Shown here: positions 1 through 64,000 of the stretch, piece by piece
How the letters are laid out: each line of letters starts with the position of its first letter
Position numbering within the stretch: the first letter of the stretch is position 1
NCBI GenBank assembly: GCA_947169155.1
Contig: CAMVON010000003.1
Location: 5,910 to 69,909, forward strand
From: an uncultured Clostridiaceae bacterium
GTDB taxonomy: Bacteria > Bacillota > Clostridia > TANB77 > CAG-465
DNA: 64,000 nucleotides
Reading direction: 5' to 3'
The notes under the pieces: model-generated
The model's database searches: none
Seen by the model: only the letters and a program-made list of their open reading frames with translations
What the model was told of the DNA's origin: nothing
Program-made: the position numbers and the translations under genes

Positions 1-1193
1 TAGACTTTAAAAATCCTTCAAAGAGTACAAGATATAATTATTTACAACCTGTTATAGATGCAGTAAATAATAATGATTTTAGAAAAGCTGAAGAATATGC
101 TTGGGATATAACACAAGGATTAGTTGGAGAAGATAATTCAAGAATGGAGAAAATTTGGAGAGATGGCGAAATGGCTGTAATTGCAGGAGCGATTATAAGT
201 GTTGTATTTGACAATAAAGAACATCCTGAATATCAGAATTTAACTAATGTTTATTCTTTTATTTCAGAAATGTGTAAAACAGTAGGACAACAAATGCCTA
301 TAAACAAATACATTGAGAGCCTTCCTCCTGAACATCCTGCAAGTACAATATTTGGAATTGCACGAATTGCACCTGAAAAAACAAGAGGATCTTTTTTCAC
401 TTCAGCACTAATAACACTTAGATTATTTACGAGTAAAAGTATTTATGGAATGACTTGTAAGAGTGATTTTAGTTTAAAGCAATCAGGAGAACGAAAAACA
501 GCTACTTATATAATTCTACCTGATGAAAAAACAACATACTATCCTTTAGCCTCTCTTTTTGTATATCAGAACTATGTTTCACTTGTTGAATCAGCTGATG
601 AACGAGGAGGCGAATTAAAAACAAGAGTAAATTATATATTAGATGAATTTGGAAACTTCACTACTATACCTGCATTTAGCAATATGCTTACTGTTGCAGG
701 TGGTAGAAGAATCAGATTTAATTTGTTTTTACAATCATTTTCACAACTTGAAAATAAATATGGTCGTGAAATAGCAGAAAATATTAGAGATAACTGTCAA
801 ACTTGGATATACCTTAAAACTGCCTCAAATGAAACAGCCTCAATTATTTCAAAGAAATTAGGTTGTTATACTACTTCAAGTTATAGTAGATCGAGCAGTT
901 ATAGTAAATATCAAAATGGCAGTAATTCAGAATCAGTAAACTTAATTAGCAGAAGTTTACTTACTGAAGATGAAATACTTAGAATTGAAAGACCTTATGT
1001 TTTAATAATTCAAACAGGTTTATTTCCTATTATAACTAAACTTCCTGATCTCTCAAAATGGAAATTTAATAGTTTATTTGGTATGGGAAATCAAGAACAT
1101 AATAGAGTATTAAGGCTTAAAAGAGAATCTAAAAGACCTGTGAAAGAAACTGAAGAAATAAAACTATGGGGAATTTGGAATATGTATAGATAA
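1..1193 (+). CDS. T4SS coupling protein, VirD4/TraG family, C-terminal part (5' end cut by window edge)
   Basis: Reading frame is open from nt 3 to the stop at 1193. The translation resembles the C-terminal region of TraG/VirD4 coupling ATPases (…LDEFGNFTTIPAFSNMLTVAGGRRIRFNLFLQSFSQL…). It sits at the head of a T4SS gene string. Confidence 0.55.
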   Translation, partial: DFKNPSKSTRYNYLQPVIDAVNNNDFRKAEEYAWDITQGLVGEDNSRMEKIWRDGEMAVIAGAIISVVFDNKEHPEYQNLTNVYSFISEMCKTVGQQMPINKYIESLPPEHPASTIFGIARIAPEKTRGSFFTSALITLRLFTSKSIYGMTCKSDFSLKQSGERKTATYIILPDEKTTYYPLASLFVYQNYVSLVESADERGGELKTRVNYILDEFGNFTTIPAFSNMLTVAGGRRIRFNLFLQSFSQLENKYGREIAENIRDNCQTWIYLKTASNETASIISKKLGCYTTSSYSRSSSYSKYQNGSNSESVNLISRSLLTEDEILRIERPYVLIIQTGLFPIITKLPDLSKWKFNSLFGMGNQEHNRVLRLKRESKRPVKETEEIKLWGIWNMYR

Positions 1194-1206
1194 GGAGAAT
1201 TTATGT

Positions 1207-1554
1207 ATGAAAAAGATAAAAGAAAGAACAAAAAGAATTTTAGAAAAAATAGGAAAAGCAGGACTTGTTACAACAAGTCTTTTTTGTGCAACAAGCACTT
1301 GTTTTGGAGCTGTGCAAGACAGCAAAATAGCAACAGGAACACAGGACTTAATAACTGATTTAACAAATTGGCTTTTAATTCTTGCTCCTGTATTAACTGT
1401 ATTATTAGTTGGATATTATTTGCTTAGAAAATCATCTAGCGATGAAATGGATGGCAAAAGATGGGACTCAAGAATAAAAGTAGCAATTATTTGCTGTGTT
1501 GGTGTAATTGTTGCTAGTGGACTTATAAATTTGATAGTTGGATATTATAGATAA
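1207..1554 (+). CDS. small membrane protein (2 predicted TM helices), conjugation-associated
   Basis: 115-aa ORF with an RBS AAGGAGA upstream, two hydrophobic segments, tightly packed in the T4SS operon. Confidence 0.45.
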   Translation: MKKIKERTKRILEKIGKAGLVTTSLFCATSTCFGAVQDSKIATGTQDLITDLTNWLLILAPVLTVLLVGYYLLRKSSSDEMDGKRWDSRIKVAIICCVGVIVASGLINLIVGYYR

Positions 1555-1565
1555 GGAGGTACATT

Positions 1566-2423
1566 TTGGAATCAATTTTAACTGGCTTAATTACCAGTAT
1601 TATTGGTGGTGCTGATAATGTAATAAACTCTGCATTTAATGGACTTATTGATATGTGCTTTAATTCAGAAAATTATATAACTTCTAATTTTGGAAGTACA
1701 GTAATTAGTTTTTATAACTTGAAAGCACTTATATTAAGTTTATCTATATCCTTAATTGTATTAAAGTTTTTAAAAAAGGGTTTTGATATGTATGTAATGT
1801 GGACTGATGGAGAATCCGATACTCCTCCCCTTACTTATATAGTTTATTTTATAAGAGCAATAGTTGTGGCAATTAGTTTTTCTGTTCTCTACGATTGGAT
1901 TATAGATATTGCTAAGTCGTTTGGAGAATCAATACTTACAGCAATGAATTTAGCTGATAATATTTCTTTAACGACTACTATTGCAAATATAGCAACATCA
2001 GGACTATTTACAGCGATTGTAGCCTTAATTGCTTTAATACTATTATTTGTTTTATATATACAATTTTTAATGAGATCCTTAGAAATGTTTGTATTAAAAC
2101 TTGGATTTCCTTTAGCTTGTGTTGGTTTAGTAAATCCTGATGGAGGAGTTTTTAAATCATATTCAGAAAAGCTAATAAAAAGTATTCTAACAGTTTTAGT
2201 ACAAATTATATTATGCAAAATCGCAATAATACTGATAATAAATGTAAAAATGTTATTTGGAATCGCCGCAATAATTATGGCGATTAAAACACCTAAGTTC
2301 TTACAAGAGTTTATGCTTGGTGGTGGAACAGGTGGAATTAGTAATGTAATAGTTACTACAAGTAAAACTATGGAACTTTCTTCTCAAATTAAGAGAAAAC
2401 TTAGTACATTAAAGAAAGGGTAA
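1566..2423 (+). CDS. polytopic membrane protein, candidate VirB6/TrbL-like channel component
   Basis: TTG start 8 nt after AAGGAGG; 285 aa with at least 6 hydrophobic helices; position between coupling protein and VirB3/VirB4-like genes. Confidence 0.4.
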   Translation: MESILTGLITSIIGGADNVINSAFNGLIDMCFNSENYITSNFGSTVISFYNLKALILSLSISLIVLKFLKKGFDMYVMWTDGESDTPPLTYIVYFIRAIVVAISFSVLYDWIIDIAKSFGESILTAMNLADNISLTTTIANIATSGLFTAIVALIALILLFVLYIQFLMRSLEMFVLKLGFPLACVGLVNPDGGVFKSYSEKLIKSILTVLVQIILCKIAIILIINVKMLFGIAAIIMAIKTPKFLQEFMLGGGTGGISNVIVTTSKTMELSSQIKRKLSTLKKG

Positions 2424-2426
2424 AAT

Positions 2427-2693
2427 ATGGATACATTAAATGAAATAATAAGTTTATTAAGAGTTGTAATAATACCACTTGGAGTTACTTTCCGAGTGGT
2501 ATTTTGCTTAATAAAAATGATCTATGATGAGGAGGCTCAGGGATCATACAAAAGAAAAATTAGAAATACCATAGTTTTTGGAATAATTGCAGAACTTACA
2601 TTTGTTATTTTAGCATTAGTTCAAGGTTACTATGGTGGTAATGTTGGTGGAGGTGGCTCATCAGGTGGAGCTGGAGCTACTAGAAGTTTTTAA
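2427..2693 (+). CDS. small membrane protein with Gly-rich C-terminus
   Basis: 88-aa ORF, two hydrophobic helices, GGNVGGGGSSGGAGA tail; within the T4SS operon. Confidence 0.4.
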   Translation: MDTLNEIISLLRVVIIPLGVTFRVVFCLIKMIYDEEAQGSYKRKIRNTIVFGIIAELTFVILALVQGYYGGNVGGGGSSGGAGATRSF

Positions 2694-2705
2694 AGGAGGA
2701 ACAAG

Positions 2706-3029
2706 ATGAATAATGAAGATGATTACAAATTATATATTCCTTCTAATGTAAAAACTAGAATGGAATTTTTTAAAGGATATGGAGTTAAGGAACTCATATC
2801 TACAATAATTGTTTTTGCTTGTTTACTTCCTGTTAGTTTACTTATATATAAATTAAAAGGCAATTTACTGTTGCCTGTTGTTATTGAATTTATAGGAGTT
2901 GCAGGAACAATTATAGCAACTGCAAAAGATGAAAATAATTTATGTGTTACAAGACAAATTAAGTTTTTAATTGAATTTGCTAACACTCAAAAACAATACA
3001 GATATAGATACTTTAATAAATGGAGGTAG
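2706..3029 (+). CDS. PrgI/VirB3-like small membrane protein
   Basis: 107 aa, one or two TM segments, immediately upstream of the VirB4 ATPase as in Gram-positive T4SS (PrgI/Orf17 position). Confidence 0.4.
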   Translation: MNNEDDYKLYIPSNVKTRMEFFKGYGVKELISTIIVFACLLPVSLLIYKLKGNLLLPVVIEFIGVAGTIIATAKDENNLCVTRQIKFLIEFANTQKQYRYRYFNKWR

Positions 3030-3032
3030 AAA

Positions 3033-3641
3033 TTGGGAAAGTTATTTAATTTATTTAGAAAAAAATCAAAAGAGAAAACTTGTAATGAAGAAGTTGGTAT
3101 TTTAGATATTAGAAATAACTACATTTATACAAGAGATGGCAATGTAATTGCAGGACTGAAAATATATTCTATAAATACACAATTACTTACTGAAAGAGAA
3201 AAACAAAATTTGATAAATGAACTCTCTGCTGAACTATCTTCAGAACAAGGAGAAATGAAATATTTTAATATTGCAAGAGCTGTTGATATATCTCCTTTGC
3301 AAGAATACTTAACGGAGATTATAAACACAACAGATAATACAAATCAGAAAAAACTTTTACGAACTCATTTAAACGAAGTACAAAGATTGTCTTTAAACGG
3401 AGAAATCGTTGAGAGGCAATCTTTTTTAATGCTAAATGCTAAATACGATGATAATGCTGAAAAAGATCTACTTAAAAGATGTTTAGATTTAAGTAACAAA
3501 TTTGAAAGATGTAGCATAAAAACAGAAATACTTGATGAGCCTTCTCTAATACAATTATGTAATAGTTTTTTAAATATGAATTATGCTCATAGAGAAGATT
3601 CAGATGTTGAGGATAAAGTTTTAATGCTGAAGGAGGCATAA
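3033..3641 (+). CDS. VirB4-family ATPase, N-terminal domain fragment (separate ORF)
   Basis: 202-aa ORF ending TAA at 3639-3641. Together with the next ORF (610 aa) it totals about 812 aa, the usual VirB4 length. N-terminal sequence style matches VirB4/PrgJ N-domains. Confidence 0.5.
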   Translation: MGKLFNLFRKKSKEKTCNEEVGILDIRNNYIYTRDGNVIAGLKIYSINTQLLTEREKQNLINELSAELSSEQGEMKYFNIARAVDISPLQEYLTEIINTTDNTNQKKLLRTHLNEVQRLSLNGEIVERQSFLMLNAKYDDNAEKDLLKRCLDLSNKFERCSIKTEILDEPSLIQLCNSFLNMNYAHREDSDVEDKVLMLKEA

Positions 3642-3642
3642 A

Positions 3643-5475
3643 TTGAAGAAAAAAGAAATTGAAAGAATAATTGAAAATCAGACATTACTTAATATTCTTA
3701 GCCCTATTGGTGGTTTTGAATTCTTTAAAAATTATTTTAGAGTTGGAGATTATTTAGGCAGAGTTTATGTGATTTCAAAATACCCACAAAAAGCTAGAAT
3801 TGGATGGCTTGAAAGTATTGCTAATATTCCTAATACTGTATGCACATTTAATATAACTCCTACTGAAAAAGATACTTTAATGCAAAATATAAGTAAAGGT
3901 ATTAGACAAAATGAAATTCAGTACGATAGCATAAAAGATGAAATATTAAGGCAAAGAACTGAAAGGGAAATAAACGATGCTAGAGAACTTATAGAAAAAA
4001 TAGATGTAAACGGAGAAACTGTTGTATATGTTACTATTGCAATAATGGTAATAGCTGAAGATATGGAAGAATTAAAGCAAAGGTCAAAAACAGTTCTTAC
4101 TAAACTTGCAACAATGCAAATGAAAGGTCGATTATTAACTAATTTAAGTAAAAAAGCATTCAAGTTGATGTCGCCTTTTTCTATTACAGATCCTGTTGTA
4201 AAAGAAATTGCAGATAGAAATATGCTAGAAAGTTCTTGGATTGGTGGACTTCCGTTTTCAAGTTCAGGATTTAATGATGGAAACAAATATTACTTTGCTA
4301 GAGATACTAAAGGTGGAATTGTAATACTTGATCCTTGGAAAAGAGGAGGCGACCGAACTAACTCTAACTTTGTTATTATGGGTACAGCAGGAGTTGGAAA
4401 ATCTACTGTTGCAAAACATTTAATTTTAAACGAATATATGACAGATACTAAAGTTATTTTAATAGATCCTGAGAGAGAGTACAAAGAAATGACTAAAAAA
4501 CTTGGGGAAAAATGGATTGACATCGGTAGTGGTAAAGGTGGAATTATAAACCCTTTACAAATAAAAGCTGTTCCATTAGATGATGATACTGAAGAAGAAA
4601 TTGGCTATAAAGATGAAGGCAAAGGAATGGGAGCTATGGCTTTACACTTCCAAACTCTAAGAACATTTTTCAAACTTCTATATCCTGAATTAAATTCAAT
4701 TCAAATAGCTTATTTAGAAGAAGTTTTAGAAGAATTATACGGAAAATTTAATATTACTTGGAATACTGATATAACAGGAATTCCTAACAATAAATTTCCT
4801 ATAATGACAGATTTTTATAATTTACTTGAAGAAAAAGCAAATACAGAAAAAGATAAAGAAAAACAAAAAGCCTTTGCTACTTTGAAAAGTTTAATTAGAG
4901 GAATTAGTACAGGTGCAGAAAAAGGATTATTTAATGGTTATACTTCTGTTGATGATATTGCAAAGGTTGTATGTTTTGATACATTCAATTTGCAAAATGC
5001 CTCAGATAGAATAAAAAAAGCTCAATACTTTAATATACTTACTTATTGTTGGGAAATAATGAGTAAAGATAAAGAAGAAAAAACAATGTTAGTTTGTGAT
5101 GAGGCATATTTACTAATTGATCCTGAAGTTCCACAAAGTTTAATATTTTTAAGAAATGTTGCAAAGAGATGTAGAAAATATGAAGGAAGTTTAATTATTA
5201 TTTCACACTCTATTGTTGATTTCTTAGATAGTTCTGTAAAAATGTATGGTCAAGCAATACTTGATATGGCTACTTATAAAATTTTAATGGGTACAGATGG
5301 ACAAAACTTAGAAGAATCAACAGAGCTTTTTAAATTAAGCGAGGCACAAGCAGAATTCTTATATAAAAAGAAAAGAGGTTTAGCACTATTTATCATAGGC
5401 TCAAACAGAATATTTGTTAGATTTGATATATTCCCTATTGAGTTTGAGTATTTTGGTAAAGGTGGTGGTCGTTAA
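3643..5475 (+). CDS. VirB4-family conjugative ATPase, ATPase portion
   Basis: TTG start 6 nt after AGGAGG; Walker A GTAGVGKST, Walker B MLVCDEAY; length and context typical of VirB4/TrbE/PrgJ. Confidence 0.8.
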   Translation: MKKKEIERIIENQTLLNILSPIGGFEFFKNYFRVGDYLGRVYVISKYPQKARIGWLESIANIPNTVCTFNITPTEKDTLMQNISKGIRQNEIQYDSIKDEILRQRTEREINDARELIEKIDVNGETVVYVTIAIMVIAEDMEELKQRSKTVLTKLATMQMKGRLLTNLSKKAFKLMSPFSITDPVVKEIADRNMLESSWIGGLPFSSSGFNDGNKYYFARDTKGGIVILDPWKRGGDRTNSNFVIMGTAGVGKSTVAKHLILNEYMTDTKVILIDPEREYKEMTKKLGEKWIDIGSGKGGIINPLQIKAVPLDDDTEEEIGYKDEGKGMGAMALHFQTLRTFFKLLYPELNSIQIAYLEEVLEELYGKFNITWNTDITGIPNNKFPIMTDFYNLLEEKANTEKDKEKQKAFATLKSLIRGISTGAEKGLFNGYTSVDDIAKVVCFDTFNLQNASDRIKKAQYFNILTYCWEIMSKDKEEKTMLVCDEAYLLIDPEVPQSLIFLRNVAKRCRKYEGSLIIISHSIVDFLDSSVKMYGQAILDMATYKILMGTDGQNLEESTELFKLSEAQAEFLYKKKRGLALFIIGSNRIFVRFDIFPIEFEYFGKGGGR

Positions 5476-6203
5476 TGGCGATAGATCCACATACAGCAAA
5501 AATTATAGCACAGGCTGTTATTAGTCAAATAACAGATGAAGAAAAAAGACAAAGGTTAATTATAGGAATTATTATTATGATTGTTACAATAACACTTATA
5601 ATTTTAATTCCTATTTTTGCGATTACTTCTACTATTGATAAAATTAAAAGTTTTTTTGGCTTTGGAGATGATGGAACAACTTCAGATAGTTCTTACTATT
5701 CATTAGTTGAAATGCACGATACTTATGCTCCTACTGTAACGGTTGAAGATTTAGAATATAACGGAACATTCCCTATGCCTGTTCAAAATGCAGTTGTTAC
5801 AAGTGAATTTGGAGCTAGAGTTCATCCTGTTACAGGAAAGCAAAGTTTTCATACAGGAATAGATTTAGCAGGAGCTTGGCACTCTAATATATCTTCAGTA
5901 GAAAAAGGTACTGTTGTATGGGCAGGAGTACAGAGAGGATATGGGAATTGTGTTGAAGTGAAACATACTACTGAAAATGGGACTGTGTATTATACCTTCT
6001 ATGCACATTTGGCTAGGATTGATGTCGTAGAAGGTCAAGAAATACAACAAGGAAGTGTTGTAGGTATTCAAGGAGGCGATCCTAACCGTGATCCGAATCC
6101 TGGATATAGTACAGGCTCACATTTACATTTTGAAATTAGAAAGTCAGCAGGTGGCGACTTTGTAAATCCTAGAGAATACTTATTTGGAGATAAGGAGGTG
6201 TAA
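5475..6203 (+). CDS. membrane-anchored M23 family peptidoglycan endopeptidase (conjugation cell-wall hydrolase)
   Basis: N-terminal TM helix; M23 motifs FHTGIDLAG (HxxxD) and HLHFEI (HxH). Confidence 0.8.
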   Translation: MAIDPHTAKIIAQAVISQITDEEKRQRLIIGIIIMIVTITLIILIPIFAITSTIDKIKSFFGFGDDGTTSDSSYYSLVEMHDTYAPTVTVEDLEYNGTFPMPVQNAVVTSEFGARVHPVTGKQSFHTGIDLAGAWHSNISSVEKGTVVWAGVQRGYGNCVEVKHTTENGTVYYTFYAHLARIDVVEGQEIQQGSVVGIQGGDPNRDPNPGYSTGSHLHFEIRKSAGGDFVNPREYLFGDKEV

Positions 6204-6204
6204 A

Positions 6205-6753
6205 TTGATAACAGATATTTATACAACTGATAAAAAATATAATATAATTTATGCTGATCCACCTTGGAAGTATAAAACTTGGAGAGAAGGTACAGGAACA
6301 GCAGAAAAGCATTATCCTACAATGAATATCGAGGATATAGTAAATATGCAGAATACAATTAAGCAGATTTCAGATCGTGATTGTATTCTTTTTTTATGGG
6401 TTACATTTCCTTGCCTCTTAGAAGGACTAAGAGTAATGAAGGAATGGGGCTTTAAATATAAAACTTGTGGTTTTAATTGGATAAAACGAAACAAGAAAAG
6501 TAATACTTTCTTTTTTGGAATGGGACATTGGACTCGAGCAAATTCAGAACTTTGCTTAATTGGAACTAGAGGAACAATAAAAAGAAAATCTAACAAAGTA
6601 TTTCAAATAGTAGATACTCCTATTGAAGAACATAGCAAAAAGCCTGACATTGTTAGAGAAAGAATAATAGAACTTGTTGGAGATTTACCACGAATTGAAT
6701 TATTTGCAAGACAGACTGCAGATGGATGGGATTCGTGGGGAAACGAAGTTTAG
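6205..6753 (+). CDS. MT-A70 family N6-adenine DNA methyltransferase (orphan, conjugation-module encoded)
   Basis: Likely TTG start at 6205, 8 nt after AAGGAGG, in frame with the track ORF 6184..6753. DPPW catalytic motif (IIYADPPWKY). Confidence 0.7.
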   Translation: MITDIYTTDKKYNIIYADPPWKYKTWREGTGTAEKHYPTMNIEDIVNMQNTIKQISDRDCILFLWVTFPCLLEGLRVMKEWGFKYKTCGFNWIKRNKKSNTFFFGMGHWTRANSELCLIGTRGTIKRKSNKVFQIVDTPIEEHSKKPDIVRERIIELVGDLPRIELFARQTADGWDSWGNEV

Positions 6754-6769
6754 AAAGGAGCTGATAAAA

Positions 6770-7867
6770 TTGATTTTAGCAATTACTAGAGATAATGAAA
6801 AGCTAATTTATGAGGTTTGCAAAGAAAATGGCTTTGAAAGTCCACAGGTATTGACTGGAGTTGAAAGTTTAAAAAGGTTTGCAGTACAAGAACTTAGGAA
6901 TTTGAATAATTATAATCAAATAATAATTGATGTTGCCTCTACTAAAGAAACGGAAGATGAAATAGTGCAATCAGTTGTTGCTATTAAAAGTATGTATAAT
7001 ATACGAATAATCATAGTTGCTCTAGGCTTTCAAGAAGGCAATAATCTACTTTCAAAATTATTTAGCGAAGGTATTTATAATTTTGTAAATGCTAATACTT
7101 ATTTTGAACAAAAAGAACAATTTAAAAGTTGTTTAAGTAGTGAAGGCTGTCAATATAAAGATGCTGTGAGATTTAGACAAAAAATTGAAGATGGAAAGAA
7201 AAATAAAGTTATTATAAAAAAAGAATATAAGAAATTAAAACAATTTGTAAATATTGCAGTTGCAGGAACAGAAAAACATATAGGAGTTACTACACAGGCA
7301 ATACTTATTACAATGTTTTTAAAAAGTCTTAATATGAATGCTTGTTATATATGTGCAACCGATAAAGATGAAATAAAGAATATTGAAACTTTAGAAGGTG
7401 TTATAAAAAAAGATGGATTATATTCATATAAAGGAATTGATTTATATAGTAATGACAATAAAGTTGATGCTATGAAATATGGTTATGATTTCTATATTTA
7501 TGATTATGGAATACTAAACGAAATAACTTTAGATAACTTTTTATCTAAAGAAGTAAAAATAATTGTTGGTGGAACTAAGGCTTGGGAAACTGATGAAACT
7601 TTTAGAGTATTAAGTTTATTAGAAAAAATACCTGAAGTAAATTATATTTTTAATTATTCTAGTAATGAGGAAAAAACAAAGTTTAGAAAAATATTAAAAC
7701 AATATATAAAACATATATATTTTTCTGAATTTACAACAGATGCCTTTAATAGCAGTATAAATACAGAAACATATCACGAAATCTTTAAAGACTATATTTC
7801 TGAGAAATCTAATAAACTTGAAGTAGTTGAGAAAAAAGGTTTATTTAGCTTTCTGAAAAGAGGTTAA
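6770..7867 (+). CDS. TadZ/CpaE-like protein: pseudo-receiver N-domain plus degenerate ParA/MinD-like domain (tentative)
   Basis: Likely TTG start at 6770 after AAAGGAG. N-terminal CheY-like alternation (IIIDVAS…IIIVALG) without a clear acceptor Asp context. VAGTEKHIGVTT resembles a deviant Walker A lacking GK. Confidence 0.3.
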   Translation: MILAITRDNEKLIYEVCKENGFESPQVLTGVESLKRFAVQELRNLNNYNQIIIDVASTKETEDEIVQSVVAIKSMYNIRIIIVALGFQEGNNLLSKLFSEGIYNFVNANTYFEQKEQFKSCLSSEGCQYKDAVRFRQKIEDGKKNKVIIKKEYKKLKQFVNIAVAGTEKHIGVTTQAILITMFLKSLNMNACYICATDKDEIKNIETLEGVIKKDGLYSYKGIDLYSNDNKVDAMKYGYDFYIYDYGILNEITLDNFLSKEVKIIVGGTKAWETDETFRVLSLLEKIPEVNYIFNYSSNEEKTKFRKILKQYIKHIYFSEFTTDAFNSSINTETYHEIFKDYISEKSNKLEVVEKKGLFSFLKRG

Positions 7868-7869
7868 AA

Positions 7870-8097
7870 ATGCAAAAAAATTTATATAAAGATTATTTAA
7901 AAAAACAAAAAATAAAAGAAAAGTATGATGAACAAGTAGTTGTAAACGAACAGAGTCCTGTTCTAAAAGCACTACTTTTTTTATTTGATATTTTGTCAAA
8001 GATATTCAGTATATTATTCTATTTAGGCATTATAATATTATGCTCTATTGGAGCTACTTATCTTGCTAATAAATTTGGAATAATAAATATATTTTAG
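7870..8097 (+). CDS. small membrane protein
   Basis: 75-aa ORF with a hydrophobic C-terminal half; operonic. Confidence 0.35.
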   Translation: MQKNLYKDYLKKQKIKEKYDEQVVVNEQSPVLKALLFLFDILSKIFSILFYLGIIILCSIGATYLANKFGIINIF

Positions 8098-8108
8098 GAG
8101 GATGTAAA

Positions 8109-9194
8109 ATGAAGTGGATAAAAAGAATATTAGCAGTATGTAGTTTTTGCACTCTACTTACTGTTTCAAAATGCTTTGCAGTAACATTAGATAAAACTAA
8201 TGTTACAGATGATAAATTAAATTGTTATAGAACATATTTAGTACAAGAAGATGAACAAAATTCTTTTATAGAGAATATGGAAAAGAATATTGAAGTGTTT
8301 GGAGATAAATATACTTTTGATAGTTATACTATTGAAGGTGGATCTACAACAGATACGATTGATATTACTACTACTAAAAAAATAACAAGTAGAACGAATA
8401 ATATAGAAAGCATAATAAATCAGCTTGGAAGTACAATTAGTTATAATCAAGATGGATATGTTGGAGAGTATTTATTAAATACACAAAACATACAAATTAA
8501 AACAAACTACAATGGCTTTAGAGAAGATTTAATTGAAGAAACGATAAATTACACTAATTTATCAAGAAATGACCTAGATTTTATACCTAAGCAAACAGTA
8601 AAAGATGGATTAACACTTGATTTATTAAATATTGAATGGGAAGTTGAAACAACAAAGATGATAGGCGAATATGAAGTTGCAGATCTTTATACAGCAAAAT
8701 GTTATTATGCAGGAAAACAAAGAATTGATTACCCTAATACTTATAGCATAACAGCAGAATATACAGGAACAGCAACAAAAGATATTCCTAGTCCATATAA
8801 ATATACAATAAAGTATAATAAAATTGAAGAAAAAAAGCCTGATCCTGTGCCTGAAGTAGTTGAAGAAAAAGACAATAAGCTACTTCCTATTGCAGGTGGT
8901 ACTACTGGAATTATATTAGTAATTATATTCTTCTTTACAAGAAATATTACGGTTTATAATTACAGAGATGGAGAATATATTAAAGTTGGTAAAACTAGAA
9001 TGAATAAAAACAATACAATTAACCTAACTAAATTTTCTTTATTTGAAACTACAAACAAATACAAAATAGAATTCTCTAAAGGATTAACAAATAAAATGCA
9101 AGGCAAAATGATAACTATTACAAAAGGAAATAATAAAATAAAAATGTTAGTAAATACTGATTATGAAAAATATAGTATTGAAACTAGAATTTAG
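8109..9194 (+). CDS. exported, membrane-anchored surface protein (signal peptide, internal TM near residue 270)
   Basis: N-terminal signal-like segment MKWIKRILAVCSFCTLLTVSKCFA; later LLPIAGGTTGIILVIIFFFTRN hydrophobic stretch followed by basic residues. Confidence 0.5.
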   Translation: MKWIKRILAVCSFCTLLTVSKCFAVTLDKTNVTDDKLNCYRTYLVQEDEQNSFIENMEKNIEVFGDKYTFDSYTIEGGSTTDTIDITTTKKITSRTNNIESIINQLGSTISYNQDGYVGEYLLNTQNIQIKTNYNGFREDLIEETINYTNLSRNDLDFIPKQTVKDGLTLDLLNIEWEVETTKMIGEYEVADLYTAKCYYAGKQRIDYPNTYSITAEYTGTATKDIPSPYKYTIKYNKIEEKKPDPVPEVVEEKDNKLLPIAGGTTGIILVIIFFFTRNITVYNYRDGEYIKVGKTRMNKNNTINLTKFSLFETTNKYKIEFSKGLTNKMQGKMITITKGNNKIKMLVNTDYEKYSIETRI

Positions 9195-9202
9195 GAGGCA
9201 TT

Positions 9203-9802
9203 ATGAAAAAAGAAAATAAATTTATAATTGCAATAATACTAATTGCTATTATAACTCTTTCAGGAGTTATTTTTTTTGCACTTAAATACCCATATATAAA
9301 AGCAAATAAAGATGCTGATAATATACAAGTTGGAGATAATACAGACTTAGAAGATACACCACTTAAAGATATTGAGCAAGATATAATTCATTATGATGAT
9401 GAAATAGGAACACTTACTATTCCTGATATTTTACTTGACAATGCACCTATTAGAGAAAGTGTTGAATTAACTACACTTAAAGAAACAATAGGACATTTTC
9501 CTTCTACTTCTATTTATGAGGGTAATGTTGGTCTAGCATCTCATAATTCAGGAGAACAAGGAGATTTCTTTAAAAACTTAAAGAAAATAAAAATCGGTAG
9601 TGAGATATTTTATCAGACTAACTATGGAACTAAAAGATATGTTGTAACAGTAAAAGAAATAATTGATGAGGAAAATTGGTCTTATTTGCAACCTACTGAA
9701 GATAATAGAATCACTTTAATTACTTGTGTTGCAGGACAAAGAGAAAAACGACTTTGTGTTCAAGCAGTAGAATCTTCTGAAGGTATGGATTACGGACAAT
9801 AA
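9203..9802 (+). CDS. sortase (membrane-anchored cysteine transpeptidase)
   Basis: N-terminal TM; conserved His (LASHNSG), TLITCV active-site Cys motif (TLxTC) and downstream Arg. Confidence 0.75.
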   Translation: MKKENKFIIAIILIAIITLSGVIFFALKYPYIKANKDADNIQVGDNTDLEDTPLKDIEQDIIHYDDEIGTLTIPDILLDNAPIRESVELTTLKETIGHFPSTSIYEGNVGLASHNSGEQGDFFKNLKKIKIGSEIFYQTNYGTKRYVVTVKEIIDEENWSYLQPTEDNRITLITCVAGQREKRLCVQAVESSEGMDYGQ

Positions 9803-9874
9803 AAAAGTTTTGAAAAGGGTTTTGGATTGTCTTTAAAATCGTTTTATAATGATAGTATAAGGAGATGATCTATT

Positions 9875-10573
9875 ATGAAAAAATATGTATTTTTAGCCTT
9901 TATTATAATATTTGGAACTTCTATATTGTCAGGCACAATGACTTACAATAAAACAAATAGGAAAAATGACATTAGTATTCCACAAAACATAGTAGAAAAT
10001 GTGGATAACACAAGTCAAATAGAAACTTCAAATGAGGAAATATTATCAGAAGAAAAAACAGATGAAAGTATTTCTTCACAAGAAGAAGTCGAACAGACTC
10101 CAGTTGTAGAAAATACACCTGAAGTAAAGCAAAAAAAGCCTTCTACTCCTTCAATTACAGCGATTCAAGAACAACCTATTGTAGAAGTAAAACAGGAAAG
10201 TACAGAAATAAAAGAAAATAATAATAACAATACACCACAAACAAAAGAAGAAGCCATACAAACTGTTCCTGAAACACCTAAACAAGAAGTTATAGAAGAA
10301 CAACCTGTAATTATTGGAGAAGAATATAAAACTAATGATGCTATGATTAACACTATTAAAAATGTTATAAATAGCAATCAAAGTGAAGATATGAAATTAT
10401 ATGGTTATAATGTTGTAGTTGATAGCTCTATTATTGACATTACTTCTCAATTCACATATACTGAACAAAGAGTAATTGATAAAATTAAATATAAATTTGG
10501 AACAATCAGAATATATGCAAGAGATTATTACAATAATGGAGAGTATATTTGCACACAATGTTATATCATATAG
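9875..10573 (+). CDS. secreted Glu/Gln/Thr-rich low-complexity protein
   Basis: Signal peptide MKKYVFLAFIIIFGTSILSG; long E/Q/T/P-rich region. Confidence 0.45.
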   Translation: MKKYVFLAFIIIFGTSILSGTMTYNKTNRKNDISIPQNIVENVDNTSQIETSNEEILSEEKTDESISSQEEVEQTPVVENTPEVKQKKPSTPSITAIQEQPIVEVKQESTEIKENNNNNTPQTKEEAIQTVPETPKQEVIEEQPVIIGEEYKTNDAMINTIKNVINSNQSEDMKLYGYNVVVDSSIIDITSQFTYTEQRVIDKIKYKFGTIRIYARDYYNNGEYICTQCYII

Positions 10574-10895
10574 GAAAGGAGGAATTATCATAGACTTAGA
10601 GAAATTGGCAAATAAAATAATAGAATATGAGGCTGAGTATAATTGGTATGATCTTGTTGATGACTATGGAAATATTGAAATAGATGATGATGCAAGAAAG
10701 CATTTATTTGAAGAAACTCTAAGAGTATTGCAAAACAGCCCTGATGATATTATTACACACTTAAATACAATAAAAGAAGATTTAGAGTGTGATGAAGATT
10801 TTGAAAACAATAAGGAATATCAAGATACTAAAGAACTTATTGATAGTATTGAAAAATTTAAAGCTGAACAATTAGATGACAGCTTAGAAATGTAA
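10536..10895 (+). CDS. small strongly acidic protein (possible DNA-mimic/anti-restriction-type, speculative)
   Basis: ORF open from 10476, but the start is uncertain. The first in-frame ATG with coding look is at 10536, overlapping the previous gene; GGAGG at 10578 may instead serve a non-ATG start. Very D/E-rich. Confidence 0.35.
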   Translation: MESIFAHNVISYRKGGIIIDLEKLANKIIEYEAEYNWYDLVDDYGNIEIDDDARKHLFEETLRVLQNSPDDIITHLNTIKEDLECDEDFENNKEYQDTKELIDSIEKFKAEQLDDSLEM

Positions 10896-10957
10896 TAAAT
10901 AGATATAAGGCACTTAACTAAGGTTAGGTGCTTTTTCTATGGAAAGGAATTGATAAA

Positions 10958-13573
10958 ATGTTAAAAGTAAATAGTAAAAGAATAATAGCAATGTTAATGT
11001 TAGTATTAACATTATTTTCTACTTTAAGTCCTAGTGTATTTGCTACTGAAATAAGCTCTGCAAATATTGAAAATAACGGAGATGTTGAATGGCATTTACA
11101 ATATTGGAATGAGGATAAAAATGTATGGTCTTATGTTACAACAACATATACTACTTATAATGAAGGTGGAAGAAGTTATCCTGCTTATTGTGTAAATAGA
11201 GAATATCCAGGTGTTGGAGAACTAGATGGCTATACTGTTGATGTCAATGCAAGTGTTACTGATGTTTTAGGAAATGTGCAAATATGGAGAACAATTATAA
11301 ATGGATTTCCTTATAAATCAGCAGGAGAACTTGGCTTAGCAAATGACCTAGAGGCTTTTCAAGCAACAAAACAAGCTGTATATTGTATTCTATATGGTTT
11401 TGATCCTGCTAGTCGTTTTAGAAGTGCTGAACAAGGTGCTGATGACAGAGGCGATGCAATAAGAACAGCAATAATAAATATGGTTAATACAGGAAGATAC
11501 GGAGCTCAAATGCCTTCTGATCCTGATATAACACTTTCTAATTCAGGAAATTTATATGAGGATGGAAATTACTATACTCAAAAAATAAATGTTTCAAGCA
11601 CAGTAGATATGGCAAATTATACAATTACTGCGACTGCTAATTTACCTGAAGGAACAATTATTACAAATTCAAATGGAACACAAACAAACTCTTTCAATGG
11701 AAATGAAAGTATGTATGTTAAGATACCTAAATCTCAATTAGGACAAGACATTTCTAATGCAATAATAAATGTGCAAGGAAAATGTAAAACATATCCTGTA
11801 TTCTATGGGCAAACTAGAATGGCTGAAACTCAAAATTATGCACTAACTTACGATCCTTTTGGCGATGGTGTTGGTCGTGCCACTTTAAATATTAAAACTA
11901 ACACAGGAAAAGTTGTTGTTAATAAAACAGATGATGAAACTAAACAGCCTATTGAGGGAGTAAAATTCTCTTTAAAGAAAACTGATGGAACAGTTGTAGG
12001 AACAGCTACTACTGATAAAAATGGTGTTGCTACCTTTGAAAAGTTATATCAAGCAAATTATAAATTAGTTGAGGTAGAAACGAATCCTAAATATATTCTA
12101 AATAAAGTAGAATTTGATGTCCCTGTTGAATATAACAAGACAGCAAAAGTTGATGTTGAAAATGAACACAAAAAAGGCAATATAAAGGTTTATAAAATTG
12201 ATAAAGATAACAATAGAGTTGTACTAGGAAATGTTGAATTTGACCTATTCTCGCACGAATTTGATAAGGTTATTGGAACATACCATACAGATGTAAATGG
12301 AGAACTTGAAATTAAGGATTTAAGAATAGGAGATTATTCACTAATCGAAAAGAAAACGAATAGATGGTACAATCTTGCTGAAGATACAGACATTGAGGTT
12401 GAATGGAATTTAACAAAAGAACTTCAAATAGAAAATGAGCTAAAAAAAGGCTCTATAAAAATTATAAAAGTTGATGAAGAAGATCACGAAGTAAAACTTG
12501 AAAATGTTAAATTTAAAGTTATGGATAAAGACAATAATGTTTTAGAAGAACTAACAACAGATAAAAACGGAGAGGCTGAAACTTCTAATTATCCTGTAAG
12601 AGATTTTTCAGAATTAAAAATACAAGAAGTTGAAACATTAGATACTTATGTTTTAGATGATGAAATTCATACTATTACACTTGAAGAAAATCAAATAAAA
12701 AATGTTACTTTTGAAAATGAAAAAATCAAAGGACAAATTGAAGTAACAAAAGTAAGTGCTAATGACAATAAATTAACAGGAGATAAAAAAGGTACTCCAC
12801 TTGAAGGAGCTATATTTGAAGTATATAATTCGAACGATGAATTAGTTGATACTCTAACTACTGATAAAGATGGTAAAGCTATTTCAAAATTACTTGTAAA
12901 GGGAGAATATCACTTAAAAGAAGTTGACTCAGGATCACCTTATTACTTAATAAATTCAGATATATTTAAAGCTGAAATAAAAGAGCATAAAGAAATTGTT
13001 GGTGTAAATGTTGATGAGGAAAGTGTTGACATTGAGGTTGAAGTTGAGAAAAAAGGTTTTATTGAAACACAATCAAAAGACAGTATTTACTATAATTTCA
13101 AAAATATTAAAAATAAATCAAATGTTGCATTAGACAATTTTACTTGGCAAGATACACTACCTACACAAGCATTAAGAGTTGATAGAATTTATACAGGTAC
13201 TTGGAATGAGGATTTAGAATATTCAATTTGGTATAAAACTAATAAAAATGACTATAAAATGTTAGTAGATAAACTAAGTACACAAGTTAATAACGAAATA
13301 AGCTTTAAGACTGCAGATTTAGAAGAAGATGAATTCATTACTGAATATGAATTTAGATTCGGAACTGTTAAAGTAGGCTTTTCAGAAGTAGATGCACCTG
13401 TGCTTTACTGTGATATGTTAGAAGGTTTAGGTAATGGTTTTGTATTTACTAACTATACAAAAGTATTTGGAACTTATGAGGATAAATATGTTGAAGATAC
13501 TGATGAATGGACTACTGTTACTTATTTCAAAGAAATAGAAGTTACTCAAAAACTACCTAGAACAGGTTGTTAA
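10958..13573 (+). CDS. large surface adhesin: candidate thioester (TIE-like) N-domain, 4-5 CnaB/SpaA-type repeats, C-terminal LPRTG motif
   Basis: Signal peptide after a likely ATG at 10958. YCVNREYPG and FQATKQAVY segments resemble thioester Cys/Gln motifs. Repeated …VVVNKTDDETKQPIEGVKFSL…TTDKNGVATF… units. Ends …KLPRTGC-stop. Confidence 0.65.
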   Translation: MLKVNSKRIIAMLMLVLTLFSTLSPSVFATEISSANIENNGDVEWHLQYWNEDKNVWSYVTTTYTTYNEGGRSYPAYCVNREYPGVGELDGYTVDVNASVTDVLGNVQIWRTIINGFPYKSAGELGLANDLEAFQATKQAVYCILYGFDPASRFRSAEQGADDRGDAIRTAIINMVNTGRYGAQMPSDPDITLSNSGNLYEDGNYYTQKINVSSTVDMANYTITATANLPEGTIITNSNGTQTNSFNGNESMYVKIPKSQLGQDISNAIINVQGKCKTYPVFYGQTRMAETQNYALTYDPFGDGVGRATLNIKTNTGKVVVNKTDDETKQPIEGVKFSLKKTDGTVVGTATTDKNGVATFEKLYQANYKLVEVETNPKYILNKVEFDVPVEYNKTAKVDVENEHKKGNIKVYKIDKDNNRVVLGNVEFDLFSHEFDKVIGTYHTDVNGELEIKDLRIGDYSLIEKKTNRWYNLAEDTDIEVEWNLTKELQIENELKKGSIKIIKVDEEDHEVKLENVKFKVMDKDNNVLEELTTDKNGEAETSNYPVRDFSELKIQEVETLDTYVLDDEIHTITLEENQIKNVTFENEKIKGQIEVTKVSANDNKLTGDKKGTPLEGAIFEVYNSNDELVDTLTTDKDGKAISKLLVKGEYHLKEVDSGSPYYLINSDIFKAEIKEHKEIVGVNVDEESVDIEVEVEKKGFIETQSKDSIYYNFKNIKNKSNVALDNFTWQDTLPTQALRVDRIYTGTWNEDLEYSIWYKTNKNDYKMLVDKLSTQVNNEISFKTADLEEDEFITEYEFRFGTVKVGFSEVDAPVLYCDMLEGLGNGFVFTNYTKVFGTYEDKYVEDTDEWTTVTYFKEIEVTQKLPRTGC

Positions 13574-13652
13574 TATTGACTTTTAATCATTTTTTATTAT
13601 AATGTATATGAATTTATGAATTCATATATATAAATTATTTTTTATTTATTTT

Positions 13653-13696
13653 AATAGGGGAGTATGGGTTTATAGCCTATCTCCCCTATTTTTTCG
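13653..13696 (+). terminator. rho-independent terminator after the adhesin gene
   Basis: AATAGGGGAG … CTCCCCTATT 10-bp stem followed by TTTTT. Confidence 0.6.
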
Positions 13697-13720
13697 TTTC
13701 TATCCCCTATTTTATTGCAT

Positions 13721-13767
13721 AAAAAAATACTAGAGCCACTAACAAGCCACCTAGTATTTTATTTTAA
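13721..13767. terminator. bidirectional terminator (A-run / ATACTAG…CTAGTAT hairpin / T-run) serving the minus-strand XRE gene
   Basis: 7-bp stem flanked by A7 and TTTATTTT; lies just 3' of the minus-strand stop at 13759-13761. Confidence 0.45.
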
Positions 13768-14019
13768 AGATTTAAAATATTCATCAGTTAAATCATTTAC
13801 TGATATGTTAAAACATTTAGCGAATCCACATAGCTCGTAATCTACAACAGTTCTAATTCCAATCTCAATATTATAAATTGCTTGTTTATGAATATCTATT
13901 CCTAACAACATTAGCTTATCTGATAATTTTTGATAAGATAATTTATTTAATTCTCTATAATATTTTATTTTAGAGCCGACTACATTTAATTCGCCTTCTT
14001 TTGACCTTGTATTATTCAT
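13759..14019 (-). CDS. XRE-family helix-turn-helix transcriptional regulator (ICE repressor-like)
   Basis: 86 aa; HTH_XRE pattern (…YRELNKLSYQKLSDKLMLLGIDIHKQAIYNIEIG…); opposite orientation between conjugation and cargo blocks, as orf9 in Tn916. Confidence 0.7.
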   Translation of the reverse strand: MNNTRSKEGELNVVGSKIKYYRELNKLSYQKLSDKLMLLGIDIHKQAIYNIEIGIRTVVDYELCGFAKCFNISVNDLTDEYFKSLK

Positions 14020-14151
14020 ATCGACATCTCCTCTATCTATTGATTTTATAATAAAAGTTTGATATTATTATAAATGCCTGTATTTATACCTATTTATTAT
14101 TCGCAATTTATATGCTAAAATACTAAAAATGTAGAAGGAGATGTTGAAATT

Positions 14152-14775
14152 ATGAGTAAATTATTTGAAGAATACTCAGCAGATGAAATAGATGATGCAA
14201 AAGGAAAAATAAAAAGAATTGAAATTAGAAAAAAAGAATTTAATTTACTTAAAGAAAAATTAGAAAAACACTTTAATTTTGAAATTACAGAGTATATAAT
14301 AGCTGATATTTTAGATTATGAAACATATCATCATACTTGTTTAATGATAAATTTAGCTGTTGTTAATAATAGAATGACAGTAGTTGATGGAGAAATATTA
14401 AAAGCAGGACTAAAAATATTATTTAATATTCAAAGTAGTAATGATAGGTTTGACAGGAGTGTTTATATGGATACTTTCGATTTTGATGTTTGGTATGAAA
14501 AGTACAGTACACTTGAAATTGTTGACCTAAAGAAACATCTTTCAAAAGAAGATTTTGATTTACTAAAGAGCTTAAATATTGAAATTAAGGATAAGGTATA
14601 TACAGAGCAAGAATTTGAAATCTTAGATATGGAACTTCTAGGGTATTATATTGATGAAGATATGGATGAAGAAGAACTTAAAGAATCTAAGCCACTTCCT
14701 GAAGGAATTACAAGAGAAGAATACAATAAATTACTTGAAAAACTAAGCAATATATCAAGTGAATATAATTTTTAA
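14152..14775 (+). CDS. acidic hypothetical protein (cargo region)
   Basis: 207-aa ORF with RBS GAAGGAG; no recognisable motif. Confidence 0.5.
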   Translation: MSKLFEEYSADEIDDAKGKIKRIEIRKKEFNLLKEKLEKHFNFEITEYIIADILDYETYHHTCLMINLAVVNNRMTVVDGEILKAGLKILFNIQSSNDRFDRSVYMDTFDFDVWYEKYSTLEIVDLKKHLSKEDFDLLKSLNIEIKDKVYTEQEFEILDMELLGYYIDEDMDEEELKESKPLPEGITREEYNKLLEKLSNISSEYNF

Positions 14776-14801
14776 TACCAGTAGTTAGACTGGTATTTTT
14801 T
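14775..14801 (+). terminator. rho-independent terminator
   Basis: ATACCAGT agttag ACTGGTAT followed by TTTTTT. Confidence 0.55.
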
Positions 14802-14892
14802 GTGCTTGTAAATTTCTGTAAAATTGTTGAGAAAAATGTCGTTTTGTGATATAACATATACTAGAGTTTTTATAAGTAATTAAGGGGTTGAA

Positions 14893-15111
14893 ATGATGGA
14901 AACAAATAAATACTTCAATCAGTATATAGATAGACTTGATGTAAATCAAAATGCACTAGAAAAACTTAAAGCTAACGAGATTATTACTTTAGGAAAATTA
15001 AGCAATTATAAAAAATCTCAATTAAAAGATTTTGGATTACAACAAAATGAAATAAGTAAAATTGAAGTTGAACTTGAATTATTAGGCTTATCATTAAAAG
15101 GCTCTTTATAA
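14893..15111 (+). CDS. small protein resembling the RNA polymerase alpha-subunit C-terminal domain (HhH DNA-binding)
   Basis: 72 aa. The pattern L.V..N.L..L…I.TLG.L…….L….G…EI..IE..L..LGLSL parallels alpha-CTD (LELTVRSANCLKAE…[20 protein letters not shown]). Confidence 0.45.
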   Translation: MMETNKYFNQYIDRLDVNQNALEKLKANEIITLGKLSNYKKSQLKDFGLQQNEISKIEVELELLGLSLKGSL

Positions 15112-15125
15112 TAGGAGGATAAATA

Positions 15126-15734
15126 ATGAGTCATAAAAGTTTTTGGGATAGTTTAGGAGATACGATTAGCTTTATTATTTTTATAAAATATGTACTACCA
15201 ATATTGATAATTTTTATTATTGGATTAGTAGCATATCAAGGCATATATGGATCAAGTATGGATAAAAAGTATGAGAATATGGAAAATGTTATTGTTACTT
15301 CTAAATTAGTAAGTACAGTTTGTGATTATGCAAGAGAAGTTTATAACAAAGAAGTTTTTTCTGAAGTAAAAGGAGATCCTGATAATTCAGATCCTATGAG
15401 TATGTATTCAGTTGAAGTAGATTATGTTTTTAATGATAATACAAAAACAGCTGAAGAATACGATTCTTTAATTAAAGATGAACTAACTAAACTATACAAT
15501 AAACTTAAAGGAAAGGTAATTGAGAAAGACCAAATATTTGCTGAAACTGATAGAAAAAGTATAGGATTAAGTTTCTATATTCCAAACAATAACGGTGGAA
15601 CTTCTATATTGTGTTCAGCCTCATTGATATATAACAAAGATATTGGATTTGTTGAAGAATCCTATCAAAAAGAGCTTAGCAGAACAATAGTAACAAGTGA
15701 AAGAATTGAAGATGCTATAAAAAGGAGCTATTAA
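15126..15734 (+). CDS. N-terminally membrane-anchored hypothetical protein
   Basis: 202 aa, one TM near the N-terminus, no recognisable motif. Confidence 0.5.
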   Translation: MSHKSFWDSLGDTISFIIFIKYVLPILIIFIIGLVAYQGIYGSSMDKKYENMENVIVTSKLVSTVCDYAREVYNKEVFSEVKGDPDNSDPMSMYSVEVDYVFNDNTKTAEEYDSLIKDELTKLYNKLKGKVIEKDQIFAETDRKSIGLSFYIPNNNGGTSILCSASLIYNKDIGFVEESYQKELSRTIVTSERIEDAIKRSY

Positions 15735-15758
15735 AATAATTTAGGAGAATGATGAAAT

Positions 15759-18700
15759 ATGATTAATAATGATTTAACTTTCTTTACAAACGAGCCTGAA
15801 AGAAATTTATATGATAGATTTAGTAAAATACTTAACAGAAATACACAATTTTTTGATGTTCTTGTTGGATATTTTAGAGCAAGTGGATTTTATTTAATGC
15901 AAGATGCTTTGGATAAAGTGGAAAAAACAAGAATTCTAATAGGTATAAATACTGATAAACAAATTGTTGATATGTTTGAAGAAACACAAGGCGAAATAAA
16001 GGAATTTAGTTTGTCAAATAAAGAATCTATAACTGAATATAAAAAAGAGCTTGAAAAAGAATTTGAAAAGTCTGAAGATACAGAAAATGTTGAAAAAGGT
16101 GTAAATAAGTTTATATCATTACTAAAAGAAGGAAAGCTTGAAATTAGAATATATACTAAGCAACCTATACACGCAAAAATTTATATTATGAGAGATTTTA
16201 AGGATAGTGCTGATTTTGGTAGAGTAATCACAGGATCAAGTAACTTTTCTCAATCAGGATTAGTAAATAATCTTGAATTTAATGTTGAATTAAAAAATTC
16301 AGCAGATGTTCAATTTGCTTTAGAAAAATTTGAAGAATTATGGAAAGAATCTGTTGAAGTAAATCAAGAATGTGTTGATACAATAGAAAATAAAACTTGG
16401 GTTAGATCAGACATAACACCTTATGAAATGTATGTAAAATTTTTATATGAATATTTTAAAGAAGAAATAAACGATGATTTAATTGATAGTTCTAAAGACT
16501 CATCAAGATATTATCCTGATAGCTTTGTACCTTTACAATATCAGAAGGATGCTGTAATTCAAGCAAAAAGAATATTAGAAAAACATAATGGTATTTTTAT
16601 TTCTGATGTTGTTGGTCTAGGAAAAACTTATATATGTGCTATGTTAGCTCAGGAATTAGATCATAAAAAACTAATACTTTGCCCTCCTGTTCTAGTGGAT
16701 TATTGGGAAAATGTAATGTTTAATTTTGGAGTTAGAGGTGTAAAGGTAGAATCAGTTGGAAAGTTAGATAAAATTATTGAGAATGGTACAGAACAATACG
16801 GATATGTTTTTGTCGATGAATCACATAGATTTAGAAATGCTGAAACTGAACAATATAGACAATTACACGAAATATGTGTTGGAAAAAAAGTTATTCTTAT
16901 TTCTGCAACACCACAAAATAACTATAATACAGATATTGCTAATCAATTATATTTATTCCAATCAAAAAATAAATCTACCATAGTAAATGCAAGAAACTTA
17001 GAATTGTTTTTTGATAATCTTAGAAAAAAGGTTAGATCTTATGAGAAAGATACTGATGAATATAAACAAGCAATAAGAGAAACATCTGAAGAAATAAGAG
17101 ATAAAGTTTTAAGAGAAGTAATGATTAGAAGAACTAGGACAGAAATTCAAAAAACTTATGCTGATGATTTAAAGAAACAAGGATTAAAATTTCCAAAGGT
17201 TTCTGATCCTATAAAACTAATTTATGAATTTAGCGAAAATGCTGAAGAAGTATTTGAAACAACAATTCAAAAAATAACAGAGTTAAATTATTCAAGATAT
17301 AAACCTTTAACTTATGTTAAAGATAATAAACTACAATCTAGTCAAAGATCTTTATTAGTAGGTCAAGCTAATATGGGTGGATTTATGAAAGGTATTCTTG
17401 TAAAAAGATTAGAAAGTAGTAAATATGCTTTTGAAATGACTTTAAATAGGTTTATAGATTCTTATAATGAATTTATAAAAATGTATAAAGAAAATGGTGT
17501 CGTTTGGATTAGTAAAAAACTTAATGTTGCTGAGTTATTAGATAATGATGATACTGAGAAATTAGAACAAGCTGTAAAGAATGAAGATGCTTTTAAGTTT
17601 AATGCAGAAGATTTTAACAAAGATTTTATTATAGACTTAGAGAAAGACTTAGCAATATTACAAAATTTAAAATATATTTGGGATACAGTTAAAACTGATG
17701 ATAAACTAGAATATTTTATAAATGAATTAAAAAATAATAAAGACTTAAAACATAATAAACTAATTATATTTACTGAATCTAAAGAAACAGCTGAATACTT
17801 AACTAAGAGTATTGAAAATAGACTTAATGAAAATGTTATTGTATTTAGTGGATCAATGCCTGATAGTATTAGAACATCTATTAGAGCAAACTTTGATCCT
17901 AACTATAACAAAGATAAACAAAAGAATGATTATAGAATATTAGTTACTACTGATGTACTTGCTGAAGGTATGAATTTACATAGAAGTAATGTAATCATAA
18001 ATTATGATTTACCTTGGAATCCTACTAAAATAATGCAAAGAGTTGGAAGAATTAACAGAGTTGGAACAGCACATAATGAGATATATGTTTATAACTTCTT
18101 CCCTACAAGCAAATCAAATGAACAGATGTCATTGGAAGAAAACATTATTACTAAAATGCAAATGTTTCACGATATTTTAGGAGAAGATTCAAAATTCTTA
18201 ACAGATGATGAGGAAGTTTCTACACATGAGTTATTTAGAAGAATGACAACAATTATTGATGATGAAGATGAAGAAATTAGCTCAGAACTTTCTTATTTAA
18301 AGACAATCCGTGATATTAGGGATAAAGATAAAGAATTATTTGAAAAGATTAAAAACTATCCTAAGAAAATTAAAATCGGAAGAAAAAAAGACAATATAGA
18401 TGGACTAATTACTTTCTTTAGAAAGGGATATTTAAAGAAGTTCTATATTTCAAGTGTTGAGGATACAAAAGAAATTACTTTTGAACAAGCTATTGATTAT
18501 GTTAAAGCAACAAAATCAGAACAAAGCAAAAAAGTTAAAAGCGATTATTATGATTTACTAAAAGCAAATAAACTAGCTTTTGAAGAATCAGAAAAAGAAG
18601 ATAATAGTAATGAAATAACTGCTGTGAATAAAAAGGGATCTAGTAATGCTAAAAATATTATTAAAGTGCTTAAAGAGTGCTTAAAAATGGAATCAAGTTT

Positions 18701-18956
18701 TACTGATATAGAAATTGATAATATAAATAAAATAATAAACTTATTAGAAAATGGCGAATTGCCTGTTAGAATAGTTAAAGATGGAAATAAAGCCATAAAG
18801 AAGATAACAGGAGTTAATGATATTATAAAATTCTATAAAGAATTGGAACTTATGATACCTAAAGTTTATCTTGAGCAAGAAACAAAAGTTGAGGCAAATA
18901 ATAAGAAAATAAGTAAAAATGAAAGAGAAATAATCTTGTCAGAATACATTTTTTAA
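15759..18956 (+). CDS. PLD-family (HKD) nuclease domain fused to an SNF2-family helicase/translocase
   Basis: Single HKD motif IHAKIYIMRD…GSSNFSQSG near residue 140. SNF2/SF2 motifs SDVVGLGKT (I), VFVDESHRFRN (II, DESH), LVTTDVLAEGMNLH (V), QRVGRINRVGT (VI). Confidence 0.85.
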   Translation: MINNDLTFFTNEPERNLYDRFSKILNRNTQFFDVLVGYFRASGFYLMQDALDKVEKTRILIGINTDKQIVDMFEETQGEIKEFSLSNKESITEYKKELEKEFEKSEDTENVEKGVNKFISLLKEGKLEIRIYTKQPIHAKIYIMRDFKDSADFGRVITGSSNFSQSGLVNNLEFNVELKNSADVQFALEKFEELWKESVEVNQECVDTIENKTWVRSDITPYEMYVKFLYEYFKEEINDDLIDSSKDSSRYYPDSFVPLQYQKDAVIQAKRILEKHNGIFISDVVGLGKTYICAMLAQELDHKKLILCPPVLVDYWENVMFNFGVRGVKVESVGKLDKIIENGTEQYGYVFVDESHRFRNAETEQYRQLHEICVGKKVILISATPQNNYNTDIANQLYLFQSKNKSTIVNARNLELFFDNLRKKVRSYEKDTDEYKQAIRETSEEIRDKVLREVMIRRTRTEIQKTYADDLKKQGLKFPKVSDPIKLIYEFSENAEEVFETTIQKITELNYSRYKPLTYVKDNKLQSSQRSLLVGQANMGGFMKGILVKRLESSKYAFEMTLNRFIDSYNEFIKMYKENGVVWISKKLNVAELLDNDDTEKLEQAVKNEDAFKFNAEDFNKDFIIDLEKDLAILQNLKYIWDTVKTDDKLEYFINELKNNKDLKHNKLIIFTESKETAEYLTKSIENRLNENVIVFSGSMPDSIRTSIRANFDPNYNKDKQKNDYRILVTTDVLAEGMNLHRSNVIINYDLPWNPTKIMQRVGRINRVGTAHNEIYVYNFFPTSKSNEQMSLEENIITKMQMFHDILGEDSKFLTDDEEVSTHELFRRMTTIIDDEDEEISSELSYLKTIRDIRDKDKELFEKIKNYPKKIKIGRKKDNIDGLITFFRKGYLKKFYISSVEDTKEITFEQAIDYVKATKSEQSKKVKSDYYDLLKANKLAFEESEKEDNSNEITAVNKKGSSNAKNIIKVLKECLKMESSFTDIEIDNINKIINLLENGELPVRIVKDGNKAIKKITGVNDIIKFYKELELMIPKVYLEQETKVEANNKKISKNEREIILSEYIF

Positions 18957-18971
18957 TGGGGGTATGTAAAA

Positions 18972-21900
18972 ATGGCGATAGCAAGTGATAAAACAAAAGA
19001 ATATTTACAAATGCTTGAAGAAAAATTTGATATAAACAATTTTTGTGAATTTATAAAAGACTTATTGAACTTGGAAAATAGCAATATTGTAAATGGTCAA
19101 AAGCAAAAGGCTACAAGCGAACAATATAAAAATTATATAGACACCACTCAATTATATGCAAAATACGAAGACAATAAGAGAAGAACAATAGGTGTTTTAG
19201 TTATAAAATTACAAGATAATAAACTTCCCGCAAATGCTAGAACTTTGCAAAGAAATTACATAGCACACTTGCTAGATGCATATAGTTTAGATGCCTCACT
19301 ATCTGCAATATATAGTGAAACTGATGATACTTGGAGATTATCTTTTGTAAAACAAGAATTAGATTTTGGAGATGGAAAATTAAAAGCAAAATTTACTCCT
19401 GCAAAAAGATATTCATATCTTTTTGGAAAAGATGAGCCTAATCATACAGCTAAAGAACAATTATTAGAATTATTAGAGAATAATAATAAGCAATATTCTA
19501 TTGAAGAAATAGAAGAAAAATTTAGTGTTGAAAAAGTTACAAAAGATTTCTTTGAAAATTATAAAGAAAACTATTTAAAATTAAAAGAAACATTAGAGGC
19601 AAACGAGGAATTTATTAGTGAGGCTAATAGATGTGATTTTACTTCAGAAGAATTTACAAAAAAACTTATGGGACAAATTGTTTTTATATATTTCTTACAG
19701 AAAAAAGGATGGCTGGGTGTTAGATTAGTTCCTCAGTTATTAAGTATGGAAGAATACAATAACATCTATACCAAAAGTGATATTATTCAAAAGAAAATTT
19801 TAGATAAATACTACATTACTTTTAATGGTAATAAGAAAATTAAAAAAGAATTGTTAGAAAAATACAACGATAATAAACAAGAAATTGAGAGTTTATCAGA
19901 TATATTTACTAATACAAGTTTTGATAATAAATGGGGATCAGGACAAAAGAGATTTATTAGAGCTATATTTGATAATTGTATAAATAGAAAAAAGAACTTT
20001 TTTGATGATTATTTAGAGCCATTTTTCTATGATGGACTTAATCATAAAAGAAAAAATCAATATTTTAGCTTGTTTAATTGCAAAATACCATTTCTTAATG
20101 GTGGATTATTTGAGCCATTAGACAATTATCAATGGGAAATAGCAAGATTTAATATTGATAATGAAATATTTTCTAATAAAGAAGAAACAGGAATATTAGA
20201 TTTCTTTGATAGATATAACTTTACAATGAACGAAGAAGAACCTCTTGAAAAAGATGTTGCAGTTGATCCTGAAATGTTAGGAAAAATATTTGAAAACTTA
20301 CTAGATGTTAAAGACAGAAAATCAAAAGGAGCTTTTTATACTCCAAGAGAAATTGTGCATTTTATGTGTCAAGAAAGCATTGCTAATTTCTTAGTAAATA
20401 AAGTTGGAGTAAAATACGAAGAAATTAAAGAATTTATACAATATGGAGAGATGATAAGAGATATTGACTTAAAAGATGCAACTAAAGAGTCTCACATAAT
20501 AGGAGATTCAATATTCAATAACATTATTCAAATAGATAAGGCACTTGAAAATATAAAAATTGCAGATCCATCTGTTGGATCAGGTGCATTTCCTTTAGGA
20601 ATATTAAACGAAATAGTAAAAATAAGAGATATATTAACTTCATATATGTTAATTTATAACAGACTTGGGTTATTTGGAAAGAAATATACAGAAGAACAGA
20701 TAACTAATAATAAAAGAAGTATTTATAATATAAAATGGAATACAATAAAAAACAGTATATATGCAGTTGATATTGAGAATAGTGCAGTAGATATAACTAA
20801 ATTAAGATTATGGCTTTCAATAGTTGTAGATCAAACTGATGATCCTGAGCCTTTACCAAACCTAAATTGTAAAATTATGCAAGGTAATTCCTTAATAGAT
20901 GAATATAACGGAATAAAGCTAATTGATGAAAAATTTATTGAAGAATTAAAAGATCGTGAGAATGTAAAATTAAATGATGGTGGAAGAATAAAAAGCAAAA
21001 ATAAGTATATTGATGTTTCAGCAAATCAAATACAATTTGGAGATGGGCAGAAAAAAGCCCAAATTGATGATTTAATTAACTTGAAACAAGAATTATACGG
21101 AGAAAATGAGCCTAGTAGAAAAAAATTACTACTTGAAAAAATAGAAATAGCTAGAAATGAATTATTACGATTAAACTTTGCTGGAACTAATAAAGAAAAA
21201 GAACTTTTAGAAATAGACAAATCACACAATAAACCTTATTTTGCTTGGATGCTCGAATTTATTGAAGTTTTTATATCAAATAATGGGTTTGATATAGTAA
21301 TAGGAAATCCTCCGTATGTTGGAGAAAGTGGAAATAAAGACATTTTCCGACCTATTGCTAATACAGAGTTTGGTAAAAGATTCTATATGGGCAAGATGGA
21401 TTTATTTTATTTCTTTTTCCATAAAGGAATTGATATTTCAAATAATATGGGAGAAATTGCTTTAATAACTACAAACTATTATACTACTTCTGATGGTGGT
21501 AAAAAACTAAGGAAAGATTTAAAAGAAAGAACATATATTAGAAAATTTATAAACTTTAATGAAATTAAAGTCTTTGATTCTGCTAGAGGACAACATAATT
21601 CTATTATGTTTTTAACAAAAAATAAAGAAGAAAAAATAAAATGCAATGTAGTATTATGTAATGGAAAGGGCAATGCATCAGCAAACGATATAAAAAATAT
21701 CTTAATTGGTAATTATAAAAATAATATAAAAATTGAATTAGACCAAAATAATATTTATGATGGAGATAACTATTATATAAGACAAACAGGGGTACATTCA
21801 GTGGGAAACATATCCTCAGTTGAAACTATATTAGATAAGATGTCTAAATGTAAAAAACTTTCTGAGAACTATTTTGTAAATCAAGGTGTTGTTACTGGAT

Positions 21901-22685
21901 GCGATACATTAACAAAAAAATATATAAACAGTTTTAACATACAAAATCCAAGAGTAAATGAAGGAATTTATGTTTTAGATTTAACTAATCCTGATGATGT
22001 TGAAACTGCAAACAAGTTTAAAGAAGGAAAGGCATTATTAAGAGATTTTTATAAAAATTCAGATATTGAAAAATGGGTTTCTTCTTCAGAGGCAAAAAAG
22101 AAATTGATTTATTTTCAAGGACAAATTGTAAAAGAAAAATACCCTGATATATATAATCATTTATTAAGATTTAAACCTATTCTTGAAAAAAGATTAGAAA
22201 CATATAATGAACATTATCATTGGACGGCAATTCATAGATCAAGAGAGGAAAAAATATTCTGTGGAGAAAAAATTGTTGTACCTTATAGAACAAAGAAAAA
22301 TACATTTGCTTATAATAACATAGAATGGTTTTGTAGATCTGATGCTTATATCATTACTGCAAAAAATGAAAAATCAAATTTAAAAGAATTGCTTGGAATT
22401 TTAAATTCAAAAGTATATTATCTATGGTTATGTTATAGGGGAAAAAGAAAAGGAGAGACTTTAGAATTATTCCAAAAGCCATTAACAGAAATTCCAATTG
22501 TTACATTATCAGAAGATGAAAAAGAAAATGTAATTGATATTGTAAACAAAATTATAAATCAGAAAGCATTAAATAAAGAATGTGATGTTACAGAATTAGA
22601 AAAACAAATAGATAATATTATTTATAATGCATTAAAACTAAATCCTGAAGAAATAAAAATAGTGGAGGAAAACTATAATGAATGA
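18972..22685 (+). CDS. large gamma-class N6-adenine DNA methyltransferase with ~500-aa N-terminal domain and C-terminal target-recognition-like region (Type IIG / PglX / DrmMI-like)
   Basis: AdoMet motif I IADPSVGSGAFPLG, catalytic motif IV VIGNPPYVG downstream (gamma order). 1237 aa. Conserved FIYFLQKKGWLG segment typical of large type IIG/IIL-like enzymes. Confidence 0.85.
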   Translation: MAIASDKTKEYLQMLEEKFDINNFCEFIKDLLNLENSNIVNGQKQKATSEQYKNYIDTTQLYAKYEDNKRRTIGVLVIKLQDNKLPANARTLQRNYIAHLLDAYSLDASLSAIYSETDDTWRLSFVKQELDFGDGKLKAKFTPAKRYSYLFGKDEPNHTAKEQLLELLENNNKQYSIEEIEEKFSVEKVTKDFFENYKENYLKLKETLEANEEFISEANRCDFTSEEFTKKLMGQIVFIYFLQKKGWLGVRLVPQLLSMEEYNNIYTKSDIIQKKILDKYYITFNGNKKIKKELLEKYNDNKQEIESLSDIFTNTSFDNKWGSGQKRFIRAIFDNCINRKKNFFDDYLEPFFYDGLNHKRKNQYFSLFNCKIPFLNGGLFEPLDNYQWEIARFNIDNEIFSNKEETGILDFFDRYNFTMNEEEPLEKDVAVDPEMLGKIFENLLDVKDRKSKGAFYTPREIVHFMCQESIANFLVNKVGVKYEEIKEFIQYGEMIRDIDLKDATKESHIIGDSIFNNIIQIDKALENIKIADPSVGSGAFPLGILNEIVKIRDILTSYMLIYNRLGLFGKKYTEEQITNNKRSIYNIKWNTIKNSIYAVDIENSAVDITKLRLWLSIVVDQTDDPEPLPNLNCKIMQGNSLIDEYNGIKLIDEKFIEELKDRENVKLNDGGRIKSKNKYIDVSANQIQFGDGQKKAQIDDLINLKQELYGENEPSRKKLLLEKIEIARNELLRLNFAGTNKEKELLEIDKSHNKPYFAWMLEFIEVFISNNGFDIVIGNPPYVGESGNKDIFRPIANTEFGKRFYMGKMDLFYFFFHKGIDISNNMGEIALITTNYYTTSDGGKKLRKDLKERTYIRKFINFNEIKVFDSARGQHNSIMFLTKNKEEKIKCNVVLCNGKGNASANDIKNILIGNYKNNIKIELDQNNIYDGDNYYIRQTGVHSVGNISSVETILDKMSKCKKLSENYFVNQGVVTGCDTLTKKYINSFNIQNPRVNEGIYVLDLTNPDDVETANKFKEGKALLRDFYKNSDIEKWVSSSEAKKKLIYFQGQIVKEKYPDIYNHLLRFKPILEKRLETYNEHYHWTAIHRSREEKIFCGEKIVVPYRTKKNTFAYNNIEWFCRSDAYIITAKNEKSNLKELLGILNSKVYYLWLCYRGKRKGETLELFQKPLTEIPIVTLSEDEKENVIDIVNKIINQKALNKECDVTELEKQIDNIIYNALKLNPEEIKIVEENYNE

Positions 22686-22893
22686 AATAAAATATGAAAT
22701 AATTGAACAATTAGGTGTTCTATCTGAAACTGAAAAAGGATGGAAAAAAGAATTAAATCTTATTAGTTGGAATGAAAGAGAGCCAAAATATGATTTAAGA
22801 GATTGGTCAGAAAATCACGAAAAAATGGGAAAAGGCATTACTTTATCTAAAGATGAAGTTGATAAATTAAAGAGCATTTTAAATACTTTATAA
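22678..22893 (+). CDS. small protein (possibly YdbC/PC4-like ssDNA-binding family, tentative)
   Basis: 71 aa; start ATG overlaps the MTase stop (ATGAATGA); GWKKELNLISWNEREPKYDLRDW segment. Confidence 0.4.
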   Translation: MNEIKYEIIEQLGVLSETEKGWKKELNLISWNEREPKYDLRDWSENHEKMGKGITLSKDEVDKLKSILNTL

Positions 22894-22903
22894 GGAATTA
22901 AAT

Positions 22904-23410
22904 ATGATTGTTTTTATAAATGGAACTTATGGTGTAGGAAAAACACAAGTAGCAAATAAAATAAATCAATTATATGGGGATAAATCAAAAGTTCTAGATC
23001 CTGATCAATTATGGACTGACGAATTGAAAAAGAATTGTACTATTATTTTTGGAGATGGAGCATATCCTCAGAATAATAAGAAATTTCTACAAATATTAAA
23101 GAATAGATTAGATAAAGAAATTAAAGAATATAGAGGTATTCTTATTATTCCTATGACAGTAGCAGAAGATTTGAGTTATAATACACTTATATCACCGTAT
23201 AACAATACTATAAAGCATTTTATTTTAACAGCTAGGGATGAAATAGTAATAGAAAGAATACATAAGGATAAATTAAGAGATCAATCATTTGCTATTTGCA
23301 ATATGGAAATAAATAATAAATATATAAAAAATATAGAAAATGCCACATTTATTGACACATCAGATATGAGTATTGAAGAAGTGGCAAAATATATTATTGA
23401 AAGGATTTAG
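22904..23410 (+). CDS. P-loop NTPase, TmrB-like / AAA-kinase fold
   Basis: N-terminal MIVFINGTYGVGKTQVANK Walker A, closely resembling the TmrB-family start MIIWINGAFGSGKTQ. Confidence 0.5.
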   Translation: MIVFINGTYGVGKTQVANKINQLYGDKSKVLDPDQLWTDELKKNCTIIFGDGAYPQNNKKFLQILKNRLDKEIKEYRGILIIPMTVAEDLSYNTLISPYNNTIKHFILTARDEIVIERIHKDKLRDQSFAICNMEINNKYIKNIENATFIDTSDMSIEEVAKYIIERI

Positions 23411-23414
23411 TATT

Positions 23415-23591
23415 ATGGGTTTATTTAGTTCAGGTAGCGATAATCTTAAAGTTGGAGATAAGGTTAGAGTAAAGTATAGAGATCAAGAAGGCTATATTAT
23501 TGATAAAAACGGAGATTTATATATGGTATCAATAAATAATGGTCAATATGTAGATTCTTATTCAGCTAGTGATCTTGAAAAAACTTGGTAA
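23415..23591 (+). CDS. small hypothetical protein
   Basis: Likely ATG at 23415 within the track ORF 23373..23591; 58 aa; KOW/SH3-like small beta protein look (…VGDKVRVKYRDQEGYII…). Confidence 0.3.
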   Translation: MGLFSSGSDNLKVGDKVRVKYRDQEGYIIDKNGDLYMVSINNGQYVDSYSASDLEKTW

Positions 23592-23624
23592 TAATAAGAG
23601 AGTAGTATATTTAATTACTACTCT

Positions 23625-24332
23625 CTATTCTTCTCTAAAATACTCTACAAGCAGAGTTATAAAGTATTTAGGTGTTACTGTATCAGGTCTAAATTTTAAT
23701 GAAAAAACGGAGCAAAGGTTATCAATAGACAGAGATCGATTTAATGTGTCTATTGAAGTTCTAATACTCCATTTAACTGTTTTCGGACTTATATTGTATA
23801 GTTTTGCTACCTCTGAATATAAGTCTTTTATATTATTTAATAAATAAGGTTGTTTATATGCTATATTTATTGCTGAAATTAGTTGTTTTCCTCTTGTAGA
23901 AAAAACATTTAATCTTAATTCTGTCAATATTTCTTTTAATTCTTTTTGATTTATTTCTTCATTTTTAATAGGTACTTCCTTTATAGTTTTTAATATGTAC
24001 TCAAAGTCAGCAGGTTTAGGGATTACTCTAAAAACTTGTGCTGTATTATATAGCTTATGCAGATATTCTATACTTCCTGAATATACAATTATATTACATT
24101 TTGATCTTTCTTCAGAAAATCTACCAATAGTGTTTATTACATCAAGCCCACTTATTTTAGGCATATCTAAATCTAATAAGAGAACATCAGGTTTAGATTC
24201 AAAATAATTCTTTACAGTTTCCTCCCCATCTGTAGCACAAGATACAATTTTAATATCTTCATCATTTGTTAGAAATTCAAAACAACTTTTACATAGGAAT
24301 TTGTTATCCTCTGCAATCATAACCTTAATCAT
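23625..24332 (-). CDS. orphan response regulator: receiver domain plus Spo0A-like C-terminal DNA-binding domain
   Basis: REC motifs (MIKVMIAEDN…LLLDLDMP, Asp ~54). C-terminal AKLYNISPKTVKWSIRTSID and …RPDTVTPKYFITLL parallel the Spo0A_C signature (AKQYNTTASRVERAIRHAIE / KPTNSEFIAM). No histidine kinase nearby. Confidence 0.6.
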   Translation of the reverse strand: MIKVMIAEDNKFLCKSCFEFLTNDEDIKIVSCATDGEETVKNYFESKPDVLLLDLDMPKISGLDVINTIGRFSEERSKCNIIVYSGSIEYLHKLYNTAQVFRVIPKPADFEYILKTIKEVPIKNEEINQKELKEILTELRLNVFSTRGKQLISAINIAYKQPYLLNNIKDLYSEVAKLYNISPKTVKWSIRTSIDTLNRSLSIDNLCSVFSLKFRPDTVTPKYFITLLVEYFREE

Positions 24333-24428
24333 TGTCTACCTCCATTAAAATTAACATATTGCAAAATTCCCAATTAGCTTATCTAACTGGAATGCATTAT
24401 ATCACTTTTTATGTGAACTTTCAATCAT

Positions 24429-24455
24429 TTCGACAAAACTTTCCAATATTCGACA
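24429..24455. promoter_or_regulatory. two direct TTCGACA repeats (reverse complement of the Spo0A 0A box TGTCGAA) spaced 20 bp, in the divergent regulatory region
   Basis: TTCGACAAAACTTTCC … TTCGACAAGACTTTC at 24429-24435 and 24449-24455; followed by CACTTTTCAACACTTTTTCAGCCCTTTTCATCA repeats and a TATAAT at 24501. Confidence 0.35.
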
Positions 24456-24663
24456 AGACTTTCAGCACTTTTCAACACTTTTTCAGCCCTTTTCATCATT
24501 TATAATGAAAAATTTCCAAAAAGTTCTAAGATATAGACAGGACAAGTAGTCCATAACTTAGAGGCTTTTATATTTCACAAAGGTTGAGTATGAAAATACT
24601 AAGGATGATAGAATATTTACTTTTATCTATGGACTAATTGTGCTTTTAAGGAGGAATTTTTAT

Positions 24664-24696
24664 ATGTTTAAGTTTTTTCTGTATTTAAGATTATAA
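24664..24696 (+). CDS. 10-codon leader ORF (MFKFFLYLRL) upstream of the sigma-like gene
   Basis: AAGGAGG 9 nt upstream of ATG; immediately precedes a hairpin that masks the next gene's RBS. Confidence 0.3.
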   Translation: MFKFFLYLRL

Positions 24697-24732
24697 TTTT
24701 ATATGTTTTAACAAGGTAATAATATAAAAATG

Positions 24733-24770
24733 CCTCTGTTCTATGGGCTTAACTGTGCCTAGAACGGAGG
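24733..24770 (+). promoter_or_regulatory. RBS-sequestering hairpin (CCTCTGTTCTA … TAGAACGGAGG) in front of the sigma-like gene
   Basis: 11-bp stem (one U-G), 16-nt loop; the 3' arm contains the GGAGG used by the ATG at 24772/24778. Confidence 0.4.
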
Positions 24771-24771
24771 T

Positions 24772-25176
24772 ATGCTTATGAATTCTAATTATAATGAGGA
24801 AACTGTTAGAGCATTTAAAAGTTATATTATGCAAATTATACAACACTCTGCTGTTGACTATATTAGAAAGGTAAAAAGTTCAAAATATACTGAAATTGCT
24901 TTTACTGATGCTATTGATAATACTGTGTCTTTGTCAAGTTTTGATGAAGGCACTTTTTTTGACTTTGATAGTATAAGTGATTTTAGTTTTAGCAATAAGA
25001 AAAATGAAAGAGCCTTTTATGCCTTAACTAAAAAAGAAAGAAAAATTTTTTTATTACTTGCTGATGGATATACTCCTGAAGATATTTCAAAAAAACTCAA
25101 TATTAGAATAGATAATGTCTATTCTTCTATTTATGTTGCAAGAAAGAAATTTAAGAAAAGATGGGAGGAAAAATAA
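24772..25176 (+). CDS. sigma-70 region-4-like regulator (Tn916 Orf7-like)
   Basis: C-terminal LTKKERKIFLLLADGYTPEDISKKLNIRIDNVYSSIYVARKKF (region 4 HTH); the true start may be the second ATG at 24778. Confidence 0.55.
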   Translation: MLMNSNYNEETVRAFKSYIMQIIQHSAVDYIRKVKSSKYTEIAFTDAIDNTVSLSSFDEGTFFDFDSISDFSFSNKKNERAFYALTKKERKIFLLLADGYTPEDISKKLNIRIDNVYSSIYVARKKFKKRWEEK

Positions 25177-25377
25177 ATGACTGAGGAAGATAAAAAATTA
25201 TATGAATTGTTACTTTTAGCGAAGAAAGGAAATACTAAAGCTACTTTTGAAATAATACTTATGTTTGAAAAATATATAGATAAACATTGCTATATAAATG
25301 GCTGTTTTAATCAAGAATGTAAAGATTATATTATAGATAAATTATACATAGAAATAAAAAAATTCAAAAAAATTTAA
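25177..25377 (+). CDS. small regulatory protein (Tn916 Orf8-like position)
   Basis: 66-aa ORF coupled to the sigma-like gene (stop/start adjacent). Confidence 0.35.
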   Translation: MTEEDKKLYELLLLAKKGNTKATFEIILMFEKYIDKHCYINGCFNQECKDYIIDKLYIEIKKFKKI

Positions 25378-25736
25378 AAAATTTTCAAAATTTTTTCAGA
25401 TTTTAAGAAAAAATTTCGCCTATGTGTGTAACAGGACAAAAGCTGTTATGCACATTGACAATTAAATATATTAGTTACAAGACTTTAACTAATATAGGTA
25501 GCTCCAAGAAGGCGAATGTTAATTTTAATTAAATAGCGACTATAACAAGGGAAAAAGTAAACAATGGTAAGTTTATGTAGGCGAAGATCTATATTAGTGT
25601 GATAATGATACTTCGGCTCGGCTTAATATGATGTTGAGGAGTCGCTCGGTGGAAACGGAGAGGTGCAATTCCTATGTAGATGATGCCAAATCTACTTGTA
25701 ACTAATCTTAAAAAGCTATGAAGGAGGAATTGTAAA

Positions 25737-25955
25737 ATGGAATTATACAATATCAAAACTGTTAGCAAAAAACAAGCAAAAGCATATACAGTAATTGCAC
25801 TTGATACTTTAAGTGTTGCTCCAAATGATCTTGATATAAAACTATTATGGGATGAGATTGAAGTTGTTATGAAATTGTACTCTCCAAGAGAGGCAACAAT
25901 AAAAGCAAAACATATATTAGAAACAAATAAAACTAGATGGAAAAAAATTAAGTAA
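25737..25955 (+). CDS. small hypothetical protein
   Basis: 72 aa with RBS GAAGGAGG 7 nt upstream. Confidence 0.4.
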   Translation: MELYNIKTVSKKQAKAYTVIALDTLSVAPNDLDIKLLWDEIEVVMKLYSPREATIKAKHILETNKTRWKKIK

Positions 25956-26103
25956 GGACAAGTTTGTATAGCTTGTTCTTATTTTTACTCATAAAAATCA
26001 AAAAAATTTATAAATGGGTTTGGGATTCGTTTTTGTAGGAGTTTATAATAAAAATAATGATATTTTAACTCTTTTACGAATTTCAAGGATTGGAGGTTTT
26101 GTA

Positions 26104-26334
26104 ATGGATGAGAATAAAATATCAGAAGAATTTATAAAAGTTCTATTAAGTAATATGAAACAAGATCCTTTTGAAATGATGACAGTAAATGATGTGGCAA
26201 AAGATTTAGGTATGGGAGTAAATACAGTAAATTCAATTTTTAAAAGAGATGACTTCCCTACGATAAATCTAGGAAAAAGAAAAATAGTTACTAGACTTGC
26301 ATATTACTTGTGGAAAATGAAAAGGAGAGATTAA
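26104..26334 (+). CDS. xis: excisionase / HTH_17-type DNA-binding protein
   Basis: Likely ATG at 26104 (GGAGG 7 nt upstream) inside the track ORF 26014..26334. MTVNDVAKDLGMGVNTVNSIFKRDDFPTINLGKRKIV is a typical Xis/MerR-like HTH. Directly precedes the integrase. Confidence 0.5.
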   Translation: MDENKISEEFIKVLLSNMKQDPFEMMTVNDVAKDLGMGVNTVNSIFKRDDFPTINLGKRKIVTRLAYYLWKMKRRD

Positions 26335-26335
26335 A

Positions 26336-27535
26336 ATGTATAATACTCGTGAAAAAGGCTCTATTTATTATAACAAAGCAAGAGATAACTGGACTGTTCT
26401 TTACTACGAAACAGATCCTAAAACAGGACAGAAAAAGAGAAAAAGCAAAAGTCAGCCAACAAAAGAAATGGCAGAAAAATTTTTAACTTCTCTAATGTAT
26501 CAAAGAAAAAATCCTTTATATATGAAAAAACATAAAATTTGTCTAGGAGATTATATGAAATTAAGAACTAAAACAAAACTTGAAACAAATATAATTTCAG
26601 AGAATTCACTAGGTAGAATAAATCAAACATTAAATATAATTAAAAAATCTTATTTATACAATAAGAAGATTGATGAAATTACTACTGAAGAAATACAAAA
26701 TTATTTTAATACTTTAACAGATTACAGTAGTTCTACTATAAATAAGATTTTTAGCGAGTTTAGGCAGATTTTTAATTATGCTTTTTCACAAAATATTATA
26801 TTAGCAAATCCTATGGTAGATATAATAAAACCTAAAAGCAAGATTATAAATAAGCCTTTGAGAGCTTTAACTCTTGATGAAGAAGAAAATTTAGTAAATT
26901 ATTTAACAGGAATAACTTTAAAAAAATGTAGATATAGAAATGTGTTTTTAATTCAAATGTTTACAGGAATGAGAATCGGCGAAGTGTTGGCATTGAAAAC
27001 TACTGACATTGACCTTGCTCATAACCTTATAACTGTTGAAAGAACAATTAGTAAAGACAAAAATTCTAAAGTAATAATGGGTAAAACAACAAAAACTTAT
27101 GCAGGACAAAGAGAATTGCCTGTACCTATTTTAATAAGAGATTTTATAATAGAACAAATGCAAATTGCAAATAAATCAAATCACAAAACAAAATTATTAT
27201 TTAGGAATTCACTAGGAAATTTAGCAAATCCTGCACAGGTTAATACAGCATTTAAAGAAGTTATAAAAGATTTAGGTTACGAAGATATTACTTCACATAC
27301 ATTAAGGCATACTTTTGCAACAAGATGTATTGAAAGTGGAATGAAACCTGTTGTAATTCAAAGACTTATGGGACATACAAATATACAAATAACATTAAAT
27401 ACTTATACATCTATTTTTAATAAATATAAAGAATCAGAAATAACTAAAGTAAATAACTACTATTTAGAGAATAATATTATTACAGATACACATAAACAAA
27501 TTAGTGATTATTCAGTAGTAGTGATTGAAGAATAA
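26336..27535 (+). CDS. int: tyrosine recombinase / integrase (copy 1)
   Basis: N-terminal SAM-like DNA-binding domain; catalytic R (MFTGMRIGE), HxxR (HTLRHTF), Y (LNTYTSI). Confidence 0.85.
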   Translation: MYNTREKGSIYYNKARDNWTVLYYETDPKTGQKKRKSKSQPTKEMAEKFLTSLMYQRKNPLYMKKHKICLGDYMKLRTKTKLETNIISENSLGRINQTLNIIKKSYLYNKKIDEITTEEIQNYFNTLTDYSSSTINKIFSEFRQIFNYAFSQNIILANPMVDIIKPKSKIINKPLRALTLDEEENLVNYLTGITLKKCRYRNVFLIQMFTGMRIGEVLALKTTDIDLAHNLITVERTISKDKNSKVIMGKTTKTYAGQRELPVPILIRDFIIEQMQIANKSNHKTKLLFRNSLGNLANPAQVNTAFKEVIKDLGYEDITSHTLRHTFATRCIESGMKPVVIQRLMGHTNIQITLNTYTSIFNKYKESEITKVNNYYLENNIITDTHKQISDYSVVVIEE

Positions 27536-27548
27536 GGAGAGATATTTT

Positions 27549-28694
27549 ATGAGTAGAAATCAAGGAGCAAGTTTATTTTATAGAAAAGAAAGAGATACTT
27601 GGATTGTTCAATATTATACAAATGGAGATAAAAGAAGTAAGAAAAGTTTTAAGGAAAAGCAGGAGGCTGAAAATTTTTTAGAAGAAATAATGTTTAAGAA
27701 AGATAATAAAAAATATGTTAGAAACAATGGAATGACTTTAAGAACAATAATTGTTAGTAATATAAATAAAAAGTTTGGATCAGGTATTATTTCTGAAGGA
27801 CAACTTATGAGAACAAATAAAACAATAAAACAAATGCCTGAAGAACTATTAAATACTAATATTGAAGAAATTACTGAAGAAGATATACAAACCTATTTGA
27901 ATTCTTTAAAAAATTACAGTAATTCAAGCATTAAAAAGTTTTATGAGTTATTAAGTCAGGCTTTTAGGATTGCATTTGAAAGAGATTATATAAAATTAAA
28001 TCCTATGAAAAATGTTCTTAGACCTAAAAGCAAGAAAAAAGATAAAAAAGTTAGAGCATTGACTGTTGATGAACAAGAAAGATTTACACAATATTTATTA
28101 GATCAAAATATAAAAGATACACCTTATAGAAATGTATTCTTAGTTCAAATGTTTACGGGGATGAGAATCGGCGAAGTGTTGGCATTGAAGACTACTGACA
28201 TTGACCTTGCTCATAACCTAATTACAGTTGAGCATACAATATCAGTTGATGCAAAAGAAAAAACTATACTTAAAGAAACACCTAAATCATTTAATGGAAT
28301 GAGAGAGATACCGATGCCTTCGTATTTAAAACCTTATATTATGGAGCAAATGAAAATTGCTAATATAAATAATCATAAGGAAAATTTATTATTTGTAAAT
28401 AGAAATAAAGGCTATGTGGATCATAGAATAGCAAATAAAATATTAAAAAAAATGTTAGAGGAACTGGATATAGAAGGCATATCTACCCATAGTTTAAGAC
28501 ATACTTTTGGAACAAGATGTATTGAAAGTGGTGTACGAGATGTTGCATTACAAAGAATAATGGGACATTCTTCAATTACAGCAACACTTAATAACTATGT
28601 AGATGTATCTGAGGAGTTAAAAGAAAGCGAACTAGAAAAAGTATATAGTTATTATAGAGAAAATATGAATATTGACATAGATGATTTTGACTGA
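27549..28694 (+). CDS. int: tyrosine recombinase / integrase (copy 2, paralog of copy 1)
   Basis: Likely ATG at 27549 (AAGGAGAG 7 nt upstream); the track ORF starts at 27525, overlapping copy 1. Same catalytic residues (MFTGMRIGE, HSLRHTF, LNNYVDV). Confidence 0.85.
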   Translation: MSRNQGASLFYRKERDTWIVQYYTNGDKRSKKSFKEKQEAENFLEEIMFKKDNKKYVRNNGMTLRTIIVSNINKKFGSGIISEGQLMRTNKTIKQMPEELLNTNIEEITEEDIQTYLNSLKNYSNSSIKKFYELLSQAFRIAFERDYIKLNPMKNVLRPKSKKKDKKVRALTVDEQERFTQYLLDQNIKDTPYRNVFLVQMFTGMRIGEVLALKTTDIDLAHNLITVEHTISVDAKEKTILKETPKSFNGMREIPMPSYLKPYIMEQMKIANINNHKENLLFVNRNKGYVDHRIANKILKKMLEELDIEGISTHSLRHTFGTRCIESGVRDVALQRIMGHSSITATLNNYVDVSEELKESELEKVYSYYRENMNIDIDDFD

Positions 28695-28838
28695 TTTTTG
28701 GGGAGCTGAAAATAGCTCCCCAAATTTCCAATAAAAATTTTTTGGGGAGCTAACTGTATGCAGTTGTGAAAAAGTCTGAGAGTGGCTATGAAAGTCCAAC
28801 AGTGAAAAATAGTACATTTCAGCCACTTACAGACACTC
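28695..28838. repeat. repeat cluster between int2 and tRNA-Pro: TTTTTGGGGAGCT hairpin/direct repeat and ~60-bp imperfect inverted repeat (candidate attR / arm-site region)
   Basis: TTTTTGGGGAGCT-gaaaat-AGCTCCCCAAA at 28695-28724; TTTTTTGGGGAGCT again at 28738-28751; GAGAGTGGCT…AGCCACTtacagaCACTCTC at 28778-28838. Confidence 0.4.
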
Positions 28839-28927
28839 TCAAATACACTTGAAAAGTAGTATAAAAATAGACAAAATAAAATGCCCGAAACCTACTGATT
28901 TCAAGCATTACAAAAGATTTTTTCTTT

Positions 28928-29003
28928 TGGTCGGAGTGACAGGACCCGAACCTGCGACCTCATGGTCCCAAACCACGCGCTCTACCAACTGAGCTACACC
29001 CCG
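28928..29003 (-). tRNA. tRNA-Pro (anticodon TGG), CCA encoded
   Basis: Reverse complement folds as a canonical cloverleaf: acceptor CGGGGTG/CACTCCG, D arm GCTC-AGTTGGTA-GAGC, anticodon loop TTTGGGA, T arm GCAGG-TTCGGGT-CCTGT, ACCA end. Confidence 0.9.
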
Positions 29004-29195
29004 ATTTGTTACAGATGTAATTATAACACTAGTTTTATTGAAAATCAATAGTTTTAAAATAAAATTTTACATTTTTTTACTTTTGTTCTTTTCTTGTATA
29101 TTTTATTATCTTTTTTACATTTTATTCATATTTTTTAGCATATTATCTTTTATGTAATCATTTAGACATTTTCTTTTCCTTAATTTGCCTATTTT

Positions 29196-29228
29196 CATTG
29201 ACTTTTTTACCCCAAAAGTATATGATAT
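29196..29228 (+). promoter_or_regulatory. sigma-A type promoter for acpS-metG
   Basis: TTGACT – 17 nt – TATGAT upstream of acpS. Confidence 0.35.
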
Positions 29229-29275
29229 TAGTGTATTAAATCGACCTTGAGGTCAATTATTTAGAAAGGAAGAAA

Positions 29276-29680
29276 ATGAGCGTATATTGTGGAACAGATA
29301 TAATAGAAGTTGCAAGAATAAAAAAATCTATGCAAAAGTCTATTTTTAAAGTTAGTATATATACAGATTTTGAAATTGAAGATATAGATAGTGCTTCAAA
29401 TGAAGATGTAAGATACCAAAGATATGCTGGAAGATTTGCTGCTAAAGAGGCAGTATATAAAGCTTTATCTCCACTATGTAAACGTGAAGACTATGCACCA
29501 TCATTTAAAGATATAGAAATTGCAAATGATGAGTCTTTAGGTGGAAGACCATTTGTTAGACCACTTTGTGATAAAATGATTGAATTATTTTCTAAGTATG
29601 ATATTAAGTTAGATTTAAGTATTTCGCATGTAAAAGAAACTGCGATTGCAATATGCGTAGCAACAGTAGAAAAGGAGTGA
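29276..29680 (+). CDS. acpS: holo-[acyl-carrier-protein] synthase
   Basis: 134 aa; GTDIIEVARI, RFAAKEAVYKAL and C-terminal ISHVKETAIAICV segments typical of AcpS. Confidence 0.75.
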   Translation: MSVYCGTDIIEVARIKKSMQKSIFKVSIYTDFEIEDIDSASNEDVRYQRYAGRFAAKEAVYKALSPLCKREDYAPSFKDIEIANDESLGGRPFVRPLCDKMIELFSKYDIKLDLSISHVKETAIAICVATVEKE

Positions 29681-29687
29681 AGAGAAA

Positions 29688-31616
29688 ATGGAAGAAAATA
29701 AGAAATACTACATAACAACACCTATATATTATCCAAGCGGAGACTTTCATGTAGGAACATGTTATTGTACAATTATGGCTGACACATTAGCAAGATATAA
29801 AAGATTAAGAGGTTATGATGTATTTTTTATGACAGGCACAGATGAGCATGGTCAAAAAATCCAAGAAAAAGCCAATGCACAAGGTATAACTCCTAAAGAA
29901 TTTGTAGACGAATTCGTAAGAAGAGCTAAAGATCTTTGGAAGGTATTGGACATTTCTTACGATAAATATATGAGAACAACAGACGATTACCATGTTAAAG
30001 CTGTTCAAAAAATATTTGAAAAACTTTTAGAAAAAGGTGACATTTACAAAGGAGAATATAAAGGATTATACTGTACTCCTTGTGAATCATTCTGGACACC
30101 TACTCAACTTGTTGATGGAAAATGCCCAGATTGTGGAAGAGAAGTAAAAGAAGTAAGTGAAGAAGCATATTTCTTCAAATTATCTAAATATGCAGATAGG
30201 CTTCTTGCATATTATGATGAACACCCAGAGTTCTTAGAACCAGAAATTAGAAAAAATGAAATGGTTAAAAACTTTTTTGAAAAAGGTCTTGAGGACTTAT
30301 GTGTAACAAGAACAACTATTGAATGGGGTATTCCTATTCTTTCAGATCCAAAGCACACTGTATATGTTTGGTTAGATGCCCTAACAAACTATATAACTGC
30401 ACTTGGATATACAACAGATGAAGATGAAATGTTTAAAAAATACTGGCCTGCAGATATGCACCTAGTTGGAAAAGAAATATTTAGATTCCATAGTATTATT
30501 TGGCCAGCAATTCTAATGGCTTTAGACCTACCTCTACCAAAGAAAGTATTTGGACATGGTTGGTTAGTAGTAAACGGAAAGAAAATTTCTAAATCATTTG
30601 GAAACTATAAAGACCCAAGAATATATATTAGAGACACAAGTAGAGATGCTCTAAGATACTACCTAGTTAAAGAAATAACATTTGGAGACGATGGTAACTT
30701 CTCAGAAGATCTATTTGTAGAAAGAGTTAACTCAGACTTATCTAATGACCTTGGAAACTTAGTAAGTAGAGTAACAGCAATGACAGAAAAATATAATAAC
30801 GGAATTGTTGTTAAAAATGATAACCTACCTGTAGAAGACATAGATAAAGAATTAATTGAATGTGCAAAAGAAACTATTACTAATTTTGAAAACTTTATGG
30901 ATGATTATAAAACAAATGAAGCAATTAGTGAGATTTGGAAACTTATCTCTAAAGCAAATAAATACATAGATTTAAGTACACCATGGATTCTTGCAAAAGA
31001 AGAAAAAACAGAAAGACTTAACCAAGTTCTATACAATCTACTTGAAACAATAAGAATAGTAACTATTCCACTACAATGTTTCTTTGTAGATACACCTGCA
31101 AAAATATTTGAACAAATTGGTGTAGGTAAAGAAGATACTACTTGGGAAACTTCAAAAACATTTGGAGTACTTAAAGATGGAACAAAAGTTACAAAAGGTG
31201 AAATCTTATTCCCAAGAATAGAAAAGACAGAAGAACTATTTAAAGTAGAAGAGGAAGAAGAACCTCAAGAAGATAAGAAAAATATAATCACTATAGATGA
31301 ATTAGATAAAGTTGAACTTAAAGTTGGTCAAATACTAACTGTAGAAAAAGTTCCAAAAGCTAAAAAACTATATAAATTAAGTGTAGATGTTGGAGAAAAA
31401 ACTCCAAGAACAATAGTATCTGGTTTAGTACCATACTACACAGAAGAAGAACTACAAGGAAAACAAGTTGTAGTTGTAACAAACTTAAAACCTGCAAAAC
31501 TTTGTGGTATTGAATCTCAAGGAATGCTACTTGCAGCAGGCGATGATGATGTAGTAAAATTATTAGTACTAGATAATAATGCTGGGGTACTTGAAAATGG
31601 TTCAAATATACATTAA
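29688..31616 (+). CDS. metG: methionyl-tRNA synthetase with C-terminal tRNA-binding (EMAP-like) domain
   Basis: Class I motifs (PIYYPSGDFHVGTCY HIGH-region, KISKSFGN KMSKS), zinc knuckle CTPC…CPDC, C-terminal LKVGQILTVEKVPKAKKLYKLSVDVGE. Confidence 0.9.
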   Translation: MEENKKYYITTPIYYPSGDFHVGTCYCTIMADTLARYKRLRGYDVFFMTGTDEHGQKIQEKANAQGITPKEFVDEFVRRAKDLWKVLDISYDKYMRTTDDYHVKAVQKIFEKLLEKGDIYKGEYKGLYCTPCESFWTPTQLVDGKCPDCGREVKEVSEEAYFFKLSKYADRLLAYYDEHPEFLEPEIRKNEMVKNFFEKGLEDLCVTRTTIEWGIPILSDPKHTVYVWLDALTNYITALGYTTDEDEMFKKYWPADMHLVGKEIFRFHSIIWPAILMALDLPLPKKVFGHGWLVVNGKKISKSFGNYKDPRIYIRDTSRDALRYYLVKEITFGDDGNFSEDLFVERVNSDLSNDLGNLVSRVTAMTEKYNNGIVVKNDNLPVEDIDKELIECAKETITNFENFMDDYKTNEAISEIWKLISKANKYIDLSTPWILAKEEKTERLNQVLYNLLETIRIVTIPLQCFFVDTPAKIFEQIGVGKEDTTWETSKTFGVLKDGTKVTKGEILFPRIEKTEELFKVEEEEEPQEDKKNIITIDELDKVELKVGQILTVEKVPKAKKLYKLSVDVGEKTPRTIVSGLVPYYTEEELQGKQVVVVTNLKPAKLCGIESQGMLLAAGDDDVVKLLVLDNNAGVLENGSNIH

Positions 31617-31666
31617 AATATAATTGATGATATGTTTAGAAATATTATAGGAGGTAAACAAAAGAT

Positions 31667-32524
31667 ATGAACGAAGACGAAAAAAAGGTTCAAGAAGAAC
31701 AAGAAGAAGCTACTCAAACTACAGTAGAAGAAACTGTAGAAACTGCAGAAACAGAAGAAACTGCACAAGTAGAACAAGAAGAGCAAGCACCTGTAGAAGA
31801 AGCAACTCAACAAAAAGAAGAAGCTCCTCAAGACAGTGAAAAATACTACGATGATATTAATTACCAACAAAAAGAAGTATCTGAAGAAGTTAAAGCTAAA
31901 ACAAGAGGAATTCTAAGAGAAGTACTAGACTGGGTAGTTTGCTTTGCAATTGCATTTATTGTTTATTTACTAATTAATTACTTCTTTATCTGTGCACCAA
32001 CAGTAAAACAACAATCAATGCATCCAACTATTAAAAATAATGAAAAAGTCCTAACTATTAGACCTTGGATGAAAGGATCTAAATTTGAATATGGACAAAT
32101 CATTACTTTTGAAGCACCTATAGACAATAAATTATACATAGATTCAGATGAAACATTATACACAGCACAATACGAAAACTACACAGGAATAACATTATTC
32201 CTATACAATTTCCTAGATGTAAATAAAGTAAGTTACATCAAAAGAGTAATTGGTCTTCCAGGGGATCACATCGTAATAAAAGATGGAATAGTTTATAGAA
32301 ACGATGAAAAAATTGAAGAACCATACTTAAGAGAAATGAATACTGAAATTCAAGAACAAGAATATGCAGATGTTATAGTTCCAGAAAATACAATTTATGT
32401 AATGGGAGATAACAGAGAACAATCTAAAGATTCTAGAAGTTTTGGATGTATTCCATATGATAGAGTAAACGGATATGTTCTATGCAGAATTTGGCCTTTA
32501 AACAAACTAGGGGCAATTAAATAA
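31667..32524 (+). CDS. lepB: signal peptidase I with ~75-aa acidic N-terminal extension
   Basis: TM helix, catalytic S box QSMHPTI, YIKRVIGLPGD, GDNREQSKDSRSFG. N-terminus MNEDEKKVQEEQEEATQTTVEE… is E/Q/T-rich. Confidence 0.8.
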   Translation: MNEDEKKVQEEQEEATQTTVEETVETAETEETAQVEQEEQAPVEEATQQKEEAPQDSEKYYDDINYQQKEVSEEVKAKTRGILREVLDWVVCFAIAFIVYLLINYFFICAPTVKQQSMHPTIKNNEKVLTIRPWMKGSKFEYGQIITFEAPIDNKLYIDSDETLYTAQYENYTGITLFLYNFLDVNKVSYIKRVIGLPGDHIVIKDGIVYRNDEKIEEPYLREMNTEIQEQEYADVIVPENTIYVMGDNREQSKDSRSFGCIPYDRVNGYVLCRIWPLNKLGAIK

Positions 32525-32557
32525 TCTAAAATATAGAAATTAAAAGGAGAAATAGAT

Positions 32558-33400
32558 ATGTTTGAAAATATTGTTGGACATCAAAAACAAAAAGACATTT
32601 TAACTAGAGCTTTATCGTCTGGCAATATTTCTCACGCATATCTATTTTTTGGTAATAGTGGTATTGGAAAATTTGCAATAGCAAAAGAATTTGCAAAAGA
32701 ACTTTTACACACAGATAATGTGGACAATCATCCAGACTTTAAAGTTATATCTAAAATAGAAGATAAAAAAGATATTCTAGTAGAGCAAATAAGAAAAGAG
32801 TTAATAGATGATGTCTATGTTGTACCAGCTGCTGGAGATAGAAAAGTATATATTATAGATGATGCAGAAAGCTTAAATATTGCATCACAAAATACATTAT
32901 TAAAAACACTAGAAGAACCACCTAGATATATAACAATTATTCTAGTTGCTTCTAATATAAGTGCATTTTTAACTACAATACTATCTCGTGTTAACCAAAT
33001 ACCATTTGAAGGAATAAGCAATCAAGAATTAAAGACATATATATATGAAAAATATAACACATCTTTATCAGACAATATTGTAGATTATCTAGATGGATCT
33101 ATTGGAAAAGCAATAGATTTAATAGAGAATAATACACAAGAAAAACTAATAGCTGTAGATGAATTATATACTTGCATAAAAGAACAAAATGTTATAAAAG
33201 CTATGAAAAAAGTGCAAGAAATTAGTTTTGCACAAGACGATACATTAGACTATTTAGAGTATGTTTTATATAAAAATAATGCATATTCTGGTGTAAAAAT
33301 AGTAGAAAATGCAAAAAATAGGTTAAAATTTAACGGAAACTATGATATAATAATTGACAGTATGTTACTAAGATTAATTGATAGCATTAAGGAGGAATAG
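32558..33400 (+). CDS. holB: DNA polymerase III delta-prime subunit
   Basis: HAYLFFGNSGIGK P-loop-like motif; 280 aa; followed by ricT/yaaT as in Bacillus. Confidence 0.75.
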   Translation: MFENIVGHQKQKDILTRALSSGNISHAYLFFGNSGIGKFAIAKEFAKELLHTDNVDNHPDFKVISKIEDKKDILVEQIRKELIDDVYVVPAAGDRKVYIIDDAESLNIASQNTLLKTLEEPPRYITIILVASNISAFLTTILSRVNQIPFEGISNQELKTYIYEKYNTSLSDNIVDYLDGSIGKAIDLIENNTQEKLIAVDELYTCIKEQNVIKAMKKVQEISFAQDDTLDYLEYVLYKNNAYSGVKIVENAKNRLKFNGNYDIIIDSMLLRLIDSIKEE

Positions 33401-34270
33401 ATGAAGAAAGTAGGAATTAGATTTAAAAGAACTGGAAAACTTTCTTTTTACTTAACAGACGAAGATGGAATAAAACTATCAGATAGTGTTGTAGCAGATA
33501 CAGAAAAAGGTGAAGAAATTGGTGTTGTAGCTAAAGTTGTTGAACCAGAAGATGGAGAAGAACTTGAAACAATAAAAAGAATGGCTACAGACAAAGACTT
33601 CAAAAGACAAAAAGAAATGGACGATAAAGCACATGAAGCTTTAAAATTCTGTAAAGAACAGGCAAAAAAACTTGAACTAGATATGAAAGTTCTTACTGCT
33701 GAATATACATTAGATGGAACTAAACTTACTATCTATTTTGTATCAGAAGATAGAATAGATTTTAGAGAATTAGTAAAAATTATTGCATCAAAATATAGAG
33801 CAAGAATTGAGTTAAGACAAATAGGCCCAAGAGACGAAGCAAGAGAATACCCAACACTAGGTATGTGTGGTAGAGAAGTTTGTTGTAGAACTCATATAGA
33901 AAACTTTGATCCTGTTACTATCAAAATGGCAAAGGAACAAGGATTACAAATTAATATGTCAAAGCTTTCTGGAGCTTGTGGTAAACTAATGTGTTGTCTA
34001 CGTTATGAAGAAGAAACATATAAAGAAAACTTAAAACAACTTCCAAAAGTAGGCGAAATAGTTAAAGTAAAAGGTGAACAAGATAAAGCAAAAGTTACTT
34101 CAGTAGATATTTTAAATAAAATGGTAAAAGTTAGATTTAATTTTGATAGTGAAGATGAAGACAGATATGAAACTTATCCTGTAGAAAAACTTAAATGGAC
34201 ACCTAAAGCGCCTAAGAAGGAAGAAAAAGAAGAAGTTTCAGATAATGATGATGAAATAGTTGAAGAGTAG
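33401..34270 (+). CDS. ricT: PSP1-domain protein RicT/YaaT
   Basis: Conserved Cys cluster GMCGREVCCRTH … GACGKLMCCLRYEE; holB-yaaT synteny. Confidence 0.8.
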   Translation: MKKVGIRFKRTGKLSFYLTDEDGIKLSDSVVADTEKGEEIGVVAKVVEPEDGEELETIKRMATDKDFKRQKEMDDKAHEALKFCKEQAKKLELDMKVLTAEYTLDGTKLTIYFVSEDRIDFRELVKIIASKYRARIELRQIGPRDEAREYPTLGMCGREVCCRTHIENFDPVTIKMAKEQGLQINMSKLSGACGKLMCCLRYEEETYKENLKQLPKVGEIVKVKGEQDKAKVTSVDILNKMVKVRFNFDSEDEDRYETYPVEKLKWTPKAPKKEEKEEVSDNDDEIVEE

Positions 34271-34294
34271 AAATGCTCTAGGAGGTGAAAAGAG

Positions 34295-34468
34295 ATGAGA
34301 TATAAAATTAGTGAAAATTGTATCGCATGTGGTGCATGTGAAATGAACTGCCCAGTAGGAGCTATTTCAATGGGTGATGGAAAAATGGAAATTGACCCAG
34401 AAAAATGTATAGGATGTGGAGCTTGTGCATCTATATGCCCAGTTGGAGCACCAAACCCAGAAGAATAA
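34295..34468 (+). CDS. fdx: 2x[4Fe-4S] clostridial-type ferredoxin (57 aa; not in supplied ORF track)
   Basis: MRYKISENCIACGACEMNCPVGAI…KCIGCGACASICPV: two CxxCxxCxxxCP motifs; GGAGGTG RBS. Confidence 0.7.
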   Translation: MRYKISENCIACGACEMNCPVGAISMGDGKMEIDPEKCIGCGACASICPVGAPNPEE

Positions 34469-34484
34469 TTTAAAATTTTATGAT

Positions 34485-34508
34485 GACAGAGTTAAACTCT
34501 GTCTTTTT
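34485..34508 (+). terminator. rho-independent terminator after ferredoxin
   Basis: GACAGAG ttaaa CTCTGTC followed by TTTTT. Confidence 0.6.
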
Positions 34509-34675
34509 ATATGTCTATTTTACTTTACATAAAATTGATTTTGCGCCTAAAATACATTTTTAAATTGTTACAAAATACTAGTTTTGTCTATGACAAATTA
34601 TAACACAGAAAACACCTTGAAATCGCTTTGTGTATGGGCTTTGCAGTGGTATAACTTTAACCGAGGTGATTAAAA

Positions 34676-35688
34676 TGAAAGAAAATATAGAAGACTATAG
34701 AAAAAATGGTCAAATAAATCTAGATGAATATTTTAGAAACAATCCATCTAGTTTCACATATCCATATTACATAGATGGATATGATGAGTTAAACTTTTGG
34801 GCTCAAGTAGGAAAGGGGAATAAAGAAAAATACATATATATTAAGCCACGGGATAACTATGATGAAAATCCAAATTATAACATCTATGCAGAATTAGTAT
34901 ATGAAGAATTAATTAAACAAGTAGGAATAAAAAGTGCATCTTTAGATTTAGGAAAATATAATGGTATGGATGCTACATTTTCAGATAATATCTTAGACGA
35001 CTATGATAAAGATATTTTCTTAATTAACGGCTCTGAACTTGTAGAAGGTAAAAGATATCTAAGTGGAACAGAAAGTTCGCTAGATGACCTTTTTGACGCA
35101 ATTGAGGACTATTGTAGAGCAGAATATCTAGAAAGAAATGTACAAAATGATTGTATAGAGGATATAGAAAAGATTTGTATAGCAGATATTTATACTTTAT
35201 CTACAAATAGAAGAGTAACAGATTATGATTTTCTAGCAGGAAAAGATAAATATGGAAATGAGATTTTTAAAGTTGCACCAAACTGTCATAATACATATCC
35301 ACTTGGGTCAAATAGTTCTTTAGATGATATGTATGATATGTTAGAAAATGAAGACATGCTAGCAGACAGAGTAAACACTTTTTATACAGATTCTGGAGTT
35401 CCAGAAAACAAACGCAATATAGACTATCCTTATTGGGAGGATACGCTATATTACATTATTGAAGAAAATCCTTATATGTTAAACTTTGCAAGAAATTGTG
35501 CAAAGAAGATGGATATAGCTAAAGCAATTTATAATGTAGAAGAAAAAATTAAATCTAGAATACCAATTGAGTATAAAGAATTTATGTATGAAGTATTTAA
35601 TAACAGATTACAAAATATATGCGAATGTATAGATATAGATTATTATGAACTAATAGATCAAAAAGAGATAGAAAGAGAGGAGATATAA
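34676..35688 (+). CDS. hypothetical protein (337 aa)
   Basis: Probable ATG at 34676 inside the track ORF 34630..35688; no motif recognised. Confidence 0.45.
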
Positions 35689-36029
35689 TGTCTACATTAA
35701 TTATTTCATGGGATGACGAAAAAATAGTTGAAATAGAAAAAAGAGGAGAACTATTTTACTCAAGTGTAATTTATGAAAATGTAATAAGAGCAAAAGAAAA
35801 AGGTTTTCCTATATCTCTATTAAAACAAATAAGCATAGTATCAGATGAACTTGCACCTATTATTAAAAGGAGAATACCAACACCTAAAACATTAAGAAAA
35901 AGAATATCATTTAAGAATGAAGAAGATGATAGAGAAGTAGAAAATGCAATATGTGAATATATAAATGAAACAAAATGTAGAAGACCTACAGATAAGTTTA
36001 GTATAAGAATAGATATAAACAATAACTAA
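35688..36029 (+). CDS. hypothetical protein (113 aa), translationally coupled to the preceding gene
   Basis: ATG overlaps the upstream TAA (TAATG); no motif recognised. Confidence 0.4.
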   Translation: MSTLIISWDDEKIVEIEKRGELFYSSVIYENVIRAKEKGFPISLLKQISIVSDELAPIIKRRIPTPKTLRKRISFKNEEDDREVENAICEYINETKCRRPTDKFSIRIDINNN

Positions 36030-36069
36030 ATAAAAAAGAGATATACAATTAAATGTATATCTCTAATTT

Positions 36070-37005
36070 TTATCTTATTTTTCCTGTGTTTGGATTTTCT
36101 ATCCAATCATCTGGTTTGTTTTTAGTATCAGAATTAACTACTTTAAACATAGTAGTTTTTCCACCATCTTTAACTTTATTTCCTGCTTTGTCTTGTGCAG
36201 TTCCAGCAGCTATAGTGACGTATTTAAGTCCACCTAAGTTACCAGAAATATTAGATAGTGTTACTGTTCTTTTTGAGTTTCCTTCACCTGTAATCTTAAT
36301 ATCTGCTTTAAATCCGTATAGTTCTATATCTTTTGGCTCTAAAGTAATTGAAGTGACTTCTTTGTTATCTTTATATATGATATCAAAAGTAATTGTTTCT
36401 CCAATTTCACAACTAGATTTAGAAAATTCAGCTATCTCCATTGTTGGAGCAACTTCATCTTTTTCTTCTGGTTTTTGCTCTGGATTTTGGTTGTTATTAT
36501 TTCCGTTGTCTGTTGAAGGTGGTAATTGGTTATTACCATTATCTGGATTGCTTGGTTGTGGTTGAGGAGTAGGTTCTGGAGTATATGATGCTATAATTGT
36601 AAATCCAGTTGAATACCCTGTCTCTTTAGATCCACCACTTGCATTTGATGCAGCACCAGCTACAATACATATTTGCCCAACAGCACCAACACTACCTTGA
36701 ATATTACTTAGTACTATAGTTCTTTCTGAGTTACCAGAACCAGAGATACTAATGTTTGCTGTAACTCCGCCAATAAGTCTAACATCACTTGGTTTTAGTG
36801 TTACACTTGTAGCCCCATTATATATAGATACTGGATAAGTAACTGTTCCACCAACTTCAACAGTTCCAGAACTTGGTCCACCTATACCAAATCTAGGAAT
36901 AACAGCAAATACAATATTTGAACATGTACATACTAGTACCATTACTAGTACCATACATAAATATAATGCTTTTTTCTTCATATTTATCTTTCTCCTTAAA
37001 TACAT
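36070..37005 (-). CDS. exported surface protein with internal duplication and Pro/Asn-rich linker
   Basis: Signal peptide MKKKALYLCMVLVMVLVCTCSNIVFA; two related ~100-aa modules (…LSNIQGSVGAVGQICIVAGAASNASGG… / …LSNISGNLGGLKYVTIAAGTAQDKAGN…) joined by PEPTPQPQPSNPDNGNN…. Confidence 0.55.
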   Translation of the reverse strand: MYLRRKINMKKKALYLCMVLVMVLVCTCSNIVFAVIPRFGIGGPSSGTVEVGGTVTYPVSIYNGATSVTLKPSDVRLIGGVTANISISGSGNSERTIVLSNIQGSVGAVGQICIVAGAASNASGGSKETGYSTGFTIIASYTPEPTPQPQPSNPDNGNNQLPPSTDNGNNNNQNPEQKPEEKDEVAPTMEIAEFSKSSCEIGETITFDIIYKDNKEVTSITLEPKDIELYGFKADIKITGEGNSKRTVTLSNISGNLGGLKYVTIAAGTAQDKAGNKVKDGGKTTMFKVVNSDTKNKPDDWIENPNTGKIR

Positions 37006-37089
37006 TTTTTATTATATCATAAGTAAAAAACGTAGTCAATTAAGCAAACTAAAAGATGGTAAATTACCATCTCTTAGTATTATTATTCT

Positions 37090-39714
37090 CTATTGATTGT
37101 TTAATTCATTTAATCTTTCATCTATTTTTTCAATCATTTCAGTATATTTTGTAACTTTTTCTTTTTCACCTTCGATTAATTTTTCTGGTGCTTTAGATAC
37201 GAATTTTTCATTTGAAAGCATACCTTGAGCTCTCTTTAATTCGCTTTGTGCAGTTTCTTTTTCTTTTGTAAGTCTTTCAATTTCTGCAGCAATATCTACT
37301 AAATCATTAAATGGTATATATAGTTCAAGGTCTTGTGCAATGATTGAAATAGCGTTAGAATCAATTCCATCTTTTGTGTCTTGAATTTTAATCTCATTTG
37401 CAAATCCTAATTTTTCTAAGAATGCTTTACTTTCTTCAATTAAATCATTATATTTAGTAGTTACAAAGATTAATTCAGATTTTTTAGATGGATGAACATT
37501 CATATTATTTCTAATATTTCTAATTCCAACTATTAATTCTTTTAACATCTCAATTTGAGCTTCTTCGTCTTCAAATGCAAATTCATCTGTATATTCTGGG
37601 AAAGCTGTAATCATAATAGATTCTTCAGTATTTGGAAGCTCTTTATAGATTTCCTCAGTTACAAATGGCATTATTGGATGAAGCATTTTTAAGCTGTTTA
37701 TTAATACTGTATAAAGTGTGAATTGTGCTTCTGCTCTTGTTGTACAATTCTCATCATATAATCTTGGTTTAACAAGCTCAATGTACCAGTCACAGAACTC
37801 ATTCCAAATGAAGTCATAAATTCTTTGGCAAGCAACACCTAAATCATAATTATCCACATTTTGAGTGATTTCTTTTGCTAGTGTGTTAGTTTTAGATAAT
37901 ATCCATTTATCTTCAGCACATAGTTTAGATTTATCATAATCACCAGTAAATCCTTCAAGATTCATTAGGACAAATTTAGATGCATTCCATAGTTTGTTTG
38001 CAAAGTTTGAACCTTGTTCAACTTTTGCAGGAATATATCTAATGTCATTACCAAAAGTAATACCAAGAATTAATGAAAATCTCAATGCGTCTGTACCATA
38101 TTCTGCTATAACGTCTAGTGGGTCAACTCCATTTCCAAGAGTTTTACTCATTTTTCTTCCTTGGTCATCTCTAACCATACCATGGATAATAACGTCAGAG
38201 AATGGCTTTTTACCTAGATATTCAAGACCACTAAATATCATTCTAGATACCCATAGAGGTATAATTTCATATCCAGTAACAAGTGTATTTGTTGGATAGA
38301 ATGTTTTTAAATCCTCTGTTTCATTTGGCCAACCTAATGTTGAGAAAGGCCATAAAGCAGAAGAGAACCAAGTATCTAGTGTATCTGGGTCTTGTGTTAA
38401 ATGTTCACATCCACACTTACTACATTTTTCTGGCATAGTTGCTCCAACATGAATTTCACCACAATTATCACAATAGTAAGCTGGAATTCTGTGTCCCCAA
38501 TATAATTGTCTAGAAATACACCAATCTTGAATGTTTTCCATCCAATTGAAATATGTTTTATCATATTTATTTGGTATAAATCTTGTATCGCCATTTCTTA
38601 CACATTCAATAGCTGGTTTAGCAAGTTCACTCATTTTAACAAACCATTGATCTGAAATATATGGTTCAATTGTTGTTTTACATCTTTCACATTTTGCTAC
38701 ATTATGTGTATAATCTTCTATTTTTAATAGATATCCTTGCTTATCTAGTAGATCTACTATGATGTCTCTGGCTTCCATAGTTGTTTTTCCTTCAACTTCT
38801 GGAATTAAAGGATGCATCATTAAATCATCTGTAAATACTTCTACAAATTCTAGATTATTTTTAATACCAGATTGATAGTCGTTTGGATCGTGGCAAGGAG
38901 TAAGTTTAACACATCCTGTACCAAATTCCATTTCAACGAATGGATCAGCTACAATTGGTATTTCTTTGTTCATTAATGGTAGAGTACAAGTTTTACCAAT
39001 TAAGTGTTTGAATCTATCATCTTTAGGGTTTACTGCAACACCAGTATCTCCAAGCATTGTTTCAGGTCTTGTTGTTGCAACTGTTAAGTATTCATCGCTT
39101 CCAGTAATTGGGTATTTAATATACCATAAATGTGAAGCTTCTTCTTTATATTCAACTTCAGCATCTGAAATACTTGTTTTACAATTTGGACACCAGTTAA
39201 TCATTCTTTTGCCTTTGTATATGTATCCTTTATTATATAATCTTAGGAATACTTCTTGTACAGCATTAGATAGTCCTTCATCTAAAGTAAATCTACTTCT
39301 AGACCAGTCACAAGAGCAACCAAGTTTTCTTTGTTGTTTTTGAATTGTTCCACCATATAGTCTTGTCCAAACCCAAGCTTTTTCTAAGAATTCTTCACGA
39401 GTTAAATCACTCTTTTTAATTCCTTGTTCCCTTAAACTTTGAACAACTTTCATTTCTGTAGATATAGCTGCATGATCAGTACCAGGAAGCCATAAAGTAT
39501 TAAAGCCTTTCATTCTTTTATATCTAATTAGGAAATCTTGAATAGCAGCATCTAGTGCATGTCCCATATGAAGTTTTCCTGTTACATTTGGAGGAGGCAT
39601 CATTATACAATAGCTTTCACGGCTTTTGTCCATACTTGGTTTAAAGTATCCTTTTTCCTCCCAATTTGAATAAATTTTATCTTCTCTTTCTTTAAAATTA
39701 AAATTACTTTCCAT
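37090..39714 (-). CDS. valS: valyl-tRNA synthetase
   Basis: PPPNVTGKLHMGHA (HIGH), KMSKTLGN (KMSKS), editing-domain and C-terminal coiled coil; 874 aa. Confidence 0.9.
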   Translation of the reverse strand: MESNFNFKEREDKIYSNWEEKGYFKPSMDKSRESYCIMMPPPNVTGKLHMGHALDAAIQDFLIRYKRMKGFNTLWLPGTDHAAISTEMKVVQSLREQGIKKSDLTREEFLEKAWVWTRLYGGTIQKQQRKLGCSCDWSRSRFTLDEGLSNAVQEVFLRLYNKGYIYKGKRMINWCPNCKTSISDAEVEYKEEASHLWYIKYPITGSDEYLTVATTRPETMLGDTGVAVNPKDDRFKHLIGKTCTLPLMNKEIPIVADPFVEMEFGTGCVKLTPCHDPNDYQSGIKNNLEFVEVFTDDLMMHPLIPEVEGKTTMEARDIIVDLLDKQGYLLKIEDYTHNVAKCERCKTTIEPYISDQWFVKMSELAKPAIECVRNGDTRFIPNKYDKTYFNWMENIQDWCISRQLYWGHRIPAYYCDNCGEIHVGATMPEKCSKCGCEHLTQDPDTLDTWFSSALWPFSTLGWPNETEDLKTFYPTNTLVTGYEIIPLWVSRMIFSGLEYLGKKPFSDVIIHGMVRDDQGRKMSKTLGNGVDPLDVIAEYGTDALRFSLILGITFGNDIRYIPAKVEQGSNFANKLWNASKFVLMNLEGFTGDYDKSKLCAEDKWILSKTNTLAKEITQNVDNYDLGVACQRIYDFIWNEFCDWYIELVKPRLYDENCTTRAEAQFTLYTVLINSLKMLHPIMPFVTEEIYKELPNTEESIMITAFPEYTDEFAFEDEEAQIEMLKELIVGIRNIRNNMNVHPSKKSELIFVTTKYNDLIEESKAFLEKLGFANEIKIQDTKDGIDSNAISIIAQDLELYIPFNDLVDIAAEIERLTKEKETAQSELKRAQGMLSNEKFVSKAPEKLIEGEKEKVTKYTEMIEKIDERLNELNNQ

Positions 39715-39738
39715 TATATTATCTCCTTTTCATTAAAA

Positions 39739-39936
39739 TTATCTAATTAACAAGTATAAGCAAAATAAAGAAATCATGCTCACGACGGAAGCTATAACCT
39801 TTATTTTTCCTACCATGTTATTTTCTAAATCATAGTTATTGTCTATACTTTTTATTACCCATCTTGCGTTTAACACAAAGACTATTGAAACTAAAAGACA
39901 GACGAGTGTAATAAATATTCCAAAATCTTTAAGCAT
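39739..39936 (-). CDS. small two-TM membrane protein located between the T-box leader and valS
   Basis: 65 aa; good RBS AAAGGAGATAAAGATT-ATG on the minus strand; hydrophobic throughout. Confidence 0.35.
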   Translation of the reverse strand: MLKDFGIFITLVCLLVSIVFVLNARWVIKSIDNNYDLENNMVGKIKVIASVVSMISLFCLYLLIR

Positions 39937-39970
39937 AATCTTTATCTCCTTTCAACTTAAAAATAATATA

Positions 39971-40230
39971 AAAAAACAGTCATTCTCCTTAAAACTTAAG
40001 GACGAATGACTGATAATTCGCGGTACCACCTTAATTCACAAACAAGTTGTGCACTTAATTAACAGATTTACCGACTGCAACGGAGCATACCTACACAAAA
40101 TTAATCTTCAATATGCCAGCTCGCAAGCTACCTTCAAATGTGTTTTTATAGAAGACCTTTCAGCCTGGTCGAGTCTTCCTCTCTAAATATAACCTTCATT
40201 TTACTCCTCTTGGTCATAGCTTTTGTATCA
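39971..40230 (-). promoter_or_regulatory. T-box riboswitch leader (tRNA-sensing) for valS
   Basis: Minus-strand AATTAAGGTGGTACCGCGAATT matches the T-box consensus AAUUAGGGUGGUACCGCG with one mismatch (plus coordinates 40015-40036). A terminator CAGTCATTC…GAATGACTG + U7 lies immediately downstream (39971-40012). A candidate promoter TTGAAT–17–TATACT is near 40226-40258. Confidence 0.7.
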
Positions 40231-40501
40231 ATATGTCATTAGTATAACATAATATTTTCCATAATTCAAGAAAAATTTCAAATATACTTGTATATTTTTT
40301 TTGTTTTAGATAAAATTTAAATGAAGAAGTGTTTTTTGTATAAAAAATGAAAAATAAACAAAAATATGTATTAAAAGAGCGTTATTTTGGTTTACATAAT
40401 TGAAAAATAACGTAAAATATGATATAATATTACATATAAAACGATAGAATAACAATGCAGAAAACAATAAAAAATTAATATTTGAAACGGAGGATAAGAA
40501 T

Positions 40502-40837
40502 ATGGAAGAAGATAAGGAAATGTTAAAACTTTTACATGATATTGAAGGTGGTAGAATTGGAGTTGAAGAAGTTGATGAAGAAACTGCAACAAGATTCCTT
40601 CAATTTATGAAAGAGCATATAAAAAATAAAATGGATGACATTAAGAGAATTAACAAAGAAATAGAAGAAGTAGAAGAAGAAACTGAAAGAGTTAATGCTG
40701 AAACAGCAGAAATTAACAAAGAGACAAGAAGAATAGAAGAAGAAAATGAAAAAGTAGATTCTCAATTAGTTGAAATGGAAAAAATAACAAAAGAATTCCA
40801 AGACAAAATTGAAAATATAACTGGAAACAATAATTAA
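40502..40837 (+). CDS. coiled-coil acidic small protein, paralog family A (copy 1)
   Basis: 111 aa; shares DEET..RF..FMKEHI.N.M..I with the ORF at 42026. Confidence 0.5.
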   Translation: MEEDKEMLKLLHDIEGGRIGVEEVDEETATRFLQFMKEHIKNKMDDIKRINKEIEEVEEETERVNAETAEINKETRRIEEENEKVDSQLVEMEKITKEFQDKIENITGNNN

Positions 40838-40860
40838 ATGTAGTAAAGGAGGAGATTAAA

Positions 40861-41802
40861 ATGGATGAGAAAAAATTATTAACAATCAAAAATTCAAAAG
40901 CTAGAGAGATGTTAGAAGCTATTGCAATTAACAAACAAACAGAAAACTTAAGAAAAAATAAGTTAGGTTTGTTTGACAGAGCAAAACAAATCTTAAATAG
41001 TGCAAGAAATGCAAAAGATAATGCTATAGTTAAGATGAAAGGTGCAATCTCAGATTTACAACTTAAACAAAAAGTTAAAGATAATGCAAAATCTATTTTA
41101 ATTGGTTCAACTGCATTTATAACTTTAACTGGAGGCATTATAGGATTTAATGCTCTACAACACAATGGACCAAGTCTTGAAGATGACGTTAAAGACAGAA
41201 CTGTACTTAGAGTAGATGATGGAAACAAAGAGACTGAAGCTCCAACAGAAGATGAAGTTAAAGAAGAAAATCATAAAGATCCAAATCAAAAAGTTACAAA
41301 AAATGGTACTGTAGACAAACATGGTAAATATACAAATGAAGATGGTACATTAAAAGATGAAATTAAAACTACAACAGAACATAATAAAGCTCCAGAAACT
41401 AAAACTGCAACTGGATCTAAAGAAAATACAATAAAAACTGAATCAAGCAAAGAATATGAAAAACAACAAGATGCTAAAATTCAAGCAGATAAAGATGCAG
41501 GAAAAAGTGTAGAAAGCTATTCTTCTACTGTAGAAATAGGTGGAAATAAAGTAACATACAATATTGAAGTTACAACAGATGCAAATGGTAAAAAAGATAC
41601 TTCAGTAACTAAGAAAGAAGAGCCAACAGCTCAAATTAGCAGCAAAGAAAATAAAGATTTATCTCAAGGTGAAGTTAAACAAGCTCAAGATGTAAATCAA
41701 GCAAAACAAAATATTGAACAAAAGAAAGAAGAAACAAAACCTGCACCACAACAAGAAGTTCAAGAAATGAGCGATGACGATTTAGCAGATTTATTCAAAT
41801 AA
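40861..41802 (+). CDS. membrane-anchored protein, paralog family B (copy 1)
   Basis: N-terminal coiled region, one TM (ILIGSTAFITLTGGIIGF), conserved KNGTVDKHGKYTNEDGTLKDEI box, acidic C-terminus EMSDDDLADLFK. Confidence 0.5.
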   Translation: MDEKKLLTIKNSKAREMLEAIAINKQTENLRKNKLGLFDRAKQILNSARNAKDNAIVKMKGAISDLQLKQKVKDNAKSILIGSTAFITLTGGIIGFNALQHNGPSLEDDVKDRTVLRVDDGNKETEAPTEDEVKEENHKDPNQKVTKNGTVDKHGKYTNEDGTLKDEIKTTTEHNKAPETKTATGSKENTIKTESSKEYEKQQDAKIQADKDAGKSVESYSSTVEIGGNKVTYNIEVTTDANGKKDTSVTKKEEPTAQISSKENKDLSQGEVKQAQDVNQAKQNIEQKKEETKPAPQQEVQEMSDDDLADLFK

Positions 41803-41817
41803 TAACTAACTAAATAG

Positions 41818-41850
41818 CCAAGTAGCTAAAAACTACTTGGTTATTTTTTT
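41818..41850 (+). terminator. rho-independent terminator (CCAAGTAG…CTACTTGG + T10)
   Basis: 8-bp stem then TTATTTTTTT; a near-identical terminator follows the second module at 43337-43370. Confidence 0.6.
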
Positions 41851-42025
41851 GCCAAATAAACTAGATTTTTAATGAAAGTAAACAAATTTAAACAAAATGG
41901 GTTTACATAATTGACAAGCTGTCTCAAAAGTGGTATAATTATATACGTGTTCAAAATTCGGGTGAACAAGAAAAAAATTATTAAATCTTAAGGAAAAATA
42001 AGTATTTAAACGGAGGATTTAGTAA

Positions 42026-42364
42026 ATGAAAAAATATGAAAATATGGAAAAATTATTAGAAGATCTTAAGTCTGGAGTAGTCAGAAGTATAGATCTAGAT
42101 GAAGAAACAGAATTGAGATTCATCATATTCATGAAAGAACATATAAGGAATAATATGGAAGAAATCGAAAACATGAATAAACAAATTCAAAAAACAGAAG
42201 AGGAGACAGCTCAAATCCTAGAAGAAACATCAAAAATGAATTTTCAAAATAAAGAGCTAAATTTAGAAAATGCAAAGCTAGATAAAGAGCTCATAAAACT
42301 AGCTTTAGCGACTGAAGATTATCAGAATAAAATTAATCAAATTAAAACTAACTTAAATAACTAA
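42026..42364 (+). CDS. coiled-coil acidic small protein, paralog family A (copy 2)
   Basis: 112 aa; paralog of 40502..40837. Confidence 0.5.
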   Translation: MKKYENMEKLLEDLKSGVVRSIDLDEETELRFIIFMKEHIRNNMEEIENMNKQIQKTEEETAQILEETSKMNFQNKELNLENAKLDKELIKLALATEDYQNKINQIKTNLNN

Positions 42365-42405
42365 TAGTACAAACATAATTAATGTAGTAGGAAATGAAGT
42401 AATAA

Positions 42406-43326
42406 ATGGAGGAAAGAAAAATGTCAAAGAAAAGAAATAATTATATTAGTAAAACAATCGAATTAGATAATCAAGTAAATCAAGTAAAAAGAGAAACTGA
42501 AAAGAAAGAATATGAGGCAAATGTAAAAAATATTGAAGCTAAAGCAAATAAAAAAGTTGCTCAAGCTGAAAATAAAGCAGCTAAAGAAACTAAAAAAGCT
42601 AAATCTCATAAGTTAAGAAATACTCTACTTACAATAACAGCCATCGGTATGTTAACAGGTGGAGCAATACTATACAATGGTAAAAACGATGTAAATGTTA
42701 GAAAAGATAATCCAGATGATTCAAGTATAGTTATAAAAGACGATGATAAAGACAAAGATACAAATACAATTGATCCTGGTAAAGTAATCACAGATTATGA
42801 CTATGTTAACAAAAACAAAGGTGGAAAAAGAACAAATAAAGGAACTTATGATGCTCATGGAAAATATACAGATTCAAATGGAAATTTAACAGATTCTATG
42901 AATCAATCACATGAGAATACAAATAATAAACCTCAAGCTAATTCTACAACTCAAGCTCCTGCAAACGTAGGAACTAAAGAAGGAGAAAAAAGCACTGAAG
43001 AGTATAATAATGAAACAAACAATAAAATAGACACTCAAGTACAAAATGGCGGTCAAAAACAAGAGATAGGTGGAGGAATAACTGTTGTAACAACTCCAGA
43101 TAATGAAAACACAACAAATAGTAATACAACTACAAAGCCTCAAACAGAAGATAAATCTAATGTTGATGCTAGGAATGTAACTCCAGATACATCTAGAAAA
43201 GTAACTGGAAATATAGTTGAAGCTCCATCAGACGAACCATCAGTTTCAGCAAGTTCTACAAGCACTCCAGAAAACAATGGAGTACAAGCAATGACAGACG
43301 AAGAACTTGAAGAATGGGCAAGATAA
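42406..43326 (+). CDS. membrane-anchored protein, paralog family B (copy 2)
   Basis: TM LLTITAIGMLTGGAILY, box TNKGTYDAHGKYTDSNGNLTDSM, C-terminus AMTDEELEEWAR. Confidence 0.5.
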   Translation: MEERKMSKKRNNYISKTIELDNQVNQVKRETEKKEYEANVKNIEAKANKKVAQAENKAAKETKKAKSHKLRNTLLTITAIGMLTGGAILYNGKNDVNVRKDNPDDSSIVIKDDDKDKDTNTIDPGKVITDYDYVNKNKGGKRTNKGTYDAHGKYTDSNGNLTDSMNQSHENTNNKPQANSTTQAPANVGTKEGEKSTEEYNNETNNKIDTQVQNGGQKQEIGGGITVVTTPDNENTTNSNTTTKPQTEDKSNVDARNVTPDTSRKVTGNIVEAPSDEPSVSASSTSTPENNGVQAMTDEELEEWAR

Positions 43327-43750
43327 AAATAGGATAACCAAGTAAAAATATCATTACTTGGTTATTTTTTTTACAAAAACTATATACTTTACATAAAATT
43401 TGTGATATAATAATGGTACCTAACATTTATGTTGTATCAATTTTGTGTACATGAATGGTATTTATAATTATGTAACTTTTTAGTTGCAAAATGCACTAAA
43501 TACTTGAAATTTACATAAAAATATGATATAATATAGGTGTAATAATATTGGTCGATATTTGAAGTTATTGCTTCGAATGAGTTAAGTGTAAAATATAATG
43601 TCTAGAGAAATCTAGAGTTTTGTCCGTTATAACACGTTTGCTTATTCTGCATGACTTCATTTTTTTGTACTCAATATTGTTATAGGTTTGGACGTTAAGA
43701 CGTTCAATATTCCATAAATTTAAAATAATAGGAAAGGAAGGAGAATAATT

Positions 43751-45097
43751 ATGGAAAAAAGTAACAATCAATTAAGTAACACCCAGAGAGGAGGTATGTT
43801 AGAAACATTATTCTTATGTTTAGCTCCAATGCTATTCTGGATCATAGTTAAAGAAGTGCTATGCACGGGATTGTTCATCACTTTGTTGATGGTAATCAAA
43901 TATGCTATGTTAAAGAAAGCTAACGCAAAACAAAGAGGATTAGTTCCTAGCAAATACTTCTACATTACATTTGGAGGTCTAACAGCTGTAATAGTTGCTA
44001 TTATGGGTTACCATATGGTATTCTGTCACAATGTTAAGACTGAAGATAACGTAAACAAAGAACCTGAAACAGTTGAATCTGTTCCAGAAGAACAAAAAGA
44101 AGAAGTTAAAGCAGATGACAAAACTGAAGAAACTTCAAACCAAAAAGACCCAAATGGTCGCAAAGTTGCTGGTTCAAGAACTTGGGATGCACATGGTGCA
44201 TACACAAATCCTGACGGAACTTTGAAAGATGCAATCGTGGCTAAGAAAGAAGCTAACGATCCAACAAAATCAGCTCCAAAAGCTGAAACAACTACTGGTA
44301 AGACAGAAAACACAATCGTTGACAATTCAAATGCGAAAGCAGATGAAAAAACAGAGAAAATTATCGAAGAGGCTAGAAAAGATGATACTAAGAAAGTTGA
44401 AGACTATAAGAACGACATCGTAGTTATCACTACTCCAGCTACTGAAGATAAAAAGGTTGAAGAACCAAAATCTGTTGATCCTGCAAAGGATATTAAAGTT
44501 GACGAAAACGAAGTAAAGGACATTCCTTCTAACGAAAACAAAGTTGAAGAAACAACTATCTCAGAAGTATCTGAAGAAGACGACAAAGTCGTTGAAATGG
44601 ATAAAGATGAATTAGCTGAAGTATTCAAAAATGTTAAGAAAGAAGAAAAGTCTGAAAAAACTGCACCTAAAACTGAAGAACCAAAAGAAGAAGTTAAAGA
44701 AGATGTTGAAACTAAAACAGACGCTGTTGTTAAAACAGAAGAAGTAGTAGAAGAAACAATCGTTAACGAAGAAGCTAAAGGTAATGTTAAAGTTGAAGAA
44801 GCAGTTGAGGTAAAAACTGAAACACCTGTTGTTGAAGAAAAAGTTGAAGTTAAAAGTGTAGAAGCAGTAAAAGTTACAGCTATTGATGGTTATAATGCTA
44901 CTGTTGGAAGCACAATTCAATTTAAAGTATCAGGAGACGACGTTAAAATCGATGGATTAGACGGAATCAACTATACATTCAACAATGGAATACTTAGTGT
45001 AAACACTGGATCTGAAGCTACTGTATTAACAGTTGAAGCATCAAACTCAGTAAACACAGTTTCATTTGACATCACAATCAATGGAATTGCTCAATAA
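43751..45097 (+). CDS. membrane protein, paralog family B (copy 3, extended)
   Basis: Two to three TM helices, box RKVAGSRTWDAHGAYTNPDGTLKDAI, EMDKDELAEVFK, then a long K/E/V-rich extension and a beta-rich C-terminal ~90 aa. Confidence 0.5.
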   Translation: MEKSNNQLSNTQRGGMLETLFLCLAPMLFWIIVKEVLCTGLFITLLMVIKYAMLKKANAKQRGLVPSKYFYITFGGLTAVIVAIMGYHMVFCHNVKTEDNVNKEPETVESVPEEQKEEVKADDKTEETSNQKDPNGRKVAGSRTWDAHGAYTNPDGTLKDAIVAKKEANDPTKSAPKAETTTGKTENTIVDNSNAKADEKTEKIIEEARKDDTKKVEDYKNDIVVITTPATEDKKVEEPKSVDPAKDIKVDENEVKDIPSNENKVEETTISEVSEEDDKVVEMDKDELAEVFKNVKKEEKSEKTAPKTEEPKEEVKEDVETKTDAVVKTEEVVEETIVNEEAKGNVKVEEAVEVKTETPVVEEKVEVKSVEAVKVTAIDGYNATVGSTIQFKVSGDDVKIDGLDGINYTFNNGILSVNTGSEATVLTVEASNSVNTVSFDITINGIAQ

Positions 45098-45689
45098 GCT
45101 AAGTATATTTTCTGAGTTACCATACAACAAGATGTTTAAATAATAAGGTTTGGCAAAGAAAGCGTACTTGATTAGTTTTATGATTGGTATAAAGTTTTTT
45201 AGCATCAGAAAAAAACAAATCAGTACACAATAAAAGAATCAGTTTTTGTACGAAACGTGGTTGAATAATAAAAAGGAGTCTTGATTTTATTAATTTTATG
45301 AAAGTTATCGGAAACTCGCTAGAGTTCTTATAATGGAAGTGAATTAATAAAATATACACGTTTGGGGGCAACAAAGCTTATTAAATTCTATGTTGAATTT
45401 TTTAAGACTGACTTTACATCCTAAGAGATACATTGATACTGACTCATGAAGGAGAAAAACCCAATGGACACTTGTCCAGTACGCTTCTTTATTTATTATT
45501 TATTCGGACACTATCCAAGTTATTTAGGTAACGGGGGAAATATTGTGTTAAAGTTTTAATACAATATTTTTTTTGCCTTTTTTATGGTAAATACAACTAT
45601 TTTTCTTAAAAAAAGCAAAAAATAGGCTATCCCCGAAGGGATAGCTTGAAAAAAAATTATTAAAAAGGATTATTTTAACCACAAGGGTT

Positions 45690-45760
45690 AAAACAAGTAG
45701 ATCAGATTCGAACTGACACACCGGCATTGCCGAGCTCTTCCATTGAGCTTACTACACTTA
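45690..45760 (-). ncRNA. degenerate tRNA-like element (pseudo-tRNA) followed by a minus-strand terminator
   Basis: Minus-strand GCTC-AATGGAA-GAGC D arm and GTCAG-TTCGAAT-CTGAT T arm, but the anticodon arm collapses to a CGGCA-A-TGCCG palindrome and the acceptor pairs poorly. Terminator AGCTATCCC-ttcg-GGGATAGCT + T-run lies at 45618-45650 (minus). Confidence 0.3.
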
Positions 45761-45831
45761 TATTATAACATTAATTATTTCAAAATTCAAGTGTATTGTA
45801 TAATGTGGTATAATATTTCAAGGAGAATAAA

Positions 45832-46728
45832 ATGGAAAGATATAATAATTGTAAAATATGCCCACGTGAATGTGGTATAGATAGAACAAAACATAAAGGA
45901 ATATGTGGTGCAACAGACAAACTTAAAGTAGCTCTTGTTTCAACACACAATTTTGAGGAGCCATGTATTAGTGGTAAAGAAGGCTCAGGAACAATATTTT
46001 TTTCTAACTGTAATTTAAGATGTGTATACTGCCAAAACTATGAAATATCTAGAGATGGCTTTGGAAAAGAAATAACTATTGAACGCTTGGCAGATATAAT
46101 GATAGAACAACAAGAAAGAGGAGTAAACAATATAAATTTAGTTACGCCAACAATGTATATAGATAGTATAATTGAAGCAATTAAAATTGCCAAATCTAAA
46201 GGTTTATACATTCCAATAGTATATAACTCTAGTGGTTATGAAAAAAGTGAAACAATAGAAAAATTAAAAGGATACATAGATATATATTTACCAGACTTTA
46301 AATATGCAACAGATAGACTTGCAAAAAGATATTCAGGAATAGATAACTATGTAATAAATGCCAAAGAATCAATTGCTAAAATGATTATGCAAGTTGGAAA
46401 ACCTGTATTTAATGAAAAAGGAATACTAATATCTGGTGTAGTGATACGCCATATGATACTACCAAATAATGTTTTAAATACTAAATCTGTACTAAAATAT
46501 ATAGCAGATAATTTCAAAGATAAAGCATTAGTAAGTGTAATGGCACAATACTTTCCAACTGGAGATGCTATAAAAGACTATCCAGAGATAAATAGAAAGA
46601 TAACTAAAGAAGAACTTGAAGAAGTAGAAGATTACTTAAATGAATTAAATATAGAAAATGGATATATTCAAGAGCTTGGAGAACATGAAGAAGAATATGT
46701 TCCAAATTTTAATTTAGACAATGTATAG
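45832..46728 (+). CDS. radical SAM protein, PflX/COG1313-like (PFL-activase homolog)
   Basis: N-terminal CKICPRECG…GICG cluster and radical-SAM CNLRCVYCQN (Cx3Cx2C). Confidence 0.65.
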   Translation: MERYNNCKICPRECGIDRTKHKGICGATDKLKVALVSTHNFEEPCISGKEGSGTIFFSNCNLRCVYCQNYEISRDGFGKEITIERLADIMIEQQERGVNNINLVTPTMYIDSIIEAIKIAKSKGLYIPIVYNSSGYEKSETIEKLKGYIDIYLPDFKYATDRLAKRYSGIDNYVINAKESIAKMIMQVGKPVFNEKGILISGVVIRHMILPNNVLNTKSVLKYIADNFKDKALVSVMAQYFPTGDAIKDYPEINRKITKEELEEVEDYLNELNIENGYIQELGEHEEEYVPNFNLDNV

Positions 46729-46818
46729 TAGATGATATTAGTCATCTACTTTTTTTATTTATTTTCTATTATTGTTAAATTGAAGAAAATACTATATAAT
46801 TATCTTGGTGATTAAATT

Positions 46819-47379
46819 ATGAGTTTTATAGATGAATTAAAAGAATACCAACCTAAGTGTGAACAAGAAGCAAAAGACAAGGAATATATGTTAGAAGCAT
46901 ATGAAACATTCCCTAATATATTTGTCAGAGAGAATAATTTTGTACATTTTACATCTTCTGCACTTGTAGTAAATAAAGATAGAACAAAAGCCCTACTTAT
47001 ATTCCATAATATATATAATTCGTGGGCATGGGTAGGTGGTCATGCAGACGGAGAAGAAGATTTACTTGCTGTTGCACTTCGTGAAGTTACAGAAGAAACA
47101 TCTGTTAAAAACTTAAAAGTTTTAGGCAATGGAAAAATAATGACTATTGATGCACTTCCAGTTGCTGGACACATTAAAAGAGGAAAATATGTAAGCGCCC
47201 ATGTTCACTTTAGTGCTGCATACATCTTTGAAGCAGATGAAAATGAGCCTATACAAATAAAACCGGATGAAAATAGTAAAGTTGCGTGGGTTCCATTAGA
47301 TAAAGTAGTAGAGTTATCTACAGAGCCACATATGAAACCTGCATATCAAAAATTAGTAGATATTGCTAAAACATTATAA
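46819..47379 (+). CDS. NUDIX hydrolase
   Basis: Nudix box GGHADGEEDLLAVALREVTEETS. Confidence 0.7.
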   Translation: MSFIDELKEYQPKCEQEAKDKEYMLEAYETFPNIFVRENNFVHFTSSALVVNKDRTKALLIFHNIYNSWAWVGGHADGEEDLLAVALREVTEETSVKNLKVLGNGKIMTIDALPVAGHIKRGKYVSAHVHFSAAYIFEADENEPIQIKPDENSKVAWVPLDKVVELSTEPHMKPAYQKLVDIAKTL

Positions 47380-47457
47380 TTAAATTATTGAATAATGTTT
47401 TAAAAGATTATATAATTAATATACTAAAGATAAAATGAATAATATTGGAGGGAGTAT

Positions 47458-48423
47458 ATGGAAATAAGAGAAATCTTTGATACAATTGAAAGTGACTCTA
47501 ATATGGACGAAGAACTTCAAAGAGATATTCTTGAAAAGATAGATAACATAGCTCGTGCAGATAAACTAGTTGATGGACTAGAAGAAAAAATTGAAGAACA
47601 CAAAGATGACCTTTCAGAGAAAGAATTAAAATATATAATAAATAAATGTATATCATATAAAAGCGTTTTTTATAGATTTAGAAATGGTGGAATTGTAGAC
47701 TATGATCAATTAAACGATATTACTTCTAGAATATTTGCTCTAGAAGAGAGCATTCGTGTAAATGATTTTGCTAAATGGAAACAAGAACTTCTAGAATATA
47801 AAGGCTCTAAGGAAGATAAAGAAGAAGATAAAATGCTTAAGAATATGCTTATGGTTGTACCAGAAGAAGCAAATGTTGTAGAAAAAGTAACTAGAATGTT
47901 TAAAAGAGCTTTTTGGAAATTAAAACAAAAATCTCAAAAGCATAAAGAAGAATCTGAAAAAGTAATTGAACTTCCACAAAATACATTTGTAGATTTAGCT
48001 GCAGAAGATGAAAGTTTGAATCCAAATTTAATTAAAGAAGAAAGTATTCAACCACAAGAAGAAATAGATGAAGAAGAAGCTTTAGAAGATAAATTTGGAG
48101 ATGACTTCATAGAAGAAGAAAAAATCACAGAAGAACCAATAGCAGAAGAAGTAGTTGAAGAAACTACTCAAGAAACTCCTATAGAAGTAGAAGAAAAGGT
48201 AGAAGTAATAGAAGAAGAACCAGTTAAAGAGGCACAAGAAATTGTCCCAGAAACAATAGAAGAAGTTGAAACTGTTGAAGAAATTTTAGAAGAACAACCA
48301 AAAAGAAGAAGAGCTGCAGTTATGAAAGAAGAAAAAGAGGAAATTAAGGAAGAAGCTAAGGAAGAAAGTGAAGAAGTACCTCAAAAAAGAGTAAGAAAAG
48401 CTGTTCAAAAGAAAAATAAATAA
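47458..48423 (+). CDS. Glu-rich acidic hypothetical protein with basic C-terminal tail
   Basis: 321 aa; long E/I/V/T-rich region; ends KRRRAAVMKEEKEE…KRVRKAVQKKNK. Confidence 0.45.
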   Translation: MEIREIFDTIESDSNMDEELQRDILEKIDNIARADKLVDGLEEKIEEHKDDLSEKELKYIINKCISYKSVFYRFRNGGIVDYDQLNDITSRIFALEESIRVNDFAKWKQELLEYKGSKEDKEEDKMLKNMLMVVPEEANVVEKVTRMFKRAFWKLKQKSQKHKEESEKVIELPQNTFVDLAAEDESLNPNLIKEESIQPQEEIDEEEALEDKFGDDFIEEEKITEEPIAEEVVEETTQETPIEVEEKVEVIEEEPVKEAQEIVPETIEEVETVEEILEEQPKRRRAAVMKEEKEEIKEEAKEESEEVPQKRVRKAVQKKNK

Positions 48424-48591
48424 CAATAATTAAGCCTACATATGTGTAGGCTTTTCTTTTTACACTAAAAAGTTGACATAAATGTAAAAAAGTGGTATAA
48501 TAATATCGCGATTGATTATATTCAAGTTCATCAATGATTATTCATGAACAATCGTAAAAAAAATATTCGTCATATAAGGAGGAAAAAAATT

Positions 48592-48942
48592 ATGACAAAA
48601 AACACTTTTGTTAAAACAGGAAGTTCTAAAAAAGAACAAAATGAGGTTGCTAGATATCTAGCAGTAAGAAGCAGTGATCGTATTTTGTATGATCCAAAAC
48701 AATTATTAGTAATTGACGACAACAATTTAGTTGAGGAATTACAAGTAATAGAAGACGAAGATTTAGAATATGGGAATATGAAAGTAGTAAGAGTCGTATT
48801 TTCAGACCGTGTAAACAATGAAGAAGCTCATGAAAAAGCTAAATTTACAATGGATATTATAACATCCTTAACATTAAGCCAGTTTGAAAGAAAACTAGCA
48901 AAATGTAACAATGAGTCTGAAGTAGAAGACTTATGTGAATAG
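48592..48942 (+). CDS. hypothetical protein
   Basis: Likely ATG at 48592 (GGAGG upstream) within the track ORF 48544..48942. Confidence 0.4.
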   Translation: MTKNTFVKTGSSKKEQNEVARYLAVRSSDRILYDPKQLLVIDDNNLVEELQVIEDEDLEYGNMKVVRVVFSDRVNNEEAHEKAKFTMDIITSLTLSQFERKLAKCNNESEVEDLCE

Positions 48943-49187
48943 AAAAATCAGAGGAAATCCTCTGGTTCTTTTTTTGCTTTCAAATGTTGTATTATGTAGT
49001 GCAAAGTTGAAAAATAGCGCGATTTGTGGTATAATATAAGTGTAGATATATTTATAGCTACGGAACGAAATTATGTTCTAGATTATGTGAAAAAATTTTT
49101 TAGCATTTATGAATGCTTTGCCACATTAAAATCTATAGAATTTATGTTCGTTAATTAAAAATACAAAGGAAAGTGAGGTTGAATAAT

Positions 49188-49424
49188 ATGGAATTATTCA
49201 AGAAATTATTAAGGGGAACTAAGGAAGAGGCTATGGAGATTTTAATGAAAGGAGAGTCTACTAAAGGATTTGACAGAGCTGTAGAGTATGCTTATATGCA
49301 TTATGAATCTTATCTTACAGGTAATACTGTAGTATTTAGAGATGGTGCAAATAGAGTAGCCAAGGTAGATCTTGATACAGTTACTGCAATTCTTGGTGTT
49401 GAACCAGCTTTAGATAGACGTTAA
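49188..49424 (+). CDS. small hypothetical protein
   Basis: Likely ATG at 49188 within the track ORF 49173..49424; 78 aa. Confidence 0.35.
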   Translation: MELFKKLLRGTKEEAMEILMKGESTKGFDRAVEYAYMHYESYLTGNTVVFRDGANRVAKVDLDTVTAILGVEPALDRR

Positions 49425-49571
49425 GCATTGATTTCCATAAGTTCAGATTATAGTATCTGAGCTTTTTTTATTGCTCACTTCCTTGACATAATTCGACCTC
49501 TATGTTATAATATTTTATGTAAACAGCATAGATTTACCTTGAAAGAAAATTTTTAGAAGGGAGGCAAGAAT

Positions 49572-49964
49572 ATGTGTAATAATATTCGAGCAAATATTTT
49601 AAAGAAACCTCAGACAAAGGAGGTCGTAAAAGACAAAATAACAGATTGGATTGAAGATAGACCCAATCTAACAGCTAATGGTAAAGCAAAAAGAAATAAG
49701 GTGCAAGGTGAAACCTACATTTCGTATGAGAGTGGTTCACCACTAAAACTTCATGATGGCACTAGAATCCATAGCATAAAAACAAAGAAAATAGATGATA
49801 AGTTTAAAGAAGTAATTATAGAATTTGTATTTGCAAGAGAAAGTAAAGAACAAACAGTAAGAATAAAAAGATATGCAGATGATTCGCTAGATACTTTAGA
49901 AAACTTTTTAGAAAATAGTCAATCAATATTTCAAACAAGGAATATAGACTTAAATTATGACTAA
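49572..49964 (+). CDS. hypothetical protein
   Basis: 130-aa ORF, RBS AGAAGGGAGG. Confidence 0.4.
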   Translation: MCNNIRANILKKPQTKEVVKDKITDWIEDRPNLTANGKAKRNKVQGETYISYESGSPLKLHDGTRIHSIKTKKIDDKFKEVIIEFVFARESKEQTVRIKRYADDSLDTLENFLENSQSIFQTRNIDLNYD

Positions 49965-50243
49965 TAAATTAGAGATGAATAATTCATCTCTTCTTTTTTT
50001 GCAAATTTTGAATTTAAGAACTTTTGTTACAAAAGTTACTAAATTATTAAAGATGAATCTAAAAGTTGAAAATTTTTACCATATTGCGTAAAATAAGTAT
50101 ATATCAGTTGTAAAGAGGAGTTGCAAAATCATACGAAAGAGAAAAATTACAAAAAAATTACAAAAATATTAAATTATTTTCAAAAATATCTTGTCAAAAT
50201 GAATATCGTATGATATAATGAACTCCTTTTTGATAGGAGGTTA

Positions 50244-51110
50244 ATGGTGAATTTAGAAATAGTAACTACACCAAATGGCGCTGAGCTAAAAAGTATAATT
50301 TACCAAGGCAGACAATATTTACATCAAGGAGAAAAAGTTCTAGACGAAAAAGGCAATGTATACTGGAAGCGAAGAGCACCTATCCTTTTCCCAATAGTTG
50401 GAGCATTAAAGAATAACACTACTAAAATTGGAGAAAAAGATTTTTATATGTCACAACATGGATTTGCGCGCGACATGAAGTTTGACATTGTAAAGATATC
50501 AGAAAGGGAGCATACGTACGTATTAAAATATAACGAAGAAACTCTCAAAATGTATCCATATAAATTTGAGTTGTATGTAACATATACTATACGCAACAAT
50601 AGTCTTACTGTTTCATATAGGGTAAATAATGTGGATGATAAAGAGATTTATTTCGCGATAGGCGGTCATCCTGCATTCTCAATTAACTTGAAAGAGAACA
50701 GGTATAAAGTTGAGTTTGATGATATTGAAGAAGATGTTAGGTTTTTGCAATTAGAGAACGGACTTGTATCATATAATAATGATTATGTGAATAGTTCGTG
50801 TATGACAGATAAGAAATTTATCAATATTAAAAAGGACACTTTTGCGCATGATGCGATCATAATGAGTGATTTAAAGTCTAGAAAAGTAAGGTTGATAGAA
50901 AACGATAAGGAACTATTAGAAATGGATTTTTCAGGGTTTAAGTATTTGGCTTTATGGTCTAAGAATAACGCGCCATTCATATGTATTGAACCATGGTATA
51001 ATACTGCGGACTATACCGATTCAAACGGAATGTTTTTAGACAAAAAAGACATAATTAAACTTGAGGTTAACAAGTCGTTTAAATGTGAATATACAATAAC
51101 ATTTAAATAA
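50244..51110 (+). CDS. aldose 1-epimerase family protein (LacX/YihR-like)
   Basis: 288 aa; GGHPAF and …LALWSK…ICIEPW… segments typical of galactose-mutarotase-like proteins. Confidence 0.6.
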   Translation: MVNLEIVTTPNGAELKSIIYQGRQYLHQGEKVLDEKGNVYWKRRAPILFPIVGALKNNTTKIGEKDFYMSQHGFARDMKFDIVKISEREHTYVLKYNEETLKMYPYKFELYVTYTIRNNSLTVSYRVNNVDDKEIYFAIGGHPAFSINLKENRYKVEFDDIEEDVRFLQLENGLVSYNNDYVNSSCMTDKKFINIKKDTFAHDAIIMSDLKSRKVRLIENDKELLEMDFSGFKYLALWSKNNAPFICIEPWYNTADYTDSNGMFLDKKDIIKLEVNKSFKCEYTITFK

Positions 51111-51240
51111 ATAAAAAAGTGAAATTTGGTTTAGGTATACCGAAAGCATGCGGTATACCATTTTTTTATGCAAAATAAAAGCAGGGAATTTCCCTGCTTA
51201 TTTACGTATTAAAATATAAAATTTGGTTATTATTTAATTA

Positions 51241-52398
51241 CTATATATTAGTTAGTAATTCCTCAACTTTATCTGTTTTTTCAAAAGATACATTTAAATC
51301 TTCTCTTCCTATATGACCATAATGACTTAAGTCTGCAAAAGGTAATTCTTTTAGGTTTAAAGATTTAATAATACCTTCTGGAGTTAGATTAAATACTTTT
51401 TCTATTGCATTAAGTATTTTTTCTTCTTCAACTGTATTTGTTCCAAAAGTATTAATATAGATTGATACTGGTGCTGAAACTCCAATTGCATATGAAAGTT
51501 GAATTTCACATTTTCTTGCAAGTTTAGCTGCAACAACATTTTTTGCAATATATCTAGCAGCATATGCAGCACTTCTATCTACTTTAGTTGGATCTTTTCC
51601 ACTAAATGCACCGCCACCATGACGAGCATATCCACCATAAGTGTCGACAATTATTTTTCTTCCAGTAAGACCACTATCACTTTCAGGTCCACCAATAACA
51701 AATCTTCCTGTAGGATTGATATAGTATTTAGTGTTTTCATCTAGTAATTGAGACGGAATAACAGGAAGAATAATTTCTTTTTTTACAGCATCTCTAAGAT
51801 CATCTACTGAAATAGTGTCTGTATGTTGTGTAGAAACAACAACTGTATCAATTCTTACAGGTTTATCTCCATCATATTCTACTGTAACTTGTGTTTTTCC
51901 ATCTGGTCTTAAAAAGTCTAATATTTTGTTTTCTCTTGCATATTCAAGTCTTTTTGCAAGTTTATGTGCAAGTGAAATTGGAAGTGGCATTAGTTCTTCT
52001 GTCTCATCACAAGCATATCCAAACATAATCCCTTGGTCTCCAGCACCTAGAGTTTCTTCGTTATCATAAGATGAGTTAACTCCTTGTGCAATATCTGGAG
52101 ATTGTTGTTGTAATCCAATGATTACTTTGCAATTTTCAACATCAAAACCAGAACCCGCAACAGTGTATCCGATTTTTCTTAATGCGTCTTTTGCAATTTT
52201 TTCATAATCTAGTTTAGCACTAGTTGTAATTTCTCCAAAGATAAATAGTGTATCTTTAGAAATAGAAGTCTCACAAGCAACTCTAGAATTCTTATCTTCT
52301 TTTATTGCTGCTTCTAAAATTGAATCTGAAATGCAGTCGCAAACTTTATCTGGGTGTCCTGCAGTAACACTTTCAGATGTAAACAAAAATCTACTCAT
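51241..52398 (-). CDS. metK: S-adenosylmethionine synthetase
   Basis: [47 protein letters not shown]. Start taken at the internal ATG (MSRFLF…, 52398) with AGGAGTG RBS; the track ORF extends spuriously to 52485. Confidence 0.9.
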
Positions 52399-52464
52399 TT
52401 TAACACTCCTTTCATAATGAATATATAAAAATAATATTAAAATATATTGAATAAGGCATAAACG

Positions 52465-52593
52465 AAAAAAGACTAGCACTCGCATGCTAGTCTAAAGCTT
52501 ATCTTTCGGTCTAGTATGCCGCAGGAATTAGCACCTTACATTATGCAGGTTGCTGGACTTCATAGGGCCTGTCCCTCAGTCACTCTGGATAAG
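52465..52593 (-). promoter_or_regulatory. SAM-I (S-box) riboswitch with intrinsic terminator, leader of metK
   Basis: Minus strand: CTTATCCAGAGTGACTGAGGGACAGGCCCTATGAAGTCCAGCAACC…GGTGCTAATTCCTGCGGCATACTAGACCGAAAGATAAG matches the SAM-I consensus. Terminator GACTAGCA…TGCTAGTC + U6. Consensus promoter TTGACA–17–TATAAT at 52614-52642 (minus). Confidence 0.85.
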
Positions 52594-52726
52594 ATATATT
52601 TTAATTTGAAAATATTATAATACAGCACAGTAATGTTGTCAAGTAAAAAAAGAACAAATATTTGATTTTTTATTGAAAAGAAGTTCAAATTAAAGTATAA
52701 TATACATACTAGAAAGAGGTAAAATT

Positions 52727-53251
52727 ATGTTTGAAGATAGCTTTGTAATAGTGGATTTAGAAACAACAGGTTTAAGTGCACAAAATGCAGAAATAATAGA
52801 AATTGGAGCAATTAAAGTAGTAGATAACAAAGTAGTAGATACAATGGATGTATTTGTTAGACCATCAAGACCTCTCCCATGGTTTACAACAAATCTTACA
52901 GGAATAACAAATGAAATGGTAGAGGAAGGGTTAAGCTGTGAAGAAGCTTTACGTGTTTTTGATGAATTCTCAGGTGATTTAAGACTTATGGCTCACAACG
53001 CTAAGTTTGATATGTCTTTTATTAATAGATACATGGAATTAAAGCTTGGTAAAAAACCAAGACAAGATACAATGGACACACTAGTACTATCTAGAAATAT
53101 CCTAAAGGGCTTACCAAATTATAAACTTGGAACACTAGCAAATCATTTTAATATAGACTATAGTGGTGCACATAGATCTTTAAGAGACTGTGAAATAACT
53201 TTAGATGTATATAACAATATACGTAAAGTATGGAATGGAGAAGGTGTATAA
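52727..53251 (+). CDS. DnaQ-like 3'-5' exonuclease (DEDDh, Pol III epsilon family)
   Basis: Exo I VIVDLETTG, Exo II HNAKFDMSFI, Exo III HRSLRDCE. Confidence 0.7.
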   Translation: MFEDSFVIVDLETTGLSAQNAEIIEIGAIKVVDNKVVDTMDVFVRPSRPLPWFTTNLTGITNEMVEEGLSCEEALRVFDEFSGDLRLMAHNAKFDMSFINRYMELKLGKKPRQDTMDTLVLSRNILKGLPNYKLGTLANHFNIDYSGAHRSLRDCEITLDVYNNIRKVWNGEGV

Positions 53252-53795
53252 AGTGGAAAACGTAGGACTAAAACGTGGATATCTTGAATTAATGGATTAT
53301 AGAGAAGATTATAAAGATATTTATGAAAAAGAAAAAGATGAATTATTAAATATTTATAAAGATAGAATATTTAAAATTGACCATGTTGGAAGTACAAGTA
53401 TCAAGGGAATTAAATCTAAACCAATTATAGATATACTTATACAAACAAATGATTTAGAAGATTTTAAAACATATACTGAGTCTAATGTTGAAGGAGATAT
53501 TTACACTGTAAAAAAAGAGCCAACTATGGGTGGAGATTATCTAATACGTAAGGAAGAAGATGGAAAAGTAAAAGCGTTCATTCATGTATATAAAACAGGA
53601 GATATGAATGGTATAACATCTATTATGTTTAGAGATTATATGAATTCACATGAAGATGAAGCAAAAAGATATGAAGCATTAAAAGTTGAACTGGCTACTA
53701 AGTACAAAGATAATAGAAAAGAATATACATATGGTAAAGATTCATATATTAAAGAAATAATTAAAAAGGCAATTGAAGAAACAAATAATAAATAG
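53235..53795 (+). CDS. GrpB-family (UPF0157) protein
   Basis: IDHVGSTSIKGIKSKPIIDILI signature. Start uncertain: ATG 53235 overlaps the previous gene, GTG 53253 has the better RBS. Confidence 0.55.
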   Translation: MEKVYKVENVGLKRGYLELMDYREDYKDIYEKEKDELLNIYKDRIFKIDHVGSTSIKGIKSKPIIDILIQTNDLEDFKTYTESNVEGDIYTVKKEPTMGGDYLIRKEEDGKVKAFIHVYKTGDMNGITSIMFRDYMNSHEDEAKRYEALKVELATKYKDNRKEYTYGKDSYIKEIIKKAIEETNNK

Positions 53796-53926
53796 AAATA
53801 TAAGAATATAGAGTAAATCTATATTCTTTTTTTATCTGTTACAAAAAAATAGGAAAATAAATAATAAGAGAACAATTGTAAGCTTGCCATTACAAAACAA
53901 ATTTTCTACACATGAATTGTTACAAG

Positions 53927-54532
53927 TCATATATTAAATCCTCTATTGTCATTCATAACCCAAGAAAAATCTCCTCTTGTAGAACTTCTAAGCCTATCCA
54001 TTAATTCAACATAACCGTTTGGAGAATCAACTATTACATCATTTCCAGGTAACCAATTTGCAGGTGTTAAAGAATTGCTTACATCAGTTTCTTGCATTGC
54101 ACAAACAGTTCTTAGTATTTCACTCATATTTCTTCCTATATTTTTAGGATATGTAATATTTGATCTTATCACTTGATTAGGATCAATTATATAAACAGAG
54201 TTTGCACTTGAAGTGTTATATAGATTAGATATTTCTCCAGTTTCATCAGATACTATAGCAAAGGGAACAGATACATTAGTATTTTTAGATATATCGTTAA
54301 TCCATGCTATATGAGTAGGAAGTGTATCCTTGCTAAACATTAATATATCACAATTATTATCCAAAAAGTTATTATATAGTTTTGAAAGAGCAATTACCTC
54401 AGTAGTACAAACAGGCGTAAAGTCATTATCATAAGACAAAATAACTAACCATTTGCCCATATAGTCAGTAAGTTTAAGCGGCCCTATTGTTGAGTTTGCA
54501 CAAAATCTTGGCGCTAAATTCATATTATTCAT
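53927..54532 (-). CDS. peroxiredoxin (AhpC/TSA family, 1-Cys type)
   Basis: Peroxidatic Cys motif FTPVCTTE; thioredoxin-fold length (201 aa). Confidence 0.7.
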   Translation of the reverse strand: MNNMNLAPRFCANSTIGPLKLTDYMGKWLVILSYDNDFTPVCTTEVIALSKLYNNFLDNNCDILMFSKDTLPTHIAWINDISKNTNVSVPFAIVSDETGEISNLYNTSSANSVYIIDPNQVIRSNITYPKNIGRNMSEILRTVCAMQETDVSNSLTPANWLPGNDVIVDSPNGYVELMDRLRSSTRGDFSWVMNDNRGFNI

Positions 54533-54722
54533 ATTAACCTCCTTACTGTATAATATGCTAAATATAGGCGTTTGTTAAACAATATGTAATATTGTTGTAA
54601 CATTTGGTTAACTGCCAAGAAATATAGTTCGTCTTTTTTAAAACATTTTACTAATTAACTTATAATTTTTGATTATTTATTATATTATATAAGTACGTAC
54701 AATAGTTGGGGGAGTGATTTGT

Positions 54723-55226
54723 ATGGATAAGAAAAAATTACTAGTATTTGTAGCTGTTATTCTTGCAGTTGTTTTTGTATTTAATAATGCTACAGTAAGA
54801 GCTGAAACAGAATTTTTAGGTGGAAGTAGACCACTAGTACTTTTAGAAGAGGAAGAAGAGGAAGAAGAAATTGTAGAAGAACCAGCAACAGAAGAAGTAC
54901 AAACTCCAGTAACAGAAGAAGTAACAACAATCGTACTAAGTGAACGACCAGCTATAACAGAAGAATACTACTATGAGGAACCAGAAGTTGAAGAACCAGT
55001 TGTAGAAGAACCTGTAGTAGAAGAAATGAAAGAATACAAAGCAGACGCAACTGAAAAAGAAGAGGCTGTTGAAGCTGTTGAAACTGAAACTACAGGAGCT
55101 CAAGAACCTGTACAAGAACCAAAAACAGTAAATACAGGAGATATAGATTTAGCTCAAGTACTAATGATTGCTGCATGCTCATTAGCAGGAGCATATCTTG
55201 CAGTAAAGCAAAAAGCTATTAACTAA
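54723..55226 (+). CDS. secreted acidic repeat protein with C-terminal membrane anchor
   Basis: Signal peptide; EEPVVEEPVVEE repeats; C-terminal LAQVLMIAACSLAGAYLAV hydrophobic anchor + KQK. Confidence 0.45.
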   Translation: MDKKKLLVFVAVILAVVFVFNNATVRAETEFLGGSRPLVLLEEEEEEEEIVEEPATEEVQTPVTEEVTTIVLSERPAITEEYYYEEPEVEEPVVEEPVVEEMKEYKADATEKEEAVEAVETETTGAQEPVQEPKTVNTGDIDLAQVLMIAACSLAGAYLAVKQKAIN

Positions 55227-55540
55227 TACAAATAATTTAAGCAGTATAAAATATACTGCTTTTTTTGTATCTTTATAACTAAAAAAGTATTGTTTTGTCT
55301 AAAAATATCTAAAGCCTTTAAGCTATTTGTTTTGAGAGTATAATGGTTTTGTAAACAAAAATCACTATAATAAAATATGAAAACTAAAAAGTCTATCCAT
55401 AATATAAAGCAAAGCTTATAGTGATAATTTTTATATATAACACTTTAAAACTAATAAAAAGGGAGGCGAAAACGAAGGATAAAACTAAAGATTTCCAAAC
55501 AGCAGGAGAGGTTAACACCTCTCTTTTTTATATAATAAAA

Positions 55541-55575
55541 AAAGCGGGTAAAAATCAAATTTACTCGCTTTTGTA
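55541..55575. terminator. bidirectional terminator hairpin
   Basis: AGCGGGTAAA…TTTACTCGCT with A-run upstream and T-run downstream; a second hairpin GAGAGGT-taac-ACCTCTC + T6 lies at 55503-55530. Confidence 0.5.
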
Positions 55576-55578
55576 TTA

Positions 55579-56019
55579 CTATTTTCTTTTAAAATAATAT
55601 CTAAATAAAAGACCAACACCAACAGCAATTAATCCAACAATAATAATATAGTCAAATAGTGTCATATATTGTAGATGTATACCAGTATTTAGAATTATAC
55701 TAACAACAATTAATATACCGCCAACAGCACTTAATATTTTTGCCCACAAAGATTTTGGATTATAACACATCCACATAACTCCAAAAATAAGTGGAAGGAT
55801 AACTAGACCAAAGCCCATATTAAATCCCCATAAGCTTAATCCAAAAAATCCAGATGTAACTGTCACTTTTCTACTAAGTATAAATAAACCAATAATTAGT
55901 AGTAAAGCACCAACTACAAAATATAGAGGATCTCTTTCTTTTTCTGGTGTTTTTTTCTTAACATCATCCACAATTTTTTCTATTGTGCTTCTTTCATCTT
56001 TTTCACTCATTGTATTCAC
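55579..56019 (-). CDS. four-TM membrane protein
   Basis: 146 aa, hydrophobic helices throughout. Confidence 0.45.
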   Translation of the reverse strand: MNTMSEKDERSTIEKIVDDVKKKTPEKERDPLYFVVGALLLIIGLFILSRKVTVTSGFFGLSLWGFNMGFGLVILPLIFGVMWMCYNPKSLWAKILSAVGGILIVVSIILNTGIHLQYMTLFDYIIIVGLIAVGVGLLFRYYFKRK

Positions 56020-56156
56020 CTCATTATTATTACAATAACTATTATACTATAAAATGAAAAAAAGGTAAATATAGAGAATGTACAAAACATAAAATCTGTG
56101 ATATAATACTCACACATTAAAAATATACAGATGAAAAAAATAATTTTTAAGGAGGG

Positions 56157-56684
56157 ATGAGTATGTTTAAAAATTTTGAACTACTACAAATTGGGGATCC
56201 TATGTTAAAACTTAGGGCTAAAGAAGTAGATATTGAAGCACTTCAAGAAGGAAAGCAGGATGCACTGCTAAAAATAATGAGAATGGTAGCAAACAAAAAT
56301 AATTACTTTGAGCTTACTGCACCACAGATGGGCGTATTATTAAGAGTGGTAGCACTAAAAATAGATTTGTTTGACGAGAATTATCCACAAAACATTAAAG
56401 ATAATGAAGTTATACTAATGATTAATCCAAAGATTAAGCATATTGAGGGGGTAACAAGTAGCGCAGAATATGAACTATGTACAAGTTGCAAAGGTAGAAC
56501 ATCTTTAGTAGATAGACCAGATAGAATATTCTTAGAATATTTCACACCTGAAGCAATTAAGGTACAAATATTTGTTAATGGATATTCTGCTCATATTGTT
56601 CAGCATGCAATAGACCATTTAGATGGAAAAGATTTTCTTATCTTACAAAATGAAGAGGAAGAAATAATACATAGGCATAGATGA
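56157..56684 (+). CDS. peptide deformylase-like protein with altered metal/catalytic motifs
   Basis: Motif-3 region QHAIDHLDG (canonical QHEIDHLNG, catalytic Glu replaced by Ala); motif-2 region YELCTSC (canonical EGCLS); motif-1 region LTAPQMGV (canonical GIGLAAPQ). Confidence 0.5.
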   Translation: MSMFKNFELLQIGDPMLKLRAKEVDIEALQEGKQDALLKIMRMVANKNNYFELTAPQMGVLLRVVALKIDLFDENYPQNIKDNEVILMINPKIKHIEGVTSSAEYELCTSCKGRTSLVDRPDRIFLEYFTPEAIKVQIFVNGYSAHIVQHAIDHLDGKDFLILQNEEEEIIHRHR

Positions 56685-56789
56685 ATTTTATAAAATAAAA
56701 TGATGGAGATTTTCTGTCATTTTATTTTTTGCTCTTTTCAAAACTACTATCTTTAAGATATAATAATATTATCTAAGGAGGATAATAAT

Positions 56790-57329
56790 ATGTCAGTAAA
56801 AATAATGTATTATGTACATGGCACAACAACAGATAATGAAAAACATGTTTCATCTGGTTGGAAAAACGTTGAACTATCTCAAAAAGGTGTAGAGCAAAGC
56901 TTTGCATTAAAAGAAAAAGTACCAATGGAAAAAATAGATATTGTTTTTTGTTCAGATTTAAAAAGAGCAGTCGTTTCAGCAAACAATATTTTTGGTGGTA
57001 CAAAAGAAATAATTGAAGACAGAAGAATACGTGAATGTAACTATGGAGACTTAGATGGAAAAGATACTGCTTTAGTAAAATATGAAGAACATATAGATAT
57101 TCCTTTTCCAAATGGTGAATCACTTAAAGATGTTGAATCAAGAATAAGTGACTTTTTAAAATATTTAAAAGAAAACTTTGATGGAAAGACTGTAGCTCTT
57201 GTTGCACATAAAGCTCCACAACTTGCAATAGAAGTAATTACACAAAATAAATCATGGGACGAAGCAATTCAAACAGATTGGAGAAAAACAAAAGCATGGC
57301 AACCAGGCTGGGAGTATGAAGTAAAATAA
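56790..57329 (+). CDS. histidine phosphatase superfamily (PGAM-like) protein, tentative
   Basis: YYVHGTTTDNE (RHG-like region with R replaced) and VAHKAPQL second His region. Confidence 0.4.
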   Translation: MSVKIMYYVHGTTTDNEKHVSSGWKNVELSQKGVEQSFALKEKVPMEKIDIVFCSDLKRAVVSANNIFGGTKEIIEDRRIRECNYGDLDGKDTALVKYEEHIDIPFPNGESLKDVESRISDFLKYLKENFDGKTVALVAHKAPQLAIEVITQNKSWDEAIQTDWRKTKAWQPGWEYEVK

Positions 57330-57339
57330 TATAAAAGAG

Positions 57340-58215
57340 GTGTTTTATATGATTGAGTATTTAGGTATAGATATTGGTGGAACAAACATTAGAGTTGGAG
57401 CAATAGACGAAAAAGAAAGACTTGTGTGCTTCAATTCACAAAAAACACTTGAAAATGTAAAGACAGCAAATGATTTATATAGAAAAATAAAAGAAATGGT
57501 AAAAAGTATAACAGATTATGAATCTGTTAAAAGAATTGGCGTAGGATATCCAGGTGCAATAGATGAAAAAGGAAATATTACGACATCCAGAAATATACCA
57601 GTTTTTAAAACTTTTCCGCTTAAAGAAAAATTAGAAAAAGACTTTAAAACAGAAGTAATAATAGAAAATGATGCACGAGTTGCAGCACTAGGTGAGGCTA
57701 CAAAAGGTGCAGGAAAAAATTCCAAATCTATATGCTACGTAACTATTAGTACAGGCCTTGGAGGAGGAGTAGTAATAGACAATAAAATATACAAAGGAGA
57801 TACCAATATTGCAGGATACTTTTCTCGTATGATGTTAGACTCAGAAGATATAGCAGAACATAGACTAAGTGGGACTTATCTAATCCAAAAAGCAAATAGA
57901 GAATTTTTCTTAAATGTAAATAATGTTCAAGAAATATTCTTGTTAGCAAAGAAAAATGATGCTGCAAAAAAGATACTAGAAGACTTTAAAAAATATCTAA
58001 CAATGCTTCTTTTAAATATATCAATTACTATAAATCCAGACACAATAGTAATTGGTGGTGGAATAATGAATGCTAAAAAATACTTCTTTGATGAAGTTAA
58101 AGAAAACTTTAAGAAAAAAGCTCATAGTTTTGCTAAAGAAACAAACATAGTACAAGCAAAACTAAAAGAACCTGGAATAATTGGTGCATGCCTTATGGCA
58201 AAATATAAAGAATAA
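57340..58215 (+). CDS. ROK-family sugar kinase (no N-terminal HTH)
   Basis: LGIDIGGTNIRVG ATP-binding motif; ROK-like length and glycine motifs. Confidence 0.7.
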   Translation: MFYMIEYLGIDIGGTNIRVGAIDEKERLVCFNSQKTLENVKTANDLYRKIKEMVKSITDYESVKRIGVGYPGAIDEKGNITTSRNIPVFKTFPLKEKLEKDFKTEVIIENDARVAALGEATKGAGKNSKSICYVTISTGLGGGVVIDNKIYKGDTNIAGYFSRMMLDSEDIAEHRLSGTYLIQKANREFFLNVNNVQEIFLLAKKNDAAKKILEDFKKYLTMLLLNISITINPDTIVIGGGIMNAKKYFFDEVKENFKKKAHSFAKETNIVQAKLKEPGIIGACLMAKYKE

Positions 58216-58393
58216 AAAGTGAAAAAGACTAACAAAAATGTTAGTCTTTTTTTAATGCAATTTTTAATGCAACCCGAATAAAAATAGCTATAATTATTAG
58301 TAAAAATACAATTTTAATAAAAATTAAAAGTACATTAAATCCTTGAAAATACAAGCATAAAAAAATACAAGCTAAAAGCTTGTATTAATATTC

Positions 58394-58482
58394 TGGTGGG
58401 AATGACCGGAATCGAACCGGTACGGGATTTGACTCCCGCAGGATTTTAAGTCCTGTGCGTCTGCCAGTTCCGCCACACTCCC
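58394..58482 (-). tRNA. tRNA-Leu (anticodon TAA), long variable arm, CCA encoded
   Basis: Reverse complement: acceptor GGGAGTG/CATTCCC, D arm GCGGAACTGGCAGACGC, anticodon arm CAGGA-CTTAAAA-TCCTG, long variable arm, T arm ACCGG-TTCGATT-CCGGT, ACCA. Confidence 0.85.
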
Positions 58483-58701
58483 GCTCAAGAACAACATTAT
58501 TTTAACACTTATATGTTTAATTGTCAATAGAAAAAACACATTAAATTAAATAAAATTCTAAAGTAGAATTATTTTTATGTTTAGTTGTACTTTATCTATA
58601 TTTGAAACAAATAGATTTTTTTACAGATATTTTGTCTAAAAACATTGTAAACAAAAAAAATAAGTGATATAATAACGTTTCGTGGTAAAGGAGACATTAT
58701 T

Positions 58702-59694
58702 ATGATTAAAATTCTATTTTACGATACAAAGGAATATGATAAAGAGCTATTTAATAGCTATAACAAAAAGTATAATTATGAAATAAAATACTTAGAAACA
58801 AAACTAAATCATGAAACTGCACCTCTTGCAGCAGGATATGATGCAGTATGTATATTTGTAAATGATATTGCAGATAAAGAAACATTAGAAATACTAAAGA
58901 GTTGTGGAGTAAAACTATTAGTGCTAAGATGTGCTGGATTTAACAATGTAGATATTGCACATTTACCAGAAGGATTAAAAGTTGTAAGAGTTCCAAGATA
59001 TTCACCAAATGCTGTTGCAGAACACGCAGTAGCACTTCTACTTAGTGTAGACAGAAAAATATATAAATCTTACCAAAGAACAAAAAAATATAACTTTACA
59101 TTAAATGGTCTTCTAGGTTTTGATATTCATGGAAAAACTGTTGGGGTAATTGGTACTGGTGCAATAGGTAAAGTATTTATACAAATCATGAAAGGTTTTG
59201 GAACTGAAGTAATTGCATATGATGTATATGAAGATAAAAAAGCTGAGGCTGAACTTGGATTTAAATATGTATCATTAGATGAAATTTATGAAAGATCAGA
59301 TATCATTTCTCTTCATTGCCCACTGACAAAAGATAATGAAAACATGATAGATAAAGTGGCTATGAAGAAAATGAAAAAAGGCGTAGTAATAATTAACACA
59401 AGTAGAGGTAAACTAATAAACTCAAAAGATTTAATTAAAGCATTATCTACTGAAAAAATAGGTGGAGTAGGACTTGATGTTTTTGATGATGAAGGAGATT
59501 TCTTCTTAAATGATATGTCTAATTCATATTATAGAAGTACAGAATTATCTGTTTTACTATCTATGCCAAATGTTGTAATTACTTCACATCAAGCTTTCTT
59601 TACTAAAGAGGCACTAGATAAAATTGGAGAAGTATCAATGGAAAATATTAAATCATTCTTTGAAACTGGAGAATGTGAAAACTTTGTAGAGTAA
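58702..59694 (+). CDS. ldhA: D-lactate dehydrogenase / D-isomer-specific 2-hydroxyacid dehydrogenase
   Basis: NAD-binding GVIGTGAIGKVF; catalytic Arg/Glu/His context (…NTSRGKLI…VVITSHQAF…). Confidence 0.75.
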   Translation: MIKILFYDTKEYDKELFNSYNKKYNYEIKYLETKLNHETAPLAAGYDAVCIFVNDIADKETLEILKSCGVKLLVLRCAGFNNVDIAHLPEGLKVVRVPRYSPNAVAEHAVALLLSVDRKIYKSYQRTKKYNFTLNGLLGFDIHGKTVGVIGTGAIGKVFIQIMKGFGTEVIAYDVYEDKKAEAELGFKYVSLDEIYERSDIISLHCPLTKDNENMIDKVAMKKMKKGVVIINTSRGKLINSKDLIKALSTEKIGGVGLDVFDDEGDFFLNDMSNSYYRSTELSVLLSMPNVVITSHQAFFTKEALDKIGEVSMENIKSFFETGECENFVE

Positions 59695-59721
59695 TAATTA
59701 ATATAAATTAAGTGAGTATTT

Positions 59722-59994
59722 TTACTCACTTTTTTTATTTCCAAATCCAGTTAAAATGTTAGATATAGCAGTAGAACCTAGCACAACCCCATTTACTATT
59801 ATCATAGCAGTTTGGTTTTGAATATGAGAAAAATTCTTTTGTATATAATCTCTAATACCATTTGCTGTATTAATTGCGTTGTTGCGTATTTCATTAAAAT
59901 CTGTTGCAAATTCATATTCAATTGGAGTATAGCAATATAGCACTACTTGTGCAATTCCATCTCGCATTTGAAATCTATGAGTAATTTGAATCAT
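59722..59994 (-). CDS. small hypothetical protein (weak)
   Basis: 90-aa ORF; its 3' end overlaps the terminator hairpin AAGTGAGTA…TACTCACTT + T-run that follows ldhA, so it may be spurious. Confidence 0.25.
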   Translation of the reverse strand: MIQITHRFQMRDGIAQVVLYCYTPIEYEFATDFNEIRNNAINTANGIRDYIQKNFSHIQNQTAMIIVNGVVLGSTAISNILTGFGNKKSE

Positions 59995-60081
59995 ATAATC
60001 ACCAATAATATTATTAGAAAAAAGTAGTATAAATATTCAAAAAAATATAATTTGTGATACAATATATTCGAGGTAATAATT

Positions 60082-61299
60082 ATGAAAAAGATAAAAACGA
60101 TATTAATAGCATTATTATGTGTTTTAACGTTATGCAGTGCAGTTTATGCAGATGAAATTAATTCACCATATTATGGCGTATATAATGCAGAAAATATGGA
60201 ATTACTAATTGGAGAAAATACACAAGAAAAAATTTCTATTGCAAGTATAACAAAAGTAATGACTGCAATAGTTACAATAGACAATATACAAGATGTTAAT
60301 GATAAAATAACAATTGATATGGAAAACATTTATGGAAAAGTAGATGAAGATTTAGTAACAGCGGGACTCTTAGACGAAGAAACACTAACATATTATGATT
60401 TACTTGCAACAATGCTTGTACCATCCGGAGCAGACAGTGCTGTTTATCTTCAAAATATAGTATTTGGAGATGAAAATGTATTTATAGAAAAAATGAATGA
60501 AAAAGCACAAGAAATTGGAATGTATAATACACATTTTTCTAATGTAACTGGTCTTGATGATGAAAATAACTACTCAACTATAGAAGATGTTGCAAAAATG
60601 ATGAATTATGCAAGAAATAACCAAACTTTAAAAGAAATAATGTCACTTAAGACATATACAACAAGTGATGGAAATATAACTGTAAAAAGTACAATTAGTA
60701 ATCTTTCAACTAAAGCTGGAATTACAACTCATCTAATACTTGGTGGAAAAACTGGAACAACAGGGAATGCAGGAATATGTCTTGCAAGTTTTTCTAGAGA
60801 TGAAAAAGAAGATGTAGATTTAATAGCAGTAGTTACAGGAACTAATATGTATTCATCAACTCCATACAATGTTATAGATTCAGAAAAATTATATGAAGAG
60901 GTAATAACTCATTATATATACAGGCCAATAGTATTAAAAGATGAATTATTAGTAAGACTTCCAACTCATCTTGCAAAAGAAGAAGTTATTGAGATACATG
61001 CAAAAGAAGATATAAAAAAATATCTAGCAAATGTAGATTATGATAAAGTGGATATAATTTATGAAGGCGAAGAAGTAATAGAGTATAACACAAAAGTTGG
61101 AACAAAACTTGGTACTATTACATATTACTATGATTCAAAAGAAGTAGGAAGCATGGATGTAATACTTGAGGAAGAACTTCACTTAGATATTGTAAAGTGG
61201 GCAAAAGAACATAAAAAAGAATTGGTAACTGGAGTAGTAGTATTTCTATCACTTATAGTTATAGCATTATTATTTACCAAAAAGAAAAGTAAAAGATAA
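60082..61299 (+). CDS. D-alanyl-D-alanine carboxypeptidase (S11 serine peptidase) with C-terminal membrane anchor
   Basis: Signal peptide; SIASITKVM (SxxK), KTGTT (KTG); C-terminal VVVFLSLIVIALLF TM + KKKSKR. Confidence 0.7.
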   Translation: MKKIKTILIALLCVLTLCSAVYADEINSPYYGVYNAENMELLIGENTQEKISIASITKVMTAIVTIDNIQDVNDKITIDMENIYGKVDEDLVTAGLLDEETLTYYDLLATMLVPSGADSAVYLQNIVFGDENVFIEKMNEKAQEIGMYNTHFSNVTGLDDENNYSTIEDVAKMMNYARNNQTLKEIMSLKTYTTSDGNITVKSTISNLSTKAGITTHLILGGKTGTTGNAGICLASFSRDEKEDVDLIAVVTGTNMYSSTPYNVIDSEKLYEEVITHYIYRPIVLKDELLVRLPTHLAKEEVIEIHAKEDIKKYLANVDYDKVDIIYEGEEVIEYNTKVGTKLGTITYYYDSKEVGSMDVILEEELHLDIVKWAKEHKKELVTGVVVFLSLIVIALLFTKKKSKR

Positions 61300-61352
61300 T
61301 ATTAAAAAAAGAAAATCAAAAAACAGAGTGAAAACAATCACTCTGTATTTTT

Positions 61353-62057
61353 TTATTTTATTATAACTGCACCATGGAATATGTCTGTATTCTTGTTATA
61401 AATATATACAATATTATCTTTGTAATAACATTCAACTGTATCAGCATAAGTTATTTCTCTTTTAAATACTATATTAATATTTTTAGCATTATTAAGTATT
61501 TCATCTGGTACAATCTCACTTGCAATAGATAAGTAACTTAAATTATTTACATGATGGTTTACATCTAAGTCTCTCTTCATTATTTTATACTCTAGTGAAG
61601 AATCATATTCTTCAGGCATAACAAATTTTTCTTTTAAATCATCTTCAAAAACTCTTTGTTCAACAACACCATATTTTTCTTCCATTTCATCAGGTATTTT
61701 CAATACTTTATGAGATTCTATATCTACTAGTGTCCACTTTGAGTCTGCACGAGCTATTAATTTTTCTCCAACATACATTTCAAAATTTCTTATTGAATAT
61801 AACTTTTTAGAAAATGTAGCCCATGTTTTTATAGTTATTTCATCATCATATTGTGGTCTGTCTATTATTTCAAGTCTCCAATAAAGAATAACCCAAGTAA
61901 AATGTGTAGCTTCTGTTTGAGTAATTCCAAATCCTATTTTTGTACTTGCAATATTTGCTGCTTCTTGAAACATACGTAGAAAGCCTCTATTATTCATTTT
62001 TAAATTAATTCCTATATCCTCAACAATAGGTTTTGTTTTAATTTCAAGTATTCCCAT
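61353..62057 (-). CDS. acyl-[acyl-carrier-protein] thioesterase
   Basis: DLDVNHHVNNLSYL signature of the FatA/FatB-type hotdog thioesterase; about 234 aa. Confidence 0.65.
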   Translation of the reverse strand: MGILEIKTKPIVEDIGINLKMNNRGFLRMFQEAANIASTKIGFGITQTEATHFTWVILYWRLEIIDRPQYDDEITIKTWATFSKKLYSIRNFEMYVGEKLIARADSKWTLVDIESHKVLKIPDEMEEKYGVVEQRVFEDDLKEKFVMPEEYDSSLEYKIMKRDLDVNHHVNNLSYLSIASEIVPDEILNNAKNINIVFKREITYADTVECYYKDNIVYIYNKNTDIFHGAVIIK

Positions 62058-62195
62058 AATTATAACCTCACTTTAATCTGTATTTTACCATGAAGAATAA
62101 ATATAGTAAATATATAATTAAATAATAAAAAGTCGTTTTTTTATAATTTTAACTTTACTACTCAAAATAATTATGCTATAATAATCTATGTGAGA

Positions 62196-62270
62196 GGCCC
62201 CTTGGTCAAGCGGTTAAGACGCGACCCTCTCAAGGTCGAATCATGGGTTCGATTCCCGTAGGGGTCACCA
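62196..62270 (+). tRNA. tRNA-Glu (anticodon CTC), CCA encoded
   Basis: GGCCCCT acceptor, GGTCAAGCGGTTAAGAC D arm, anticodon arm CGACC-CTCTCAA-GGTCG, T arm ATGGG-TTCGATT-CCCGT, ACCA; body closely resembles Bacillus tRNA-Glu. Confidence 0.85.
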
Positions 62271-62306
62271 AAAAAATAAAAAGCACCAATAAGGTGCTCT
62301 TTTTTT
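62271..62306. terminator. bidirectional terminator between tRNA-Glu and the convergent minus-strand gene
   Basis: A7 – AGCACC aataa GGTGCT – T7. Confidence 0.55.
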
Positions 62307-62308
62307 AT

Positions 62309-63178
62309 TTACATATATGTATCATCATCGTCAGTAAATAATATTTCATCATCCATATCATCTAACCTTGTATCTCCTGTGTCAAAATCTTGTTCTTCAA
62401 CACTTTTTTCTCTTTGGTCACGAATACATGCATTTTTATATTTTTCTATACTAAAATTACCATTTTCATCTGTAATAAATTCAAATCTTCTCTTTAAAAT
62501 GAAGATTGCTTCAACTGGGCTTAAATTAACTATAGTTTTATTACCTTTATCATCAAATGAATCAGCAGTATTACTATTTAAGACGTTATATATATAATTT
62601 AAATCTAAATCTATCTCATAAAATTTAGGAGTTATTTCTTTAATTAACTCAGAAGTTGTTAGAGATTCGTCTACAACAATACTTCTGTAGTGATACATTT
62701 GGTATAAAGCTTTTCTAATTTTATTTTCTAACAATTCTTTAGTTGACTCAATGCCATTATTTTCTTCAATGTATTTTAATGCTTCAAAGTAGTCATCAAT
62801 TGCATGAGCTGCATAATATGAAGAATTTAGAAAATAATAAAAACTATCTTCAGTTCTATAATTATTTTCATAGTCTAAAAGTTTACGTAGAGTATAGTCA
62901 CCTAATAGAATTGGTTTAACATAATTGAGCAAACCATCAACCATACAGTAGTATTCTGCAAAAATATAGCTGTTTTTAAACATTGAATCTGCTATATTTT
63001 GTATTAAAGCTTCTCTTTCAATATTAAATTTATATTTAATACCAGTTAGTTCAGCAATGTATTTTCCCATTTTAACGGCAATGTCTAAATATCTTTTATA
63101 CGATAACTTTAAGTTTTTCTCTTCTTTATAATTATTTTTATCTAATAAATTTCTAAATTCTTCAGCTCTATTTTCCAT
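62309..63178 (-). CDS. hypothetical protein with poly-Asp/Glu C-terminus
   Basis: 289 aa; ends …RLDDMDDEILFTDDDDTYM; no motif recognised. Confidence 0.45.
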   Translation of the reverse strand: MENRAEEFRNLLDKNNYKEEKNLKLSYKRYLDIAVKMGKYIAELTGIKYKFNIEREALIQNIADSMFKNSYIFAEYYCMVDGLLNYVKPILLGDYTLRKLLDYENNYRTEDSFYYFLNSSYYAAHAIDDYFEALKYIEENNGIESTKELLENKIRKALYQMYHYRSIVVDESLTTSELIKEITPKFYEIDLDLNYIYNVLNSNTADSFDDKGNKTIVNLSPVEAIFILKRRFEFITDENGNFSIEKYKNACIRDQREKSVEEQDFDTGDTRLDDMDDEILFTDDDDTYM

Positions 63179-63285
63179 GACTTACTCCTTATATGTTTAA
63201 CATTATATACTAAAATTATATATTGTGCAAAAAAATACACTAAACTTTTTAGCTTAGTGTATTATATTTTAAATTATATTTTTTG

Positions 63286-64000
63286 TTATTTTATTTCTCC
63301 TAAGAAATATTTTTTCTTACCTTTTCTAACAACAACATATTTGTCGTCTAGTGCAAGGTCTTTAGAAATAACAGTTTCAACATCAGTAACTTTATCTCCA
63401 TTGACTGTTATACTTCCAGCATTTACAAATTCTCTAGCTTCTCTTTTAGAAGTACAGATTCCATTGTTTGCTAAAAAGTCTATAATGTTTTGTTCTTCAG
63501 TAATATCTATATGATCTACTTTAGCAAAAACTTTAGAAATTAAGTTAGAAGGGATATTTTTAATATCTCCGCTAAATAATGCACGAGAGATTTCAACTGC
63601 TTTTTGGTATTCTTCTTCACCATGAATGTCTCTAATAACTTCATGAGCAAGAGTTTCTTGAGCAAGTCTTTTTTCTGGCTCTGCATTGTGTTTTGCCATT
63701 ATATCTTCAATTTCAGGTCTAGTTAAGAAAGTAAATCTCTTTAAGTAAGTTTCCATCATTGAATCTTCTAGATTAAATAGGTATTGATATAATTCGTATG
63801 CAGATGTTTTTTCTATATCTAGCCATACTGCATTTCCTTCAGATTTACCCATTTTCTTACCAGTTGAATCTGTAGCAAGAGGAATAGAAAATGCATATAC
63901 CTCGTCTCCTGTAAGTTTTCTAATTATTTCAATTCCTGTAGTTAGGTTACCCCATTGATCTGAACCACCAATTTGTAAAGTAACACCAAATTCATCATGA
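63286..64000 (-). CDS. tyrS: tyrosyl-tRNA synthetase, C-terminal two-thirds (N-terminus beyond window)
   Basis: Reverse frame is open to the window end. …GGSDQWGNLTTGIEIIRK…KMGKSEGNAVWLD (KMSKS), C-terminal S4 domain …KYVVVRKGKKKYFLGEIK. Confidence 0.85.
   Translation of the reverse strand, partial: HDEFGVTLQIGGSDQWGNLTTGIEIIRKLTGDEVYAFSIPLATDSTGKKMGKSEGNAVWLDIEKTSAYELYQYLFNLEDSMMETYLKRFTFLTRPEIEDIMAKHNAEPEKRLAQETLAHEVIRDIHGEEEYQKAVEISRALFSGDIKNIPSNLISKVFAKVDHIDITEEQNIIDFLANNGICTSKREAREFVNAGSITVNGDKVTDVETVISKDLALDDKYVVVRKGKKKYFLGEIK

Follow-up and report, generated by a model that had tools for sequence, protein, structure and literature searches.

The locus described here raises the question of whether an LPXTG motif followed by one residue and a stop codon can serve as a sorting signal. 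The window, a 64,000-nucleotide stretch of DNA from an uncultured low-GC gut Clostridia bacterium, carries the type IV conjugation module of an integrative conjugative element (ICE). As the first-pass annotation stated, the adhesin gene closes the conjugation block (VirD4, TrbL_4, VirB4-like, M23 peptidase, and MT-A70). Its open reading frame (10928-13573, plus strand) ends with the codons AAA CTA CCT AGA ACA GGT TGT TAA, and these codons together with a scan for hydrophobic segments bear out the reported KLPRTGC-stop ending without a hydrophobic tail: the only hydrophobic 19-mer of the whole adhesin is its N-terminal signal peptide. We propose that this is a mating or attachment adhesin of the ICE, in which LPRTG plus one residue forms a complete minimal sorting signal that lacks a membrane anchor and is processed by the sortase encoded on the element. 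The probability of this explanation as a whole is about 0.6.

The features of the locus are listed in Table 1. The signal peptide reported earlier is present, but the reported length of 881 aa counts from GTG 10928. Because GGAAAGGAA stands before ATG 10958 and homologues start with MLKVNSK or MIKVKSK, this ATG is almost certainly the true start, giving a protein of 871 aa.

Table 1. Features of the adhesin locus (window coordinates)
Feature	Position	Strand	Basis or detail
361-aa membrane protein, candidate partner or acceptor, directly upstream of the sortase	8109..9194	+	Hydrophobic segments, homology
ICE-encoded sortase, 199 aa, N-terminal TM anchor and catalytic domain	9203..9802	+	PF04203, E 2e-19
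232-aa protein: N-terminal TM anchor, E/K/Q/P-rich spacer, conserved ~85-aa C-terminal domain	9875..10573	+	
Adhesin gene	10958..13573	+	871 aa and stop codon; homologues start at ATG
Sec-type signal peptide, MLKVNSKRIIAMLMLVLTLFSTLSPSVFA followed by TE	10958..11044	+	Read from sequence
Class II thioester domain	11045..11905	+	Pfam TED; PDB matches 6fwv and 6fwy; invariant C78 and Q292; AF2 model
TQxxΦW-like helper motif ATKQAVY	near 11363-11383	+	Alignment with BaTIE and EfmTIE86
Stalk, four SpaA/CnaB-type domains (boundaries approximate)	11906..13030	+	Pfam SpaA; matches BaTIE CnaB domains
C-terminal all-beta domain, CnaA/DEv-IgG-like	13037..13522	+	Homologue alignments, AF2
Putative minimal sorting signal: LPRTG 13553-13567, Cys 13568-13570, TAA 13571-13573	13553..13573	+	Codons and homologue endings
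Post-gene region: promoter-like TTGACT-16-TATAAT 13576-13603; perfect palindrome 13602-13631; terminator hairpin 13653-13690	13576..13690	+	

The protein was correctly described as a thioester (TIE-like) adhesin, and its thioester domain belongs to class II. It matches the Pfam TED family (PF08341) with 31.2 bits against a cut-off of 22, and comparisons with the class II TIE structures give E values of 1e-23 and 1.4e-6 for sequence, 5e-17 and 8e-17 for profiles, and 1.9e-13 and 1.9e-11 for the AF2 model, whose best structural matches are these class II domains. The proposed thioester cysteine in YCVN is invariant in the homologue alignment. The predicted bond connects this Cys78 (codon 11189-11191, AYCVN) to the equally invariant Gln292 (11831-11833, ETQNYAL), which aligns with chain position 235 of BaTIE; that position is Gln266, the crystallographic thioester Gln (PMC6194298). 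The segment FQATKQAVY, previously taken for the bond-forming Gln motif, instead aligns with ATQLAVW of BaTIE and ATQLVSW of EfmTIE86, i.e., with the TQxxΦW helper motif. Like BaTIE (PDB 6FWV), EfmTIE86 (6FWY), and SaTIE (PMC6194298), the adhesin opens with a signal peptide and a class II thioester domain, in which the Cys lies in a [YFL]CΦζ motif and the distal Gln sits on the beta-hairpin past a beta-sandwich insert; a CnaB/SpaA stalk follows, and LPxTG lies at the C terminus. It differs from them in having TKQAVY in place of TQxxΦW, an extra family-specific C-terminal beta-sandwich, and its own sortase encoded within a conjugation module. Furthermore, the sorting signal of BaTIE is canonical in the literature (LPXTG and a transmembrane segment), whereas the adhesin in the window stops one residue past the Gly.

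Pfam finds the SpaA domain (PF17802) in four stretches (E 4.8e-53). Four of the “four to five” CnaB/SpaA repeats counted earlier are thus accounted for; the supposed fifth is a separate beta-sandwich of ~165 aa (AF2 pLDDT 90) for which no Pfam family was found. Structure searches with this domain give only weak matches, to the C-terminal domains of pilins, Cna, and AgI/II. In its alignments, a Lys (VEK) and an Asn (FTNxT) are invariant and a Glu nearly so, a set of residues that suggests an isopeptide bond. The domain, found in 660 representative clusters at E<=1e-3, defines the LPxTG+1 family.

Among the proteins with this domain, LPxTG is followed by exactly one residue, which varies, in 306; another 33 carry a canonical hydrophobic (transmembrane) tail, and 10 end in LPxTR. 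Of the 120 closest homologues (mostly 61 to 98% identical), nearly all have the LP[RK]TG+1 ending. In a set of 149 representatives (50%-identity clusters bearing the domain), LPxTG is followed by exactly one residue in 110, by none in 1, and by two in 1; a second homologue search returned exactly one residue in 106 of 114. The residues L, P, R/K, T, and G are invariant or conservatively replaced, and their codons vary (CTT/TTA/CTA/TTG/CTG, CCT/CCA/CCG, AGA/CGA/AGG/CGT/CGC/AAA, ACA/ACT/ACG/ACC, and GGT/GGC/GGG/GGA). The stop codon alternates between TAA and TAG, and the +1 residue is unconstrained (Y, F, K, C, I, M, W, and others). Conserved residues with synonymous codon turnover show that selection acts on the LPxTG peptide; the occurrence of the same ending in more than 300 homologues excludes a chance origin.

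These data bear directly on an earlier suggestion that the sorting signal is truncated by a lesion at the module boundary. A point mutation, frameshift, or module-boundary deletion of a canonical signal in this single copy could be argued from the existence of tailed relatives, which differ by a 105-nt indel exactly at this point, and from the -1 frame downstream, which encodes LLILTFNHFLL-stop. However, that short peptide lacks a basic tail and is not conserved, locus L001 having LLVLTFK-stop instead; the DNA after the stop is a conserved promoter-like element; and the more than 300 homologues that end alike do so with differing +1 residues and stop codons. The first-pass annotation had named homologues ending right after LPxTG, a family trait, as the evidence against truncation, and the comparison found such endings overwhelmingly. 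The survey of endings across the family refutes the lesion, which retains next to no probability. Because hundreds of relatives have LPxTG+1, nearly always near a sortase of their own, the ending is a conserved trait. Tailed and tail-less forms represent one domain at 88 to 95% identity, with matching synteny and matching sortase type, and the indel between them is clean; judging from these sequences, the hydrophobic tail is dispensable in this adhesin-sortase system. One homologue (P0287) ends in LPKTGGDD-stop, a tail cut short.

Downstream of the gene, the terminator is strong, as claimed, but does not follow immediately: it starts ~80 nt past the stop. The fold of the whole 13574-13700 segment has a dG of -33.9 kcal/mol (z -6.5). 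No Rfam match was found for the region 13576-13690.

The sortase has intact catalytic positions, His (ASHN), Cys (TLITC), and Arg (KRLCVQA), and its best PDB relative is Bacillus anthracis SrtA (2kw8; E 2.7e-11). It scores below every NCBIfam class cut-off, including those of classes C, D, and E; the top model is class C, with 61 bits against a cut-off of 160, and classes D and E score nearly equally. Its specificity is therefore not readable from family membership. The sortase ends 1.15 kb before the adhesin start, consistent with the ~1 kb noted earlier; for its description as “dedicated,” the support is synteny. All loci of this ICE type with upstream DNA present have an intact TLxTC sortase upstream of the adhesin, and the same arrangement is seen on three further ICE backbones (TrbL_5, TrbL_3, and TrbL_2/PrgI). 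The C-terminal domain occurs without a called sortase at L038, a remnant locus, and at L039, which is degraded. Members of the LPxTR subfamily have 0 to 10 trailing residues and retain an intact sortase; therefore, the sortase there either has another specificity or is retained for something besides the motif. The 232-aa protein encoded between sortase and adhesin is syntenic within this ICE type only; it has no Pfam or NCBIfam match, and no homologue was found among the tested sortase-adjacent genes on other backbones.

An adhesin that is merely secreted or held noncovalently, with LPxTG+1 vestigial or otherwise used and the sortase serving other substrates, has a precedent in TIEpLS20 of the Bacillus subtilis plasmid pLS20, for which such retention was proposed. 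TIEpLS20 is likewise a class II thioester adhesin whose gene belongs to a conjugation operon, pLS20-type Bacillus plasmid adhesins are 27.7% identical to the window adhesin over residues 10-681, and a role in mating-pair formation is probably shared. In contrast to the window adhesin, TIEpLS20 has no LPXTG, pLS20 has no sortase gene, and function is independent of host sortases (PMC8092201); its C-terminal region is also different, “toast-rack”-like. The absence of the Gly from LPxTR variants and the convention that excludes tail-less LPXTG from sorting signals (PMC3208642) point the same way. However, a vestige would neither remain invariant while its codons turn over synonymously in clusters down to ~35% identity nor hold exactly one trailing residue (110 representatives versus 1 with zero and 1 with two). 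The sortase travels with the adhesin on four backbones, and no second LPxTG-type C-terminus was found among the proteins in the ICE part of the window. We consider secretion or noncovalent retention improbable.

Processing by the sortase leaves the acceptor to be considered. The 361-aa protein consists of a signal peptide, a ~230-aa ectodomain, a TM helix near 257-277, and a ~85-aa cytoplasmic tail; no Pfam domains were found among its 1972 homologues. An LPIAGG sequence beside the TM helix is not conserved and was rejected as a sorting motif. Possibly, the sortase joins the adhesin Thr to the epsilon-amine of Lys161 (codon 8589-8591) in this protein, in a pilus-type (class C)-like reaction that would yield a covalent two-protein adhesin held in the membrane by the TM helix of the partner. 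This Lys, in the motif D-x-x-[FY][ILV]-P-K, which resembles the YPK pilin motif, is the only one conserved in 121 of 121 homologues, although an invariant Lys may serve many other roles. The pairing of this gene with an adjacent sortase is conserved on at least three ICE backbones (in L040 and L043, the gene immediately before the sortase is a homologue, with E 5e-21 and 2e-20), but no homologue was found among the three sortase-adjacent genes compared in L042. The best-scoring sortase model is class C, but far under its cut-off and almost equaled by classes D and E. LPRTG lies only ~10 disordered residues beyond the last domain, and an acceptor encoded by the element would suit any host. Sortase-assembled pili are made by class C sortases, with the Lys of the YPKN pilin motif as the nucleophile. 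They share with the window system an LPxTG protein that has isopeptide-type domains of the CnaA/CnaB kind and, as in Cpa, a thioester domain like that of a tip adhesin; further shared features are a dedicated sortase and a neighbor protein, here with an invariant [FY][ILV]PK Lys. Unlike them, the window system has no polymerizing major pilin, its candidate acceptor has a TM helix in place of its own LPxTG, its sortase is under the class C cut-off, and pilins retain full sorting signals. Such ligation is, on balance, unlikely, if less so than secretion; were it true, the adhesin could do without a tail and would not depend on the peptidoglycan chemistry of the host.

The evidence favors a noncanonical sorting signal, one of the readings offered earlier: motif and +1 position are conserved, codons change synonymously, and the sortase linkage holds on four ICE backbones. 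With such a minimal signal, the adhesin would be exported by Sec and display the thioester domain on its four SpaA/CnaB domains and the C-terminal beta-sandwich. The membrane-anchored sortase would cut the Thr/Gly bond, freeing the dipeptide Gly-Cys, and the Thr carboxyl would then pass to an amine, by default that of the cell wall stem peptide, with Lys161 of the 361-aa protein as the alternative. The single trailing residue would hold the Gly carboxyl in a peptide bond, as Staphylococcus aureus sortase A requires: for SrtA, this Gly must not be a free carboxylate (PMC5714338; PMC4723074). Missing membrane retention would probably be replaced by recognition of the conserved C-terminal domain by the dedicated sortase or a partner protein. 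Sortagging substrates (LPETG-X and LPETG-amide) obey the same in vitro rule: at least one further residue, or an amide, must block the Gly carboxyl, and no TM segment is needed (PMC5714338; PMC4723074). Endogenous SrtA incorporates tail-less LPETG-amide peptides into the wall (PMC4723074). However, sortagging substrates are engineered molecules that work inefficiently in vivo, whereas the window adhesin has the same minimal design as a natural conserved C terminus. Counting against a minimal signal, soluble tail-less LPXTG peptides are poor in vivo substrates, needed at 0.5 to 1 mM in S. aureus (PMC4723074); BasO, with LPHTG and no hydrophobic tail, served as a nonsorted control in B. anthracis (PMC3208642); and TIEpLS20 works without sorting signal or sortase (PMC8092201). 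The LPxTR subfamily with its intact sortase, the loci L038 and L039, and the failure of the sortase to reach any NCBIfam class also weigh on that side.

Among conjugative elements, PrgB of pCF10 is a surface adhesin with a sortase motif (PMC12857230; PMC8225981); it differs in its polymer adhesin domain and in anchoring described through an ordinary C-terminal LPxTG motif. An element-encoded sortase is known from pCW3 of Clostridium perfringens, whose efficient transfer requires the plasmid-borne SrtD, according to work cited in PMC8225981. No LPXTG+1 counterpart is reported in this PrgB/pCW3 literature (PMC12857230; PMC8225981), and we found no earlier description of a natural LPXTG+1 sorting signal. 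The conserved LPxTG+1 ending of this family calls into question whether sorting signals need a membrane anchor.

The adhesin gene, whose 3' end reads AAA CTA CCT AGA ACA GGT TGT TAA in the ORF 10928-13573 (+), does end in KLPRTGC-stop, as the first-pass annotation had it. GTG 10928 is probably not its true start: the sequence favors ATG 10958, because this codon is preceded by GGAAAGGAA and nearly all homologues start there (MLKVNSK/MIKVKSK), so that the protein has 871 aa and not the 881 aa initially assigned. A Sec-type signal peptide (residues 1 to 29) supplies the sole hydrophobic 19-mer of the whole protein, Pfam matches are to a thioester domain (PF08341; 31.2 bits against a cut-off of 22) and, in four stretches, to SpaA/CnaB (E value of 4.8e-53), and LPRTG occupies residues 866 to 870. 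The textbook sorting signal consists of LPXTG, a hydrophobic span, and a basic tail. When compared with this tripartite arrangement, the adhesin has the secretion signal and LPXTG, but one residue follows the Gly, and there is no hydrophobic span or positively charged tail after the motif. A tail hidden by frameshift or readthrough was rejected, as the downstream frames give VVNIDF-stop and LLILTFNHFLL-stop, neither of them conserved. The coordinates of the features discussed here are listed in the table.

Table. Features in the window and in related loci
Sequence	Feature	Coordinates	Strand	Product
Window	Upstream membrane protein	8109-9194	+	361 aa
Window	Sortase	9203-9802	+	199 aa
Window	Small acidic ORF	10476-10895	+	139 aa from TTG
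Window	Adhesin	10958-13573	+	871 aa
Window	C-terminal beta-sandwich domain of adhesin	13037-13522	+	
Window	Promoter, palindrome, and terminator	13576-13700	+	
Window	Terminator hairpin	13653-13690		
Window	Divergent gene	13759-14019	-	86 aa
Window	Cargo past the transfer module	15759-22685	+	1065 aa; 1237 aa
Window	Chromosomal ORF adjoining valS	36070-37005	-	311 aa
L007	LPxTR ending	12200-12233		
L040	Long adhesin gene broken by TGA	7487-10726		
L041	Long adhesin gene broken by TGA	5717-10726		

The window holds an integrative conjugative element (ICE) in a chromosome of about 28% GC, recognized as such because transfer genes lie upstream of the adhesin (VirD4/TraG, TrbL_4, a VirB4-like ATPase, an M23 peptidase, and an MT-A70 methylase) and a tyrosine recombinase lies downstream, after an accessory block, with valS further on. 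Gene order bears out the description of the adhesin as the final gene of the transfer module, and all related ICEs keep it in the same position. Megablast of 9000-14100 against plasmids gave no match; the element is known solely from metagenomes and MAGs, and a single-protein search of genome contigs returned 28 loci, all in uncultured Clostridia MAGs, the best of them 90% identical. Between a 232-aa gene and the adhesin there is a small acidic ORF that is over-called from its TTG; relatives have a 96-aa or a 59-aa gene at this site, the latter with a DpnD/PcfM match. The cargo just past the transfer module resembles a restriction or defence system: a PLD-nuclease/SNF2-helicase fusion and, after it, an Eco57I/MmeI-type methyltransferase whose specificity domain is TaqI-like. 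Relatives carry a different methylase and DEAD-helicase pair at the same site.

The proposal that a lesion had truncated the sorting signal falls because homologues share the ending. The ending LPRTGC is shared by nearly all of the 120 closest homologues, which are mostly 61-98% identical and 867-1055 aa long; a few have LPRTGW, LPRTGM, or LPKTGC instead. Two subgroups differ: one with 998-aa proteins carries a canonical tail (LPRTGGSDLGTFIATGIIIGINAIGLLIALRKKDKNIDNAK), and in one with 1410-aa proteins LPRTR is followed by a few residues. A search of 1.84 billion cluster representatives with only the last 182 residues of the adhesin produced 660 matches at E ≤ 1e-3, and at least 660 clusters, formed at 50% identity, carry the C-terminal domain. 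LPxTG followed by exactly one residue and a stop (LPxTG+1) is found in 110 of the best 149 of these 660 matches (about 30-88% identity, proteins of 114-2775 aa), which also include one protein with zero trailing residues, one with two, about five with a transmembrane (TM) tail, and five with LPxTR. The corresponding figure in a profile search is 106 of 114, and all sequences collected include 306 LPxTG+1, 33 tailed, and 10 LPxTR forms. Comparison with homologues, which the first-pass annotation had called for, thus shows LPxTG+1 to be a family trait and the TM tail to belong to a minority. The identity of the added residue is unconstrained (Y, F, K, C, I, M, W, V, N, E, H, R, S, A, or L). Codons of the motif differ synonymously between loci and the stop is either TAA or TAG; the peptide and the stop position are under purifying selection.

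Some short genes in this collection (P0370, P0342, P0290, and P0363) might be taken for small pilin-like proteins but are really C-terminal pieces of long adhesin genes, short because the gene caller split the adhesins at in-frame stops, frameshifts, and ambiguous bases. In the related loci L040 and L041, an in-frame TGA breaks the long adhesin gene of a GC-rich ICE at the site of a Trp in another locus, L039 (…YNAMNG*PAGTP… versus …YNSMNGWPAGTP…), and the 241-aa product downstream of it (P0370) occurs in 128 indexed blocks of the sequence collection. This is a highly successful pseudogene, or else the host recodes TGA. The chromosomal ORF adjoining valS in the window ends in ...DDWIENPNTGKIR, an NPxTG (sortase B-like) motif with three residues after it and no hydrophobic tail. 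Pfam gave nothing significant for this ORF, and its ending may be due to chance or be another tail-less motif.

Tailed and tail-less forms appear from their sequences to be interchangeable. Tailed forms have tail-less neighbours that are 88-95% identical in the C-terminal domain, there are at least four unrelated tail sequences among them, and a clean indel of 105 nt, lying between ACAGG and a conserved TTGAC, distinguishes the window from the related locus L005 at the DNA level. In one homologue (P0287) the terminus LPKTGGDD-stop is a shortened tail. All three end types have an intact sortase and share one gene order. LP[RK]TR followed by 0 to 10 residues (e.g., LPRTRILK or LPRTRFLV) defines a recurrent subfamily (P0047, P0059, P0090, P0123, P0125, P0126, P0131, P0249, and P0278, and the locus L007), in which the sortase is intact at 183 aa with TLITC; this ending could reflect altered P1' specificity or a decayed motif.

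A near-consensus promoter, TTGACT-16-TATAAT, follows the adhesin stop directly; its hexamers are kept in two related loci (L001 and L008) and within the L005 tail codons, and its spacer diverges. Past it come a perfect palindrome with a 13-bp stem and the conserved TGAATTCATAT, and then a strong terminator, so that the hairpin noted in the first-pass annotation is there but about 80 nt past the stop, not immediately after it. This segment could encode a small RNA of about 80 nt or could be an operator plus terminator, in the latter case shared with the divergent 86-aa gene; Rfam had no match on 13500-14200.

The last ~165 structured residues of the adhesin are confidently predicted to be all-beta (pLDDT 90), the final 16 residues, including LPRTGC, are predicted to be disordered, and the distance from the C-terminal domain to the motif is always about 10 residues. 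The domain matches no family in Pfam, and a structural search returned only weak generic beta-sandwich matches (TM 0.3-0.46; pilin, Cna, and the C-terminal part of AgI/II). An invariant Lys (VEK), an invariant Asn (FTNxT), and a near-invariant Glu stand out in the alignments, a residue pattern that suggests an isopeptide bond.

At the other end of the protein, the call of a TIE-like adhesin was right, and the class can now be named. Besides the Pfam match, the nearest solved relatives are the class II thioester domain (TED) proteins BaTIE (6fwv; E value of 1e-23 over the whole protein) and EfmTIE86-TED (6fwy). An AF2 model of the TED (pLDDT 79) has its best PDB matches in 6fwy (E value of 1.9e-13, TM 0.46-0.51) and 6fwv (E value of 1.9e-11), with class I TEDs far behind (E value of about 1e-3 at best). 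By these matches, the N-domain is predicted to have the class II fold of head domain, beta-sandwich insert, and slipknot. The alignments give Cys78 and Gln292 as the predicted thioester partners, so that the Cys motif named in the first-pass annotation stands and its Gln motif does not. The AYCVN motif with Cys78 matches [YFL]CΦζ, and every aligned homologue (14/14 and 18/18, down to 25% identity) has this Cys. In the profile of 14 homologues, the invariant Gln292 (ETQNYAL) is aligned with chain position 235 of 6fwv, which, with the construct offset, makes it equivalent to BaTIE Gln266, the residue bonded to Cys71 in the BaTIE crystal (PMC6194298). It fits the bond-forming ΦQζΦΦ, which is on the strand that follows the beta-sandwich insert of class II domains, and the Cys-Gln spacing is 214 aa versus 195, 204, and 171 in solved class II TEDs. 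FQATKQAVY, previously proposed as the Gln motif, is the wrong one: it aligns with ATQLAVW of BaTIE and ATQLVSW of EfmTIE86, that is, with the TQxxΦW helper motif on helix alpha2, where the adhesin (ATKQAVY) replaces Q by K and W by Y. Distant relatives (L031 and L033) read ATQFAVW here, and the helper residues are dispensable for bond formation (PMC6194298).

The sortase gene upstream encodes a PF04203 protein (70 bits, cut-off 26.6; E value of 2e-19) with an N-terminal TM anchor and the catalytic His (ASHN), Cys (TLITC), and Arg (KRLCVQA), positions that are conserved across four ICE backbones. With classes A to F considered, it reaches no NCBIfam sortase class cut-off (class C, 61 versus 160; SrtD, 54 versus 140; class E, 50 versus 160; class D, 48 versus 165), and the nearest solved structure is the class A enzyme SrtA of B. 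anthracis. In this ICE type, each locus with the C-terminal domain and enough upstream DNA has a TLxTC sortase 1-3 kb ahead of its adhesin. Three further conjugative backbones (TrbL_5/DUF3852, TrbL_3, and TrbL_2/PrgI) have sortases with a common conserved core, 4-6 kb upstream of long adhesins that end in LPRTGY or LPKTGK. The exceptions are a remnant in which only MT-A70 is left (L038) and a degraded copy (L039).

The gene that immediately precedes the sortase encodes a protein in which a signal peptide and an ectodomain are followed by a TM helix and a cytoplasmic tail; it is homologous to the same-position gene in the related loci L040 and L043 (E values of 5e-21 and 2e-20). Its 1972 homologues are all hypothetical membrane proteins, a Pfam domain was found in none of them, and the family always adjoins the ICE sortase. 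Its single invariant Lys, K161, lies within D-x-x-[FY][ILV]-P-K (121/121), which resembles the pilin motif without matching the canonical WxxxVxVYPK. The cytoplasmic tail of about 85 aa is conserved in this ICE type and absent on other backbones. LPIAGG of this protein was considered as a second sorting motif and rejected: relatives have VPVVGG, IPILGG, or IYIIGG, and the segment is the start of the TM helix.

In S. aureus, SrtA requires the carboxyl of the LPXTG Gly to sit in a peptide or amide bond (PMC5714338; PMC4723074). Because the single-residue rule, with zero and two trailing residues in one protein each, matches this requirement, LPRTG-C is most likely a minimal, complete sortase signal. 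Living S. aureus cells offer a parallel, in that SrtA puts tail-less LPETG-amide into the wall, with high concentration needed (PMC4723074). The ICE sortase would cleave between Thr and Gly, freeing Gly-Cys, and then pass the adhesin to an amine; the local concentration usually given by a TM tail might be supplied by the conserved C-terminal domain together with the dedicated sortase or a partner. By default the acceptor would be a cell-wall peptide, and alternatively it may be Lys161 of the co-conserved membrane protein, which would make anchoring independent of host wall chemistry. In the fullest form of this alternative, which we consider rather unlikely, LPxTG+1, the C-terminal beta-sandwich, the dedicated sortase, and the membrane protein would form a self-contained, host-independent anchoring module, with the adhesin ligated to Lys161 and held in the membrane beside the T4SS, not in peptidoglycan. 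Such ligation, if true, would join two proteins covalently into one mating adhesin. Sortase chemistry would then have a new use, and the sorting signal would be a natural one with no need for membrane retention.

Cleavage and anchoring in the LPxTG+1 family are what we infer from sequence, and several points count against sorting. S. aureus uses tail-less substrates inefficiently (PMC4723074), BasO, which has LPHTG without a tail, has been taken as a non-substrate (PMC3208642), and TIEpLS20, the pLS20 conjugation adhesin, works without a sortase (PMC8092201). In addition, the LPxTR subfamily retains its sortase though it lacks the Gly, and the window sortase is below all class cut-offs.

A conjugative-element TIE adhesin with a sortase motif belongs to a known kind. 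What appears to be new is the combination, in a large natural family: a signal cut to LPxTG+1, fused to a specific C-terminal domain, and co-inherited with its own sortase and a conserved membrane protein. We found no prior account of tail-less LPXTG+1 substrates in the literature searched, which left out most subscription journals, and an earlier description is possible. Tail-less LPXTG proteins are routinely written off as non-substrates or pseudogenes, and here a large gut-Clostridia family of conjugative-element adhesins (at least 660 clusters carry the domain) retains nothing beyond LPxTG and one residue. Should these proteins be processed, membrane retention would not be obligatory for sorting, genome annotation would be overlooking a whole class of sortase substrates, and the minimal "sortag" design would already exist in nature. 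For the sortase specialist, the surprise lies in the breadth and conservation of the trait, and the need for membrane retention becomes directly testable.

The adhesin probably serves in donor-recipient attachment, a role proposed by analogy with TIEpLS20 and with the SrtD requirement in pCW3 transfer (cited in PMC8225981); relatives on pLS20-type plasmids are 27.7% identical to the adhesin. How Gram-positive conjugative elements attach donor to recipient is a largely open question (PMC8092201). The family bears on this attachment, which matters for gene spread in the gut.

Follow-up and report, generated by a model that had tools for sequence, protein, structure and literature searches.

Among characterised enzymes, those closest in joining a PLD-family nuclease to an SF2 motor are SauUSI and CglI/NgoAVII. 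SauUSI, a Type IV enzyme of S. aureus (PDB 7CLG), begins with a PLD-family nuclease that is joined to an SF2 helicase-like ATPase, forms a stable dimer via its nuclease domains and, following ATP-driven translocation, cleaves away from its site (PMC7913695). It recognises 5mC/5hmC through a C-terminal target-recognition domain (TRD) of its own and accordingly cuts DNA that is modified. CglI/NgoAVII, which are ATP-dependent Type II-like R-H-M systems, are built from several subunits, in which a PLD nuclease cooperates with an SF2 translocase, and have a separate methyltransferase (PMC5861437). The Type ISP enzymes LlaGI and LlaBIII unite a Mrr/PD-ExK nuclease, an SF2 motor, a gamma-class m6A methyltransferase and a TRD in single polypeptides, modify one strand of asymmetric sites and cleave by translocation and collision (PMC3553950). 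Class 1 DISARM likewise brings together an SNF2 helicase with a PLD nuclease and an m6A methyltransferase. In type-2 BREX-related (BR)/Hma systems, the predicted effector beside an N6-methyltransferase is a Swi2/Snf2 helicase with an HKD endoDNase fused at its N-terminus (PMC12839542).

In our window (the whole 64,000-nucleotide stretch of DNA analysed), two intact genes, p1 and p2, follow each other across a spacer bearing a GGGGG ribosome-binding site:

15759–18956, plus strand: p1, HKD(PLD)-SNF2 helicase-nuclease, 1065 aa (ORF, Pfam, PADLOC, Foldseek)
18972–22685, plus strand: p2, N6-adenine methyltransferase-TRD protein, 1237 aa (ORF, Pfam, PADLOC, PDB profiles)
14774–14797, plus strand: terminator-like hairpin upstream of the pair (pattern match only)
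23597–23626, no strand assigned: bidirectional terminator-like hairpin after the cargo genes (pattern match only)

ORF calls and motif searches returned both genes, the 15-nt gap and every motif that an earlier note on this DNA had quoted. IHAKIYIMRD (aa 137–146), GSSNFSQSG (159–167), GLGKT (286–290), DESH (353–356) and QRVGRINRVG (760–769) each occur once in p1, as do DPSVGSGAFP (532–541) and NPPY (779–782) in p2. The two hairpins possibly bracket a transcription unit at 14893–23410. No meaningful inverted or direct repeats were found around p2, and a phase-variable TRD shufflon was rejected.

The first protein places one HKD motif N-terminal to a complete SNF2 core, as the earlier note had read it:

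15846–16343, plus strand: single PLD/HKD nuclease domain, aa 30–195 (Pfam PLDc_2 6.8e-12, above its cut-off)
16167–16259, plus strand: HKD catalytic residues H138-x-K140 and G159-S-S-N162 (motif)
16530–18065, plus strand: SNF2-type SF2 ATPase core, aa ~258–769 (Pfam, motifs, orthologue alignment)
16614–16628, plus strand: motif I, GLGKT (motif)
16815–16826, plus strand: motif II, DESH (motif)
from 16902, plus strand: motif III, SATP (motif)
18036–18065, plus strand: motif VI, QRVGRINR (motif)
18246–18953, plus strand: C-terminal region, aa ~830–1065 (conserved alignment columns, no Pfam match)

Beyond PLDc_2, p1 matched Helicase_C (1.8e-21), SNF2-rel (1.4e-7) and ResIII, well beyond chance; the SNF2-rel_dom score of 31.4 bits (cut-off 24.9) identifies an SNF2-family SF2 ATPase. 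H138, K140 and G159–N162 are invariant in an alignment of 13 diverse orthologues, and SNF2 motifs I, II, III and VI are all invariant among p1 orthologues. Many p1 homologues also match RE_NgoFVII (PF09565), and sequence comparison of the HKD domain with PLD nucleases of solved structure gave just a marginal Zucchini match (E 0.17). In Foldseek searches, the AF2 model of p1, which is poor (pLDDT 58), notably over the C-terminal region, was closest to SWR1, Mot1, Chd1, SsoRad54 and RapA, and also matched SauUSI (7clg). By its conserved columns, the C-terminal region is a candidate docking or DNA-binding region. The best PADLOC model, 'HKD+Snf2' C3a139, covered p1 at full length (1e-45); it goes back only to a catalogue of accessory families associated with type III CRISPR and represents no characterised system (PMC6546367), so we discarded it as an identification.

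The second protein is laid out as follows:

18972–19496, plus strand: N-terminal REase-like domain, aa 1–175 (REase-like fold, eroded triad)
19164–19214, plus strand: eroded catalytic triad D67...K79-L-Q81 (residue alignment)
19497–20318, plus strand: helical connector, aa ~176–449 (FxVEKVTKxFF, YFLQKKGW and IPFLNGGLF motifs)
20319–21581, plus strand: gamma-class m6A methyltransferase domain, aa ~450–870 (Pfam, PDB profiles, motifs)
20328–20357, plus strand: motif X, GAFYTPREIV (motif)
20565–20594, plus strand: motif I, DPSVGSGAFP (motif)
21306–21317, plus strand: motif IV, NPPY (motif)
21582–22682, plus strand: hypervariable TRD, aa ~871–1237, with TaqI_C at 1070–1176 (Pfam TaqI_C, homologue comparison)

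Consistent with the gamma-class methyltransferase and specificity-domain-like tail described in the earlier note, p2 matched Eco57I (7e-32) and TaqI_C (5.7e-13) well beyond chance, the PADLOC model REase_MTase_IIG (7.8e-125), and PDB profiles of CamA (2e-50), M.BseCI (2e-40) and PglX (3e-11). Among MmeI-specific Pfam domains, only a weak MmeI_Mtase match was found. The tail varies strongly: in 51 of 59 homologues that are at least 80% identical over aa 1–870, the TRD is below 50% identity or cannot be aligned; it is swapped between cores that are nearly identical, as in the specificity evolution of Type I, IIG and BREX systems. The N-terminus of about 500 aa, to which no function had been given, resolved instead into a degenerate REase-like domain and a helical connector common to MmeI, PglX and HsdM N-terminal domains, with a Firmicute-specific insert at aa ~251–317. 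The MmeI-like D-X11-E-x-K signature (D...ExK) is complete in only 21 of 170 relatives (12%). Other residues of the N-domain are invariant (R90/R94, W121-R122-x-S124 and TPAxRxSxLxGxxExxHT, aa 142–159), and this retention despite loss of the triad suggests that the domain was taken into a new role. Because D67, D/E107, K/R127, E155 and H158 are 77–94% conserved, it may also retain a non-canonical active site. Since the PD-ExK-type triad of p2 is eroded, the nuclease of the module most likely resides in the HKD domain of p1, as had been supposed.

Are the two genes a unit? p2 lies directly 3' of p1 in every one of the 33 orthologous loci whose sequence extends far enough downstream; these come from Firmicutes, Bacteroidota, CPR, Nitrospirota, Proteobacteria and archaea. 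The gap is about −4 to +15 nt in most, the exceptions being three loci with inserted DNA. Starting from p2, the pair was kept in 13 of 15 loci; one locus (L088) held p2 only, and degraded loci were found at L087 and in H. volcanii. Thus, the pairing is not accidental, and near-obligate adjacency with tight spacing points to one functional unit. No third conserved large gene (DrmA, DrmB or other) appeared among the orthologous loci examined, and no fused p1-p2 Rosetta-stone protein among the matches listed. These comparisons support a conserved, self-contained module, and the predicted co-occurrence without DrmA/DrmB held. The diagnostic p2 N-domain is borne by about 1,000 clusters at 50% identity. 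Flanks of the orthologous loci are heterogeneous, and many pairs sit in chromosomal, defence-island-like surroundings with no visible mobile-element genes; several loci carry YhcG/DUF1016, AAA_13, AAA_21, Abi_C or SLFN, accessory defence genes typical of restriction-modification (R-M) operons.

We found no biochemical characterisation of the pair in the literature; parts of it have been described. HKD-SWI2/SNF2 fusions in R-M contexts were noted in the comparative genomics of Iyer/Aravind (PMC3417536), and REBASE and PADLOC already place p2-type methyltransferases under 'Type IIG' (PMC5867850), which makes the architecture less novel than first assumed. A distant sister family (25–33% identity) has the same p1-p2 layout and includes Synechocystis slr6050 and Haloferax HVO_A0079. 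For slr6050 (M.Ssp6803IV, on pSYSX), GA(m6A)GGC was assigned indirectly, via REBASE, Eco57I similarity and elimination of other candidates; the authors themselves note that genetic and biochemical proof is missing. A knockout of slr6050 failed to segregate (PMC6105098), as would be expected if a restriction partner were active. The N-domain of this Synechocystis protein failed to align with p2 by BLASTP. Homologues of HVO_A0079 have been assigned asymmetric m6A motifs such as CCRGAG (PMC5867850). Pin17FIII of Prevotella intermedia, a 1117-aa 'Type IIG' protein encoded downstream of an SNF2 helicase and shown in E. coli to methylate GGYGAB (PMC5608340), probably belongs to the same family as p2.

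Does the pair belong to a known class? Type ISP, whose functional parts it shares, was rejected: the pair has two ORFs, a PLD/HKD nuclease on an SNF2-type motor, and no LlaGI or LlaBIII chain among the PDB matches listed for p1 or p2. Thus, the 'split Type ISP-like' unit of the earlier note holds as a functional analogy and fails as ancestry. Like Type IIG/IIL enzymes, p2 has gamma-class m6A motifs (X, I, NPPY) and a TaqI_C TRD in one chain; unlike the MmeI family, it has lost the competent-type triad and has an obligate HKD-SNF2 partner, which MmeI-type enzymes lack. True Type IIG membership thus fails on the triad, and p2 is better described as the descendant of an MmeI/Type IIL-like R-M fusion whose nuclease was lost. 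p1 shows the HKD-Swi2/Snf2 fusion of type-2 BR/Hma systems. BR systems are defined by the DUF499 ATPase HmaC, and type 2 also by DUF3780; neither gene occurs in the window operon or the orthologous loci, and the HmaA model covers only part of p1 (4e-26), so BR/Hma was set aside (PMC12839542). A DISARM remnant was likewise rejected: the PLD is fused to the helicase, the NCBIfam DrmD model NF038317 scored p1 at 160.4 bits against an equivalog cut-off of 610 in a partial match (aa 446–876), and the best DrmMI model matched p2 partially at 8.5e-23, far behind REase_MTase_IIG. No DUF1998/DrmA-like gene was present among Pfam-scanned window neighbours or the large flanking ORFs of orthologous loci, in agreement with the claimed absence of DrmA and DrmB (DUF1998). 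ARMADA fails for absence of its required YprA/DUF1998 helicase ArmC (PMC13463889). The homology searches proposed earlier thus separate the pair from DrmD, DrmMI and LlaGI/LlaBIII and relate the p2 connector to PglX and MmeI. Compared with SauUSI, the pair has a partner methyltransferase and a motor that is SNF2-type by sequence, recognition would presumably be provided in trans by the MTase-TRD protein, and the target would be unmodified DNA.

What could the mechanism be? We propose, with a probability of roughly 0.6, that the pair is a two-subunit, ATP-dependent R-M system in which p2 reads and marks DNA and p1 cuts it. p2 would be the recognition and modification subunit, its variable TRD reading a short, probably asymmetric site where the gamma-class domain would place m6A to mark self DNA. 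p1 would be the restriction subunit and, having a single HKD motif, would probably dimerise to form one PLD active site, as in Nuc, BfiI, CglI and SauUSI; SauUSI (PMC7913695) and CglI/NgoAVII (PMC5861437) are precedents for a dimeric PLD nuclease with an SF2 motor. On an unmethylated site, p2 would form a complex with p1 and recruit or activate it, and SNF2-type ATP hydrolysis would then drive dsDNA translocation or looping, with cleavage away from the site. Counting against this proposal are the relatives with a full triad, the 77–94% conserved residues of the p2 N-domain, the poor p1 model, the p2-only and degraded loci, and the distance of the Synechocystis family, whose motif assignment is itself indirect. 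A bolder reading, to which we give slightly less than even odds, is that such pairs form an unclassified class of ATP-dependent R-M enzymes in bacteria and archaea: cleavage would have moved from an MmeI-like R-M fusion to a dimeric motor of the PLD-SNF2 kind, and the fusion's dead nuclease domain, having gained invariant R/W/S/H residues, would now serve in coupling or activation.

Alternatively, p2 could only mark self, as in BREX or DISARM, while p1, by itself or helped by host factors, stops or destroys incoming unmodified DNA by a route other than classical site-triggered cleavage, for example by loading at DNA ends or ssDNA or by blocking replication. We consider this unlikely: PglZ, BrxC, DrmA, DrmB and DUF499 are absent from the window and the orthologous loci examined, and an intact nuclease fused to a motor is most simply a restriction subunit.

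Less likely still, p2 could be a self-sufficient Type IIG/IIL enzyme beside a merely adjacent helicase-nuclease, p1 acting for instance as a processive degrader that boosts restriction, much like the SNF2-type helicases of BREX type 3 (BrxHII) and DISARM (DrmD). In p2 and in most relatives, other residues stand in place of the catalytic E and K (K79 and Q81 in p2), and the conserved adjacency described above argues against separate genes. Ouellette et al. likewise recognised no endonuclease-like N-terminus in relatives (PMC5867850).

If the two-subunit R-M reading is right, a large and phylogenetically wide-ranging gene set that now goes by "Type IIG restriction-modification enzyme" or "N-6 DNA methylase", with relatives in Synechocystis, Haloferax, Prevotella and Parabacteroides, would be half of a motor-driven system whose p1-type partner is passed over in annotation pipelines and methylome studies. 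This would affect predictions of genetic tractability and of which gene to remove to overcome a restriction barrier. It would also reveal a natural replacement of a PD-ExK by a PLD nuclease within one R-M lineage, and give mechanistic studies a further prokaryotic SNF2 motor whose trigger is defined. Should the unclassified-class reading also hold, hundreds to thousands of 'Type IIG' entries in REBASE, PADLOC and DefenseFinder would be mis-typed and have a distinct cleavage mechanism.

In the window, a low-GC, Spo0A-encoding Firmicute carries the module as horizontally mobile cargo of an element that, by its gene content, is conjugative: a VirD4/TraG-type T4CP, TrbL (TrbL_4), VirB4, an M23 peptidase, MT-A70 and a sortase with adhesin are followed by sigma/HTH_16 genes, Xis and two integrases. 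A Tn916-type element would have a conjugation module of FtsK-like Orf21, Orf16, Orf15 and Orf14, and its cargo between that module and orf9/7/8-xis-int. On the right, the regulatory and recombination genes (sigma r4, HTH_16, a Xis-like gene and Int) resemble those of Tn916, and the left end lies beyond the window; Tn916-family membership is not demonstrable, so that the tet(M) cargo slot invoked earlier is a positional analogy only. As cargo, the pair would defend the element's host and also stabilise the element through post-segregational killing. That it mainly serves the element, as an addiction module or in an epigenetic or entry-exclusion function, is very improbable: its cargo position here and in another integrative element and the addiction-like, non-segregating Synechocystis knockout (PMC6105098) would fit, but many orthologues lie in chromosomal defence-island-like contexts, and addiction, as a side effect that R-M systems generally have, is no alternative mechanism.

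Neighbouring genes were considered as components. One overlaps the p2 stop by 8 nt:

22678–22893, plus strand: PC4-like gene (ssDNA-binding fold), 71 aa (Pfam PC4 1.2e-12)

It is kept directly after p2 only in L005, L035 and L081–L086, is absent from distant orthologous loci and was rejected as a conserved third component, being restricted to a Clostridia lineage. Upstream, the genes of 72, 202 and 207 aa lack conservation even in L081, an element nearly identical to this one, and were likewise excluded. Two names given earlier to neighbours were not confirmed: the 'alpha-CTD-like' match is sub-threshold (E 0.0076), and the 168-aa 'TmrB-like' NTPase is a borderline AAA_18 match. The mobility foreseen in the earlier note is borne out: the same pair, with a helicase 85% identical (P0017), sits in a different integrative element, and relatives occur on plasmids as well as among the contigs in the viral collection IMG/VR.

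We judge p1, an HKD(PLD)-SNF2 helicase-nuclease, and p2, an N6-adenine methyltransferase with a target-recognition domain (TRD), to be an uncharacterised restriction-modification (R-M) architecture, one that comparative genomics reveals but that has been wrongly binned as Type IIG. It is already known in so far as it has been noticed computationally and its methyltransferase binned by REBASE; RefSeq labels the pair "SNF2-related/helicase-related protein" and "N-6 DNA methylase". The two genes are co-directional, and the 15-nt spacer between them contains a GGGGG Shine-Dalgarno sequence. Each motif quoted from the two proteins in the earlier note was found exactly once, confirming that observation.

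Genes and Pfam domains of the pair
15759-18956, + strand: p1 open reading frame, 1065 aa, intact
p1 aa 30-195: PLD-like domain
p1 aa 332-469 (approximate): SNF2/ResIII
p1 aa 649-769: Helicase_C
18972-22685, + strand: p2 open reading frame, 1237 aa, intact
p2 aa 594-868: Eco57I-type N6-adenine methylase
p2 aa 1070-1176: TaqI_C specificity domain

Do the two genes form a unit? We scanned one genome per species for p1 orthologues and found 38 loci with full-length proteins of 40–62% identity, spread over Firmicutes, Bacteroidota, CPR/Patescibacteria, Nitrospirota, Proteobacteria, Verrucomicrobia, Caldisericota and archaea. A p2 orthologue lies directly 3′ of p1 in 33/33 loci with enough downstream DNA (the remaining 5 stop too near a contig edge to judge); most of the 33 have gaps of about −4 to +15 nt, and three contain inserted DNA. 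A reverse search with the N-terminal half of p2 against the IMG/VR viral-contig collection recovered 15 loci, 13 with a full-length p1 immediately 5′, one degraded and one with p2 alone. Distant p2-like genes (24–28% identity) are also preceded by HKD-SNF2 genes (25–33% identity); in one such pair (L104), proteins of 1135 and 1100 aa are encoded 13 nt apart. No third gene is common to the orthologous loci, and the genes just 3′ of the pair vary (AAA_21, AAA_13, Schlafen/AlbA_2, YhcG/DUF1016, Abi_C, DUF4062). Such downstream genes are the accessory repertoire of Type I R-M operons. At the degraded locus L087 (1637-7795), what is left of p1 is a C-terminal stretch of 179 aa; two p2 copies in tandem come next, and the contig ends within the second.

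What could such a pair do? We propose, with a probability of about 0.6, a two-part system in which p2 would mark and recognise DNA and p1 would translocate and cut it. The p2 TRD would bind a short asymmetric site, where p2 would methylate one adenine as a mark of self; at an unmethylated site, p2 would instead recruit or activate p1. With its single HKD motif, p1 would dimerise to build one PLD active site, an arrangement established for Nuc, BfiI, CglI and SauUSI, and SNF2-type ATP hydrolysis would power translocation or looping, the DNA being cut away from the site. Type III, ISP, IIL and BREX methylases as a rule modify asymmetric sites on one strand; should p2 do likewise, cleavage would likely need two sites or converging complexes. 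By analogy, p1-p2 would work like a Type ISP or Type I/III enzyme divided over two genes. Among the closest characterised enzymes, SauUSI is likewise a PLD-SF2 fusion but its own TRD reads methylated DNA, and in CglI/NgoAVII the PLD nuclease and its partner SF2 motor are separate. When membership was tested, p1-p2 could not be placed in DISARM, Type ISP or BR/Hma.

In an alignment of 13 diverse p1 orthologues, HKD residues H138, K140 and G159-S-S-N162 are invariant, as are SNF2 motifs I, II, III and VI. The sole full-length PADLOC match of p1 is "HKD+Snf2 (C3a139)" (1e-45), a model drawn from a catalogue of genes adjoining type III CRISPR loci (PMC6546367) rather than from a characterised system. 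The DrmD, HmaA, BrxHII, DpdE and RapA models cover the p1 ATPase core only, and every NCBIfam score on p1 was far under its cut-off (DrmD 160 versus 610, "phospholipD_antiphage" 156 versus 1100). The AF2 model of p1 was poor (pLDDT 58), and Foldseek with this model returned SWI2/SNF2 remodelers, RapA and SauUSI (7clg, a PLD-helicase restriction enzyme). Action resembling BREX or DISARM, with no site-triggered cleavage, appears unlikely. DUF1998, DrmA and DUF499 are absent among the large flanking ORFs of orthologous loci, which are mutually unrelated. The solved structures closest to p2 in a profile search are CamA (2e-50), M.BseCI (2e-40) and PglX/BrxX (3e-11 and 4e-8).

Does p2 cut DNA by itself? 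Its top PADLOC model is a REBASE-derived "Type IIG" family (8e-125). That p2 is an autonomous Type IIG enzyme to which p1 is no more than an accessory is a reading that we consider decidedly improbable. The MmeI catalytic triad is D70-X8-E80-x-K82; a similar D-X11-E-x-K, in the hairpin at aa 67-81, is found in some p2 orthologues of the alignment and missing from most. The triad is complete in 21 of 170 family members (12%), position 79 being K (33%), E (23%) or else Y, Q, N, H or R, and p2 of the window reads D67...K79-L-Q81. p2 also failed to qualify as a catalytically complete Type IIG enzyme. Elsewhere in the N-domain, R90, R94, W121, R122, S124, R146, S148 and T159 are essentially invariant, and E155 and H158 are conserved in more than 90%. 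The triad being mostly lost and these other residues near-invariant, p2 seems to descend from an MmeI-type R-M fusion whose canonical nuclease site decayed, the domain itself being retained for some other function.

AF2 folded the N-terminal 480 aa of p2 with an overall pLDDT of 72, reaching 80–94 across most of aa 10-130. About 1,030 clusters at 50% identity contain the N-domain (E up to 1e-10); among the matches listed, it starts near residue 1 in 150/150 representatives, most of which are about 1,100–1,300 aa long, the shorter ones looking like fragments. An insert of about 70 aa in the helical connector (aa ~251-317) is present in Firmicute orthologues and missing from most other phyla. 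The C-terminal TRD is hypervariable, with less than 50% identity or no possible alignment in 51 of the 59 homologues that share 80% or more identity across aa 1-870. Such divergence on near-identical cores is a signature of specificity switching.

An integrated conjugative element carries the pair as cargo, with conjugation genes on one side of it and regulator, Xis and integrase genes on the other. 5′ of the pair lie genes for a VirD4/TraG-type coupling protein, TrbL, VirB4, an M23 peptidase, an MT-A70 methylase, a sortase and a thioester/SpaA adhesin; 3′ of the pair are a PC4-like gene, an AAA_18 NTPase, an opposite-strand Spo0A-like regulator, sigma/HTH_16 regulators, an Xis-like gene and two tyrosine integrases, beyond which housekeeping genes (ACPS, MetRS) begin. 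The earlier note had placed the pair in the slot held by tet(M) in Tn916: the analogy is one of position only, and the conjugation module is not clearly of Tn916 type.

Other features of the element
6184-6753, + strand: MT-A70 family methyltransferase, within the conjugation module
9203-9802, + strand: sortase, between conjugation genes and R-M cargo
10928-13573, + strand: thioester-domain/SpaA-repeat adhesin, 881 aa, between conjugation genes and R-M cargo
14774-14797: terminator-like hairpin
22678-22893, + strand: PC4-like (ssDNA-binding fold) gene, 71 aa, overlapping the p2 stop by 8 nt
23597-23626: terminator-like hairpin
23625-24332, − strand: response regulator with Spo0A_C DNA-binding domain, between cargo and sigma/HTH_16 regulators
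26336-27535 and 27525-28694, + strand: two overlapping tyrosine recombinase genes in tandem, at the element's right end

The two hairpins possibly enclose a transcription unit (14893-23410), and the MT-A70 protein is likely an orphan, anti-restriction-type methylase distinct from p2. In L081, a nearly identical element found in a different metagenome, the p1, p2, PC4-like and AAA_18 genes are retained and the upstream part differs; a further pair (P0017, helicase 85% identical), again followed by a PC4-like gene, belongs to a very different integrative element, which has Phage_rep_org_N and DnaC-like genes. Thus, the module travels from one mobile element to another. That it chiefly serves its carrier, as an addiction module, fits this cargo position yet has very little probability. 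The PC4-like gene occurs directly 3′ of p2, at 65–100% identity, in Clostridia-type loci only (L005, L035, L081-L086) and may be a lineage-specific third component. In Clostridium guangxiense (L035, 17558-21058), a protein of 1166 aa encoded just 3′ of p1-p2-PC4 matches the Pfam family of eukaryote-type RNA-dependent RNA polymerases (PF05183, 1e-14).

Fusions of HKD and SWI2/SNF2 ATPase domains in R-M contexts were noticed by Iyer and Aravind, as cited in PMC3417536. HKD-SF2 effectors are carried by PbeA/Dnd-related systems (PMC10853773) and by "Type-2 BR" systems, which additionally require DUF499 and DUF3780 (PMC12839542) and have a REase-bearing relative, Hma (PMC11232893). Our literature search found no paper characterising a two-gene HKD-SNF2 and methyltransferase system; the breadth of this biochemically unstudied family and its decayed nuclease make it a worthwhile experimental target.

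Relatives do provide indirect experimental data. Slr6050 (1100 aa), encoded on Synechocystis PCC 6803 plasmid pSYSX, is M.Ssp6803IV, to which GA(m6A)GGC was assigned indirectly, genetic and biochemical evidence lacking according to the authors; its knockout could not be segregated, and the paper does not mention a helicase-nuclease neighbour (PMC6105098). We found an HKD-SNF2 homologue 5′ of slr6050, the two being separated by an inserted VapBC toxin-antitoxin (L112, pSYSX 43696-51129), and an active restriction partner would cause such non-segregation. slr6050 represents a distant sister family of p2, as BLASTP aligns the connector and methyltransferase and not the N-domain. On Haloferax volcanii pHV4 (L113, 73368-78957), the order is reversed relative to the window: HVO_A0079, flanked by IS4 elements, precedes a 777-aa PLD-domain protein. 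This "Type IIG" protein was reported inactive, its authors recognising no endonuclease-like N-terminus, and asymmetric m6A motifs such as CCRGAG were assigned to its homologues (PMC5867850). Finally, Prevotella intermedia Pin17FIII (1117 aa), which methylates GGYGAB if E. coli expresses it by itself and is encoded 3′ of a SNF2 helicase (PMC5608340), is probably a member of the p2 family.

Follow-up and report, generated by a model that had tools for sequence, protein, structure and literature searches.

Does the element that carries this locus tie its transfer to the sporulation signalling of its host, and which protein would make the connection? To our knowledge, little has been learned about when conjugative elements of spore-forming gut Clostridia excise and transfer with respect to sporulation. 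The stretch of DNA analyzed here (64 kb, hereafter the window) encodes a Spo0A-like response regulator that is transcribed away from a sigma-like gene (Table 1). Two perfect, conserved Spo0A boxes precede the promoter of this Spo0A paralogue, so that the transfer switch is probably tied to host sporulation signalling. Judged from sequence alone, the boxes may be read by the element's regulator, by host Spo0A~P or by both.

By gene content and gene order, the locus is the control module of an integrative conjugative element (ICE). Its conjugation and cargo genes encode a coupling protein, a TrbL_4 protein, a VirB4-like ATPase, an M23 hydrolase, an MT-A70 protein, a sortase, a SpaA/thioester adhesin, a type IIG restriction-methylase and an SNF2/PLD helicase, and the type IV secretion domains T4SS-DNA_transf, TraG-D_C, AAA_10, P-loop_TraG, TrbL_4 and Peptidase_M23 were found. 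Its left part lies beyond the start of the window, and the coupling-protein ORF matches profile positions 144-440 only. The regulator gene stands between the cargo genes and the xis-int genes of the element, not at a chromosomal core locus. Divergently from it follow, in this order, genes with Sigma70_r4_2, HTH_16, HTH_17 (Xis) and Phage_integrase domains. The initial annotation had called the regulator ICE-encoded, and the type IV secretion genes together with the recombinases beside tRNA-Pro bear this out. It had also stated that no kinase is nearby. Consistent with this, no histidine-kinase domain was found among the scanned window ORFs of at least 100 aa with a Pfam match (on the host side, the scan took in part of the ORFs), and no kinase stood beside the regulator in any of the 15 related elements for which a gene table was at hand. 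Neither kinases nor sporulation genes were detected among the scanned ORFs on the host side of the window.

Table 1. Features of the element and of its control region (positions within the window; strand as + or -, with a point for both)
Feature	Position	Strand	Basis or remarks
Conjugation and cargo genes	144..22685	+	Pfam/NCBIfam
Terminator-like hairpin, bidirectional, at the regulator 3′ end and common to the converging upstream genes	23597..23626	.	11-pair stem; T-rich tail on either strand
Spo0A-like response regulator, 235 aa	23625..24332	-	ORF; Pfam, profile, structure model, alignments
Regulator parts			Receiver (phospho-acceptor D54, K106, E8/D9, S85), then Spo0A_C effector domain; recognition helix S182-PKTVKWSIRTSIDTLN
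Regulator RBS, GGAGG	24339..24343	-	Direct reading; kept in related loci
Regulator promoter	24396..24424	-	11/12 positions match plus TG, best site in the region; kept in all related loci
Extended -10, TGATATAAT	24396-24404	-	17-nt spacer to -35; predicted start ~24389
-35, TTGAAA	24419-24424	-	
Box 2, TTGTCGAA, perfect Spo0A box	24429..24436	-	4 nt upstream of -35; heptamer at ~-40 to -46
Box 1, TTGTCGAA, perfect Spo0A box	24449..24456	-	20 bp upstream of box 2; heptamer at ~-60 to -66
Phased array, four TGYTGAA(AA)-type units	24458..24499	-	10-11-bp period; present in all but one related lineage examined
Candidate promoter elements of the sigma-like operon	24501..24533	+	Direct reading; assignment uncertain
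Candidate TATAAT	24501-24506	+	
Candidate TAnnAT, conserved (TAAGAT)	24528-24533	+	4-6 nt before conserved CAGGAC
Structured 5′ leader of the sigma-like operon	24538..24770	+	Repeats, hairpin, mini-ORF
Leader motif ATGGACTAnTTGTSC, three copies	24538-24556 (inverted), 24626-24644, 24744-24759		
Leader mini-ORF, MFKFFLYLRL	24664-24696		RBS AAGGAGG
Leader hairpin arms	24733-24743 / 24760-24770		Predicted to sequester the sigma-like RBS
Sigma-like regulator, 132 aa	24778..25176	+	Pfam/NCBIfam; sigma-70 region 4 and part of region 2
HTH_16 (PF12645) small DNA-binding protein	25177..25377	+	Pfam; adjoins the sigma-like gene
Excisionase-like HTH_17 gene and two tandem tyrosine recombinases, element right end	26014..28694	+	Pfam; recombinases at 26336-28694
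tRNA-Pro, adjoining the right end	28928-29003	-	

The regulator had been described as a Spo0A-like response regulator of 235 aa, with a C-terminal segment that parallels the DNA-binding signature of Spo0A. Both domains are present: Pfam returned Response_reg with 61.1 bits and Spo0A_C (PF08769) with 38.3 bits at residues 149-231, above the gathering threshold of 25 bits. A profile built from the C-terminal domain matched, along the entire domain, 1LQ1 (E 2.7e-11) and 1FC3 (E 1.2e-10), both structures of the Spo0A effector domain, whereas a single-sequence phmmer search of the PDB with the whole protein reached receiver domains only. Foldseek matches of the full AlphaFold2 model (mean pLDDT 89) were mostly receiver and NarL-type regulators, and were uninformative for the effector domain. 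The regulator can be aligned end to end with Bacillus subtilis Spo0A (25% identity, E 2e-21). Its best NCBIfam match is Spo0A (TIGR02875), with residues 2-231 on profile positions 3-254 of 262, although the score of 84 bits is below the curated equivalog cut-off of 200 bits set for the whole protein.

In the alignment, the Spo0A residues D10, D11, D56, T86 and K108, whose roles in the phospho-acceptor pocket have been described (bioRxiv 10.1101/2022.02.07.479450), correspond to E8, D9, D54, S85 and K106 of the regulator. Among 35 members of the regulator family D54 never varies, and conservation of K106 is at least 90%. F210, the equivalent of Spo0A F236, a residue of the sigma-A-activating (contact) patch, is conserved in >90% of the family. 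The recognition helix of the regulator reads P-K-T-V-K-W-S-I-R-T-S-I-D-T-L vs. S-R-V-E-R-A-I-R-H-A-I-E-V-A-W in Spo0A, with S210, E213, R214 and H218 of Spo0A replaced by K184, K187, W188 and T192. E213 and R214 count among the base-contacting residues of Spo0A; V-E-R is kept in the genuine Spo0A-length relatives P0272, P0306 and P0299, whereas the regulator has V-K-W. Spo0A contacts G2, C4 and G5 of its box, and the contact residues are conserved in Clostridioides difficile (PMC3485338). Since the helix carries K-W instead of E-R, reading of TGTCGAA by the paralogue cannot be assumed, and an unaltered specificity for this sequence would not be expected. By these comparisons the regulator is a full-length but diverged Spo0A paralogue, not a Spo0A orthologue: the earlier assignment stands for the Spo0A_C family, and does not extend to Spo0A proper in view of the bit score and of V-K-W in place of V-E-R.

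For the sigma-like gene, 24778 is the most likely start, 7 nt beyond its GGAGG, and not 24772, so that the divergent spacer, given previously as 440 bp, extends from 24333 to 24777 (445 bp). As reported, it holds two exact TTCGACA heptamers with a spacing of 20 bp (24429-24435 and 24449-24455). Both are on the same strand, they are the only two in the 64-kb window, and they are embedded in a 15-20-nt repeat, TTCGACAARACTTTC. Their total is near the chance level (2.3-2.65 expected). By analytic estimates, the probability that both fall within one 445-bp spacer is ~1.3e-4, and ~1.3e-3 same-strand pairs ≤30 bp apart are expected per 64 kb. In the direction of the regulator, the heptamers form TTGTCGAA boxes, which stand at ~-43 and ~-63 relative to a sigma-A promoter of near-consensus sequence and are helically in phase with its -35 element. 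The boxes are thus located in the divergent spacer as proposed, but rather than being loosely placed there they abut the -35 of the regulator. The known Spo0A consensus is TTTGTCRAA, and TGTCAAA fits it. The spo0A gene itself has upstream 0A boxes and is bound by Spo0A, and a consensus box is a predictor of clostridial Spo0A binding (PMC3485338).

Relatives of the regulator were collected in a metagenome scan with a narrow C-terminal alignment (21 loci). A scan of genome contigs with a full-length alignment gave mostly generic response regulators, the true relatives being L001-L004 only. Among IMG/VR viral contigs no regulator relatives were detected, the plasmid collection yielded generic regulators only (and no tblastn match to the sigma-like protein), and the phage collection contained only 24-29% identical full-length matches, on unannotated faecal contigs. 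In human-gut metagenomes the regulator family is common, with >100 protein clusters when grouped at 90% identity, and among the genes of its elements are restriction-modification genes of varied kinds and others with a putative role in defence. The control module is syntenic in 15 of the 15 related elements with gene tables, with recombinase type and cargo swapped, and the same module occurs at differing insertion sites.

The register of the boxes is kept in relatives down to 43% protein identity. When 11 diverged lineages were aligned on the -10 element, TTGTCGAAT and TTGTCgAa were conserved like the promoter hexamers, and the flanks varied. TGTCAAA was the commonest box variant among the closer lineages. 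In 220 kb of related loci, 23 of the 30 exact boxes were located ≤200 bp upstream of the regulator start codon, all in the orientation of the regulator. Regulator, promoter and array are present and boxes absent in three lineages (L089, L091 and L095), and in distant lineages the boxes are replaced by TTGTCATA (L121) or TTGTCA (L122). This comparative conservation supports the earlier proposal that the heptamers are genuine Spo0A-type boxes, acting as conserved cis-elements in the regulator's own control region.

The further short direct repeats (CTTTTCA) noted next to the boxes are real, with 3.5 copies of 10-11-bp period at 24460-24495, and they proved to be more than a short repeat. They belong to an array with a ~10.5-bp phase that is in phase with the boxes and extends to the divergent operon. 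Its units are TGCTGAA, TGTTGAA, GGCTGAA and TGATGAA, and together with the boxes they make up a lattice of sites starting at 24435, 24445, 24455, 24467, 24477, 24488 and 24498. The units vary by lineage (TGCTGAAAA, TGCTAAAAA, TAGCAAAAA and TGTATAAAA), and their non-A parts are also conserved. The array is more widespread in the family than the boxes, and it is probably part of the same operator. A recognition code that paired helix residue 192 with array-unit position 5 (T with G, N with A) fitted the first loci and was broken by L118.

For the sigma-like operon, a search of the + strand of the control region gave neither a sigma-70 promoter of consensus type nor a good -35; the divergent promoter is therefore probably activator-dependent. 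The leader hairpin of this operon has four compensatory pairs and a z-score of -4.2, and the sequence of the mini-ORF is not conserved.

Our preferred reading, held tentatively and with slightly less than even confidence, is that the regulator, the boxes and the lattice form a switch for the divergent operon that is driven by a phosphorylated Spo0A-family protein. Domains, promoter, boxes, lattice, synteny, conservation and leader hairpin were observed as described above; in the following scheme we infer which protein binds, whether it activates or represses, what phosphorylates it and which targets lie downstream. A phosphorylated Spo0A-family protein would nucleate on the two strong boxes, and their occupancy would increase regulator synthesis (positive feedback). 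At the higher concentration the weaker lattice would be filled and the divergent promoter switched. The mini-ORF and the RBS-sequestering hairpin of the leader would provide an extra gate on sigma-like translation, and the sigma-like and HTH_16 proteins would then lead to Xis, Int and transfer. The near-constant co-occurrence of regulator and lattice points to the element's own regulator as the obligate reader of the sites, and since the boxes are the exact host consensus, host Spo0A~P probably binds too. Host orphan sporulation kinases would be the simplest phosphodonors, since the receiver is Spo0A-like and the regulator has no kinase of its own. Either reader route would couple activation of the element to stationary-phase or sporulation entry of the host. 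The initial annotation had suggested autoregulation, wiring to host Spo0A or competition with it as possible functions.

Several observations weigh against this scheme: (i) the recognition helix is unlike that of Spo0A, and host Spo0A is perhaps the only reader of the boxes; (ii) three related lineages are devoid of boxes, and others have TTGTCATA or TTGTCA units; (iii) the regulator promoter is near consensus, so that activation is perhaps unnecessary and binding could equally repress; (iv) the similarity of array units within an element could be the result of slippage, or the units could be phased A-tracts; and (v) a simple residue-to-base covariation between helix and array units did not hold.

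Point (i) leads to a possible, if doubtful, division of labour, in which host Spo0A~P alone reads the boxes, and so sets the time of regulator synthesis, and the regulator, with its K-W helix, reads only the lineage-specific array next to the sigma-like operon, in a cascade from host Spo0A~P to the element's regulator and on to the sigma-like operon. Even among regulators with sequence differences of up to 57%, the boxes stay at the exact host consensus TTGTCGAA, TGTCAAA being the most frequent variant, although their drift in L121 and L122 would be odd for an invariant host reader. Differences between lineages in the array units, the loss of V-E-R from the regulator helix and retention of the array in box-less lineages are all consistent with separate readers, but a clean covariation of helix and array units was not found. 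The precedent of phages phi29 and Nf (PMC2731898) and the predictive value of the consensus box for clostridial Spo0A binding (PMC3485338) also argue for the host protein. A paralogue encoded behind Spo0A boxes that it cannot read would, however, be a coincidence, unless both had been co-captured from a spo0A locus.

Point (iii) raises the reverse sign. The regulator could be a maintenance repressor, equivalent to Tn916 Orf9 or ICEBs1 ImmR, that acts on boxes and array to keep the sigma-like, xis and int genes off and to limit its own synthesis, with induction by dephosphorylation or by competition from host Spo0A~P. It does occupy the divergent-regulator position of a Tn916-type module, its near-consensus promoter needs no activator, the array reaches, and probably covers, the -35 region of the divergent promoter, and Spo0A represses some promoters, such as abrB. 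We consider a repressor unlikely, given that boxes at -43 and -63, upstream of the -35, are in the classic activator position and not in one for occlusion, that a divergent promoter without a recognisable -35 suggests activator dependence, and that the phenylalanine equivalent to Spo0A F236 is conserved. It is very improbable, in our judgement, that the sites are no operator at all, the boxes being the relic of a captured spo0A promoter, the array a phased A-tract, an UP-like element or a binding site of the sigma-like or HTH_16 protein, and the regulator acting elsewhere, e.g., on host genes. Array units that are A-tracts one helical turn apart, unit similarity that slippage could produce, three other DNA-binding proteins encoded in the module and the absence of boxes from some lineages would all be accommodated. 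A relic, however, would not match the conservation of the -35 and -10 across lineages of 43-100% identity while its flanks vary, and neither the confinement of 23 of 30 boxes to one position and orientation nor the conserved non-A parts of the array units fits a non-operator.

The preferred switch could also have a counterpart on the host side. The paralogue might tap the host orphan sporulation kinases and compete with host Spo0A, or dimerize with it, at 0A boxes throughout the genome, delaying or redirecting sporulation, while the level of host Spo0A~P, sensed through the two boxes, triggers the element's own switch. We regard this extension as distinctly unlikely; if true, the cell might, for example, be held transfer-competent until the element has excised.

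The control region is compact (~110 bp), defined and conserved. Its two perfect Spo0A boxes, phased array and pair of divergent promoters, together with a Spo0A paralogue dedicated to it, make the hypothesis directly testable. Short Spo0A-like regulators of ~235-245 aa form a broader set with diversified recognition helices, and thereby offer a natural series for the evolution of DNA specificity in the Spo0A effector domain.

With Spo0A (TIGR02875; 1QMP, 1FC3 and 1LQ1) the regulator shares the two-domain architecture, an end-to-end alignment, the phospho-acceptor pocket and the effector-domain family. As with clostridial Spo0A, no partner kinase adjoins it, and consensus 0A boxes stand before its own promoter. 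It differs in length (235 vs. ~267 aa, with a ~25-aa hinge missing), in its score (84 bits vs. the 200-bit cut-off), in having K-W for E-R and in the location of its gene, which belongs to a conjugative element's control module and not to the chromosomal spo0A locus.

In the Tn916 module, orf9 lies divergent from the sigma-like orf7, which is followed by orf8 (HTH_16) and then by xis and int; Orf9 is a small HTH regulator or repressor in the divergent position. The element has the same divergent regulator, a sigma-like gene followed by HTH_16, and an excisionase and tyrosine integrase at its end; this likeness rests on gene order and domains. Where Tn916 has a small HTH repressor, however, the element has a Spo0A-like response regulator that can be phosphorylated, and its operator consists of Spo0A boxes and a phased array. 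Putative leader-peptide control within the element is a further likeness to Tn916, with its orf12 leader. Translational attenuation by a leader peptide is known from ermC-type genes and from Tn916 orf12, and these systems have in common with the present leader a strongly RBS-equipped mini-ORF that precedes a hairpin sequestering the RBS of the next gene. Here, however, the arrangement is on the leader of the sigma-like gene and not on that of the regulator, and the mini-ORF is not conserved.

Spo0A_C domains have been encountered before on mobile elements of gut spore-formers: truncated spo0A genes occur in gut phages (PMC10294663), and PF08769 is enriched in mobile elements of gut Firmicutes (bioRxiv 10.1101/214213). 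The truncated phage proteins are without a receiver, whereas the element's regulator is full length with a complete receiver domain, and neither a control module nor binding sites are described in these surveys. Phages phi29 and Nf carry host Spo0A boxes in their early control region (PMC2731898), which makes phage development dependent on the level of host Spo0A~P, and the element studied here likewise is a mobile element with 0A boxes in an early control region. Neither phage encodes a Spo0A homologue, and the boxes in them repress phage promoters and replication; in the element, by contrast, the boxes are found in an activator position before the gene of a Spo0A paralogue.

The regulator is a Spo0A paralogue, not Spo0A. 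The initial annotation had recognized a receiver domain and a Spo0A-like C-terminal segment and proposed a Spo0A_C profile search as a check; the search bore this reading out, since Pfam gave 61.1 bits for a receiver domain and 38.3 bits (cut-off 25) for Spo0A_C at residues 149–231. Spo0A receiver domains were the top solved-structure matches of the receiver, and a C-terminal-domain profile derived from 22 family members matched, over the entire domain, the Spo0A effector-domain structures 1LQ1 (E 2.7e-11) and 1FC3 (E 1.2e-10). The alignment with B. subtilis Spo0A ran end to end (25% identity, E 2e-21), and the C-terminal part of the B. subtilis sequence used matches the 1LQ1 chain. The chief length difference is a ∼25-residue hinge missing in the regulator. 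In an AlphaFold2 model (35 family members, mean pLDDT 89), a helical bundle comes after the receiver fold. The NCBIfam Spo0A equivalog model was the top match and aligned over the full length, at 84 bits vs. a cut-off of 200. The phospho-acceptor pocket is intact, with E8/D9, D54, S85 and K106 corresponding to Spo0A D10/D11, D56, T86 and K108 (roles of the Spo0A residues in bioRxiv 10.1101/2022.02.07.479450), and D54 is invariant (35/35 family members).

A word-indexed search returned ∼124 related protein clusters (90% identity), almost all 230–240 aa long and sharing the two domains, and an exhaustive search returned >100 further clusters (50% identity) of full-length relatives of 230–245 aa (proteins P0168–P0313). 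Short Spo0A-like regulators (230–245 aa) thus form a large family with variable recognition helices.

The genes divergent from the regulator encode, in order, a sigma-like protein (region 4), an HTH_16 protein, the product of a 72-aa ORF, an excisionase-like HTH_17 protein and two tyrosine recombinases; tRNA-Pro comes after them. The regulator is divergent from a sigma-like gene (130–160 aa) in 15/15 related elements with gene tables; a small HTH_16 gene follows in most of them, and the spacer is usually ∼410–450 bp. Among the related loci (L081–L096 and L118–L122), some carry a tyrosine integrase and others a large serine recombinase, with the control module kept. The cargo beside the regulator varies as well (type I, II, IIG and III restriction systems and GmrSD; reverse transcriptase with Avd and MutS_I genes in L091; zeta-toxin and acetyltransferase genes in L093). 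Because the module is constant despite swapped recombinases and flanking genes, the regulator is part of the core control module of the element, not cargo. The host side of the window carries housekeeping genes only, and no histidine kinase was detected there.

Coordinates of the element, its control region and neighboring features
Feature	Position	Strand	Remarks
Integrative conjugative element	window start to ∼28.9 kb		
Conjugation/transfer genes	element, window start to ∼28.9 kb		coupling protein, TrbL_4, VirB4-like ATPase, M23 hydrolase
Other element genes	window start to ∼28.9 kb		MT-A70, sortase, thioester/SpaA adhesin, SNF2/PLD helicase, type IIG restriction-methylase
Sortase and surface protein genes	9203–13573	+	surface protein of 881 aa with thioester domain and SpaA repeats
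Putative defence or cargo block	15759–22893	+	SNF2/PLD helicase (1065 aa), type IIG methylase-endonuclease (1237 aa), small PC4-like ssDNA-binding protein
Hairpin	23597–23626		perfect 11-bp stem, T-rich tails on both strands; terminator-like, shared by the regulator and the upstream genes that converge on it
Regulator ORF	23625–24332	−	235 aa
Regulator −10	24404–24396	−	TG-n-TATAAT
Regulator −35	24424–24419	−	TTGAAA
Box 2	24429		TTCGACA
Box 1	24449		TTCGACA
Array	24460–24495		10–11-bp period, 3.5 copies
Candidate −10-like hexamer	24501–24506	+	TATAAT; conserved; directly after array
Candidate −10-like hexamer	4–6 nt before conserved CAGGAC at 24538	+	TAnnAT; conserved
Leader of sigma-like operon	24538–24790	+	conserved, structured
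Leader mini-ORF	24664–24696	+	MFKFFLYLRL; strong RBS
Leader hairpin	24733–24743/24760–24770		buries GGAGG of the sigma-like gene
pemK RNA motif (Rfam RF02913)	25602–25677	+	49.8 bits vs. gathering score 34.8; between HTH_16 gene and 72-aa ORF upstream of excisionase-like gene
Tandem tyrosine recombinase genes	26336–28694	+	399 and 389 aa, 11-nt overlap
tRNA-Pro	28928–29003	−	adjoins the recombinase genes

Related elements have one recombinase only, vs. two here, so the tandem pair may be what is left of a second element, or may reflect insertion in tandem at one tRNA site. The 881-aa surface protein may be an adhesin for mating-pair formation. The type IIG enzyme has weak similarity to BREX PglX, and the helicase, type IIG and PC4-like trio also lies beside the regulator in L081–L083 and L095. 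Spo0E is a family of Spo0A~P phosphatases, and a small ORF near the regulator of L122 (5081–5236, +) gave a weak Spo0E-like match. Close to the regulator, L089 encodes a second, very different 244-aa protein with receiver and Spo0A_C domains (9508–10242, −), and L093 a 327-aa receiver-domain protein (6743–7726, −).

The top promoter-like site of the region faces the regulator gene; its hexamers, 17 nt apart, match at 11/12 positions and carry a TG extension. The predicted start (∼24389) leaves a 57-nt leader with GGAGG. TTCGACA is present in exactly two copies in the 64-kb window, 20 bp apart in the spacer. Two copies per window is the chance expectation, and P is ∼1.3e-4 for both in one 445-bp spacer. 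Read in the direction of the regulator, the heptamers are TTGTCGAA. Box 2 (about −40 to −46) ends 4 nt before the −35, box 1 lies upstream of it at about −60 to −66, and both boxes and the −35 are mutually in phase. The published Spo0A consensus is TTTGTCRAA. The placement of the two boxes resembles that of 0A boxes at promoters activated by Spo0A. 0A boxes are found upstream of spo0A too, and Spo0A binds there (PMC3485338).

Aligning related spacers of 11 lineages by their −10 showed both boxes to be conserved to the same degree as the −35 and −10 (TTGTCGAAT at box 1, TTGTCgAa at box 2), with variable bases in between. In 220 kb from 24 related loci, 23/30 exact boxes lay ≤200 bp upstream of a regulator start codon, all 23 in the orientation of the regulator. 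TGTCAAA, in agreement with the R of TTTGTCRAA, is the commonest variant in closer lineages; TGTCGAT occurs in one group, and box 1 or box 2 is more degenerate in a few. Among distant lineages, L121 has TTTGTCATA three times at 10-bp spacing, L122 has TTGTCA units and L120 degenerate versions. Boxes were absent in three of the lineages whose spacers were examined (L089, L091 and L095).

Past box 1, the array units read TGCTGAA, TGTTGAA, GGCTGAA and TGATGAA, and a weak TTGGAAA lies between the boxes. The first bases of all these sites, the two boxes included (24435, 24445, 24455, 24467, 24477, 24488 and 24498) describe a ∼10.5-bp lattice on one helix face. At 0–1 mismatch, the array unit occurs nowhere else in the window. 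Such an array is present in all related lineages examined except L122, where the TTGTCA units stand instead; its unit varies among distant lineages (TGCTGAAAA, TGCTAAAAA, TAGCAAAAA, TGTATAAAA). The paired heptamers, further short direct repeats and lack of a nearby kinase had all been noted in the initial annotation; its observation is confirmed, and its interpretation (autoregulation by the paralogue, or wiring to the host phosphorelay) is partly supported.

The recognition helix departs from that of Spo0A: T208-ASRVERAIRHAIEVAW has S182-PKTVKWSIRTSIDTLN as its counterpart, with S210, E213, R214 and H218 replaced by K, K, W and T. The base-contacting residues of Spo0A include E213 and R214. 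In the exhaustive search, proteins of genuine Spo0A length keep V-E-R, and the short family has KW, QW, LW, RS, KN, RD and other pairs at the place of E-R. Spo0A contacts G2, C4 and G5 of TGTCGAA through residues common to Bacillus and C. difficile (PMC3485338). Since the helix differs, Spo0A's DNA specificity cannot be assumed for the paralogue. A one-residue, one-base code relating helix to array unit was rejected, being broken by additional loci.

We propose that a phosphorylated Spo0A-family protein would nucleate on the two strong boxes and, as its level rises, spread over the weaker lattice. The regulator's own promoter would be boosted first, and the divergent operon would then be switched, leading to the sigma-like and HTH_16 proteins, Xis and Int. 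Because regulator and lattice almost always co-occur, the element's own regulator is probably the obligate component. Host Spo0A~P is also expected to bind the two boxes, which are exact host consensus sites, because a consensus box predicts clostridial Spo0A binding (PMC3485338); a mobile element reading host Spo0A via 0A boxes would follow the example of phages phi29 and Nf (PMC2731898). In the main rival reading, labor is strictly divided: host Spo0A~P would occupy the boxes, and the paralogue the array. A recognition helix unlike that of Spo0A, together with boxes that stay constant, argues for such a division; the drift of the boxes in distant lineages argues against it. Whether regulation is by activation or repression, and what serves as phosphodonor, are both inferred.

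No consensus sigma-70 promoter was found on the plus strand of the spacer region, where two −10-like hexamers are candidates. In the leader of the sigma-like operon, ATGGACTAnTTGTSC is present three times; the first copy is in inverse orientation and could base-pair with the second. Every lineage examined has a mini-ORF of 1–12 codons with a strong RBS. The leader hairpin has four compensatory pairs (11 sequences), and the fold of the window's leader has z = −4.2. This arrangement resembles translational attenuation by a leader peptide.

Earlier survey work found the mobile elements of gut Firmicutes to be enriched in PF08769 (bioRxiv 10.1101/214213). Homologues of spo0A that lack the receiver occur in gut phages (PMC10294663), and two or three paralogues of spo0A are present in some Clostridiales genomes (bioRxiv 10.1101/2022.02.25.481979). 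The control module, its boxes and its array were not found described in the literature searched. The system is a variant that joins a Spo0A-family regulator to a Tn916-type control module: the divergent repressor of Tn916 is replaced here by the Spo0A-family regulator.
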